In this document: positions 1 through 64,000 of the stretch, in pieces
Layout of the letters: each line of letters opens with the position of its first letter
Numbering within the stretch: position 1 is the first letter of the stretch
Notes under the pieces: generated by a model
What the model was told of the DNA's origin: nothing
Database searches by the model: none
What the model saw: only the letters and a program-made list of their open reading frames with translations
Source: Dendrobates tinctorius
Lineage: Eukaryota
DNA: 64,000 nucleotides
Assembly: GCF_039654945.1 (NCBI RefSeq)
Contig: NW_027361819.1
Location: 6,324,001-6,388,000 of the forward strand
Direction of reading: 5' to 3'
Position numbers and translations under genes: made by a program

Positions 1-497
1 TGTCCAGTTTTGGGCATCACATTTTAAAAAAGACATCAACAAACTGGAGCAAGTTCAGAAAAGAGCGACCAGAATGGTGACCGGTCTGCAAACCCTGTCT
101 TATGAGGAAAGGTTGCAGGATTTGGGAATGTTTAGTTTGCAAAAGAGAAGACTGAGAGGAGACTTAATAGCTGTCTACAAATATGTAAAGGGCTGTCACA
201 TTGTAGAAGGATCAACTTTATTCTCATTTGCACAAGGAAAGACTAGAAGCAATGGGATGAAACTGAATGGGAAGAGACACAGATTAGATATTAGAAAAAA
301 CTTTTTGACAGTTAGAGTGATCAATGAGTGGAACAGACTGCCACGAGAAGTGGTGAGTTCTCCTTCAATGGAAGTCTTCAAACAGAGGCTGGACAGACAT
401 CTGACTGGGATGATTTAGCGAATCCTGCTTTGAGCAGGGGGTTGGACCAGATGGCCCAGGAGGTCCATTCCAACTCTACGATTCTATGATTCTATGA
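1..497 (+). mobile_element. CR1 LINE 3' fragment (ORF2 C-terminus, 3' UTR, tail)
   Basis: ORF 74..418 (LSYEERLQDLGMFSLQKRRLRGDLI...WNRLPREVV) is a typical CR1 ORF2 C-terminus; ends in the CR1-type (ATTCTATG)n tail at 481-497. Confidence 0.92.
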
Positions 498-705
498 CTC
501 AGAGAACTGCCGCCAGCTACATCGCAGGGAGGGGGCTTGACGCCAGGCGCCACCTCTATGCCAATGCAAGAGATGGGAAAAGTTACAGTATGACAGGAAA
601 AGGTTAACCTGGGGGCCCCCTGACCCTTCAGGTAAGTATCCGCTCCTGATCTGCAGTGCGGGGTCCGGGGAGGACGTGGAGCAGCCGGTATCAGCCGTTA
701 CGTAC

Positions 706-815
706 CCAGCACAGTCTGCAGCGCGTAGAACAGGACCCCGAACACGCTGTTGGGCTGATTGAGGAGACTCTGCGGCCCCAGGACGTCCTCCACCAGCCCG
801 AAGCCTCGGCCCCAC
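706..815 (-). CDS. vkorc1: vkorc1 coding exon 2 (exon 3 is outside the window)
   Basis: TTCCAG|G acceptor and G|GTACGT donor, 110 nt; encodes [37 protein letters not shown], in frame with exon 1. Confidence 0.93.
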
Positions 816-871
816 CTGGAAGAAAGAAGAGCGGGCGATGAACCAGGGGAGAGCAGCGACCCCACAACACA

Positions 872-3800
872 CCGGGGCGCACAGAAGGGGCGAGGGCGGA
901 GACACGCGGGGCGCACAGAGGGGAGGACGGAGACACGCGGGGCGCACAGAGGGGAGGACGGAGACTCGCGCGGCGCACAGAGGGGAGGACGGAGACACGC
1001 GGGGCGCACAGAGGGGAGGACGGAGACACGCGTGGCGCACAGAGGGGAGGACGGAGACACGCGGGGCGCACAGAGGGGAGGACGGAGACACGCGGGGCGC
1101 ACAGAGGGGAGGACGGAGACACGCGGGGCGCACAGAGGGGAGGACGGAGACACGCGGGGCGCACAGAGGGGAGGACGGAGACAAGCGGGGCGCACAGGGG
1201 GGAGGACGGAGACACGCGGGGCGCACAGGGGGGAGGACGGAGACACGCGGGGCGCACAGGGGGGAGGACGGAGACACGCGGGGCGCACAGGGGGGAGGAC
1301 GGAGACACGCGGGGCGCACAGAGGGGAGGACGGAGACACGCGGGGCGCACAGAGGGGAGGACGGAGACACGCGGGGCGCACAGAGGGGAGGACGGAGACA
1401 CGCGGGGCGCACAGAGGGGAGGACGGAGACACGCGGGGCGCACAGAGGGGAGGACGGAGACACGCGGGGCGCACAGAGGGGAGGACGGAGACACGCGGGG
1501 CGCACAGAGGGGAGGACGGAGACACGCGGGGCGCACAGAGGGGAGGACGGAGACACGCGGGGCGCACAGAGGGGAGGACGGAGACACGCGGGGCGCACAG
1601 AGGGGAGGACGGAGACACGCGGGGCGCACAGAAGGGGCGAGGGCGGAGACACACGGGGCGCACAGAAGGGGCGAGGGCGGAGACACGCGGGGCGCACAGA
1701 GGGGAGGACGGAGACACGCGGGGCGCACAGAAGGGGCGAGGGCGGAGACACGCGGGGCGCACAGAAGGGAGGACGGAGACACGCGGGGCGCACAGAGGGG
1801 AGGACGGAGACACGCGGGGCGCACAGAGGGGAGGACGGAGACACGCGGGGCGCACAGAGGGGAGGACGGAGACACGCGGGGCGCACAGAGGGGAGGACGG
1901 AGACACGCGGGGCGCACAGAGGGGAGGACGGAGACACGCGGGGCGCACAGAGGGGAGGACGGAGACACGCGGGGCGCACAGAGGGGAGGACGGAGACACG
2001 CGGGGCGCACAGAGGGGAGGACGGAGACACGCGGGGCGCACAGAGGGGAGGACGGAGACACGCGGGGCGCACAGAGGGGAGGACGGAGACACGCGGGGCG
2101 CACAGAGGGGAGGACGGAGACACGCGGGGCGCACAGAGGGGAGGACGGAGACACGCGGGGCGCACAGAGGGGAGGACGGAGACACGCGGGGCGCACAGAG
2201 GGGAGGACGGAGACACGCGGGGCGCACAGAGGGGAGGACGGAGACACGCGGGGCGCACAGAGGGGAGGACGGAGACACGCGGGGCGCACAGAGGGGAGGA
2301 CGGAGACACGCGGGGCGCACAGAGGGGAGGACGGAGACACGCGGGGCGCACAGAGGGGAGGACGGAGACACGCGGGGCGCACAGAGGGGAGGACGGAGAC
2401 ACGCGGGGCGCACAGAGGGGAGGACGGAGACACGCGGGGCTCACAGAGGGGAGGACGGAGACACGCGGGGCTCACAGAGGGGAGGACGGAGACACGCGGG
2501 GCGCACAGAGGGGAGGACGGAGACACGCGGGGCGCACAGAGGGGAGGACGGAGACACGCGGGGCGCACAGAGGGGAGGACGGAGACACGCGGGGCGCACA
2601 GAGGGGAGGACGGAGACACGCGGGGCGCACAGAGGGGAGGACGGAGACACGCGGGGCGCACAGAGGGGAGGACGGAGACACGCGGGGCGCACAGAGGGGA
2701 GGACGGAGACACGCGGGGCGCACAGAGGGGAGGACGGAGACACGCGGGGCGCACAGAGGGGAGGACGGAGACACGCGGGGCGCACAGAGGGGAGGACGGA
2801 GACACGCGGGGCGCACAGAGGGGAGGACGGAGACACGCGGGGCGCACAGAGGGGAGGACGGAGACACGCGGGGCGCACAGAGGGGAGGACGGAGACACGC
2901 GGGGCGCACAGAGGGGAGGACGGAGACACGCGGGGCGCACAGAGGGGAGGACGGAGACACGCGGGGCGCACAGAGGGGAGGACGGAGACACGCGGGGCGC
3001 ACAGAGGGGAGGACGGAGACACGCGGGGCGCACAGAGGGGAGGACGGAGACACGCGGGGCGCACAGAGGGGAGGACGGAGACACGCGGGGCGCACAGAGG
3101 GGAGGACGGAGACACGCGGGGCGCACAGAGGGGAGGACGGAGACACGCGGGGCGCACAGAGGGGAGGACGGAGACACGGGGGGCGCACAGAGGGGAGGAC
3201 GGAGACACGGGGGGCGCACAGAGGGGAGGACGGCGACACGGGGGGCGCACAGAGGGGAGGACGGAGACACGGGGGGCGCACAGAGGGGAGGACGGAGACA
3301 CGGGGGGCGCACAGAGGGGAGGACGGAGACACGGGGGGCGCACAGAGGGGAGGACGGAGACACGCGGGGCGCACAGAGGGGAGGACGGAGACACGCGGGG
3401 CGCACAGAGGGGAGGACGGAGACACGCGGGGCGCACAGAGGGGAGGACGGAGACACGCGGGGCGCACAGAGGGGAGGACGGAGACACGCGGGGCGCACAG
3501 AGGGGAGGACGGAGACACGCGGGGCGCACAGAGGGGAGGACGGAGACACGCGGGGCGCACAGAGGGGAGGACGGAGACACGCGGGGCGCACAGAGGGGAG
3601 GACGGAGACACGCGGGGCGCACAGAGGGGAGGACGGAGACACGCGGGGCGCACAGAGGGGAGGACGGAGACACGCGGGGCGCACAGAGGGGAGGACGGAG
3701 ACACGCGGGGCGCACAGAGGGGAGGACGGAGACACGCGGGGCGCACAGAGGGGAGGACGGAGACACGCGGGGCGCACAGAGGGGAGGACGGAGACACGCG

Positions 3801-5585
3801 GGGCGCACAGAGGGGAGGACGGAGACACGCGGGGCGCACAGAGGGGAGGACGGAGACACGCGGGGCGCACAGAGGGGAGGACGGAGACACGCGGGGCGCA
3901 CAGAGGGGAGGACGGAGACACGCGGGGCGCACAGAGGGGAGGACGGAGACACGCGGGGCGCACAGAGGGGAGGACGGAGACACGCGGGGCGCACAGAGGG
4001 GAGGACGGAGACACGCGGGGCGCACAGAGGGGAGGACGGAGACACGCGGGGCGCACAGAGGGGAGGACGGAGACACGCGGGGCGCACAGAGGGGAGGACG
4101 GAGACACGCGGGGCGCACAGAGGGGAGGACGGAGACACGCGGGGCGCACAGAGGGGAGGACGGAGACACGCGGGGCGCACAGAGGGGAGGACGGAGACAC
4201 GCGGGGCGCACAGAGGGGAGGACGGAGACACGCGGGGCGCACAGAGGGGAGGACGGAGACACGCGGGGCGCACAGAGGGGAGGACGGAGACACGCGGGGC
4301 GCACAGAGGGGAGGACGGAGACACGCGGGGCGCACAGAGGGGAGGACGGAGACACGCGGGGCGCACAGAGGGGAGGACGGAGACACGCGGGGCGCACAGA
4401 GGGGAGGACGGAGACACGCGGGGCGCACAGAGGGGAGGACGGAGACACGCGGGGCGCACAGAGGGGAGGACGGAGACACGGGGGGCGCACAGAGGGGAGG
4501 ACGGCGACACGGGGGGCGCACAGAGGGGAGGACGGCGACACGGGGGGCGCACAGAGGGGAGGACGGAGACACGGGGGGCGCACAGAGGGGAGGACGGAGA
4601 CACGGGGGGCGCACAGAGGGGAGGACGGAGACACGGGGGGCGCACAGAGGGGAGGACGGAGACACGCGGGGCGCACAGAGGGGAGGACGGAGACACGCGG
4701 GGCGCACAGAGGGGAGGACGGAGACACGCGGGGCGCACAGAGGGGAGGACGGAGACACGCGGGGCGCACAGAGGGGAGGACGGAGACACGCGGGGCGCAC
4801 AGAGGGGAGGACGGAGACACGCGGGGCGCACAGAGGGGAGGACGGAGACACGCGGGGCGCACAGAGGGGAGGACGGAGACACGCGGGGCGCACAGAGGGG
4901 AGGACGGAGACACGCGGGGCGCACAGAGGGGAGGACGGAGACACGCGGGGCGCACAGAGGGGAGGACGGAGACACGCGGGGCGCACAGAGGGGAGGACGG
5001 AGACACGCGGGGCGCACAGAGGGGAGGACGGAGACACGCGGGGCGCACAGAGGGGAGGACGGAGACACGCGGGGCGCACAGAGGGGAGGACGGAGACACG
5101 CGGGGCGCACAGAGGGGAGGACGGAGACACGCGGGGCGCACAGAGGGGAGGACGGAGACACGCGGGGCGCACAGAGGGGAGGACGGAGACACGCGGGGCG
5201 CACAGAGGGGAGGACGGAGACACGCGGGGCGCACAGAGGGGAGGACGGAGACACGCGGGGCGCACAGAGGGGAGGACGGAGACACGCGGGGCGCACAGAG
5301 GGGAGGACGGAGACACGCGGGGCGCACAGAGGGGAGGACGGAGACACGCGGGGCTCACAGAGGGGAGGACGGAGACACGCGGGGCGCACAGAGGGGAGGA
5401 CGGAGACACGCGGGGCGCACAGAGGGGAGGACGGAGACACGCGGGGCGCACAGAGGGGAGGACGGAGACACGCGGGGCGCACAGAGGGGAGGACGGAGAC
5501 ACGCGGGGCGCACAGAGGGGAGGACGGAGACACGCGGGGCGCACAGAGGGGAGGACGGAGACACGCGGGGCGCACAGAGGGGAGG
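872..5585. repeat. 31-bp GC-rich minisatellite, about 150 copies, filling vkorc1 intron 1
   Basis: Unit GGGGCGCACAGAGGGGAGGACGGAGACACGC, very homogeneous. Confidence 0.98.
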
Positions 5586-5626
5586 GTAGATAGAGCTGTG
5601 TTCACACCACGCGGGGCCGCACTCAC

Positions 5627-5805
5627 CTGGACGTGAACACCTTGGAGCAGCTGATGGAAGGGTTAATGTCGCACAGCGCCCGGTATCCGGCGTCGTTCTC
5701 CCGGGAGGTCTCCACGTGATAGGCGTACACAGAGAGGGCGAGGCCCAGAGCGCAGAGCAGGAGCCGCACCGCCCGCTCCCAGCCCGGGACCCGCGCCGCC
5801 GCCAT
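5627..5805 (-). CDS. vkorc1: vkorc1 coding exon 1 (vitamin K epoxide reductase complex subunit 1)
   Basis: ATG at 5805, [21 protein letters not shown]...[20 protein letters not shown], donor AG|GTGAGT. The loop CDxxxxISCSxVFxSR resembles VKORC1 more than VKORC1L1 (CDLGPWVKCSAALASR). Confidence 0.92.
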
Positions 5806-5884
5806 CCTCACCTACAGCTGACGTGTCCGCAGCCCCAGTCAGGCACACAGCAGCCACAGGAAGAGGCGGGGCAAGGAGATCAAA

Positions 5885-6088
5885 GCATGCTGGGAAGTGT
5901 GGTCCGCAGGCGCCAGTCACGCGGCAACCGCAGGAAGAGGCGGAGCCAGGTGAGCGGAGCATGCTGGGAAGTGTGGTCCGCAGGCGCCAGTCACACGGCA
6001 ACCGCGGGAAGAGGCGGAGCCAGGTGAGCGGAGCATGCTGGGAAGTGTGGTCCGCATCGTGAGGCCAGAGCCATCCGGGGGCGGGGCT
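5885..6088. promoter_or_regulatory. vkorc1 promoter region: 74-bp tandem repeat with three ZNF143/THAP11-like motifs, plus a GC box
   Basis: GCATGCTGGGAAGTGTGGTCC at 5885, 5959 and 6033 (reverse complement GGACCACACTTCCCAGCATGC); GGGGCGGGGC near 6078; 80-280 bp upstream of the ATG. Confidence 0.6.
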
Positions 6089-6339
6089 ATCAGAGCGGAG
6101 CAGTGATACATTGTATCAGAGTGCGGGGAGGCGCTGGGTCCTAGCGCCGCCTGTCACCCGCACGTGGAGAGCCGGGAGCTGTACTGACTGTTCCCGGAAA
6201 CCATCAGCAGAGCGCACAGCCTCTATATGGAGGGCAGGCTACAAAAACGATCTAGACAGTATTTCATCTACAAAGGGAAGGGTTAACGACAGAATTTATT
6301 TTTTTATTTATATTGTATTTGTAATGTATGAAAATACAA

Positions 6340-7180
6340 AAACTCTTACTGTTTCTCTTATTCATTCTCGTCTCGACTATTGTAACTCTCTTCTAATCGG
6401 TCTCCCTCTTACCAAACTCTCCCCTCTCCAATCTGTCTTGAATGCTGCAGCCAGGATCATATTCCTCACCAATCGTTACACCGATGCCTCTACCTTGTGC
6501 CAGTCATTACACTGGCTACCCATCCACTCCAGAATCCAGTATAAACTTATTACCCTCACCCACAAAGCCCTCCATGGCTCAGCACCACCCTACATCTCCT
6601 CCCTTGTTTCAGTATACCACCCTACCCGTGCCCTCCGTTCTGCTGATGACCTGAGGTTAGCATCCTCAATAATCAGAACCTCCCACTCCCGTCTCCAAGA
6701 CTTTACACGTGCTGCGCCAATTCTTTGGAATGCACTTCCCAGGTCAATACGATTAGTCCCCAATCCCCACAATTTTAAGCGTGCCCTGAAAACGCATTTA
6801 TTCAGACTGGCCTATCGCCTCAACACATTAACCTAATCTATCCCTGTGTGGCACAGACAAAAGTTTTACCATAACCAGGTTCCCCGCATCATGTTCCCAC
6901 ATGCTTTATGCATCCATTAGCCCTCTGTGTCTGTACTGTTACACACTTAACATTATGGCTGGTCCATACAATCAGGGCAACTGTTACCACCCACCTTTCG
7001 TGTCTCCCTCTTTCCTCATAGACTGTAAGCTTGTGAGCAGGGCCCTCATTCCTCTTGGTATCTGTTATGATCTATGTGATTATTGTTATGCTGTAATGTC
7101 TATTGTCTGTACAAATCCCCTCTGAAATGTAAAGTGCTGCGGAATATGTCGGCGCTATAAAAATAAAATGTATTATTAAT
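6340..7180 (+). mobile_element. L2 LINE 3' fragment
   Basis: ORF segment SLIHSRLDYCNSLLIGLP...LQSVLNAAARIIF...LHWLPIHSRIQYKL...FKRALKTHLF is a typical L2 ORF2 C-terminus; tail TGTAAAGTGCTGCGGAATATGTCGGCGCTATAAAAATAAA. Confidence 0.9.
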
Positions 7181-7387
7181 TATACCTATTAGTGTTCGCG
7201 GCCACAAACGCCAGATAATAACGTAATGTGACCCAGAATGAGAAGCGTCAGCGACACCCCCGACCCCAGCCGGGGAGGAGGAGCGGCCGCTGAGACCCCA
7301 CCACACACCGGAGGGCGCAGCAACTAAAAACAAAAAACCTCCAATGTCCGAGATGAGCAGACGACCGGCAAGCAGCGGGAGAGACCG

Positions 7388-8995
7388 CCAGAAGGCAGAG
7401 AAGGCGCAGGGCCCCGGCCACTACAACCACCAGAAAGCAGAGGAGGCGCAGGGCCCCGGCCACTACGACCAACAGAAGGCAGAGGAGGCGCAGGGCCCCG
7501 GCCACTACGACCACCAGAAGGCAGAGGAGGCGCAGGGCCCCGGCCTCTATGACCACCAGAAGGCAGAGGAGGCGCAGGGCCCCGGCCACTACAACCACCA
7601 GAAGGCAGAGGAGGCGCAGGGCCCCGGCCACTACGACCACCAGAAGGCACAGGAGGCGCAGGGCCCCGGCCACTACAACCACCAGAAGGCAAAGGAGGCA
7701 CAGGACCCCGGCCACTACAACCACCAGAAGGCAGAGGAGGCGCAGGGCCCCGGCCACTACAACCACCAGAAGGCAGAGGAGGCGCAGGGCCCCGGCTACT
7801 ACGACCACCAGAAGGAGGAGCAGGGTCCCGGCCACTACGACCACCAGAAGGCATAGAAGGCGCAGGGCCCCGGCCACTACAACCACCAGAAGGCAGAGGA
7901 GGCGCAGGGCCCCAGCCACTACAACCACCAGAAGGCATAGAAGGCGCAGGGCCCCGGCTACTACGACCACCAGAAGGCATAGAAGGCGCAGGGCCCTGAC
8001 CACTACAACCACCAGAAGGCATAGAAGGCACAGGGCCCCGGCCACTACAACCACCAGAAGGCAGAGGAGGCGCAGGGCCCCGGCCACTACGACCACCAGA
8101 AGGCTTAGAAGGCGGAGGGCCCCGGCCACTACGACCACCAGAAGGCAGATGAGGTGCAGGGCCCCGGCCACTACAACCACCAGAAGGCAGAGGAGGCGCA
8201 GGGCCCCGGCCACTACAACCACCAGAAGGCATAGAAGACGCAGGGCCCCGGTCACTACAACCACCAGAAGGCAGAGGAGGCGCAGGGCCCCGGCTACTAC
8301 GACCACCAGAAGGAGGAGCAGGGTCCCGGCCACTACGACCACCAGAAGGCATAGAAGGCGCAGGGCCCCGGCCACTACAACCACCAGAAGGCAGAGGAGG
8401 CACAGGGCCCCAGCCACTACAACCACCAGAAGGCATAGAAGGCGCAGGGCCCTGGCTACTACGACCACCAGAAGGCATAGAAGGCGCAGGGCCCTGACCA
8501 CTACAACCACCAGAAGGCATAGAAGGCGCAGGGCCCCGGCCACTACAACCACCAGAAGGCATAGGGCCTCGGCTACAACCACCAGAAGGCACTACAACCA
8601 CCAGAAAGCAGAGGCGGCGCAGGGCCCCGGCCACTACAACCACCAGAAGGCAGAGGAGGCGCAGGGCCCCGGCCACTACGACCACCAGAAGGCATAGAAG
8701 ACGCAGGGCCCCGCTCACTACAACCACCAGAAGGCAGAGGATGCGCAGGGCCCCAGCCACTACGACCAAAAGAAGGCAGAGGATGCGCAGGGCCCCAGCC
8801 ACTACGACCACCAGAAGGCAGAGGATGCGCAGGGCCCCAGCCACTACGACCAACAGAAGGCAGAGGAGGCGCAGGGCCCCGGCCACTACAACCATCAGAA
8901 GGCAGAGGAGGCGCAGGGCCCCAGCCACTACAACCATCAGAAGGCAGAGGAGGTGCAGGGCCCCGGCCACTACGACTACCTGAAGGCAGAGGAGG
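7388..8995. repeat. 42-bp minisatellite, about 38 copies
   Basis: Unit CAGAAGGCAGAGGAGGCGCAGGGCCCCGGCCACTACAACCAC; one isolated copy reappears at about 9594-9635. Confidence 0.96.
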
Positions 8996-9001
8996 AAACA
9001 T

Positions 9002-9484
9002 GCAAGAAACACGGAGTGCGACTCCTCGGATAAAATCACAAAGATTAACAACCAGAATTAGAGAAAAGTATTATGGGAGAATACTGACAAGAGACATCGG
9101 TTCAACACAAATACAGCACCAACAGTGTGACTACAGGGATCAAGTCACCAGGTCATAACCTCATACGAGTCTTACCCATAACTGCCCTGCCCAAGGTGCC
9201 GAACACTGCGCCCCGACACGCGTTTCGCATGGGCTTCTGGGAGCTGTTGCGATCACTGTATGTCTTTGCCGATCTGATCTCTGGGGCCCCTCGCTTCCCA
9301 TTTTATGTTTGCCTGGCATTATGCTGTCCCACTGTTGGTGCTGTATTTGTGTTGCACCGATGTCTCTCGTCAGTATTCTGCCATAATACTTTTCTCTAAT
9401 TCTGTTAGTTAATCTTTGTGATTTACTTACGAATAAAAATAGTGATCTGATTTTATCCGTGGACTCGCACTCCGTGTTTCTTGC
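9002..9484. mobile_element. Fold-back element with inverted arms, possibly Penelope-derived
   Basis: 9002-9127 is an imperfect reverse complement of 9330-9484; the spacer carries GCGAAACGCGTGTC on the minus strand. Confidence 0.55.
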
Positions 9485-9751
9485 GCGTTTACAGGTTTGG
9501 TGGGAGTTCTCCATGGCTCGTGCCATCTGGTGGTTTGGGTATCACCTATGACCATTGTTTGATATGTTTTCTGTTACTGGGATTTTGTATTATCAGAAGG
9601 CAGAGGAGGCGCAGGGTCCCGCTCACTATGACCACAGGCAGCAGGACTAACAACGGGACGCAACAATCAGAAATACAAAGAGAGAAGGGAAAAGCAGAAG
9701 CGCAAAAACTGGCTGCAGCGAGAAAGGGTTAATGACTCAGGTCAGCGTCAC

Positions 9752-10585
9752 TCGCCCCAAAAGGAAGAGGGCACGATACCACCAAACCAAAAGGAAGAGG
9801 GCACGATACCATCACCGCCCCAAAGAGAGCAGGCACAATACCACCGCCCCAAAAGGAAGATGGCACGATACCACCAAACCAAAAGGAAAAGGGCACAATA
9901 CCACCACCGCCCCAAAGAGCAGGCACAATACCACCACCCCAATAGGGAGAGGGCATACCACCACCAAACCAAAAGGAAAAGGGCACAATACCACCACCGC
10001 CCCAAAAGGAAGAGGGCACAAAACCACCACCGCTCCAAAGAAAGCAGGCACAATACCACCGCCCCAAAAGGAAGAGGGCACGATACCACCACCCCAAATG
10101 GAAGAGGGCACAATGCCACCATCGCCCCAAAGAGAGCAGGCACGATACCACCGCCCCAAAAGGAAGAGGATCACAATACCACTGCCTCAAAAGGAAGAGG
10201 GCACGATACTACCGCCCCAATAGGAAGAGGGCACGATACCACCAAGCCAAAAGGAAAAGGGAACAATACCACCACCGCCCCAAAAGGAAGAGGGCACAAT
10301 ACCAACACCGCCCCAAAAGGAAGAGGGCACGATACCACCAAACGGAAAAGAGCATGATACCATCAAACCAAAAGGAAGAGGGCACAATACCATCGCCGCC
10401 CCAAAGAGAGCAGGCACAATACCACCAAACCAAAAGGAAGAGGGCACAATACCACCGCCCCAAAAGAAGAGGGCACGATACCACCGCCGCCCCAGAGAGC
10501 AGGCACGATTCCACCAACCAAAAGGAAGAGGACACGATCCCGCCACCCCAAAGAGCGAGAAAGCACGATACCAGATTTCACCATC
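9752..10585. repeat. Degenerate minisatellite of about 30-34 bp
   Basis: Recurring CCCCAAAAGGAAGAGGGCACGATACCACC units. Confidence 0.9.
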
Positions 10586-10608
10586 CCAGGCAAGCAAAGT
10601 GATACTAA

Positions 10609-10823
10609 TCATAGAATTTTAGAGTTGGAAGGGACCTCTGGGTTCCTTGTGTCCAACCCCTGCTCAATGCAGGAGTCACTAAACCATCCCCGACAGATGT
10701 CTGTCCAGCCTGTTTGAAGGCTACCATTGAAGGAGAACTCACCACCTCTCGTGGCAGCCTGTTCCACTCATTGATCACCCTGTCAAAAAGTTTTTTCTAA
10801 TATCTAATCTGTGTCTTCTCCCT
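10609..10823 (-). mobile_element. CR1 3'-end fragment, same family as the copy at 1-497
   Basis: Reverse complement matches about 270-495 (GACACAGATTAGATATTAGAAAAAACTTTTTGACAG...TGCCACGAGA...TTCCAACTCTA). Confidence 0.88.
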
Positions 10824-11286
10824 TTATCCGTTCCTCTAATGCCCCAGAGAGCGCACAGACCAGACTCCACTGCCTCATAGACATTACGATACCACCCCAA
10901 ATAAAGAGGCCACTATTCCAGAGAAAGGGGTCAGAGACTGATACAATGTCAGGAGGCCACAGAGCAGACACCACCTCCCTGATCGCACCTAAGATAGGCA
11001 GACATCATCATCTGCAGCGTTACCCATGTAATCAGCCAGGAATGGGGAGATCAGCGCCATCATGCAACAGAAAATTACCTCAATCTAATGCCCTGATAAC
11101 AGAGGACAACAGCTGCTCCTCAGCGTCTCTCCGCAGGTTCTTCTCTTGCTCCTCTTTCATAGATCAGACTCCAGTAAATAAATAAGACTTTATTTCCAAA
11201 TAATGAAAAATCAGAATCGGCCCCATCCTCAGCGCTGTGACCACAGCCAGGAAAGTGCAAGTGATGAGCAGGTTGGAGAGGATAAT

Positions 11287-12349
11287 GCAGAGCTCAGTCC
11301 CCAATGTAGCCAGCGGCTGCAGAGCTCAGTCCCCAATGTAGCCAGCGGCTGCAGAGAGCGCAGAGCTCAGTCCCCGATGTAGCCAGAAGCTGCAGAGAGA
11401 ACAGAGCTCAGTCCCCGATGTAGCCAGCGGCTGCAGAGAGCACAGAGCTCAGTCCCAGGTGCAGCCAGCAGCTGCAGAGAGCGCAGAGCTCAGTCCCCGT
11501 TGCAGCCAGCAGCTACAGAGAGCGCAGAGCTCAGTCCCCGTTGCAGCCAGCAGCTGCAGAGAGCGCAGAGCTCAGTCCCCGTTGCAGCCAGCAGCTGCAG
11601 AGAGCGCAGAGCTCAGTCCCCATTGCAGCCAGCAGCTGCAGAGAGCGCAGAGCTCAGTCCCCGTTGCAGCCAGCAGCTGCAGAGAGCGCAGAGCTCAGTC
11701 CCCGTTGCAGCCAGCAGCTGCAGAGAGCGCAGAGCTCAGTCCCCGTTGCAGCCAGCACCTGTGGAGAGCGCAGAGCTCAGTCCCCGTTGCAGCCAGCAGC
11801 TGTAGAGAGCGCAGAGTTCAGTCCCCGTTGCAGCCAGCAGCTGCAGACAGTGCAGAGCTCAGTCCCCGTTGCAGCCAGCAGCTGTAGAGAGCGCAGAGTT
11901 CAGTCCCCGTTGCAGCCAGCAGCTGCAGACAGTGCAGAGCTCAGTCCCCAGTGTGGTCAGTGGCAGCAGAGAGCGCAGAGCTCTGTCTCCAGTGTGGCCA
12001 GTGGCAGCAGAGCGCAGAGCTCAGTCCCCGGTGTGGTCAGCGGCAGCAGAGAGCGCAGAGCTCAGTCCCCGGTGTGGTCAGCGGCAGCAGAGAGCGCAGA
12101 GCTCAGTCCCCGGTGTGGTCAGCGGCTGCAGAGAGCACAGAGATGTCCCCGATGTAGCCAGCGGCAGCAGAGAGCGCAGAGCTCAGTCCCCGGTGTGGTC
12201 AGCGGCTGCAGAGAGCACAGAGATGTCCCCGATGTAGCCAGCGGCTGCAGAGAGCGCAGAGCTCAGTCACCGATGTAGTCAGCAGCTGCAGAGAGCACAG
12301 AGCTCAGTCACCGGTGTAGTCAGCAGCTGCAGAGAGCACAGAGCTCAGT
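11287..12349. repeat. 41-bp minisatellite, about 26 copies, in the probable mapk7 3' UTR
   Basis: Unit GCAGAGCTCAGTCCCCGTTGCAGCCAGCAGCTGCAGAGAGC. Confidence 0.95.
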
Positions 12350-12504
12350 GTAGGTTCATTGATGGCTGCAGATGTTGAGTCCGTGCGTTGACCGATGTGC
12401 GGTGCGGCCGCTGCGTCTCATGCAGGGCGCTTACACATACAAATTTCGCCCCTTGTCATAACATTAAGTGTCGCGATGATAATGACCGTCTGGCCGTTCC
12501 ACAA

Positions 12505-12658
12505 TCATCCATCATGGAGGTCGGGGATATCAGACAGGCTCATGGGAGATCCCAGCTGTAGGTCCTCCTGGAGGGAGGCCATGTCTGCGGGGTTCATACG
12601 ATGAACATCCAGCCAGTCAGCCAGCAGCGACGCTGACAGCGGAGTGGAGTCAACCAGG
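12505..12658 (-). CDS. mapk7: mapk7 last coding exon
   Basis: TTCCAG| acceptor; SLVDSTPLSASLLADWLDVHRMNPADMASLQEDLQLGSPMSLSDIPDLHDG* matches the ERK5 C-terminal activation region. Confidence 0.93.
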
Positions 12659-12741
12659 CTGGAAGACAAAACTACGAGTATTAGAAGAGTGTGGTCCGAT
12701 GGCCGAAGTCTCACGCTTTACTCCGTGCGGCGCTCCATCAC

Positions 12742-12869
12742 CTTTCACGATTCTCTGGAGTCATCTCGAAGGATTGGTTCAAAAATTCCTCCAGGTCAAA
12801 GCCCACACCATACCCGGCGCCACTGCCTTTAGGGGTAACAGAGAAAACAGGGGGCAACATGTCTTCCAC
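12742..12869 (-). CDS. mapk7: mapk7 coding exon 5
   Basis: TTGCAG| acceptor, AG|GTGATG donor, 128 nt; VEDMLPPVFSVTPKGSGAGYGVGFDLEEFLNQSF is a conserved ERK5 motif. Confidence 0.93.
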
Positions 12870-12959
12870 CTGCAAAATAAACAAGTGAGTAATCAGGTAT
12901 AAAGGGTTTAATGAATGAGGGAAGGACAGCACAATGGGGGACGGCAGCGCCGGTCTGAC

Positions 12960-13888
12960 CTGCGACCTCGAAAGCTGCTGCGTCACCAGGTTGATATCTG
13001 TAGACATCGTGTTGTTGTCCGTCATGGCGAAGGTGGCTGCTGACAAATCCTGGGGCTTCACCGCTGCCGCCACTCGTCCGGGGTATGACATCCCTGTAAC
13101 CTGCTGCGGGGGACGCTCAAGGTCGGCGGGACTGCGCAGGAACATTGCAGGATCCAAGGTGACAGCGCTGCTCTTCTCGTCTCCAGTGTCGGGTGCAGAC
13201 CAGAGGCCGTCCTGATGTCCTGCTCTGTGCCATGTAGGGGCGAGTCGGACAGGAGCAGGGAAAGCAGCGGGTAAGACGGGTCCTCCAGCCGCAAACTTGA
13301 CATCAGGAGGGAGCTGGGAGGGGACGGGAGGGGTCACCGGCTTCACATGAGGCGTCAACACCACCGGGGCCATCTGGAAGGTGGCAGAGGCCGGGGGCAC
13401 GTAGTGCAGAAGGTTGGGTACAGGGCAGGGGTTTAGGCAGCGGGGCACGAACTGGATGTTAGGTGCCACAGACGGGGCAGGGAGGGTGCCCCTCTGCTGG
13501 GTACTGACTTCAGGAACAGGATTAAGGTTCGTGATAGAAAAGACCGACTGCGGTGGTAGAGGCTGCGCGGCCGGGCAGACGTCAGGGCCCATCACTGCGG
13601 GTTTAGGCGCCGGAGTGTTTTGCCCGGAAGGAGGCAGAACTTGCTGCAGGTTCTGATCGATCATTCGATTCCAACGTTCCAGAAGGTTCTTATCGTTTTC
13701 ACTCAGCACAAGCCCCCCGAACCCCTCCACTTTCTTTATATCACGACGTTCCTTCTCTTTCTGCTTCTTTTCCTTCTCTCGAGCACGTTCCAGACGTCTT
13801 CTCCTTTTCTCTTCCCGCTCCCGCTGACGTTCCTGAGCCGTTATCGGCTTCTTCAAATCTGATGTCTCATTAACTAAACACGGAACAT
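12960..13888 (-). CDS. mapk7: mapk7 coding exon 4 (NLS and proline-rich region)
   Basis: CTGCAG| acceptor, CAG|GTCAGA donor, 929 nt; TAQERQREREEKRRRR...LSENDKNLLERW...DINLVTQQLSRSQ. Confidence 0.92.
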
Positions 13889-13942
13889 CTGCAGAAGAAA
13901 GAGGATATCATTACACAGCGGTACAGAGCGGCAACGCAACTA

Positions 13943-16962
<3,020 letters not shown>

Positions 16963-16996
16963 TCAGCACAACTGTGGCAGCAGGTTGGAAACCGCT

Positions 16997-19557
16997 TCTG
17001 ACATCCTCTGTGCTGCTGAGGACCCTGCTCCTTCCTCTATGTATCTGTGACCCCCTATGTGATCAGCCCCCTCCTCTGCTGACATCCTCTGTGCTGCTGA
17101 GGACCCTGCACCTTCCTCTATGTATCTGTGACCCACCTATGTGATCAGCGCCCTCCTCTGCTGACATCCTCTGTGCTGCTGAGAACCCTGCTCCTTCCGC
17201 TATGTATCTGTGACCCCCCTATGTGATCAGCGCCCTCCTCTGCTGACATCCTCTGTGCTGCTGAGAACCATGCTCCTTCCTCTATGTATCTGTGACCTCC
17301 CTATGTGATCAGCTCCCTCCTCTGCTGACATCCTCTGTGCTGCTGAGGACCCTGCACCTTCCTCTATGTATCTGTGACCCCCCTATGTGATCAGTGCCCT
17401 CCTCTGCTGACATCCTCTGTGCTGCTGAGGACCCTGCTCCTTCCTCTATGTATCTGTGACCCCCCTATGTGATCAGCGCCCTCCTCTGCTGACATCCTCT
17501 GTGCTGCTGAGGACCCTGCTCCTTCCTCTATGTATCTGTGACCCCCCCTATGTGATCAGCCTCCTCCTCTGCTGACATCCTCTGTGCTGCTGAGGACCCT
17601 GCTCCTTCCTCTATGTATCTGTGACCCCCCCTATGTGATCAGCGCCCTCCTCTGCTGACATCCTCTGTGCTGCTGAGGACTCTGCACCTTCCTCTATGTA
17701 TCTGTGACCCCCCCTATGTGATCAGCGCCCTCCTCTGCTGACATCCTCTGTGCTGCTGAGGACTCTGCACCTTCCTCTAAGTATCTGTGACCCCCCTATG
17801 TGATCAGCACCCTCCTCTGCTGACATCCTCTGTGCTGCTGAGGACCCTGCACCTTCCTCTATGTATCTGTGACCCCCCTATGTGATCAGCGCCCTCCTCT
17901 GCTGACATCCTCTGTGCTGCTGAGGACCCTGCTCCTTCCTCTATGTATCTGTGACCCCCCTATGTGATCAGCGCCCTCCTCTGCTGACATCCTCTGTGCT
18001 GCTGAGGACTCTGCATCTTCCTCTATGTATCTGTGACCCCCCTATGTGATCAGCCCCCTCCTCTGCTGACATCCTCTGTGCTGCTGAGGACCCTGCTCCT
18101 TCCTCTATGTATCTGTGACCTCCCTATGTGATCAGCGCCCTCCTCTGCTGACATCCTCTGTGCTGCTGAGGACCCTGCTCCTTCCTCTATGTATCTGTGA
18201 CCTCCCTATGTGATCAGCGCCCTCCTCTGCTGACATCCTCTGTGCTGCTGAGGACCCTGCTCCTTTCTCTATGTATCTGTGACCCCCCTATGTGATCAGC
18301 GCCCTCCTCTGCTGACATCCTCTGTGCTGCTGAGGACCCTGCACCTTCCTCTATGTATCTGTGACCCCCCTATGTGATCAGTGCCCTCCTCTGCTGACAT
18401 CCTCTGTGCTGCTGAGGACCCTGCACCTTCCTCTATGTATCTGTGATCCCCTATGTGATCAGCGCCCTCCTCTGCTGACATCCTCTGTGCTGCTGAGGAC
18501 CCTGCTCCTTCCTCTATGTATCTGTGACCTCCCTATGTGATCAGCGCCCTCCTCTGCTGACATCCTCTGTGCTGCTGAGGACCCTGCACCTTTCTCTATG
18601 TATCTGTGACCCCCTATGTGATCAGCGCCCTCCTCTGCTGACATCCTCTGTGCTGCTGAGGACCCTGCACCTTCCTCTATGTATCTGTGACCCCCCTATG
18701 TGATCAGCGCCCTCCTCTGCTGACATCCTCTGTGCTGCTGAGGACCCTGCACCTTCCTCTATGTATCTGTGACCCCCCTATGTGATCAGCGCCCTCCTCT
18801 GCTGACATCCTCTGTGCTGCTGAGGACCCTGCTCCTTCCTCTATGTATCTGTGACCCCCCTATGTGATCAGCGCCCTCCTCTGCTGACATCCTCTGTGCT
18901 GCTGAGGACTCTGCACCTTCCTCTATGTATCTGTGACCTCCCTATGTGATCAGCGCCCTCCTCTGCTGACATCCTCTGTGCTGCTGAGGACCCTGCTCCT
19001 TCCTCTATGTATCTGTGACCCCCCTATGTGATCAGCGCCCTCCTCTGCTGACATCCTCTGTGCTGCTGAGGACCCTGCTCCTTTCTCTATGTATCTGTGA
19101 CCCCCCTATGTGATCAGCGCCCTCCTCTGCTGACATCCTCTGTGCTGCTGAGGACCCTGCACCTTCCTCTATGTATCTGTGATCCCCTATGTGATCAGCG
19201 TCCTCCTCTGCTGACATCCTCTGTGCTGCTGAAGACCCCGCTCCTTCCTCTATGTATCTGTGACCCCCCTATGTGATCAGCCCCCTCCTCTGCTGACATC
19301 CTCTGTGCTGCTGAGGACCCTTCTCCTTCCTCTATGTATCTGTGACCCCCCCTATGTGATCAGCCCCCTCCTGTGCTGATATCCTCTGTGCTGCTGAGGA
19401 CCCTGCTCCTTCCTCTATGTATCTGTGACCCCCTATGTGATCAGTGCCCTCCTCTGCTGACATCCTCTGTGCTGCTGAGGACCCTGCTCCTTCCTCTATG
19501 TATCTGTGACCCCCTATGTGATCAGCGCCCTCCTCTGCTGACATCCTCTGTGCTGCT
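16997..19557. repeat. About 82-bp minisatellite, about 31 copies, filling a mapk7 intron
   Basis: Unit CTGACATCCTCTGTGCTGCTGAGGACCCTGCTCCTTCCTCTATGTATCTGTGACCCCCCTATGTGATCAGCGCCCTCCTCTG; starts about 3 nt from the donor. Confidence 0.97.
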
Positions 19558-19559
19558 CA

Positions 19560-19748
<189 letters not shown>

Positions 19749-19853
19749 TCAGTGAGGGAGAAGGGGCTACAACCAGAAAATGCCTCATCCTGAGCAGACA
19801 TTTCTCACAGCTGAGGGGTCGGTACAATTTATCAGTGCAGGATAGCGCTATTA

Positions 19854-20210
<357 letters not shown>

Positions 20211-20239
20211 TCAAAATATCATAAACAGCGCACCACACA

Positions 20240-21100
20240 CAAGAGGGGGCCGCGCAACAGGGCACTCGCGCACACGAGGGGGCCGCGCAACAGGGGACGC
20301 GCGCACACGAGGGGGCCGCGCAACAGGGGACGCGCGCACACGAGGGGGCCGCGCAACAGGGGACGCGCGCACACGAGGGGGCCGCGCAACAGGGCACTCG
20401 CGCACACGAGGGGGCCGCGCAACAGGGGACGCGCGCACACGAGGGGGACGCGCAACAGGGGACGCGCGCACACGAGGGGGCAGCGCAACAGGGGACGCGC
20501 GCACACGAGGGGGCCGCGCAACAGGGGACGCGCGCACACGAGGGGGCCGCGCAACAGGGGACGCACGCACACGAGGGGGCCGCGCAACAGGGGACACACG
20601 CACACGAGGGGGCCACACGCACACGAGGGGGCCACACGCACACGAGGGGGCCGCGCAACAGGGGACACACGCACACGAGGGGGCCGCGCAACAGGGGACG
20701 CGCGCACACGAGGGGGTCGCGCAACAGGGGACACACGCACACGAGGGGGCCGCGCAACAGGGGACACACGCACACGAGGGGGCCGCGCAACAGGGGACAC
20801 ACGCACACGAGGGGGCCGCGCAACAGGGGACACGCACACGAGGGGGCCACACGCACACGAGGGGGCCGCGCAACAGGGGACGCGCGCACACGAGGGGGCC
20901 GCGCAACAGGGGACGCGCGCACACGAGGGGGCCGCGCAACAGGGGACGCGCGCACACGAGGGGGACGCGCAACAGGGGACACACGCACACGAGGGGGCCG
21001 CGCAACAGGGGACACACGCACACGAGGGGGCCGCGCAACAGGGGCCACACGCACACGAGGGGGCCGCGCAACAGGGGACACACGCACACGAGGGGCCACA
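20240..21100. repeat. 33-bp CpG-rich minisatellite in the mapk7 5' intron
   Basis: Unit CACGAGGGGGCCGCGCAACAGGGGACGCGCGCA. Confidence 0.95.
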
Positions 21101-21276
21101 CACAAAGGATTACACACACAAGGGGGCCGCGCACCGCCACATGCGAGGGGTCGCACCGCCACACACAAGGGTGCCGCACAACAGGGAGACCGTGCACCGC
21201 CACACACGAGAAGACACACACAGGGTCCACACATGAGGGGGGGCACACCCCAACACCAGCCCCCCACACTCCGTAC

Positions 21277-21625
21277 CTGGGGTCAGCTCATGTGACAGCA
21301 CCCGGCCCCGCCCAGTTGACCAGGCCCGTGACCCTGCCCCACAGTCGCTCCCGCCTGACACGAGGGGCAGCAGAGCGCGGCGGCTCCTCTGAGGTAAAAG
21401 TATCCCGAGTGCCGAGCTGCGGACACTCAGGTCCCCGGATGTAGAGCAGAAGCCTGAGGGCGTGGCTAGAGAAGTCTGCGTCTAGGGAGCGCTCCGGCTC
21501 CACCAATCCGTGACCACGGGGCGGGGCCACTGCTGACTCTCAGCTCCAAAGCCAATGGGCGAGCGAATATGCGCTTCTGAGGGGCGTGTCCTGCTGCCTA
21601 GCAACCATTTGGCCGCCAATGTGAC
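21277..21625 (-). promoter_or_regulatory. Probable mapk7 non-coding first exon and promoter
   Basis: Donor CAG|GTACGG at 21277/21276; CCAAT at 21503, 21552 and 21616; GC box 21518-21527; X-box-like GCTGCCTAGCAAC 21593-21605. Confidence 0.6.
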
Positions 21626-21669
21626 CATGTGACTGTACTGAAACTACTAGAGTGGGTGCAATGAGCGGC

Positions 21670-24600
21670 ATGAGGAGAACCGGGGACAGGGAGAGGAGAA
21701 CCGGGGACAGGGAGAGGAGAACCGGGGACAAGGGGAGGAGAACCGGGGACAGGGAGAGGAGAACCGGGGACAAGGGGAGGAGAACCGGGGACAGGAGAGC
21801 AGGGGACAGGGGGAGAAGAACCAGGGACAGGGGGAGGAGAACCGGGGACAAGGGAAGGAGAACCGGGGACAGGGAGAGGAGAACCGGGGACAAGGGGAGG
21901 AGAACCGGGGACAGGGAGAGGAGAACTGGGGACAAGGGGAGGAGAACCGGGGACAGGGGGAGGAGAACCGGGGACAGGGGGAGGAGAACCGGGGACAGGA
22001 GAGCAGGGGGGAGGAGAACCGGGGACAGGGGGAGGAGAACCGGGGACAGGGGGAGGAGAACCGGGGACGGGACAGGGGGAGGAGAACCGGGGACAGGAGA
22101 GCAGAGGAAAGAGGAGGAGAACCGGGGACAGGGGAGGAGAACCGGGGACAGGAGAGGAGAACCGGGGACGGGGAAGATAACCGGAGACAGGAGGAGGAGA
22201 GGATGAGGAGAACCAGGGACAGGAGGAGGAGAGGATGAGGAGAACCGGGGACAGGGGGAGGAGAACCGGGGACAGGGGGAGGAGAACCGGGGACATGAGA
22301 GCAGAGGAAAGAGGAGGAGAACCGGGAACAGGGGGAGGATAACCGGGGACAGCAGAGGTGAACCAGGGACAGGAGAGGAGACCCGGGGACGGGGAAGATA
22401 ACCGGAGACAGGAGGAGGTGAGGATGAGGAAAACCGGGGACAGGAGGAGGAGAGGATGAGGAGAACCGGGGACAGGAGGAGGAGAGGATGAGGAGAACCG
22501 GGGACAGGAGGAGGAGAGCATGAGGAAAACCGGGGACAGGAGGAGGAGAGGATGAGGAAAACCGGGGACAGGAGGAGGAGAGGATGAGGAGAACCGGGGA
22601 CAGGAGGAGGAGAGGATGAGGAGAACCGGGGACAGGAGGAGGAGAGGATGAGGAGAACCGGGGACAGGAGGAAGAGAGGATGAGGAGAACCGGGGACAGG
22701 AGGAGGAGAGGATGAGGAAAACCGGGGACAGGAGGAGGAGAGGATGAGGAGAACCGGGGACAGGAGGAGGAGAGGATGAGGAGAATCGGGGACAGGAGAG
22801 GATGAGGAGAACCGGGGACAGGAGGAAGAGAGGATGAGGAGAACCGGGGACAGGAGGAAGAGAGGATGAGGAGAATCTGGGACAGGAGGAGGAGAGGATG
22901 AGGAGAATCTGGGACAGGAGGAGGAGAGGATGAGGAGAAGCGGGGACAGGAGGAGGAGAGGATGAGGAGAACCGGGGACAGGAGGAGGAGAGGATGAGGA
23001 GAATCGGGGACAGGAGGAGGAGAGGATGAGGAGAACCGGGGACAGGAGGAAGAGAGGATGAGGAGAACCGGGGACAGGAGGAAGAGAGGATGAGGAGAAC
23101 CGGGGACAGGAGGAAGAGAGGATGAGGAGAACCGGGGACAGGAAGAGGAGAGCATGAGGAGAACCGGGGACAGGAGGAGGAGAGGATGAGGAGAACCGGG
23201 GACAGGAGGAGGAGAGGATGAGGAGAATCGGGGACAGGAGGAGGAGAGGATGAGGAGAACCGGGGACAGGAGGAAGAGAGGATGAGGAGAACCGGGGACA
23301 GGAGGAAGAGAGGATGAGGAGAATCTGGGACAGGAGGAGGAGAGGATGAGGAGAATCTGGGACAGGAGGAGGAGAGGATGAGGAGAAGCGGGGACAGGAG
23401 GAGGAGAGGATGAGGAGAACCGGGGACAGGAGGAGGAGAGGATGAGGAGAATCGGGGACAGGAGGAGGAGAGGATGAGGAGAACCGGGGACAGGAGGAAG
23501 AGAGGATGAGGAGAACCGGGGACAGGAGGAAGAGAGGATGAGGAGAACCGGGGACAGGAGGAAGAGAGGATGAGGAGAACCGGGGACAGGAAGAGGAGAG
23601 GATGAGGAGAACCGGGGACAGGAAGAGGAGAGCATGAGGAGAACCGGGGACAGGAGGAGGAGAGCATGAGGAGAACCGGGGACAGGAGGAGGAGAGGATG
23701 AGGAGAACCGGGGACAGGAGGAGCAGAGGATGAGGAGAATCGGGGACAGGAGGAGGAGAGGATGAGGAGAACCGGGGACAGGAGGAGGAGAGTATGAGGA
23801 GAACCGGGGACAGGAGGAGGCGAGTATGAGGAGAACCGGGGACAGGAGGAGGCGAGTATGAGGAGAACCGGGGACAGGAGGAGGAGAGGATGAGGAGAAC
23901 CGGGGACAGGAGGAGGAGAGGATGAGGAGAACCGGGGACAGGAGGAGGAGAGGATGAGGAAAACCGGGGACAGGAGGAGGAGAGAATGTGGAGAACCGGG
24001 GACAGGAGGAGGCGAGGATGAGGAGAACCGGGGACAGGAGGAGAGGATGAGGAGAACCAGGGACAGGAGGAGGAGAGGATGAGGAGAACCGGGGACAGGA
24101 GGAGAGGATGAGGAGAACCGGGGACAGGAGGAGAGGATGAGGAGAACCAGCGACAGGAGAGCAGGGGAAAGAGGAGGAGAACCGGGGACAGGGGGGGGGA
24201 GAACCGGAGAAAGAGGAGGAGAACCAGGGACAGGAGGAGAACCGGGGACAGGAGAGCAGAGGAAAGAGGAGGAGAACCGGGAACAGGGGGAGGAGAACCG
24301 GGGACAGCAGAGGTGAACCAGGGACAGGGGGAGGAGAACCGGGGACAGGAGGAGAATCGGGGACAGGAGAACTGGGGAAAGAGGAGGAGAACCAGGGACA
24401 GGAGAGGAGACCCGGGGACGGGGAAGATAACCGGAGACAGGAGCAGGAGAGGATGAGGAGAACCGGAGACAGGAGGAGGAGAGGATGAGGGAAACCGGGA
24501 ACAGGAGGAAGAGAGGATGAGGAAAACCGGGAACAGGAGGAGGAGAGAATGAGGAGAACCGGGGACAGGAGGAGGAGAGGATGAGGAAAACTGGGGACAG

Positions 24601-25715
24601 GAGGAGGAGAGGATGAGGAGAACCGGGGACAGGAGGAGGAGAGGATGAGGAAAACCGGGGACAGGAGGAGGAGAGAATGAGGAGAACTGAGGACAGGAGG
24701 AGGAGAGGAAGAGGAGAACCGGGGACAGGAGGAGGAGAGGATGAGGAAAACCGGGGACAGGAGGAGGAGAGAATGAGGAGAACCGGGGACAGGAGGAGGC
24801 GAGGAGAACCGGAGCTTCCAGATCTCCGAGATGGACGAATGAGATCTGGAGCAGGACCTGGGCGCATGCCCAGTAGGAGAACAGAGGGACTTAGTCTCTG
24901 GAGCGATCTGCTGCAAAACAATCTCCTCTGCGGGAGATAGACAGCAGGAGACCGCAGAATGTGAGGCTCTGGGTTCCTGCAAAGCAGATGCAGAAACCTG
25001 ACGCCTAACACCTCTCCTCCTGTCCCCGTTTTCCTCATCCTCTCCTCCTCCTGTCCCCGGTTCTCCTCATCCTCTCCTCCTCCTGTCCCCGGTTCTCCTC
25101 ATCCTCTCCTGTCCCCGGTTCTCCTCATCCTCTCCTCCTCCTGTCCCCGATTCTCCTCATCCTCTCCTCCTCCTGTTCCCAGGAGGAGGAGAGGATGAGG
25201 AGAACCGGGGACAGGAGAGGATGAGGAGAACCGGGGACAGGAGAGGATGATGAGAACCACAGACAGGAGGAGGAGAGGATGAGAACGGGGGACAGGAGGA
25301 GGAAAACCGGGGACAGGAGAGGATGAGGAGAACCGGGGACAGGAGGAGAGGATGAGGAGAATCGGGGACAGGAGGAGGAGAGGATGAGGGGGACAGGAGG
25401 AGGAGAGGATGAGGAGAACCGGGGACAGGAGGAGAGGATGAGGAGAATTGGGGACAGGAGGAGAGGATGAGGAGAATCGGGGAGAGGATGAGGAGAACCG
25501 GGGACAGGTGGAGGATGATGAGGAGAACCGGGGAGAGGATGAGGAGACCCGGGGGCAGGAGAGGATGATGAGAAGAACGGGGGACAGGAGGAGGAGAGGA
25601 TTAGGAGACCCGGGGGCAGGAGGAGAGGATGAGGAGAACCGGGGACAGGAGGAGGATGAGGAGAACCGGGGACAGGAGGAGGAGAGGATGAGGAAAACGG
25701 GGACAGGAGGAGAGG
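21670..25715. repeat. Purine-rich minisatellite of about 21-32 bp with an internal inverted segment
   Basis: Unit GAGGAGAACCGGGGACAGGAGGAGGAGAGGAT; interrupted at 24813-25010 and in opposite orientation at about 25011-25180. Confidence 0.93.
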
Positions 25716-26100
25716 TGTTAGGCGTCAGGTTTCTGCATCTGCTTTGCAGGAACCCAGAGCCTCACATTCTGCGGTCTCCTGCTGTCTATCTCCCGCAGAG
25801 GAGATTGTTTTGCAGCAGATCGCTCCAGAGACTAAGTCCCTCTGTTCTCCTACTGGGCATGCGCCCAGGTCCTGCTCCAGATCTCATTCGTCCATCTCGG
25901 AGATCTGGAAGCTTCTGGAAGGTCCCGGCTATAAAAAGCGCACATGACCGTTCAGCCATGCGCTAGTATAGTCTCTAGTTGCTACTGTGTGAGTGATGAT
26001 GGATGTATGAACCTGCTAATGACTCATTAAGATCCCCTCCCTCTGATATTACGAATGTGTACAGGGACTTAGATTAGAGCCAGCGCGTGGCAAGCCTCAA
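25716..26100 (+). mobile_element. Possible older LTR-like fragment hosting the Gypsy insertion (may resume at 31832-31953)
   Basis: Begins TGTTAGG abruptly after satellite; TATAAAA near 25930; no confirming TSD found. Confidence 0.35.
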
Positions 26101-29100
26101 TGTTATGATGAGTCACCGAAGGAGGAAAAAGCAAAATACCAGCTAAGTCCAGAAAAACCAGAGAGGTTGGCAGCTATTGGATTGCAGACCCCTGGACCTA
26201 TCCACAACAACTAGCAGTAGGCGTGGGGGGTTCCTACGGTGCCCTAGACCCCTCGATCACAGCCGGAGAATTACATAGCCTAAAGACAGAAAGGGGAAAA
26301 ACTAAACTGCCCCAGAGCAGACCCCAAAGCAATAGGCAGCCCCCAACATATAATGACGGTGAAGCAAGATGAAAACACTAACACAGATAGAAAGATAGGT
26401 TGAGCAAATGATGGGGCCCAAGCTAACTACATAGGACAGGATAGGAAAGCTGCTGTCTGCCATCCGCAAAAACCCTATCAAAATGAGCCAACCGACTGAT
26501 AGGAAAAACAGGCCCTGAAGTCGCTAGGCTTCAAAAGACTATATCAGCACTCAGGTATATTCTGAAGACAGAGCAAAAGATCAACAGATCAGAGACAAAA
26601 ATGGAATTCAGCTCACCCCTGGCCGGGGATGGCAGAACTCCCAAAAAACAAGGCAAAACAAAAACAAAACTGAAGAGTACAAAGCAGAGCAGAAAAACTT
26701 AGCTTTGAGATGCAGGAATCAGACTGGTCTCCAAGAATCCAGCAGGAAAATCACCAGCCAGGAAGAAGGGCGTCGGCAGCCTTATATCCAGTCCTCAATT
26801 CCAGCCACCCAGTCATCATCTAGCTGCCCAGGTGTTTGATAATCAGCCTCACTACCTTCCTTCACCAGAGGAGGGAGTTCATCAGACCTCAATGGTGAAG
26901 GGAAAAATGAACTCACAACAGTACCTCCCCCTTGAGGAAGGGTTCACGAACCCTCATCCATGCCACCAGGGCGATCCGGGTGAGCCCGATGAAAGGCATG
27001 CACCAATCTTTCGGCATGAATATCAGAGGCAGAGACCCAGGAATTATCCTCCTGACCATAACCCTTCCACTTAACCAAATACTGGAGTCTCCGTCTAGCC
27101 AGACGGGAATCCAGTATCTTTACCTCATATTCCATGGTACCTTCAACCAATATAGGGTCAGGAGGTGCCACCACAGGAACTACTGGTTCAACAAACCTCT
27201 TCAACAAGGACTTATGAAACATTTTGAATTTTAAATGTGACAGGAAGAGCCAACCAAAAAGAGACCGGATTAATAATCTCCAAAATCTTGTAAGGTCCAA
27301 TAAATCTAGGCTTAAACTTAGGAGAAGCCACCTTCATAGCGATATTTTTTGATGACAACCAAACCATATCACCCACCTTAAACTGGGGACCAACGGTCCT
27401 ACACCGGTTGGAAAACCGCTGGGCCTTTTCCTGGGAGAGAGACAACTTATCCACTACTTGGTCCCAGATCTGGTGCATTCTCTCCACCACAGTGTCAACA
27501 CCTGGGCAGGCAGAAGGCTCCACTTGCCCTGAAGAAAATCGAGGGTGAAAACCAAAGTTACAAAAAAAAGGTGACATCAAAGTGGCAGAACTAGCTCTAT
27601 TATTTAAAGCAAATTCGGCCAAGGGTAAAAATGAAACCCAATCATCCTGATCAGCAGAAATAAAACATCTCAAATACGACTCCAAAGTCTGGTTTGTTCT
27701 CTCCGTCTGCCCATTGGTCTGAGGGTGAAACGCAGAGGAGAAGGACAACTGAATTCCCAGCTTGGAACAGAAAGTCCTCCAAAATCTTGACACAAACTGA
27801 ACTCCTCTGTCAGATACAATGTTCTCAGGAATCCTGTGCAAGCGAACCACCTGTTGCAAAAACAAGGGCACCAACTCAGAGGAAGATGGCAACTTAGGGA
27901 GTGGTACAAGATGGACCATCTTAGAGAATCTATCACAAATCACCCAAATAACAGTCATTCTCTGAGAGACAGGCATATCAGAGATAAAATCCATTGAAAT
28001 ATTGGTCCATGGCTGCCTGGGCACCGGCAAAGGCATCAACAAGCCACTAGAGCGAGAACAAGGTTTAGACCGGGAGCAAGTCCCACAGGACTGCACAAAA
28101 TTCCTGACATCATGAGACAAGGCGGGCCACCAAAAAGACCGACTCACCAGATCTCTAGTACCAAAAATACCTGGATGACCAGCCAATGCAGAGCAATGAA
28201 CTTCAGACATCACTCTCTTCCTCCACTGGTCAGGAACATACAACTTTCCACTGGGACAATGCTCAGGTTTGTCCTCCTGAAACTCTTCCAGAGCATGTCT
28301 CAAATCGGGCGAGATGGTCGAAAGAACTACCCCCTCGCCTAAGATGGTAGCAGGCTTAGTCACAACAGGAGAATCAGCAAGGAAACTCCTAGAGAGGGCA
28401 TCTGCCTTGGCATTCTTAGTGCCCGGAAGAAAAGAGACCACAAAATCAAAACGTGTGAAAAACAAGGCCCACCTAGCCTGTCTAGGATTCAAGCGCTTGG
28501 CCGACTCCAGGTAAATGAAATTCTTGTGGTCAGTAAGGACCACGACTTGGTGTTTGCCTCCCTCCAACCAATGTCTCCACTCCTCAAATGCCCATTTCAT
28601 GGCCAACGGTTCTCCTGCACCAATCTCAGAAGCGTCCACCTCCACCTGAAATGGGAGTGAGACATCAGGTTGCCGCAAAACCGGAGCAGAAGTGAATCTT
28701 CGCTTCAGCTCCTGAAAGGAAGAAACAGCCTCCGGAGACCAATTCAGGACATCAGCACCCTTCCTAGTCAAATCCGTCAATGGCTTGGCAATACCAGAAA
28801 AATTAGCTATAAATTTCCGATAAAAATTAGCAAAACCCAAAAACTTCTGGAGGGCCTTCAAAGAAGTGGGCTGAACCCAATCATAAATGGCCTGTACCTT
28901 GGCTGGGTCCATTTCAATAGTTGACGGTGACAAAATAAATCCCAAAAATGAAATCCTCTGTACCCCAAAAAGGCATTTCGATCCCTTGACATACAGGGAA
29001 TTCTCCCTCAAAATCCGGAACACAGTCCGAACATGTTCCACATGAGAGTCCCAATTCTTGGAGAAGATCAAAATATCATCCAGATAGATAATCAAAAATG

Positions 29101-31831
29101 TATCCACAAAGTCTCGTAATATATCGTTCATGAAGCACTGGAAGACAGAAGGGGCATTAGTGAGCCCAAAAGGCATCACCAGGTATTCAAAATGTCCCTC
29201 CGGAGTATTAAACGCCGTCTTCCATTCATCCCTATGCTTAATGCAAATAAGATTATACGCCCCCCTGAGGTCAAGCTTGGTAAACCAGCAAGCACCTTTA
29301 ACTCTGGAGAATAGATCAGAAATCAGGGGTAACGGATACTGATATTTAACAGTAATTTTGTTGAGGGCACGATAGTCAATACAAGGCCTTAATGAACCAT
29401 CCTTTTTAGCCACGAAAAAAAACCCAGCACCTAAAGGTGAAGAGGATGGTCTAATATGACCCTTCTCCAACGCCTCCTTAATATATGATCGCATAGCCTC
29501 GTGCTCGGGTACAGATAAATTGAAGAGCCGACCCTTGGGGAATTTACACCCCGGGTTTAGCTCAATTGCACAGTCATAACTCCTATGAGGAGGCAAAGAT
29601 GCAGACTCATTCTCACTAAATACATCATAAAAGTCAGCCAAATAGTCAGGAACATCATGCGACTGGGGAGAGGTGGAGAAAACAGGAGCATCACTAAGGG
29701 CACACCGACAACCCCAACTCACCACAGACAAAGATTTCCAATCCAGAACTGGATTATGGATTTGCAACCAGGGAAACCCCAGAACAATGGTATCATGCAA
29801 ATTATGCAACACCAAAAATCTGCAATTTTCTTGATGGTCTGGGGTGACCCGCATTACCACCTGGGTCCAAAACTGAGGTTTATTCTTCGCCAAAGGAGTA
29901 GCATCAATACCCCTCAAAGGGATAGGCGTCCGCAGAGGTGTCATAGGAAATCCACAACGTTTAGCAAAATCCAAGTCCATCAGGTTAAGAGCTGCTCCTG
30001 AATCCACAAAAGCCTTGGCGGAAAATGTGGACAGGGAGCAGATCAGAGTAATTGCCAGAAGAAACTTAGGTTGAACACCACCCACAGAAAACGTGTGTGC
30101 ACAACTTTTCTCTCGTTTAGGGCAGACAGAAATAATATGCGAGGCATCTCCTCAAACAAAACACAGCTTATTATGCCTTCTGAACTCCTGACGTTGCGCC
30201 CTAGACAAAACTCTATCACATTGCATAGGCTCAGACATTTGTTCAACAGGTGGCAACACCTCTCGTGCAGCTTTGCGTTCACGTAAACGCCGATCCACCT
30301 GAATGGCTAATGACATAGAATCGTCAAGACCAGAGGGAACAGGAAATCCCACCATAGTATCTTTTACAGTTTCTGACAAACCCTTCCGAAAGAGGGCTGC
30401 CAAGGCACCATCATTCCAGGTAGTAAGGACCGCCCACTTTCGGAATTTTTGACAGTACAACTCTGCCGAATCCCGACCCTGGCTTAATGCCAACAGGGTC
30501 TTTTCAGCCTGATCAATAGCATTAGGTTCATCATACAACAACCCCAAGGCTTGAAAAAATGCGTTCACATTATTCAGAATAGGATCATCAGGTTTCAAAG
30601 AAAACGCCCAATCCTGGGTATCGCCGCGCAGCAAAGAGATGACAATTTTAACCTGCTGCGCGGAGTTCCCCGACGAGTTAGGCTTCAAGGCAAAAAATAA
30701 TTTACAATTATTCTTGAAATTCAAGAATTTAGACCGATCCCCAAAAAACACATCAGGAGTGGGAATCTTTGGTTCAGCAGCATGTGAATGAGCAAGATAG
30801 GCGGAATTTCTCCGCACATTAGCAGCGAGCTGCTCCACACGATCAGACAATTGCTTCATCTCCATTGAGAGAAAAATTCCCCCTACGGCCCCAGAGATAT
30901 AGAGGGAAAAATATGCACACACACAAAAAAAAAATTCTGACACTTTTTTTTTTTTTAACAATTCTCTCCTGCTATTGAGTACCCTAGGATCTGCGGTATG
31001 GCCGGTGATTCTGTTATGATGAGTCACCGAAGGAGGAAAAAACAAAATACCAGCTAAGTCCAGAAAAACCAGAGAGGTTGGCAGCTATCGGATTGCAGAC
31101 CCCTGGACCTATCCACAACAACTAGCAGTAGCCTTGGGGGGTTCCTACGGTGCCCTAGACCCCTCGATCACAGCCGGAGAATTACATAGCCTAAAGACAG
31201 AAAGGGGAAAAACTAAACTGCCCCAGAGCAGACCCCAAAGCAATAGGCAGCCCCCAACATATAATGACGGTGAAGCAAGATGAAAACACTAACACAGATA
31301 GAAAGATAGGTTGAGCAAATGATGGGGCCCAAGCTAACTACATAGGACAGGATAGGAAAGCTGCTGTCTGCCATCCGCAAAAACCCTATCAAAATGAGCC
31401 AACCGACTGATAGGAAAAACAGGCCCTGAAGTCGCTAGGCTTCAAAAGACTATATCAGCACTCAGGTATATTCTGAAGACAGAGCAAAAGATCAACAGAT
31501 CAGAGACAAAAATGGAATTCAGCTCACCCCTGGCCGGGGATGGCAGAACTCCCAAAAAACAAGGCAAAACAAAAACAAAACTGAAGAGTACAAAGCAGAG
31601 CAGAAAAACTTAGCTTTGAGATGCAGGAATCAGACTGGTCTCCAAGAATCCAGCAGGAAAATCACCAGCCAGGAAGAAGGGCGTCGGCAGCCTTATATCC
31701 AGTCCTCAATTCCAGCCACCCAGTCATCATCTAGTTGCCCAGGTGTTTGATAATCAGCCTCACTAACTTCCTTCACCAGAGGAGGGAGTTCATCAGACCT
31801 CAATGGTGAAGGGAAAAATGAACTCACAACA
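26101..31831 (-). mobile_element. Full-length Ty3/Gypsy chromovirus (Tf1/sushi-like) LTR retrotransposon, defective
   Basis: 820-bp TG...CA LTRs at 26101-26920 and 31012-31831 (about 6 differences by eye); polypurine tract next to 26921; flanks CCTCAA / TCTCAA; internal gag, protease, RT, RNase H, integrase, chromodomain. Confidence 0.96.
26944..30865 (-). pseudogene. Disrupted gag-pol of the Gypsy element
   Basis: Gag with a TGA replacing a Cys of the zinc knuckle (CFV*GDASHIISVC, 30152-30154); protease FVDSGA; RT YLDDIL; RNase H appears internally deleted (ASEIGAG/EPLAMKW); integrase HHCC, DDE core and GPY; frameshift near 27230 before the chromodomain ([15 protein letters not shown]). Confidence 0.9.
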
Positions 31832-31955
31832 TCTCAAGCCACTACACCATCATCCACAGTGCTAGCGTCCGACACTGCACCTGCTTCCTTGCTTTGTCAT
31901 CGAGCGGCAGTGTCCTACGCCGCGCTGCAGGTGCAGCCCACTTTGGGGCTTGCAG

Positions 31956-34900
31956 TGATGAGTACCAGAGATATGAGGGGTATCGGTGATAGGAGGGGCA
32001 GAACGATGAGTACCAGAGATATGAGGGGAATCGGTGATAGGAGGGGCAGAGCGATGAGTACCAGAGATATGAGGGGTATCGGTGATAGGAGGGGCAGAAC
32101 AATGAGTACCAGAGAGATGAGAGGTATCGGTGATAGGAGGGGCAGAGCGATGAGTACCAGAGATATGAGGGGTATCGGTGATAGGAGGGGCAGAACGATG
32201 AGTACCAGAGAGATGAGAGGTATCGGTGATAGGAGGGGCAGAACGATGAGTACCAGAGATATGAGGGGTATCGGTGATAGGAGGGGCAGAACGATGAGTA
32301 CCAGAGATATGAGGGGTATCGGTGATAGGAGGGGCAGAACGATGAGTATCAGAGATATGAGGGGTATCGGTGATAGGAGGAGCAGAACGAAGAGTACCAG
32401 AGATATGAGGGGTATCGGTGATAGGAGGAGCAGAACGATGAGTACCAGAGATATGAGGGGTATCGGTGATAGGAGGGGCAGAACGATGAGTACCAGAGAT
32501 ATGAGGGGTATCGGTGATAGGAGGGGCAGAACGATGAGTACCAGAGATATGAGGGGTATCGGTGATAGGAGGGGCAGAACGATGAGTACCAGAGATATGA
32601 GGGGTATCGGTGATAGGAGGGGCAGAACGATGAGTACCAGAGATATGAGGGGTATCGGTGATAGGAGGGGCAGAACGATGAGTACCAGAGATATGAGGGG
32701 TATCGGTGATAGGAGGGGCAGAACGATGAGTACCAGAGAGATGAGGGGTATCGGTGATAGGAGGGGCAGAACGATGAGTACCAGAGAGATGAGGGGTATC
32801 GGTGATAGGAGGGGCAGAACGATGAGTACCAGAGATATGAGGGGTATCGGTGATAGGAGGGGCAGAACGATGAGTATCAGAGATATGAGGGGTATCGGTG
32901 ATAGGAAGGGCAGAACGATGAGTACCAGAGATATGAGGGTTATCGGTGATAGGAGGGGCAGAACGATGAGAACCAGAGATATGAGGGGTATCGGTGATAG
33001 GAGGAGCAGAACGATGAGTACCAGAGATATGAGGGGTATCGGTGATAGGAGGGGCAGAACGATGAGTATCAGAGATATGAGGGGTATCGGTGACAGGAGG
33101 GGCAGAACGATGAGTACCAGAGATATGAGGGGTATCGGTGATAGGAGGGGCAGAACGATAAATACCAGAGATATGAGGGGTATCTGTGATAAGAGGGGCA
33201 GAACGATGAGCACCAGAGGGATGAGGGGTATCGGTAATAGGAGGGGCAGAACGATGAGTACCAGAGATATGAGGGGTATCGGTGATAGGAGGGGCAGAAC
33301 GATGAGCATCAGAGATATGAGGGTTATCAGTGATAGGAGGGGCAGAACGATGAGTACCAGAGATATGAGGGGTATCGGTGATAGGAGGGGCAGAACGATG
33401 AGTACCAGAGATATGAGGGGTATCGGTGATAGGAGGGGCAGAACGATGAGCACCAGCGATATGAGGGGTATCGGTGATAGGAGGAGCAGAACGATGAGCA
33501 CCAGAGATATGAGGGGTATCGGTGATAGGAGGGGCAGAACGATGAGCACCAGAGATATGAGGGGTATCGGTGATAGGAAGGGCAGAACGATGAGTACCAG
33601 AGATAGGAGGGGTATCGGTGACAGGAGGGGCAGAACGATGAGTACCAGAGATATGAGGGGTATCGGTGATAGGAGGAGCAGAACGATGAGTACCAGAGAT
33701 ATGAGGGGTATCGGTGATAGGAGAAGCAGAACGATGAGTACCAGAGATATGAGGGGTATCGGTGATAGGAGGAGCAGAACGATGAGTACCAGAGATATGA
33801 GGGGTATCGGTGATAGGAGGAGCAGAACGATGAGTACCAGAGATATGAGGGGTATCGGTGATAGGAGGGGCAGAACGATGAGCACCAGAGATATGAGGGG
33901 TATCGGTGATAGGAGGAGCAGAACGATGAGCACCAGAGATATGAGGGGTATCGGTGATAGGAGGGGCAGAACGATGAGTACCAGAGATATGAGGGGTATC
34001 GGTGATAGGAGGGGTAGAACGATGACTACCAGAGATATGAGGGGTATCGGTGATAGGAGGGGCAGAACGATGAGTACCAGAGATATGAGGGGTATCGGTG
34101 ATAGGAGAGGCAGAACGATGAGCACCAGAGATATGAGGGGTATCGTGATAGGAGGAGCAGAACGATGAGCACCAGAGATATGAGGGGTATCGGTGATAGG
34201 AGGGGCAGAACGATGAGTACCAGAGATATGAGGGGTATCGGTGATAGGAGGAGCAGAACGATGAGCACCAGAGATATGAGGGGTATCGGTGATAGGAGGG
34301 GCAGAACGATGAGTACCAGAGATATGAGGGGTATCGGTGATAGGAGGGGTAGAACGATGACTACCAGAGATATGAGGGGTATCGGTGATAGGAGGGGCAG
34401 AACGATGAGTACCAGAGATATGAGGGGTATCGGTGATAGGAGAGGCAGAACGATGAGTACCAGAGATATGAGGGGTATCGGTGATAGGAGGGGCAGAGCG
34501 ATGAGTACCAGAGATATGAGGGGTATCGGTGATAGTAGGGGCAGAACGATGAGTACCAGAGAGATGAGAGGTATCGGTGATAGGAGGGGCAGAACGATGA
34601 GTACCAGAGATATGAGGGGTATCGGTGATAGGAGGGGCAGAACGATGAGTACCAGAGATATGAGGGGTATCGGTGATAGGAGGGGTAGAACGATGACTAC
34701 CAGAGATATGAGGGGTATCGGTGATAGGAGGGGCAGAACGATGAGTACCAGAGATATGAGGGGTATCGGTGATAGGAGAGGCAGAACGATGAGTACCAGA
34801 GATATGAGGGGTATCGGTGATAGGAGGGGCAGAGCGATGAGTACCAGAGATATGAGGGGTATCGGTGATAGGAAGGGCAGAACGATGAGTACCAGAGAGA

Positions 34901-37900
34901 TGAGAGGTATCGGTGATAGGAGGGGCAGAACGATGAGTACCAGAGATATGAGGGGTATCGGTGATAGGAGGGGCAGAACGATGAGTACCAGAGATATGAG
35001 GGGTATCGGTGATAGGAGGGGCAGAACGATGAGTATCAGAGATATGAGGGGTATCAGTGATAGGAGGAGCAGAACGATGAGTACCAGAGAAATGAGGGGT
35101 ATCGGTGATAGGAGGAGCAGAACGATGAGTACCAGAGATATGAGGGGTATCGGTGATAGGAGGGGCAGAACGATGAGTACCAGAGATATGAGGGGTATCG
35201 GTGATAGGAGGGGCAGAACGATGAGTACCAGAGATATGAGGGGTATCGGTGATAGGAGGGGCAGAACGATGAGTACCAGAGATATGAGGGGTATCGGTGA
35301 CAGGAGGGGTAGAACGATGACTACCAGAGATATGAGGGGTATCGGTGACAGGAGGAGCAGAACGATGAGTACCAGAGATATGAGGGGTATCGGTGATAGG
35401 AGGAGCAGAACGATGAGTACCAGAGATATGAGGGGTATCGGTGATAGGAGGGGCAGAACGATGAGTACCAGAGATATGAGGGGTATCGGTGATAGGTGGA
35501 GCAGAACGATGTGTATCAGAGATATGAGGGGTATCGGTGATAGGAGGAGCAGAACGATGAGCACCAGAGATATGAGGGGTATCGGTGATAGGAGGGGCAG
35601 AACGATGAGTACCAGAGATATGAGGGGTATCGGTGATAGGAGGAGCAGAACGATGAGCACCAGAGATATGAGGGGTATCGGTGATAGGAGGAGCAGAACG
35701 ATGAGTACCAGAGATATGAGGGGTATCGGTGACAGGAGGGGCAGAACGATGAGTACCAGAGATATGAGGGGTATCGGTGATAGGAGGGGCAGAACGATGA
35801 GTACCAGAGATATGAGGGGTATCGGTGATAGGAGGGGCAGAACGATGAGTACCAGAGATATGAGGGGTATCGGTGATAGGAGGAGCAGAACGATGAGTAC
35901 CAGAGATATGAGGGGTATCGGTGATAGGAGGAGCAGAACGATGAGTACCAGAGATATGAGGGGTATCGGTGATAGGAGGGGCAGAACGATGAGTATCAGA
36001 GATATGAGGGGTATCGGTGATAGGAGGAGCAGAACGATGAGTACCAGAGATATGAGGGGTATCGGTGACAGGAGGGGCAGAACGATGAGTACCAGAGATA
36101 TGAGGGGTATCGGTGATAGGAGGGGCAGAACGATGAGTATCAGAGATATGAGGGGTATCGGTGATAGGAGGGGCAGAACGATGAGTACCAGAGATATGAG
36201 GGGTATCGGTGATAGGAGGAGCAGAACGATGAGTACCAGAGATATGAGGGGTATCGGTGATAGGAGGGGCAGAACGATGAGTACCAGAGATATGAGGGGT
36301 ATCGGTGACAGGAGGGGCAGAACGATGAGTACCAGAGATATGAGGGGTATCGGTGATAGGAGGGGCAGAACGATGAGTACCAGAGATATGAGGGGTATCG
36401 GTGATAGGAGGAGCAGAACGATGAGTACCAGAGATATGAGGGGTATCGGTGACAGGAGGGGCAGAACGATGAGTACCAGAGATATGAGGGGTATCGGTGA
36501 TAGGAGGGGCAGAACGATGAGTATCAGAGATATGAGGGGTATCGGTGATAGGAGGAGCAGAACGATGAGTACCAGAGATATGAGGGGTATCGGTGATAGG
36601 AGGGGCAGAACGATGAGTACCAGAGATATGAGGGGTATCGGTGACAGGAGGGGCAGAACGATGAGTACCAGAGATATGAGGGGTATCGGTGATAGGAGGG
36701 GCAGAACGATGAGTATCAGAGATATGAGGGGTATCGGTGATAGGAGGGGCAGAACGATGAGTACCAGAGATATGAGGGGTATCGGTGATAGGAGGAGCAG
36801 AACGATGAGTACCAGAGATATGAGGGGTATCGGTGATAGGAGGGGCAGAACGATGAGTACCAGAGATATGAGGGGTATCGGTGACAGGAGGGGCAGAACG
36901 ATGAGTACCAGAGATATGAGGGGTATCGGTGATAGGAGGGGCAGAACGATGAGTACCAGAGATATGAGGGGTATCGGTGATAGGAGGAGCAGAACGATGA
37001 GTACCAGAGATATGAGGGGTATCGGTGACAGGAGGGGCAGAACGATGAGTACCAGAGATATGAGGGGTATCGGTGATAGGAGGAGCAGAACGATGAGTAC
37101 CAGAGATATGAGGGGTATCGGTGATAGGAGGGGCAGAACGATGAGTACCAGAGATATGAGGGGTATCGGTGATAGGAGGGGCAGAACGATGAGTACCAGA
37201 GATATGAGGGGTATCGGTGATAGGAGGAGCAGAACGATGAGTACCAGAGATATGAGGGGTATCGGTGATAGGAGGAGCAGAACGATGAGTACCAGAGATA
37301 TGAGGGGTATCGGTGATAGGAGGAGCAGAACGATGAGTACCAGAGATATGAGGGGTATCGGTGATAGGAGGAGCAGAACGATGAGTACCAGAGATATGAG
37401 GGGTATCGGTGATAGGAGGAGCAGAACGATGAGTACAAGAGATATGAGGGGTATCGGTGATAGGAGGGGCAGAACGATGAGTACCAGAGATATGAGGGGT
37501 ATCGGTGATAGGAGGAGCAGAACGATGAGTACCAGAGATATGAGGGGTATCGGTGATAGGAGGAGCAGAACGATGAGTACCAGAGATATGAGGGGTATCG
37601 GTGATAGGAGGAGCAGAACGATGAGCACCAGAGATATGAGGGGTATCGGTGATAGGAGGGGCAGAACGATGAGTACCAGAGATATGAGGGGTATCGGTGA
37701 TAGGAGGGGCAGAACGATGAGTACCAGAGATATGAGGGGTATCGGTGATAGGAGGGGCAGAACGATGAGTACCAGAGATATGAGGGGTATCGGTGATAGG
37801 AGGAGCAGAACGATGAGTACCAGAGATATGAGGGGTATCGGTGATAGGAGGAGCAGAACGATGAGTACCAGAGATATGAGGGGTATCGGTGATAGGAGGG

Positions 37901-39832
37901 GCAGAACGATGAGTACCAGAGATATGAGGGGTATCGGTGATAGGAGGAGCAGAACGATGAGTACCAGAGATATGAGGGGTATCGGTGATAGGAGGGGCAG
38001 AACGATGAGTATCAGAGATATGAGGGGTATCGGTGATAGGAGGGGCAGAACGATGAGTATCAGAGATATGAGGGGTATCGGTGATAGGAGGAGCAGAACG
38101 ATGAGTACCAGAGATATGAGGGGTATCGGTGATAGGAGGGGCAGAACGATGAGTACCAGAGATATGAGGGGTATCGGTGATAGGAGGGGCAGAACGATGA
38201 GTACCAGAGATATGAGGGGTATCGGTGATAGGAGGGGCAGAACGATGAGTACCAGAGAGATGAGGGGTATCGGTGATAGGAGGGGCAGAACGATGAGTAC
38301 CAGAGATATGAGGGGTATCTGTGATAAGAGGGGCAGAACGATGAGCACCAGAGATATGAGGGGTATCGGTGATAGGAGGGGCAGAACGATGAGTACCAGA
38401 GATATGAGGGGTATCGGTGATAGGAGGAGCAGAACGATGAGTATCAGAGATATGAGGGGTATCGGTGATAGGAGGGGCAGAACGATGAGTACCAGAGATA
38501 TGAGGGGTATCGGTGATAGGAGGAGCAGAACGATGAGTACCAGAGATATGAGGGGTATCGGTGATAGGAGGGGCAGAACGATGAGCATCAGAGATATGAG
38601 GGGTATCGGTGATAGGAGGAGCAGAACGATGAGCATCAGAGATATGAGGGGTATCGGTGATAGGAGGGGCAGAACGATGAGTACCAGAGATATGAGGGGT
38701 ATCGGTGATAGGAGGAGCAGAACGATGAGTACCAGAGATATGAGGGTTATCGGTGATAGGAGGGGCAGAACGATGAGCATCAGAGATATGAGGGGTATCG
38801 GTGATAGGAGGAGCAGAACGATGAGTACCAGAGATATGAGGGGTATCGGTGATAGGAGGAGCAGAACGATGAGTACCAGAGATATGAGGGGTATCGGTGA
38901 TAGGAGGGGCAGAACGATGAGTACCAGAGATATGAGGGGTATCGGTGATAGGAGGAGCAGAACGATGAGTATCAGAGATATGAGGGGTATCGGTGATAGG
39001 AGGGGCAGAACGATGACTACCAGAGATATGAGGGGTATCGGTGATAGGAGGAGCAGAACGATGAGTATCAGAGATATGAGGGGTATCGGTGATAGGAGGA
39101 GCAGAACGATGACTACCAGAGATATGAGGGGTATCGGTGATAGGAGGAGCAGAACGATGAGTATCAGAGATATGAGGGGTATCGGTGATAGGAGGAGCAG
39201 AACGATGACTACCAGAGATATGAGGGGTATCGGTGATAGGAGGAGCAGAACGATGAGTATCAGAGATATGAGGGGTATCGGTGATAGGAGGAGCAGAACG
39301 ATGAGTATCAGAGATATGAGGGGTATCGGTGATAGGAGGAGCAGAACGATGAGCACCAGAGATATGAGGGGTATCGGTGATAGGAGGAGCAGAACGATGA
39401 GTATCAGAGATATGAGGGGTATTGGTGATAGGAGGAGCAGAACGATGAGTATCAGAGATATGAGGGGTATCGGTGATAGGAGGAGCAGAACGATGAGTAC
39501 CAGAGATATGAGGGGTATCGGTGATAGGAGGGGCAGAACGATGAGCACCAGAGATATGAGGGGTATCGGTGATAGGAGGGGCAGAATGATGAGTATCAGA
39601 GATATGAGGGGTATCGGTGATAGGAGGGGCAGAACGATGAGCACCAGAGATATGAGGGGTATCGGTGATAGGAGGGGCAGAATGATGAGTATCAGAGATA
39701 TCTTTCTTCTTCTTTATTTTTTTTTATATAGCGCTAACATATTCCGCAGCGCTTTACAGTTTGCACACATTTCATCACTGTCCCCGGTGGGGTTCACAAT
39801 CTGAATTCCCTATCAGTATGTCTTTGGAGTGT

Positions 39833-39863
<31 letters not shown>

Positions 39864-42800
39864 ACGCAAACACGGGGAGAACATACAAACTCCTTGCAGA
39901 TGTTGTCCTTGGTGGGATTCGAACCCAGGACCCCAGCAGCGCTGCAAGGCTGCAGCGCTAACCACTGAGCCACCGTGCTGCCCGAGATATGAGGGGTATC
40001 GGTGATAGGAGGGGCAGAACGATGAGCACCAGAGATATGAGGGGTATCGGTGATAGGAGGAGCAGAACGATGAGTATCAGAGATATGAGGGGTATCGGTG
40101 ATAGGAGAGGCAGAACGATGAGTACCAGAGATATGAGGGGTATCGGTGATAGGAGGAGCAGAACGATGAGTATCAGAGATATGAGGGGTATCGGTGATAG
40201 GAGGGGCAGAACGATGAGTACCAGAGATATGAGGGGTATCGGTGATAGGAGGGGCAGAACGATGAGCACCAGAGATATGAGGGGTATCGGTGATAGGAGG
40301 AGCAGAACGATGAGTATCAGAGATATGAGGGGTATCGGTGATAGGAGAGGCAGAACGATGAGTACCAGAGATATGAGGGGTATCGGTGATAGGAGGAGCA
40401 GAACGATGAGTACCAGAGATATGAGGGGTATCGGTGATAGGAGGAGCAGAACGATGAGTACCAGAGAGATGAGGGGTATCGGTGATAGGAGGAGCAGAAC
40501 GATGAGTACCAGAGATATGAGGGGTATCGGTGATAGGAGGAGCAGAACGATGAGTACCAGAGATATGAGGGGTATCGGTGATAGGAGGGGCAGAACGATG
40601 AGTACCAGAGATATGAGGGGTATCGGTGATAGGAGGGGCAGAACGATGAGTACCAGAGATATGAGGGGTATCGGTGATAGGAGGAGCAGAACGATGAGTA
40701 CCAGAGATATGAGGGGTATCGGTGATAGGAGGGGCAGAAAGATGAGTACCAGAGATATGAGGGGTATCGGTGATAGGAGGAGCAGAACGATGAGTACCAG
40801 AGATATGAGGGGTATCGGTGATAGGAGGAGCAGAACGATGAGTACCAGAGATATGAGGGGTATCGGTGATAGGAGGAGCAGAACGATGAGTACCAGAGAT
40901 ATGAGGGGTATCGGTGATAGGAGGAGCAGAACGATGAGTACCAGAGATATGAGGGGTATCGGTGATAGGAGGAGCAGAACGATGAGTACCAGAGATATGA
41001 GGGGTATCGGTGATAGGAGGAGCAGAACGATGAGTACCAGAGATATGAGGGGTATCGGTGATAGGAGGAGCAGAACGATGAGTATCAGAGATATGAGGGG
41101 TATCGGTGATAGGAGGGGCAGAACGATGAGTATCAGAGATATGAGGGGTATCGGTGATAGGAGGGGCAGAACGATGAGCACCAGAGATATGAGGGGTATC
41201 GGTGATAGGAGGAGCAGAACGATGAGTATCAGAGATATGAGGGGTATCGGTGATAGGAGAGGCAGAACGATGAGTACCAGAGATATGAGGGGTATCGGTG
41301 ATAGGAGGAGCAGAACGATGAGTACCAGAGATATGAGGGGTATCGGTGATAGGAGGAGCAGAACGATGAGTACCAGAGAGATGAGGGGTATCGGTGATAG
41401 GAGGAGCAGAACGATGAGTACCAGAGATATGAGGGGTATCGGTGATAGGAGGAGCAGAACGATGAGTACCAGAGATATGAGGGGTATCGGTGATAGGAGG
41501 AGCAGAACGATGAGTACCAGAGATATGAGGGGTATCGGTGATAGGAGGAGCAGAACGATGAGTACCAGAGATATGAGGGGTATCGGTGATAGGAGGAGCA
41601 GAACGATGAGTACCAGAGATATGAGGGGTATCGGTGATAGGAGGAGCAGAACGATGAGCACCAGAGATATGAGGGGTATCGGTGATAGGAGGGGCAGAAC
41701 GATGAGCACCAGAGATATGAGGGGTATCGGTGATAGGAGGAGCAGAACGATGAGTACCAGAGATATGAGGGGTATCGGTGATAGGAGGGGCAGAACGATG
41801 AGCACCAGAGATATGAGGGGTATCGGTGATAGGAGGGGCAGAATGATGAGTATCAGAGATATGAGGGGTATCGGTGATAGGAGGGGCAGAACGATGAGTA
41901 CCAGAGATATGAGGGGTATCGGTGATAGGAGGGGCAGAATGATGAGTATCAGAGATATGAGGGGTATCGGTGATAGGAGCAGAACGATGAGTACCAGAGA
42001 TATGAGGGGTATCGGTGATAGGAGGGGCAGAACGATGACTACCAGAGATATGAGGGGTATCGGTGATAGGAGGGGCAGAACGATGAGTACCAGAGATATG
42101 AGGGGTATCGGTGATAGGAGGAGCAGAACGATGAGTACCAGAGATATGAGGGGTATCGGTGATAGGAGGGGCAGAACGATGAGTACCAGAGATATGAGGG
42201 GTATCGGTGATAGGAGGAGCAGAACGATGAGTATCAGAGATATGAGGGGTATCGGTGATAGGAGGGGCAGAACGATGAGTACCAGAGATATGAGGGGTAT
42301 CGGTGATAGGAGGGGCAGAACGATGAGTACCAGAGATATGAGGGGTATCGGTGATAGGAGGAGCAGAACGATGAGTACCAGAGATATGAGGGGTATCGGT
42401 GATAGGAGGAGCAGAACGATGAGTACCAGAGATATGAGGGGTATCGGTGATAGGAGGAGCAGAACGATGAATACCAGAGATATGAGGGGTATCGGTGATA
42501 GGAGGAGCAGAACGATGAGTACCAGAGATATGAGGGGTATCGGTGACAGGAGGAGCAGAACGATGAGTACCAGAGATATGAGGGGTATCGGTGATAGGAG
42601 GAGCAGAACGATGAATACCAGAGATATGAGGGGTATCGGTGATAGGAGGAGCAGAACGATGAGTACCAGAGATATGAGGGGTATCGGTGATAGGAGGAGC
42701 AGAACGATGAGTACCAGAGATATGAGGGGTATCGGTGATAGGAGGAGCAGAACGATGAGTACCAGAGATATGAGGGGTATCGGTGACAGGAGGAGCAGAA

Positions 42801-44755
42801 CGATGAGTACCAGAGATATGAGGGGTATCGGTGATAGGAGGAGCAGAACGATGAGTACCAGAGATATGAGGGGTATCGGTGATAGGAGGAGCAGAACGAT
42901 GAGTACCAGAGATATGAGGGGTATCGGTGATAGGAGGAGCAGAACGATGAATACCAGAGATATGAGGGGTATCGGTGATAGGAGGAGCAGAACGATGAGC
43001 ATCAGAGATATGAGGGGTATCGGTGATAGGAGGGGCAGAACGATGAGTACCAGAGATATGAGGGGTATCGGTGATAGGAGGGGCAGAACGATGAGTACCA
43101 GAGATATGAGGGGTATCGGTGATAGGAGGGGCAGAACGATGAGTACCAGAGATATGAGGGGTATCGGTGATAGGAGGAGCAGAACGATGAGTACCAGAGA
43201 TATGAGGGGTATCGGTGATAGGAGGGGCAGAACGATGAGTACCAGAGATATGAGGGGTATCGGTGATAGGAGGAGCAGAACGATGAGTACCAGAGATATG
43301 AGGGGTATCGGTGATAGGAGGGGCAGAACGATGAGTACCAGAGATATGAGGGGTATCGGTGATAGGAGGAGCAGAACGATGAGTACCAGAGATATGAGGG
43401 GTATCGGTGACAGGAGGAGCAGAACGATGAGTACCAGAGATATGAGGGGTATCGGTGATAGGAGGAGCAGAACGATGAGTACCAGAGATATGAGGGGTAT
43501 CGGTGATAGGAGGAGCAGAACGATGAGTACCAGAGATATGAGGGGTATCGGTGATAGGAGGAGCAGAACGATGAGTACCAGAGATATGAGGGGTATCGGT
43601 GATAGGAGGGGCAGAACGATGAGTACCAGAGATATGAGGGGTATCGGTGATAGGAGGGGCAGAACGATGAGTACCAGAGATATGAGGGGTATCGGTGATA
43701 GGAGGAGCAGAACGATGAGCATCAGAGATATGAGGGGTATCGGTGATAGGAGGAGCAGAACGATGAGTACCAGAGATATGAGGGGTATCGGTGATAGGAG
43801 GGGCAGAACGATGAGTACCAGAGATATGAGGGGTATCGGTGATAGGAGGAGCAGAACGATGAGTACCAGAGATATGAGGGGTATCGGTGATAGGAGGAGC
43901 AGAACGATGAGTACCAGAGATATGAGGGGTATCGGTGATAGGAGGGGCAGAACGATGAGTACCAGAGATATGAGGGGTATCGGTGATAGGAGGAGCAGAA
44001 CGATGAGCACCAGAGATATGAGGGGTATCGGTGATAGGAGGGGCAGAACGATGAATACCAGAGATATGAGGGGTATCGGTGATAGGAGGGGCAGAACGAT
44101 GAGTACCAGAGATATGAGGGTTATCAGTGATAGGAGGGGCAGAACGATGAGTACCAGAGATATGAGGGGTATCGGTGATAGGAGGGGCAGAACGATGAGT
44201 ACCAGAGATATGAGGGGTATCGGTGATAGGAGGGGCAGAACGATGAGTACCAGAGATATGAGGGTTATCAGTGATAGGAGGGGCAGAACGATGAGTACCA
44301 GAGATATGAGGGGTATCAGTGATAGGAGGGGCAGAACGATGAGTACCAGAGATATGAGGGGTATCAGTGATAGGAGGGGCAGAACGATGAGTACCAGAGA
44401 TATGAGGGGTATCGGTGATAGGAGGGGCAGAACGATGAGTACCAGAGATATGAGGGGTATCGGTGATAGGAGGGGCAGAACGATGAGTACCAGAGATATG
44501 AGGGGTATCGGTGATAGGAGGGGCAGAACGATGAGTACCAGAGATATGAGGGGTATCGGTGATAGGAGGGGCAGAACGATGAGTACAAGAGATATGAGGG
44601 GTATCGGTGATAGGAGGGGCAGAACGATGAGTACAAGAGATATGAGGGGTATCGGTGATAGGAGGGGCAGAACGATGAGTACCAGAGATATGAGGGGTAT
44701 CGGTGATAGGAGGGGCAGAACGATGAGTACCAGAGATATGAGGGGTATCGGTGAC
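31956..44755. repeat. 48-bp satellite array, 12.8 kb, about 260 copies
   Basis: Unit GATGAGTACCAGAGATATGAGGGGTATCGGTGATAGGAGG(G/A)GCAGAAC; interrupted once by a SINE. Confidence 0.98.
39702..39983 (-). mobile_element. tRNA-derived V-SINE with L2-like tail and 7-bp TSD
   Basis: Minus strand: A box TGGCTCAGTGG, B box GGTTCGAATCC, V-domain core GGAGTTTGTATGTTCTCCCCGTGTTTGCGTGGGTTTCCTCCGGG; TSD GAGATAT at 39695-39701 and 39984-39990. Confidence 0.92.
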
Positions 44756-45089
44756 ACCTTCTGACCCATCTCTCTTCCTCTTTCTTCTACTTTCACTTTG
44801 CTCCTGCTGTTGTTGCCCTACCTTCTGCTCTGTGTCTTTTCTTCTTGCCACTACTCTTCCCTGCCCCCCTCTAGCCTCTCTACCATCCTCCTGCTCCTCT
44901 CCTTTGCTTCTCTCTTGCCCTATATCGCTTTCTCTTGTCCTTGCTTTCCCTCCCTGTTGCTGCTTCTGCCCTCTCCTCCTCTTGCCCCTTCTCCTCTCCT
45001 CCTCCTCCCCCCTCTGTGAGCAGCAGCTTCCTCCAATCATCCTTTGATGTAATCCCCCACTCCCCTCCCCCTCGCCTTACGCTGCGGCT

Positions 45090-45135
45090 CCCTCCTCCTC
45101 CTCCTCCTCCTCCTCCTCCTCCTCCTCCTCCCTCC
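45090..45135. repeat. (CCT)n microsatellite in a pyrimidine-rich region upstream of the TRIM gene
   Basis: Directly visible run of CCT. Confidence 0.9.
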
Positions 45136-45471
45136 TCCCTCCTCCCTCCTCCCTCACACTTTATTAACCCTTGGTGCCGCAGTGATACAGTTGCAGCCGC
45201 CGGCCCCTGTGCAGTGTGTCCGGGCTCCTGTGCTGGGAGCCGCCGCCGGGTTTCCCCGGAGCTCGCCCTCTCTCCCCGCCCCGGCTTAGTTCCCATCCCC
45301 CCGCCTCTCTCGCAGCCTCCATCTCCTCCTCCCCCGCCCTCTTTCCCCCGGTTTTTGTGTCGCCCCCCCTCCTTGCTCCCTCCTCCCCGTCCTCTTCCCT
45401 CCTGCAGCTCCGACGCATGAGGCAGGGAGGAAACAGGGGCGAAAGGGACCAGGAAGAGAGCAGGGGCCAGG

Positions 45472-46190
45472 GCCATCCGAGCAGTGGGGTCAGAGCTGTG
45501 GGGTGAGGACCATCCGAGCAGTGGGGTCAGAGCTGTGGGGTGAGGACCATCCGAGCAGTGGGGTCAGAGCTGTGGGGTGAGGACCATCCGAGCTGTGGGG
45601 TCAGAGCTGTGGGGTGAGGACCATCCGAGCTGTGGGGTCAGAGCTGTGGGGTGAGGACCATCCGAGCAGTGGGGTCAGAGCTGTGGGGTGAGGACCATCC
45701 GAGCAGTGGGGTCAGAGCTGTGGGGTGAGGACCATCCGAGCAGTGGGGTCAGAGCTGTGGGGTGAGGACCATCCGAGCAGTGGGGTCAGAGCTGTGGGGT
45801 GAGGACCATCCGAGCAGTGGGGTCAGAGCTGTGGGGTGAGGACCATCCGAGCAGTGGGGTCAGAGCTGTGAGGTGAGGACCATCCGAGCAGTGGGGTCAG
45901 AGCTGTGGGGTGAGGACCATCCGAGCAGTGGGGTCAGAGCTGTGGGGTGAGGACCATCCGAGCAGTGGGGTCAGAGCTGTGGGGTGAGGGCCATCCGAGC
46001 TGTTGTGGGGTCCGAGCTGTTGTGGGGTCCGAGCTGTTGTGGGGTCCGAGCTGTTGTGGGGTCCGAGCTGTTGTGGGGTCCGAGCTGTTGTGGGGTCCGA
46101 GCTGTTGTGGGGTCCGAGCTGTTGTGGGGTCCGAGCTGTTGTGGGGTCTGAGCTGTTGTGGGGTCCGAGCCGTTGTGGGGTCAGAGCCAT
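45472..46190. repeat. 37-bp minisatellite grading into a related 17-bp minisatellite
   Basis: CCATCCGAGCAGTGGGGTCAGAGCTGTGGGGTGAGGA about 14 times, then TCCGAGCTGTTGTGGGG about 11 times. Confidence 0.94.
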
Positions 46191-46241
46191 CAGGGGTCCC
46201 ACACCGCCTTCACAGGAGCCGCCGCCTTCTTCAGGTCAGCC

Positions 46242-46586
46242 ATGGCCACCACTCCTAGCCCGCTGCCCCTGTTGCCCTCGCTGAGCTGCGCCGTGTGCCG
46301 GGATGTGCCCCGGGAGCCGGTCACCATGTCCTGCGGGCACTGCCTCTGCCGGGGCTGCCTGGAGCAGGCATGGAGGGGCCAGGAGACCTACCCGACCTGC
46401 CCCAAATGCCGGCCCACCCCGGTGCAGGCCCCGGACGGGGTACAGAGGGGGCTGTGCGCGGAGCATGGCGAGAAGGTGCAGCTGTACTCCACGCAGGACG
46501 GAAGGTTACTGTGCCCGCGCTGCCAGGGGGCCGCCGAGCCACCTCACGCCATGATCCCCATACAGGAGGCCGTGGGGGGCTACAAG
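46242..46586 (+). CDS. TRIM E3 ligase (RING/B-box/coiled-coil/B30.2) coding exon 1
   Basis: GCCATGG Kozak context; C3HC4 RING (CAVC..CGHCLCRGC..CPKC); degenerate B-box; donor AAG|GTGAGG. An upstream coding exon cannot be excluded. Confidence 0.85.
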
Positions 46587-46659
46587 GTGAGGCCTGCGGG
46601 CACTGAGGCCGGCGCCCACCCCCAGCTCTGCGCCATTCACGTCTTTATTCCCTCCACAG

Positions 46660-46755
46660 GATGAGCTGATGTCGGCCATGGCACCGCTGGAGGCCCGGCT
46701 GAAGGAGCTGCAGCAGATGCAGTGCGCCCAGGAGCAGATGATCGCACAGCACCGG
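46660..46755 (+). CDS. TRIM coding exon 2 (coiled coil)
   Basis: 96-nt phase 0-0 exon, typical of B30.2 TRIMs; DELMSAMAPLEARLKELQQMQCAQEQMIAQHR. Confidence 0.88.
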
Positions 46756-47659
46756 GTATGACAGCGCCATGCTGCTCCCACCCTCGGGGCGGGGTGGAAA
46801 TGGGGGTCACACGGCACAGCCAGGGGTCCAGGCTGTCACGCTTGCTCTGGGCTCCGCTCTCGCAGTGTGGCCTTGTCAGTAGGGGCGACCATAAAGATGC
46901 CACGTGAGGGGGTGACCCACTGAGCGATTCCTCCCTGTGCACTTCTGGCGCCATTTATCCCCCAGGGTACAAAGGCCTGGTCATGGCGGACCCCGAGCGC
47001 CTGTGGGTCAGTGATGGCGGCAACCATACAGCAGGTCATGGGCCACCTCTGCCCCTACTGACTCCTGAGCGACCACCCTGACACCTAGTGATGAGAAGGC
47101 AGGAGACGATGGAGAGCCGGAGGATAGTCCCCTGCTATCCTCCTCCTGCCCTCTCCTCTTGCCCCTGCTCCCATCCTTCCCTTGCCTCTGCTCCGCACCG
47201 GCTATGAAAGTGCCATGCTGCTCCCACCCTCGGGGCGGGGTAGAATAGGGGTCCACGCTGTCACGCTTGCTCTGGGGTCCGCTCTCGTCTACTTTTCGCC
47301 ATTACAGAGCACCGCAGTGTGGCCTTGTCAGTAGGGGCGACCATAGAGATGCCACGTAAGGGGGTCTCCCAATAAGCGATTCCACCCTGTGCACTTCTGG
47401 AGCCATTTATCCCCCAGGGTACAAAGGCCTGGCCATGGCGGACCCCGAGCGCCTGTGGGTTAGTGATGGCAGCCACCGTACAGCAGGTCATTGGCCACCG
47501 CCACCTCTGCCCCTACTGACTCCTGAGCGGCCACCCTGACACCTAGTGATGAGAAGGCAGGAGATGATGTAGAGTCGGAGGATAGTCCCCTGCCCGAGGC
47601 ACCCAGCTTTCCCAGGAGCAGACATCCAGGGGCACTGACTACTCTTCCTTCTCTCACAG

Positions 47660-47893
47660 GGGAACCTCCTCAGCACCAAGCACCATGTGAGTCTGGAGTT
47701 CGAGAAGCTGCACCAGTTCCTGCGGGAGCGAGAGGAGCGGCTGCTGCGGGAGCTGCAACAGGAGGGGGACCTGATCCTGGCCGAGATGGAGGAAAGTCTC
47801 AGCAAGATGAAGCAGAACTGCCAGGGCATCCTCCAGACAATCAGCAGCACCCAGCCGCGGCTGTACGAGCAGGACGCCGTCACCTTCCTCACC
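47660..47893 (+). CDS. TRIM coding exon 3 (coiled coil)
   Basis: 234 nt, HVSLEFEKLHQFLREREERLLRELQQE...QDAVTFLT; donor ACC|GTGAGT. Confidence 0.9.
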
Positions 47894-48764
47894 GTGAGTA
47901 CCCTGATATCACACTGTGGTCCCTACATGAGCCCAGGACTGGGGGAGCGTCACCTTCCTCACAGTGAGTACCCCGTTATCACGCTGGGGTCCCTACATGA
48001 GCCCAGGACTGGGGGGAGCGTCACCTTCCTCACAGTGAGTACCCCGATATCACACGGGGGGCCCCTACATGAGCCCAGGATTGGGGGAGCAGTCACCTTC
48101 CTCACAGTGAGTACCCCTATATCACACGGGGGTCCCTACATGAGCCCAGGACTGGGGGAGCGTCACCTTCCTCAGTGAGTACCCCTAAATCACACGGGGG
48201 CCCCTACATGGGCCCAGGACTGGGGGAGCAGTCACCTTCCTCACAGTGAGTACCCCTATATCACACGGGGGCCCCTACATGAGCCCAGGACTGGGGGAGC
48301 CGTCACCTTCCTCAGTGAGTACCCCGATATCACACTGGGGTCCCTACATGAGCCCAGGACTGGGGGAGCGTCACCTTCCTCAGTGAGTACCCTGATATCA
48401 CACGGGGGCCCCTACATGAGCCCAGGACTGGGGGAGCCGTCACCTTCCTCAGTGAGTACCCCGATATCACACGGGGCCCCTACATGAGCCCAGGACTGGG
48501 GGAGCCGTCACCTTCCTCAGTGAGTACCCCGATATCACACTGGGGTCCCTACATGAGCCCAGGACTGGGGGAGCGTCACCTTCCTCAGTGAGTACCCTGA
48601 TATCACACGGGGGCCCCTACATGAGCCCAGGACTGGGGGAGCCGTCACCTTCCTCAGTGAGTACCCCGATATCACACGGGGCCCCTACATGAGCCCAGGA
48701 CTGGGGGAGCCGTCACCTTCCTCAGTGAGTACCCCGATATCACACGGGGCCCCTACATGAGCCC
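47876..48764. repeat. About 68-72-bp tandem repeat (13 copies) containing the exon end and 5' splice site
   Basis: Unit GTCACCTTCCTCA(CA)GTGAGTACCCCGATATCACACGGGGCCCCTACATGAGCCCAGGACTGGGGGAGC. Confidence 0.95.
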
Positions 48765-48843
48765 GGCCTGCTGTATATCTGCGGGATGGATAGATGATCG
48801 GCGGCGGGTGTCAGGCGTTTTGCTGCTGTGCTCAGCAGTAGTG

Positions 48844-49046
48844 GACAACACTTCAGAAATTCGTCCGACGAAGTAGATAAAAGTAAAAGATCTTTACCGA
48901 AAATCCATAAAACCACAAACCGGTTCAGGTGAAACTGACGTCTTCTAGAAGATTCCTGAACCGGTTTGTGGTTTTATGGATTTTCGGTAAAGATCTTTTA
49001 CTTTTATCTTCTTTGTTCGGACGGGACGGATTTCTGAAATTTTGTC
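48844..49046. repeat. Fold-back hairpin (MITE-like) in TRIM intron 3
   Basis: Perfect 55-bp arms 48875-48929 and 48955-49009 with a 25-nt loop, extended by imperfect outer arms. Confidence 0.85.
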
Positions 49047-49994
49047 TCGCTACAGTTGACTCCGCGCCCCGCGTGATTGTCGGCAGGTCTGGGGGTCTCA
49101 CTACAGACGTCCTGTAATTGATGTGTCAGACTATCTGTAGAACTACAAGTCCCATCACTCTCTGCCACTTGCATTCTAGGGGTTGTAGTCCTGGGGAGGA
49201 TAGTTCTGGGCGTTGTCCCATCTCCTCCGGGGCAGCTCCTGTGACTCTGCTGTCGCCAGTCGCGGCCATATTCATTCTGCGGGCGACGTCGGGGCCAGGA
49301 GCTCTGTACGACGCAGGCTCTTTTCAGGCCACTGAGACTGGGGTTGCTGGAACCTGTAGTGCCGTCCAGCCTGGCAGTATTGGTGCATGTGCTGTCCAGC
49401 TGGAGCAATCAGGTCCCTTCTTCAGCCCAGCATTGCACCTTACTGATAGTACTAATGCTCCAATCTCACTGCCGGGAGCTGCCACATGTGGGTCTGTGCT
49501 CCGCACAGGACTTGTTTTGTTCTATCCCTCTTGTCGGACCACAGTCCACTTACTGACATTTCTTTTGCTTACTGATTTTGTTCTGTGCCTGCCAGCCTGC
49601 ACCACCGGCCAGCAGCTGACTCTGTGTATCTCCAGACCCCTATACAAGGAAAGCCCTCCTACCTGGTAGGCCGCGGTCACACTCACATCAATACTCGGGA
49701 CCGGAAGGTGCGGCTGCATAGAAATGCATGTATCTGCATCTCCGGTCCGAGTGCCGGATGTTGATGCACTCGCAAGTCTGACCCCGGCGGTAAACTGAGT
49801 CACTTACCCTAATCCTGTTCAGGGCAGCCATTTTTGAGTTGGCAGATGATAACTGACATAGCCTTGTAGCGGGGGCTTGTCCTGGGGGAGGCTAGTCACA
49901 GGGGGGCTTGTCTTGGGGGGAGGCTAGTCCCGGGGGGCTTGTCCTGGGGTTTTGTGTCCAGTGCTATTCCCTGACTTCTCTTCTTTTCTTGCAG

Positions 49995-50017
49995 GATATA
50001 AAGTCGTGTATGGACAT
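49995..50017 (+). CDS. TRIM coding exon 4 (23-nt microexon)
   Basis: TTGCAG|GATATAAAGTCGTGTATGGACAT|GTGAGT; a 23-nt exon is characteristic of this TRIM class and the phases fit. Confidence 0.85.
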
Positions 50018-50099
50018 GTGAGTATCTGCTGCTTCCCCGTCTCCTGCGCCCCGTGACTCTGATCCGATCTGACCCACCTCTTTATCTCTCTGTTATCAG

Positions 50100-50230
50100 A
50101 TGTTATGGGGGCTACAGGGATGGGTTCCCGGCACAGAATGTGGTGGCTCCCAGAGACTTTGGCTACGGAGGAGTGAAGGACCTGATCCAATATACGGCCT
50201 GGAAGGATATGAAGTCTTATATCAGCCCCG
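50100..50230 (+). CDS. TRIM coding exon 5
   Basis: 131 nt, ...GGVKDLIQYTAWKDMKSYISP; CAG| acceptor, G|GTGAGC donor. Confidence 0.87.
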
Positions 50231-50293
50231 GTGAGCAGACCCCTAGGATGGCGACTCTACAGTGCCCACAACATAACCCCCCCCATACACCCA

Positions 50294-50828
50294 TGTATTG
50301 TATACAGGACCCCCCTGGTATGTGTGTGCCCCCACAGACCTGATGTATACAGGACCTCCCTGGTATGTGTGTGTGTGTGTGCCCCCACAGACCTCTGATG
50401 TATACAGGACCCCCCTGGTATGTGTGTGTGCCCCCCACAGACCTCTGATGTGTACAGGACCCCCCTGGTATGTGTGTGTGTGTGTGCCCCCCACAGACCT
50501 CTGATGTATACAGGACCCCCCTGGTATGTGTGTGTGTGCCCCCCACAGACCTCTGATGTATACAGGACCCCCCTGGTATGTGTGTGTGTGCCCCCACAGA
50601 CCTCTGATGTATACAGGACCCCCCTGGTATGTGTGTGTGCCCCCACAGACCTCTGATGTATACAGGACCCCCCTGGTATGTGTGTGTGTGCCCCCACAGA
50701 CCTCTGATGTATACAGGACCCCCCTGGTATGTGTGTGTGTGCCCCCACAGACCTCTGATGTATACAGGACCCCCCTGGTATGTGTGTGTGTGCCCCCACA
50801 GACCTCTGATGTATACAGTGCCTCCCTG

Positions 50829-50866
<38 letters not shown>

Positions 50867-52212
50867 CCCCCACAGACCTCTGATGTATACAGAACCCCCC
50901 GGTATGTGTGTGTGCCCCCACAGACCTGATGTATACAGTGCCTCCCTGGTATGTGTGTGTGCGTGCCCCCCACAGACCTGATGTATACAGGACCCCCCGG
51001 TATGTGTGTGTGCCCCCACAGACCTCTGATGTATACAGGACCCCCCTGGTATGTGTGTGTGCCCCCACAGACCTGATGTATACAGGACCCCCCCCTGGTA
51101 TGTGTGTGTGCCCCCACAGACCTGATGTATACAGGACCCCCCCTGGTATGTGTGTGTGTGTGTGTGCCCCCCACAGACCTGATGTATACAGGACCCCCCC
51201 TGGTATGTGTGTGTGCCCCCACAGACCTGATGTATACAGGACCCACCTGGTGTGTGTGTGTTTGCCCCCCACAGACCTGATGTATACAGGACCCCCCCTG
51301 GTATGTGTGTGTGCCCCCACAGACCTGATGTATACAGGACCCACCTGGTGTGTGTGTGTGTGCCCCCACAGACCTGATGTATACAGGACCCCCCCCTGGT
51401 ATGTGTGTGTGCCCCCACAGACCTGATGTATACAGGACCCCCCCTGGTATGTGTGTGTGTGTGTGTGCCCCCCACAGACCTGATGTATACAGGACCCCCC
51501 CTGGTATGTGTGTGTGCCCCCACAGACCTGATGTATACAGGACCCACCTGGTGTGTGTGTGTGTGCCCCCCACAGACCTGATGTATACAGGACCCCCCCT
51601 GGTATGTGTGTGTGCCCCCACAGACCTGATGTATACAGGACCCCCCCAGTATGTGTGTGCCCCCACAGACCTCTGATGTATACAGGACCCCCCTGGTATG
51701 TGTGTGTGTGCCCCCCACAGACCTGATGTATACAGGACCCCCCTGGTATGTGTGTGTGTGCCCCCCACAGACCTGATGTATACAGGACCCCCCTGGTATG
51801 TGTGTGTGTGCCCCCCACAGACCTGATGTATACAGGACCTCCCTGGTATGTGTGTGTGCCCCCCACAGACATCTGATGTATACAGGACCCCCCTGGTATG
51901 TGTGCCCCCCACAGACATCTGATGTATACAGGACCCCCCTGGTATGTGTGTGTGTGTGTGCCCCCACAGACCTGATGTATACAGGACCTCCCTGGTATGT
52001 GTGTGTGCCCCCCACAGACATCTGATGTATACAGGACCCCCCTGGTATGTGTGTGTGTGCCCCCCACAGACATCTGATGTATACAGGACCCCCCTGGTAT
52101 GTGTGTGTGTGTGCCCCCACAGACCTGATGTATACAGGACCTCCCTGGTATGTGTGTGTGCCCCCCACAGACCTCTGATGTATACAGGACCCCCCGGTAT
52201 GTGTGTGCCCCC
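50294..52212. repeat. About 50-bp minisatellite with variable internal (TG)n and C runs, TRIM intron 5
   Basis: Unit ACAGACCT(CT)GATGTATACAGGACCCCCCTGGTATGTGTGTGTGCCCCC. Confidence 0.95.
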
Positions 52213-52275
52213 TATACACTACTGCCCCTGCCGCCACCTCTCGGCACCATCTTTACTCCCCTCCTTCTTTTCCAG

Positions 52276-52820
52276 CCTTACCGGACATCATCATGGACCC
52301 CAGCACGGCTCACCTGAACCTGGTGCTGTCTGAGGACCTGACCAGCGTACGATACAGCGACACCAAGCAGTCGTTACCAGAGAACCCACGGCGCTTCGAC
52401 TACTGCTGCTGCGTCCTGGGCACCGAGGGCTTCACCTCTGGCCGCCATTACTGGGCTGTCGACGTCGGCAGCAAGACCAAGTGGAATCTTGGCGTGGCCA
52501 AAGAGTCGGTGAACCGCCGGGGCGGGATCACGCTGTCCCCGGAGAACGGCTTCTGGATACTGTGGCTGAGGAACGGCCACGAGTTCAAAGCCCTGGACGT
52601 CCCGTACCGGACGCTGACCCTGAGGAGCAAACCGCAGCGCGTGGGCATTTACCTCGACTACGAGGGCGGCCAGCTGTCCTTCTACAACGCCGACGACATG
52701 TCCCACATCTATACCTTCGTCACCTCCTTCTCCGAGACCATCTACCCCTACTTCTGCCCCTGCCTGAACGACTCGGGGAAGAACGGGGGGCCGCTCAGGG
52801 TCCTTCACCACGTGCCGTGA
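52276..52820 (+). CDS. TRIM last coding exon (PRY-SPRY/B30.2)
   Basis: [61 protein letters not shown]; stop at 52820; AATAAA at 52914. The six exons total 1374 nt (457 aa). Confidence 0.95.
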
Positions 52821-53281
52821 CCAGGAGGCCGTTCCAGCGCCTTACACCACTATGGTCCCACAGGTCCAGGCGCCGGCCGTGCCCCTACCCCTTGTCATTA
52901 CCTTTCAGAGCTCAATAAATGTATCCGCATTCAGTAAAAAAAAAAAGCGAGAACGTCTCCTTCATGGGTAACGGGGGGGTGGTGTCAGTGGGCTGGGCGC
53001 CCCGCTCGCCCTCTCATGCTGCCTGCACCAATGTCATCATCGCTCTTGTATGAACCAGGAGGCTCAGGATGAGCAGAGCTATCCGTGCCCTCTAGGGGAC
53101 CACTTCTCACCAGTAAGATGAAAATGAGATACTGTGCCTTTAAGAGCCGTCTGAGGGGTCTGCACCATCCCCTATATAGGGGGCACTCATTGATGGAAAT
53201 CAAACATTCATTTGCCAGCACATGTTTTATTGCCAGGGGTTCAGTATATATTTGCCTCCGCTCCAGCTTATGGGGGCTTCA

Positions 53282-53535
53282 TCATGCTGAGACCCTCCTC
53301 AGCTTCATCTGACTCCCCCGCAGGGTCTGTGGAAAATCCACCCAGGTGGTCCAGGAGAATGCGGGGTGCAGGGGGTCGGTCATGTGGTAGCGTGCGTTCA
53401 GGCCGGCCTCAGCGCAGCCCCCTGTGTGGTACCAGAAGCCTCCCCCCCAATACTCCGCGCAGTTCTGAGCGTGTCCGTCCTGGTCGTGGTCGTATGTGGA
53501 GAACGTGTGTCCGGCGTGGAGGCTCAGCGCGTCCC
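53282..53535 (-). CDS. mfap4: MFAP4-like coding exon 6
   Basis: GDALSLHAGHTFSTYDHDQD..NCAEYWGGGFWY..SQMKLRRVSA*, a fibrinogen-domain C-terminus; AATAAA on the minus strand at 53226-53231. Confidence 0.85.
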
Positions 53536-53554
53536 CTGCAAAGACAAGGTCGGC

Positions 53555-53813
53555 TTAAAGGGACTGTCCATGTTGTGTCCACCGCTTTGACCTCGTGAGT
53601 GGACTTCCCTGCAGCTGATTACCAGCCGTATGACCGCTGCAGCCAATCGTTGACCTCCAGATTCTGGTGTGAGATGACTGAGACCAGTGATTGGCTGCAG
53701 TGGTACACAGCTTGTAATCACCTGCAGGAAAGTAAGTAGAGACCCCCAGAGCAGCGGTGAGGGAGAAGTAGGGGTTGAAATATATATTTTTAATTCCAGA
53801 CAATCCCTTTTAA
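53555..53813. mobile_element. TTAA-flanked MITE (T2/Kolobok-like) in the last mfap4-like intron
   Basis: TTAA-AGGGACTGTCCA ... CCAGACAATCCCTT-TTAA termini; internal palindrome CTGCAGCCAATC / GATTGGCTGCAG. Confidence 0.65.
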
Positions 53814-53855
53814 ATAACCTCAATTAAAGCGTTTGTATGTACGTGTCGTCCTCAC

Positions 53856-54038
53856 CGGCCCCTCCATCGCTGAACTCCCCGAGGTGCAGGCGGTATCCGT
53901 CGCTGTCCGGGTTGAGGGCGTGGCGGGACAGGCTGAAGTTGGTGTACTGCGCTGTCACCCGCGTCCCCTCCACATCCTCCAGCTCCACCCGCAGCTCGTA
54001 GTCGCCGCTCACGGTCAGGCGGTAAATATTCTGCAGCC
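53856..54038 (-). CDS. mfap4: MFAP4-like coding exon 5
   Basis: 183 nt, LQNIYRLT..YELRVELED..FSLSRHALNPDSDGYRLHLGEFSDGGA, with the MFAP4-type segment before DGY. Confidence 0.87.
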
Positions 54039-54246
54039 CTGATACCAAGGGGAGAGGTCAAAGCGTTTATAGAGACATGGCCCCCAATATTCAGTGACGC
54101 CACATTCACCGCAACCCAAGAACGGCAACATGGCGCCAAACTCCATTCTGACCTGTGAGGACCCTGCAAACAGCAGCCCCGACCTCAGCTTCTGGGGGAG
54201 GTCAGACATTTCCTCCATGTGAGGCTGTGGTGCCGTCACCACTTAC

Positions 54247-54343
54247 CGAGCCAGTACTCGCCGTCCGCGCTCCCAAAGCCGCTCACATAATCCTGCCAGG
54301 GGCGTCCGAAGTCCTCCGAACCGTCCAGCCGCCTCTGAAACAC
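54247..54343 (-). CDS. mfap4: MFAP4-like coding exon 4
   Basis: 97 nt, [32 protein letters not shown]; donor G|GTAAGT. Confidence 0.88.
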
Positions 54344-54384
54344 CTGTGGGGGCAGTTATTATAAAGGGATGGTATAAGCCCCCA

Positions 54385-57300
54385 TGTCACCCCCCCAGGA
54401 CTTATCTCCATCCACACGTCACCCTCCAAGGACTAATCACCATCCACACGTCACCCCCCCCCAGGACTAATCACCATCCACACGTCACCCCCCCAGGACT
54501 AATCACCATCCACACGTCACCCCCCCCCAGGACTAATCACCATCCACACGTCACCCCCCCCCAGGACTAATCACCATCCACACGTCACCCCCCCAGGACT
54601 AATCACCATCCACACGTCACCCCCCCAGGACTAATCACCATCCACACGTCACCCCCCCCAGGACTTATCACCATCCACACGTCACCCCCCCCAGGACTAA
54701 TCACCATCCACACGTCACCCCCCCCCCAGGACTAATCACCATCCACACGTCACCCCCCCCAGGACTAGTCACCATCCACACGTCACCCCCCCCAGGACTA
54801 ATCACCATCCACACGTCACCCCCCCCCAGGACTAATCACCATCCACACGTCACCCCCCCCCCCCAGGACTAATCACCATCCACACGTCACCCCCCCCAGG
54901 ACTAATCACCATCCACACGTCACCCCCCCAGGACTAATCACCATCCACACGTCACCCCCCCAGGACTAATCACCATCCACACGTCACCCCCCCAGGACTA
55001 ATCACCATCCACACGTCACCCCCCCAGGACTAATCACCATCCACACGTCACCCCCCCAGGACTAATCACCATCCACACGTCACCCCCCCCAGGACTTATC
55101 ACCATCCACACGTCACCCCCCCAGGACTAATCACCATCCACACGTCACCCCCCCCAGGACTTATCTCCATCCACACGTCACCCTCCAAGGACTAATCACC
55201 ATCCACACGTCACCCCCCCCCCCAGGACTAATCACCATCCACACGTCACCCCCCCAGGACTAATCACCATCCACACGTCACCCCCCCAGGACTAATCACC
55301 ATCCACACGTCACCCCCCCCAGGACTTATCACCATCCACACGTCACCCCCCCCAGGACTTATCACCATCCACACGTCACCCCCCCAGGACTAATCACCAT
55401 CCACACGTCACCCCCCCCAGGACTAATCATCCACACGTCACCCCCCCCAGGACTAATCACCATCCACACGTCACCCCCCCCAGGACTAATCACCATCCAC
55501 ACGTCACCCCCCCCCAGGACTAATCACCATCCACACGTCACCCCCCCAGGACTTATCACCATCCACACGTCACCCCCCCAGGACTAATCACCATCCACAC
55601 GTCACCCTCCCAGGACTAATCACCATCCACACGTCACCCCCCAGGACTAATCACCATCCACACGTCACCCTCCCAGGAATAATCACCATCCACACGTCAC
55701 CCCCCCCAGGACTAATCACCATCCACACGTCACCCCCCCCCAGGACTAATCACCATCCACACGTCACCCTCCCAGGAATAATCACCATCCACACGTCACC
55801 CCCCCAGGAATAATCACCATCCACACGTCACCCCCCCCAGGAATAATCACCATCGACACATCACCCCCTCAGGACTAATCACCGTCCACACCAGCCCCCA
55901 TGTCACCCCCCAGGACTAATCACCATCCACACGTCACCCCCCCAGGACTAATCACCATCCACACATCACCCCCCCAGGAATAATCACCATCCACACATCA
56001 CCCCCCCAGGAATAATCACCATCCACACATCACCCCCCCAGGAATAATCACCATCCACACATCACCCCCCCAGGAATAATCACCATCCACACATCACCCC
56101 CCCAGGAATAATCACCATCCACACATCACCCCCCCAGGACTAATCACTATCCACACATCACCCCCCCAGGAATAATCACCATCCACACATCACCCCCCCA
56201 GGAATAATCACCATCCACACATCACCCCCCCAGGAATAATCACCATCCACACATCACCCCCCCAGGAATAATCACCATCCACACATCACCCCCTCAGGAC
56301 TAATCACCGTCCACACCAGCCCGTCCCCCCCCAGGACTAATCACCGTCCACACCAGCCCGTCCCCCCCAGGACTAATCACCGTCCACACCAGCCCGTCAC
56401 CCGCAGGACTAGTCACCGTCCACACCAGTCCGTCACCCCCCAGGACTAATGTCCGTCCACACCAGCCCATCACCCCCCCAGGACTAATCTCCATCCATAC
56501 CAACCCGTCACCCGCAGGACTAATCACCGTCCACACCAGCCCGTCACCCCCCAGGACTAATCACCGTCCACACCAGCCCGTCAGCCCCAGGACTAATCAC
56601 CATCCACATGTCACCCCCCCAGGAATAATCACCATCGACACATCACCCCCTCAGGACTAATCACCGTCCACACCAGCCCCCATGTCACCCCCCAGGACTA
56701 ATCACCATCCACACGTCACCCTCCCAGGACTAATCACCATCCACACATCACCCCCCCAGGAATAATCACCATCCACACATCACCCCCCCAGGAATAATCA
56801 CCATCCACACATCACCCCCCCAGGACTAATCACTATCCACACATCACCCCCCCAGGACTAATCACCATCCACACATCACCCCCCCAGGAATAATCACCAT
56901 CCACACATCACCCCCCCAGGAATAATCACCATCCACACATCACCCCCCCAGGAATAATCACCATCGACACATCACCCCCTCAGGACTAATCACCGTCCAC
57001 ACCAGCCCCCATGTCACCCCCCAGGACTAATCACCATCCACACGTCACCCCCCCAGGACTAATCACCATCCACACATCACCCCCCCAGGAATAATCACCA
57101 TCCACACATCACCCCCCCAGGAATAATCACCATCCACACATCAACCCCCAGGAATAATCACCATCCACACATCACCCCCCCAGGAATAATCACCATCCAC
57201 ACATCACCCCCCCAGGAATAATCACTATCCACACATCACCCCCCCAGGAATAATCACCATCCACACATCACCCCCCCAGGAATAATCACCATCCACACAT

Positions 57301-58155
57301 CACCCCCTCAGGACTAATCACCGTCCACACCAGCCCGTCCCCCCCCAGGACTAATCACCGTCCACACCAGCCCGTCCCCCCCAGGACTAATCACCGTCCA
57401 CACCAGCCCGTCACCCGCAGGACTAGTCACCGTCCACACCAGTCCGTCACCCCCCAGGACTAATCTCCGTCCACACCAGCCCATCACCCCCCCAGGACTA
57501 ATCTCCATCCATACCAACCCGTCACCCGCAGGACTAATCACCGTCCACACCAGCCCGTCACCCCCCAGGACTAATCACCGTCCACACCAGCCCGTCAGCC
57601 CCAGGACTAATCACCGTCCACACCAGCTTGTCACCCCCCAGGACTAATCACCGTCCACACCAGCCCGTCCCCCCCCAGGACTAATCACCGTCCACACCAG
57701 CCCGTCACCCGCAGGACTAGTCACCGTCCACACCAGCCCGTCACCCCCCAGGACTAATCACCGTCCACACCAGCCCGTCAGCCCCAGGACTAATCACCGT
57801 CCACACCAGCCCGTCACCCGCAGGACTAGTCACCGTCCACACCAGCCCGTCACCCCCCAGGACTAATCACCGTCCACACCAGCCCGTCAGCCCCAGGACT
57901 AATCACCGTCCACACCAGCTCGTCACCCCCCAGGACTAATCACCGTCCACACCAGCTCGTCACCCCCCAGGACTAATCACTGTCCACAGCAGCCCATCAC
58001 CCCCCAGGACTAATCACCGTCCACACCAGCCCATCACCCCCCACGACTAATCACCGTCCACACCAGCCCGTCACCCCCCAGGACTAATCACCGTCCACAC
58101 CAGCCCGTCTCACGTCACCCCCCAGGAATACTCACCGTCCACACCAGCCCGTCAC
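54385..58155. repeat. About 31-38-bp minisatellite (over 100 copies) derived from the mfap4-like exon 3/intron 3 junction
   Basis: Units CAGGACTAATCACCGTCCACACCAGCCCGTCACCCCC near the exon and CAGGACTAATCACCATCCACACGTCACCCCCC further away. Confidence 0.95.
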
Positions 58156-58296
58156 CCGTCACGTCACAGTACACCGGGAGGGGACGCTGCGCACCTTGTG
58201 GATATATGATGTAGACTCCGCAAGAGGGTCCACGTATGTCACAAATATCCTGACAGTCTACAGGAAGCCGTCCGCCCTCAGACAGGGGTCGCAGAG
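58136..58296 (-). CDS. mfap4: MFAP4-like coding exon 3
   Basis: 161 nt, PVDCQDI..GVYIIYPQGAQRPLPVYCDVTGDGLVWT; donor ACG|GTGAGT. Confidence 0.87.
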
Positions 58297-58579
58297 CTGA
58301 GAAGGGGGTGACAGTCGCTAGTATGGCGCCAGGATCACATGTTGGGAGCACGTGGCTAACGTGTGTAGAAAACTGATCTCATGCATGAATGTGCCCCAGT
58401 ATGTGCATATATAGTGAGCATGCATAGGTGTAAATATACATAGTGAGCGTGCATAGTATATTGTAGTGAGCGTGCATGCGGTATATGGTGAGCATACACA
58501 CATAAGTGGGCAAGCAGCAGTGGCAATGACCCCGATACGGTGCAGGGTGGTCCGCGCTCACGCGCTTTTCGCCACTCAC

Positions 58580-58646
58580 CTGGTGCAGTCTTGTTCCAGC
58601 TGCAGGTGACTTGTGGAATAAGATAAAACCCAAGAAGGAGGAAGAT
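58580..58646 (-). CDS. mfap4: MFAP4-like coding exon 2 (signal peptide)
   Basis: TTCTAG| acceptor, 67 nt IFLLLGFYLIPQVTCSWNKTAP, donor G|GTGAGT; phase fits exon 3. Confidence 0.75.
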
Positions 58647-59510
58647 CTAGAAGACAAAGAGAAGACATGTACAACCATCACATGGACCCGGGGGGACAGC
58701 ACAGGTCCTGAGCCCTAATCAGGGGCCGAGAGATCGGGGGAGCAGATTGTATGGACCCCACAACAGGAAGAGGACGGGGGAATATTAGGACCTGAGACCT
58801 GCGACGTGGGAGGTGAGAACAGTGGATTCTTCGCCTTCTCTTACATAGGTGTCCCAGTTGTTATATTGGGGGTTTACCCACCGGACCACCACAAAATGTC
58901 AGGATGGAGGCCCAAGACCCCTGCTGCTTTCCACTAGCGCGCTCGTGTCTGGCCCAGAAAGTCCCACACAGCTGTGGAAGGTGTGGAAACAATGGGAGCT
59001 CCTGGTGGGAGCACAGGTAACATCCGGAGTATCCACCAGATGACCAGACGGAGGCATCATCTAACTCTGGACATTCAGTGTAACAGGAAGACTCGGCTCA
59101 TAGTAGAAGAAGATGGTGGATGATGGGGAAAATAAGAGTCAGGACAGGAGCAGCCTCCATATTGCCAGTGAAACTGGAAAGCTTCAAGACCCAAAGAGAA
59201 GAAGGGACATTCTGGAGATTGCTGGATCCTGACATTAGCCTTGTGCGCACAGTCAGGATTGTGCTCCAGGCGGTGGTCATGTGTCCACCAGCTCCTCATC
59301 CGCTTCTCTCAACAGATCATTAAGAAAAATAGGAAAAGTTAATAGTTGATACGCGAGGAATCCTGAGAGCGTGCACATGGCCTACTGTCAGGATTCAGCA
59401 CTTAAAGTGATTGCAGAAATGTAACTTAAGCCCCCAAAAACCCCTTTAATAACCTGGGAATGGAGGAGAAAATGGCTTTCTAGAAAACACGGAAAAGTGC
59501 GATCCCTTAC

Positions 59511-59516
59511 CTTCAT
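59511..59516 (-). CDS. mfap4: MFAP4-like coding exon 1 (Met-Lys only)
   Basis: ACAATGAAG|GTAAGG with TATATATA about 55 nt upstream (about 59570-59577); gives a 255-aa protein starting MK like mammalian MFAP4. Orthologue versus paralogue is unresolved. Confidence 0.65.
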
Positions 59517-59775
59517 TGTAGAGTGTCTCCAGGATTCACTGATGTGATGAGACATTGCCACATAGTGACTATATATAGACCAGAAGAAGGGCAAATACAG
59601 GAACATTGGGGACGGGACATTTGGGGAAAACCAGCCACCGTGAGGTCTTACCAGAAGACTCTCTGTCCATTGTACTCAAGAATCGCTGAGGTTGTCACAA
59701 ATATCTCAGGAACGTTCCTGTTCTCAGAAATCGTTCTCCAGCTGATTGAAGAATAGAAGACAACAACTATTCAGT

Positions 59776-60200
59776 CCATGGACGCCATCTATACCCCCCA
59801 AACCCCACTATCCATGGACGCCATCTAGACACCCCAAACCCCACCATCCATGGACGCCATCTAGACACCCCAAACCCCACCATACATGGACGCCATCTAG
59901 TCCCCCCAAACCCCACATTCCATGGACGCCATCTTGACCCCCCAAACCCCACCATCCATGGACGCCATCTAGACACCCCAAACCGCACCATCCATGGACG
60001 CCATCTAGACACCCCATACCCCACCATCCATGGACGCCATCTAGACACCCCATACCCCACCATCCATGGATGCCATCTAGACACCCCATACCCCACCATC
60101 CATGGATGCCATCTAGACCACCCAAACCCCACCATCCATGGACGCCATCTAGACACCCAAACCCCACCATCCATGGACGCCATCTAGACACCCCAAACCT
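59776..60200. repeat. 36-bp minisatellite, about 12 copies
   Basis: Unit CCATGGACGCCATCTAGACACCCCAAACCCCACCAT. Confidence 0.93.
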
Positions 60201-60601
60201 TTCAGTCCATGAACCTGGATGGATGTCTATGGGTCGCCCTCCCAGGGCTGTGGGGTACTCGGTACCGGGCCGGCAACTCAGGGGTAAGGTGTCACAGCAG
60301 CGGTGACCCGGTTCGTGGCCCTGGGCGCCCAAGTAAAAGGGGAATTGAATGACGGAATAAAGTTGAATGGTTCGTGACGCCACCCGTGGTATTCGGCAAG
60401 GGAGATGTTAAGCCGACGCTGCATGCAGATCCTCTGGGACTGATGGTATGGCGCAGCAAAGATGGTATCGCTCCCCACAGGTGAAGCTGTAGTCCCAGGG
60501 CAGTGTAGATAAGCGTTGCAGGAATGGTGCACTGTAGGCACAGGGATGTAGCGGTTCCAGGTGTGTGGCGCAGGAATGAGTGGAGGACACCAGGGCATGT
60601 A

Positions 60602-62167
60602 CAGTCATGGCCAAAAGTTTTGAGAATGACACAAATATTAATTTTTACAAAGTCTACTGCTTCATTTTTTCTAATGGCAATTTGCATATACTCCAGAATG
60701 TTATACAGAGTGATCAGCTTAACAGCAATTACTTGCAAAGTCAATATTTGCCTAGAAAATGAACTTTATCCCCCAAAACACATTTCAACATCATTGCAGC
60801 CCTGCCTTAAAAGGACCAGCTAACATCGTTTCAGTGATTGCTCCATTAACACAGGTGTGAGTGTTGATGAGGACAGGGCTGGAGATCAATCTGTCATGAT
60901 TAAGTAAGAATGACACCACTGGACACTTTAAAAGGAGGCTGGTGCTTGGCATCATTGTTTCTCTTCTGTTAACCATGGTTATCTCTAAAGAAACACATGC
61001 AGTCATCATTGCACTGCACAAAAATGGCCTAACAGGGAAGAGTATCGCAGCTAGAAAGATTGCACCGCAGTCAACAATCTTTCGCATCATCAAGAACTTC
61101 AAGGAGAGAGGTTCCCTTGTTGCCAAAAAGGCTCCAGGGCGCCCAAGAAAGACCAGCAAGCGCCAGGACGTCTCTTAAAAGTGTTTCAGCTGCGGGATCG
61201 GGCTACCAGCAGTGCAGAGCTTGCTCAGGAATGGCAGCAGGCAGGTGTGAGTGCATCTGCACGCACTGTGAGGCGGAGACTCTTGGAGCAAGGCCTGGTC
61301 TCAAGGAGGGCAGCAAAGAAGCCACTTCTCTCCAGGAAAAACATCATGGACAGACTGATATTCTGCAAGAGGTACAGGGAGTGGACTGCTGAGGACTGGG
61401 GTAAAGTCATTTTCTCTGATGAATCCCCTTTTCAATTGTTTGGGACATCTGGAAAACGGCTTATTCGGAGAAGACCAGGTGAGCTCTACCACCAGTCTTG
61501 TCTCATGCCAACTGTCAAGCATCCTGAAACCATTCATGTGTGGGGTGGCTTCTCAGCCAAGGGAATGGGCTCTCTCTCAGTCTTGCCTAAAAACACAGCC
61601 ATGAATAAAGAATGGTACCAGAATGTCCTCCAAGAGCAACTTCTCCCAACCGTCCAAGAGCAGTTTGGCGATCAACAATGCCTTTTTCAACATGATGGAG
61701 CACCTTGTCATAAAGCAAAGGTGATAACTAAATGGCTCAGGGAACAAAACATAGAGATTTTGGGACCATGGCCTGGAAACTCCCCAGATCTTAATCCCAT
61801 TGAGAACTTGTGGTCAATCATCAAGAGACGGGTGGACAAACAAAAACCTTCAAATTCAGACACAATAAAAGCATTGATTTTGCAAGAATGGACTGCTATC
61901 AGTCAGGATTTGATCCAGAAGTTGATTGAGAGCATGCCAGGGAGAATTGCTGAGGTCCTGAAGAAGAAGGGTCAACACTGCAAATATTGACTTGCTGCAT
62001 TAACTCATTCTAACTGTCAATATAACCTTTTGTTACTCATAATATGATTGCAATTATATTTCTGTATGTGATAAAAACATCTGACAAACACACATAAAAA
62101 CCAGAGGCCAGCAGATCATGTGAAAATATAATATTTGTGTCATTCTCAAAACTTTTGGCCATGACTG
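60602..62167 (+). mobile_element. Full-length Tc1/mariner DNA transposon, DD35E type
   Basis: Perfect 39-bp TIRs CAGTCATGGCCAAAAGTTTTGAGAATGACACAAATATTA, TA target duplication at both ends, 1566 bp. Confidence 0.96.
60975..61990 (+). pseudogene. Tc1 transposase with one frameshift near 61170
   Basis: MVISKETHAVII..GRPRKTS in one frame, continuing in ORF 61181..61990 with FSDES, QHDGAPCH and SPDLNPIENLW. Confidence 0.9.
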
Positions 62168-62905
62168 TAGTTCCAAAGCTTTACTCACAGTCTGCTGTAC
62201 AAACAGGTGCCCGCCTCCGTGCCATGTCCTCCGGGTCAGGGACTCAGTCAACCTCCAGGTCAGATGGAATACTCCTTTCCAACACTCCGCCAACATGTGC
62301 CTTGCTGAACGTCTCCTCTTATAGCGCCTTTAAATGAAGTACTCCTAGTACTGAGTTACACTGGAGTTCCTCCTGTCCGATGTTCTTATGAACCCTACTT
62401 GTACGGCAGACAGCTGTAGCCTGCTTCGGGGACTCCTTGCTACTAAGTCCCGGATCACTTCTCTGATGCTGTTGTGCCCCCAAGTCTTGTGTGGGAATAA
62501 AGTGGTCACTACTTCTATTCCTCCGGTGTCTGCTGCAGGACCATTAGTATCCATACAACCTTAGGGACTGGGCCCCGGCCTTGCGCTTAGAACTTCTAGG
62601 AAGGGTTCTCTTCTCACCCACGTCCTCTGTTCTCTTTTACTCCTCACGTTCCGTACTGATCTTTCTTTCTATGGAGAGTCAGGCTTTCAGTCTATGTCGC
62701 TCTCTCTCTCTTCCTTTCCTGTGCCAGCAGACCCAGATCACTGGGATCTGCTGCAGCACTTCCATCCATCTATCCCTCTCTCTGGGGATCTTCTTCTCTC
62801 ACTGCTTACTGACTGACTACTGACCAACTGACTAACTAAAATCCTAAACTCTTCCCGCTCTTTTTAATGTAAACTAAGCTCCACCCACCTCCAGCACGTT
62901 TCGTG

Positions 62906-63128
62906 TTCCAAGCAGGGAGCCACCAATGGGTGCTTTGCTATACTCCAAGCAGGGAGCCACCAATGGGTGCTTTGCTACACTCCAAGCAGGGAGCCACCAA
63001 TGGGTGCTTTGCTATACTCCAAGCAGGGAGCCACCAATGGGTGCTTTGCTACCCTCCAAGCAGGGAGCCACCAATGGGTGCTTTGCTATACTCCAAGCAG
63101 GGAGCCCCCGAAGGTGCTTTGCTACACT
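62906..63128. repeat. 37-bp minisatellite, about 6 copies
   Basis: Unit CTCCAAGCAGGGAGCCACCAATGGGTGCTTTGCTATA. Confidence 0.9.
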
Positions 63129-64000
63129 ACTCTATTGTGTGGGGTGCAGGTGTTGGAGTGTGGTCAGGAGTCTCCACCTTACCTGGATGGTGGGGCACCA
63201 CACCTCAGGAGGAGGTGCAGTACCTCTGTGGCGACTGAGCCTCAGGGACGCCACATATACCATAACAGACAACATGGTGGAGAGATTAGAAGCCTGGAGA
63301 AATGTCCACAGCGAGGACTCCTTCATCTACGGGAGGACATCCATGAAGCTTTAATAGAATAACGTTTATTCTTGGATACATTGTATCTTCTTGTTTTCCT
63401 TTATTTACAAGGAACCAGAGAGACAGAGACCCCAACAAGTAAGTGTCAGTTCAGAACTAACCTCAAATCATTTAGATTTGTATCTTCTTGTTCCTCTTTT
63501 AGATTTTCGTGTCTTTAGAATCAGATAAAAAGTCTTTGTTTTGTGAAGAAAGTCCCGTCCGTTGCCGGTTTGGAATTCTTTCCCCCCAAGACTTTAGTGA
63601 TCATCACATTATGGTTTAATCCTCCATTCTCATTAATGTCGAGCCATTCTTACATTTCTCTATGGGACGTGAACTTGTGGTCATCTGATCGCTTCCTCTA
63701 TATACTGCACTACCAGCGGTATATAGCATCAAAGGGATTGGCGACACAAAATAAGTATCAATACGTCGTCCTAGATAACACATCTGTGCAAACAGCAAGT
63801 AATATACAGTGTGTCCGTAATATCATGGTGCACTTTCGACCAGTCACAGGAAAGTATACATGTATACCACGATCCCCAGATCTGACGCCAGAAAAGGAGT
63901 GGATAACCGTGTCTAGTGAAATAAAAACGTTTATTAGCATATGATAAAAATACAAAGACATACAACTAGCCAATATGGTGGCCCACAAACCAGTAAATCA

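What the first reader, a model, noticed from the sequence alone, without database searches (positions are those of the whole stretch)
47876..48764. Tandem array of 13 intact 5' splice sites amplified from a TRIM exon end; two alternatives keep the reading frame
Seen: the repeat unit is the last ~15 nt of exon 3 plus the donor and proximal intron. GTGAGT occurs at the presumed true donor (47894) and in 12 copies out to 48725, all with similar context. The donors at 48035 (+141 nt) and 48107 (+213 nt) are in frame with no stop (ORF open to 48178), so they would add 47 or 71 aa after the coiled coil. The others shift frame or hit a stop. Inference: repeat copy number could tune isoform length or nonsense-mediated decay of this E3 ligase.
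Basis: partly seen in the sequence, partly recalled or inferred. Interest (0 to 1): 0.72.

Follow-up and report, generated by a model that had tools for sequence, protein, structure and literature searches.

The report
Splice-donor minisatellite in frog TRIM69
Intron 3 of a frog TRIM69-type ubiquitin-ligase gene begins with 13 tandem copies of its own exon/intron junction; this is a repeat type already described in human genes and in amphioxus, where normally only the first splice site is used, though here the same junction is also repeated in two distantly related frogs.

Summary
Window 47876-48764 is a 68-72 bp minisatellite (12.8 copies, 93% alike). Its first unit spans the end of the 234-nt coiled-coil exon and its donor, so GTGAGT occurs 13 times.

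The gene is the intact frog orthologue of TRIM69 / zinc-binding protein A33. The first donor is the one that matches the conserved exon 3/exon 4 junction.

This is a known kind of repeat: junction-spanning minisatellites in human F7, LMNB2, PDGFA, IFI6 and CBS, and amphioxus "mirages". With monomers of 37-100 bp, only the first donor is used. This scan already reported the same thing on other DNA of this genome (GALNT16, SURF2). I confirmed two more cases in this window: the mfap4-like intron, and intron 2 of this same gene.

The idea that copy number tunes isoforms or mRNA decay remains speculation.

New here: the TRIM69 orthologues of Xenopus laevis (46-bp unit, at least 7 copies) and Ascaphus truei also repeat this same junction. 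The array is therefore either very old or keeps re-forming at this spot.

The parts
46242..46586 (+). Exon 1 coding part: RING finger plus a variant B-box
   Evidence: Pfam RING hits at E 4.5e-8, and a B-box hit below cutoff. 77-92% identical to exon 1 products of three other frogs, including the Ser at a B-box ligand position. Donor AAG|GTGAGG at 46587.
46660..46755 (+). Exon 2, 96 nt, coiled coil
   Evidence: AG/GT borders. 28 of 32 residues identical to Ascaphus P0001, 100% to L003 and 94% to X. laevis.
46744..47640 (+). Intron 2: two tandem units of about 450 bp. The first starts 12 nt inside exon 2. The junction copy in the second unit (47190) has its donor destroyed (GT>CT).
   Evidence: the repeat finder families D1-D4, spacing 425-458 nt, 85-96% identity. 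D3 aligns the unit starting at 46744 (CACCGG|GTATGA) with the one at 47190 (CACCGG|CTATGA).
47660..47893 (+). Exon 3, 234 nt, phase 0, coiled coil, ending ...AVTFLT
   Evidence: Reading of the sequence. TRIM_CC Pfam hit. 93% identical to Ascaphus exon 3. dN 0.038, dS 0.91 over exons 2-3.
47894..47899 (+). Authentic 5' splice site, ACC|GTGAGT
   Evidence: It is the first donor, and only it (or +141 / +213) joins the 23-nt exon 4 in frame. The junction FLT|DIKSCMD matches primate TRIM69 FLK|DITSFLD in P0037.
47876..48764 (+). Junction-spanning minisatellite: 12.8 units of 68-72 bp
   Evidence: TRF; unit alignment; pairwise differences 0-9 per unit, with units 7-9 identical to 10-12.
47964..48730 (+). 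Twelve pseudo-donors (GTGAGT), each overlapped by an acceptor-like pyrimidine tract plus CAG
   Evidence: Predicted U1 pairing is the same as at the authentic site (-7.1 vs -7.2 kcal/mol). Approximate PWM scores are 5.3-6.8 bits against 5.2 for the authentic site.
48176..48178 (+). First in-frame stop (TGA) of the read-through frame
   Evidence: Any donor downstream of it would give a premature stop inside the extended exon.
48868..49016 (.). Foldback element (MITE-like) in the unique part of intron 3
   Evidence: Inverted repeat with 62-nt arms, 97% complementary, 25-nt spacer.
49995..50017 (+). Exon 4, 23 nt (DIKSCMD..)
   Evidence: Pyrimidine tract + CAG before it and GTGAGT after it. 19 of 23 nt match X. 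laevis exon 4 at L002 16162-16184.
50100..50230 (+). Exon 5, 131 nt
   Evidence: AG/GT borders. 93% identical to X. laevis and matches Staurois P0002.
50279..52207 (+). Intron 5 minisatellite (about 50-bp unit). It fills most of the intron and does not span a junction.
   Evidence: TRF.
52276..52820 (+). Exon 6: PRY/SPRY (B30.2) domain and stop codon
   Evidence: Pfam PRY 9e-21 and SPRY 5.8e-24. 93% identical to Staurois parvus, 72% to Ambystoma A33-like, 57-60% to mammalian TRIM69.

Best explanation
This is a junction-spanning minisatellite of the F7-IVS7 / amphioxus 'mirage' type, in intron 3 of the frog orthologue of TRIM69 (zinc-binding protein A33). A tandem duplication that included the last ~18-24 nt of exon 3, the donor and ~40 nt of intron was expanded by unequal exchange or slippage to 13 units. 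The latest step was a 205-bp (3-unit) duplication. The first unit carries the authentic donor, which splices to the conserved 23-nt exon 4. The 12 downstream copies are intronic pseudo-donors that are removed with the intron. They stay silent, or nearly so, because the spliceosome commits to the first site that emerges next to the defined exon. The array is mainly a tolerated by-product of a region that generates minisatellites at a very high rate. Shown here: the anatomy, the origin from the junction, the gene identity, the frame consequences, and recurrence in two other frogs. Inferred: that the pseudo-donors are silent.
For: Array and unit structure. Canonical intact TRIM gene model whose frame closes only through the first donor or the +141/+213 sites. 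The exon 3/4 junction is conserved with a primate TRIM69, exon 4 is conserved in X. laevis, and purifying selection is strong (dN/dS about 0.04). Literature: in F7 (37 bp), LMNB2 (100 bp) and PDGFA (81 bp) only the most upstream of identical donors is used, and F7 pseudo-sites with higher consensus values still do not compete (PMC1557585). Amphioxus mirages do not disturb splicing (PMC3087553). The pseudo-donors here are at most 1.6 bits better than the authentic site on an approximate PWM and pair with U1 identically. 59% of the window is minisatellite. Two further junction-spanning repeats lie in the same window: intron 2 of this gene with a dead pseudo-donor, and the mfap4-like intron with weakened GTGATT copies. 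This shows the process is frequent and that pseudo-donors are free to decay. In-frame positions occur at the chance rate.
Against: There are no transcript data for this locus, so silence of the pseudo-donors rests on analogy. All 13 hexamers are intact: 0 of 6 hexamer columns vary against 30 of 68 elsewhere (P = 0.04). The same junction is also reiterated in X. laevis and Ascaphus, which is more than a purely neutral passenger model would predict. In other experimental systems, strong duplicated donors favour the site nearest the acceptor (my own knowledge, not checked here).
Confidence: 0.7

Rival explanations
1. Several pseudo-donors are used, giving in-frame +47 and +71 aa isoforms and frame-shifted transcripts that are degraded. 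Array length would then tune isoform ratio or TRIM69 output.
For: The pseudo-donors are intact and intrinsically as good as or slightly better than the authentic site. +141 and +213 are open and in frame. In IFI6 and CBS the two nearest pseudo-sites are used constitutively (PMC1557585).
Against: IFI6 and CBS have short monomers (CBS 31 bp; IFI6 12 nt by my own recollection), whereas arrays with 37-100 bp monomers use only the first site. Unit lengths of 68-72 nt show no multiple-of-3 constraint, and in-frame sites are at chance frequency. The inserted peptides would be translated intron repeat. The gene is under strong purifying selection. No transcript evidence.
Confidence: 0.13
2. The array is a selected element: a cluster of U1 snRNP binding sites kept in frog TRIM69 intron 3 for over 200 million years. 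It might reinforce the weak authentic donor (C at -1), help splicing to the 23-nt micro-exon, or suppress premature cleavage and polyadenylation.
For: The same junction is reiterated in three frogs that span the deepest anuran splits, with intact GTGAGT/GTAAGT in all visible copies: 13 of 13 here and 7 of 7 in X. laevis. The X. laevis and window units share the same exon-side boundary (about -24) and a similar proximal intron. In X. laevis the array ends only about 100 nt before exon 4. The donor hexamer is invariant within the array.
Against: Period, copy sequence and, in Ascaphus, the exon-side boundary (-44/-46) all differ, so there is no conserved unit. Concerted evolution seeded from the constrained first unit would keep donors intact without selection. 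Other class-IV TRIM genes splice the same 23-nt exon without such arrays (my own knowledge). The locus sits in an extremely minisatellite-rich and, in X. laevis, subtelomeric region, which favours recurrent neutral formation. Sister arrays in the same window have lost their donors.
Confidence: 0.14
3. It is an assembly artefact: a collapsed or inflated repeat, so the true locus has one junction.
For: Tandem repeats are error-prone in assemblies, and no reads could be laid on the region.
Against: Units differ by 0-9 positions in an ordered pattern, with diverged proximal units and a clean 3-unit higher-order repeat distally. Independent assemblies of two other frogs show the same kind of repeat at the same junction. 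Copy number may still be inexact.
Confidence: 0.03

Closest known systems
Human F7 intron 7 (IVS7) 37-bp minisatellite
   Same: The first monomer spans the exon/intron boundary. The authentic donor is followed by identical pseudo-donors. Pseudo-sites are functional in principle but silent, and the most upstream site is chosen (PMC1557585).
   Different: F7 has 5-9 copies of 37 bp with only 4 exonic nt. Here there are 13 copies of 68-72 bp with 18-24 exonic nt, and the pseudo-sites differ from the authentic one at -1. Polymorphism and splicing are untested here.
Human LMNB2 (100 bp x 10-15) and PDGFA intron 4 (81 bp x 16-18) junction repeats
   Same: Long monomers that reiterate the exon/intron junction and fill much of the intron; only the authentic donor is used (PMC1557585).
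   Different: Different genes. No cross-species data were checked here.
Human IFI6 (6-16) and CBS intron 13 (31 bp) minisatellites
   Same: A minisatellite provides multiple donors. [quoted passage not shown]
   Different: Their monomers are short, and the used sites lie very near the authentic donor. In IFI6 the 12-nt period (from memory) keeps the frame. Here the period is 68-72 nt and not a multiple of 3.
Amphioxus 'mirages' (Adh3, globin genes)
   Same: Minisatellite-like tandem duplications of exon-intron boundaries that are frequent genome-wide, unstable in length, evolve in concert, do not interfere with normal splicing, and occur at Adh3 in two species (PMC3087553).
   Different: A cephalochordate rather than a frog. 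Both 5' and 3' exon boundaries are involved there.
Same-genome cases noted by this scan (GALNT16, SURF2, mfap4-like)
   Same: Arrays of an intron's own exon/donor junction in the same frog genome. Earlier agents reported that only the first donor appears in assembled transcripts. I confirmed the mfap4-like anatomy myself.
   Different: In the mfap4-like array the copies carry a weakened donor (GTGATT); in TRIM69 all copies are intact. I did not re-test the transcript claims for GALNT16 and SURF2.

Membership tests
Junction-spanning minisatellite (F7-IVS7 type / 'mirage') | Head-to-tail tandem array of a 10-160 bp unit | tested here: met
   TRF: period 68, 12.8 copies, 93% matches.
Junction-spanning minisatellite (F7-IVS7 type / 'mirage') | The first monomer spans the exon-intron boundary of a real exon | tested here: met
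   The array starts at 47876-47878, and exon 3 ends at 47893. The exon is supported by Pfam, orthologues and frame.
Junction-spanning minisatellite (F7-IVS7 type / 'mirage') | The donor consensus is reiterated in the intron copies | tested here: met
   12 further GTGAGT with the same +1 to +8 sequence.
Junction-spanning minisatellite (F7-IVS7 type / 'mirage') | Normal splicing uses the most upstream (authentic) donor | not testable with these tools
There is only indirect support from frame and orthologue junctions.
Junction-spanning minisatellite (F7-IVS7 type / 'mirage') | Copy-number polymorphism and concerted evolution | tested here: inconclusive
   Concerted evolution and recent turnover are visible (units 7-9 = 10-12). 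Polymorphism among individuals was not testable.
TRIM69 / zinc-binding protein A33 (class-IV TRIM) | RING, coiled coil and C-terminal PRY/SPRY in that order | tested here: met
   Pfam hits exon by exon.
TRIM69 / zinc-binding protein A33 (class-IV TRIM) | Closest named relatives are TRIM69/A33 rather than other TRIMs | tested here: met
   The PRY/SPRY exon is 72% identical to Ambystoma A33-like and 57-60% to mammalian TRIM69. TRIM39-like hits are lower. This was tested on the last exon only. The joined protein was not searched, and no tree was built.
TRIM69 / zinc-binding protein A33 (class-IV TRIM) | Canonical B-box 2 zinc ligands | tested here: not met
   The B-box hit is below the Pfam cutoff (20.2 vs 24.1 bits). 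A Ser replaces a Cys ligand in all four frogs. This looks like a family trait, not decay, and it does not affect the TRIM assignment.

The most novel reading that the evidence does not exclude
The exon 3 junction minisatellite is an ancient feature of anuran TRIM69 (older than the Xenopus-Neobatrachia split, possibly crown Anura). It is retained by selection as a multi-U1-site element or as a regulated source of isoforms, and exchange between the array copies and the first unit drives amino-acid change at the end of the coiled-coil exon.
Probability: 0.12. Interest if true: 0.7.

Novelty: new member of a known kind. Interest (0 to 1): 0.36.

Why it matters
On its own this is one more example of a known curiosity and is probably neutral. 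Its value is as material for experiments. This frog genome seems to carry many such arrays with different periods (32, 68 and about 450 bp in this window alone) and different donor states (intact, weakened, dead). TRIM69 shows the same junction repeated in three frogs with 46-, 68- and about 75-bp units. Together with RNA-seq, these would form a natural series for testing how the spliceosome chooses among identical 5' splice sites, and for asking how long a minisatellite anchored on an exon boundary can persist.

Tried and rejected

All searches were exon by exon, by reference.

3. A word search with exon 3 plus its read-through found no database protein carrying the +47/+71 extension. It returned only the Ascaphus partial protein. 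Because of the length window this is weak negative evidence.

4. DNA for the Staurois parvus locus could not be fetched, and its upstream 217-aa product was not retrieved.

5. I tested whether homology between unit and exon extends upstream of the TRF boundary. A free local alignment is not significant (697 of 2000 shuffles). Only the position-specific CAGGAC match with a 7-nt insertion suggests extension to -24.

6. An automatic three-species alignment of the units (MAFFT) is ambiguous. The idea that the Xenopus and window units derive from an Ascaphus-type unit by an 18-nt deletion remains a conjecture.

7. I considered recursive splicing and rejected it. In the copies the AG shares its G with the GT (CAGTGAGT), so use of the AG would not regenerate a donor.

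8. MaxEntScan was not available.

9. I did not use the large representative protein search.

10. I did not fill the N stretches of L002, so X. laevis exon 3 itself was not seen.

Full report
OBSERVATION. Tandem Repeats Finder reports a single array at 47876/47878-48764 with a 68-bp period, 12.8 copies, 93% matches and 137- and 205-bp higher-order periods. GTGAGT occurs 13 times between 47894 and 48725 at spacings of 70, 71, 72, 68, 71, 69, 68, 69, 68, 68, 69 and 68 nt. Over the whole window the hexamer is not enriched (31 seen, 36 expected), so the cluster is a consequence of the repeat. Units 7-9 are identical to units 10-12, and unit 13 is of the unit 9/12 type. Proximal units differ from each other at 5-9 positions. 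This is the usual picture of a minisatellite with recent distal turnover and less homogenised edge units.

GENE MODEL. The exons are 46242-46586 (RING plus variant B-box), 46660-46755 (96 nt), 47660-47893 (234 nt, phase 0), 49995-50017 (23 nt), 50100-50230 (131 nt) and 52276-52820 (PRY/SPRY and stop). All have AG/GT borders and a frame that closes at 457 codons. This is the canonical class-IV TRIM exon pattern.

The PRY/SPRY exon is 93% identical to a Staurois parvus protein, 72% to axolotl "zinc-binding protein A33-like" and 57-60% to mammalian TRIM69. The gene is therefore the frog TRIM69/A33 orthologue. I searched exon by exon only and left out the joined protein.

Exon 1 is 77-92% identical in three other frogs, including the Ser that replaces a B-box zinc ligand. 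Exons 2-3 differ from Ascaphus truei with dN 0.038 and dS 0.91. The gene is intact and strongly constrained.

The end of exon 3 and the start of exon 4 (…TFLT|DIKSCMD) correspond to …FDFLK|DITSFLD in a primate TRIM69 (Otolemur P0037). Exon 4 is conserved in Xenopus laevis at 19 of 23 nt. This identifies 47893|47894 as the functional donor.

FRAME CONSEQUENCES. Donors at +141 and +213 are in frame and open. The read-through frame stops at 48176-48178, so every donor from 48246 onward gives a premature stop inside the extended exon. The +281 donor runs into a stop in exon 4 (49999). The +70 donor shifts the frame and first meets a stop at 52331 in the last exon, where nonsense-mediated decay would not be expected.

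Five of 12 pseudo-donors are in frame by length, which is the chance expectation (P = 0.37). Unit lengths show no multiple-of-3 constraint.

All 13 sites have the same +1 to +8 sequence and the same predicted U1 pairing (-7.1 to -7.2 kcal/mol). The copies are therefore intact and marginally better than the authentic site. All 12 copies, but not the authentic site, have A at -1. This makes a pyrimidine tract plus CAG overlap the donor G. Competition between U2AF and U1 there is a possible silencing mechanism, but it is inference only.

WHAT KIND OF THING IT IS. Minisatellites whose first monomer spans an exon-intron boundary are described in the literature. Borensztajn et al. 2006 (PMC1557585) list five human cases:
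- F7 IVS7: 37 bp, 5-9 copies, only the most upstream donor used. The pseudo-sites are functional when the upstream ones are mutated, and pseudo-sites with higher consensus values still do not compete.
- LMNB2: 100 bp x 10-15 copies, authentic site only.
- PDGFA: 81 bp x 16-18 copies, authentic site only.
- IFI6/6-16: 25 pseudo-sites, the two nearest also used.
- CBS: 31 bp, two pseudo-sites also used.

In amphioxus such repeats are called "mirages". They are frequent and unstable in length, evolve in concert, do not disturb splicing, and are present at Adh3 in two species (PMC3087553). With a 68-72 bp monomer, the present array falls in the class where only the first donor is used.

This scan has already reported the same kind of repeat on other DNA of this genome (GALNT16 and SURF2). 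Earlier agents stated that assembled transcripts use only the first donor; I did not re-test that.

CONTEXT IN THE WINDOW. 59% of the window is minisatellite. I confirmed two more junction-spanning repeats here.

(i) Intron 2 of the same gene consists of two units of about 450 bp. The first begins 12 nt inside exon 2 (CACCGG|GTATGA), and the second has the donor destroyed (CACCGG|CTATGA).

(ii) On the minus strand, a fibrinogen-domain (mfap4-like) exon ends …GGTGTGGACG|GTGAGT at 58136/58135. It is followed by roughly 110 units of 32 bp, each with …GGTGTGGACG|GTGATT.

So the process is common in this region, and pseudo-donors are free to weaken or die.

ORTHOLOGUES (new here). Ascaphus truei contig L001 holds exon 2, intron 2 and exon 3. 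Its exon 3 ends …CTTCCTCACG|GTAAGG. Then, 31 nt into the intron, 17 nt identical to the exon's own sequence 44 nt upstream of the donor begin again, and the contig stops there. That is a tandem unit of about 75 bp.

Xenopus laevis locus L002 has exons 1, 2, 4, 5 and 6 in order. Exon 3 lies in an N stretch (10694-15740) that I did not try to fill. Directly after that stretch, 15741-16062 is a 46-bp array with at least 7 copies. Its unit reads …GATCCCATCTCCTTCCTTACT|GTAAGT… (DPISFLT plus donor), and it ends about 100 nt before exon 4. The locus lies about 236 kb from the end of a 104.6-Mb chromosome record.

Three frogs spanning the deepest anuran divergences therefore repeat the same junction. 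Independent chance occurrence at the rate seen elsewhere in this genome is implausible. Either the array is old, or this junction, in a persistently minisatellite-prone region, re-forms arrays repeatedly.

The Xenopus unit and the window unit appear to share the exon-side boundary (about -24, CC|CA[AG]GA[CT]). They also match at 10 of 15 positions at +7 to +21 of the intron. The window unit equals the Xenopus unit plus insertions of about 17 and 7 nt. This favours common ancestry of those two arrays.

The Ascaphus boundary is at -44/-46. It would fit the same origin only if an 18-nt deletion between two CAG triplets is assumed. The automatic alignment is ambiguous, and my free test for extended homology was not significant.

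In each species the copies carry that species' own exon-end codons. Three of the five amino-acid differences to Ascaphus in exon 3 fall in the last six codons, which is the part of the exon inside the repeat unit (P = 0.007). This could reflect a relaxed linker or exchange between copies and exon. I could not separate these.

VERDICT. The structure is a new member of a known kind. The most likely reading (0.7) is a tolerated junction minisatellite whose extra donors are spliced out with the intron.

The cross-frog recurrence at one junction is the only feature beyond the ordinary, and it is the reason for a moderate rather than low score.

Noticed in passing
window 46744-47640: Intron 2 of the same gene is two tandem units of about 450 bp. 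The first starts 12 nt inside exon 2. The junction copy at 47190 has the donor changed from GT to CT.
   Followed up: partly
window 54386-58136 (minus strand): A fibrinogen-domain (mfap4-like) exon ends GGTGTGGACG|GTGAGT at 58136/58135. The intron that follows is about 110 copies of a 32-bp unit repeating the junction with a weakened donor, GTGATT.
   Followed up: partly
window 47876-47893 vs L001 1153-1170: Three of the five amino-acid differences to Ascaphus in exon 3 (AVT vs PIN) lie in the last six codons, the part of the exon that belongs to the repeat unit (Fisher P = 0.007). Possibly exchange between array copies and the exon, or just a relaxed linker.
   Followed up: partly
window 48868-49016: Foldback with 62-nt arms, 97% complementary, 25-nt spacer. 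A MITE-like insertion in the unique part of intron 3.
   Followed up: no
L002 9380-9994 (Xenopus laevis): An array of 23-bp units, each containing CACAG|GTGAGA, runs to within 8 nt of the ATG of TRIM69 exon 1. It could be another reiterated splice junction, of a 5'-UTR exon.
   Followed up: no
L001 498-936 (Ascaphus truei): Intron 2 is full of CACCTCTAG|GAC motifs that resemble the acceptor junction of its own exon 2 (AACCTCTAG|GACGAG).
   Followed up: no
window 869-5806 (minus strand): A VKORC1-like first exon (about 5627-5806, minus strand, named from memory of the protein) has its donor GTGAGT at 5626-5621. Its intron then holds a 4.7-kb array of a 31-bp unit (152 copies) whose sequence resembles the first ~20 nt of the intron.
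   Followed up: no
window 31957-44754: A 12.8-kb array of a 48-bp unit (267 copies, 94% alike) lies immediately upstream of the TRIM69 gene. Overall 59% of the window is minisatellite, and G+C reaches 74% locally.
   Followed up: no
window 50279-52207: Intron 5 of TRIM69 is almost entirely a minisatellite of about 50 bp whose unit contains both TG|GTATGT and CCCACAG| motifs. It does not include the exon 5 junction.
   Followed up: no
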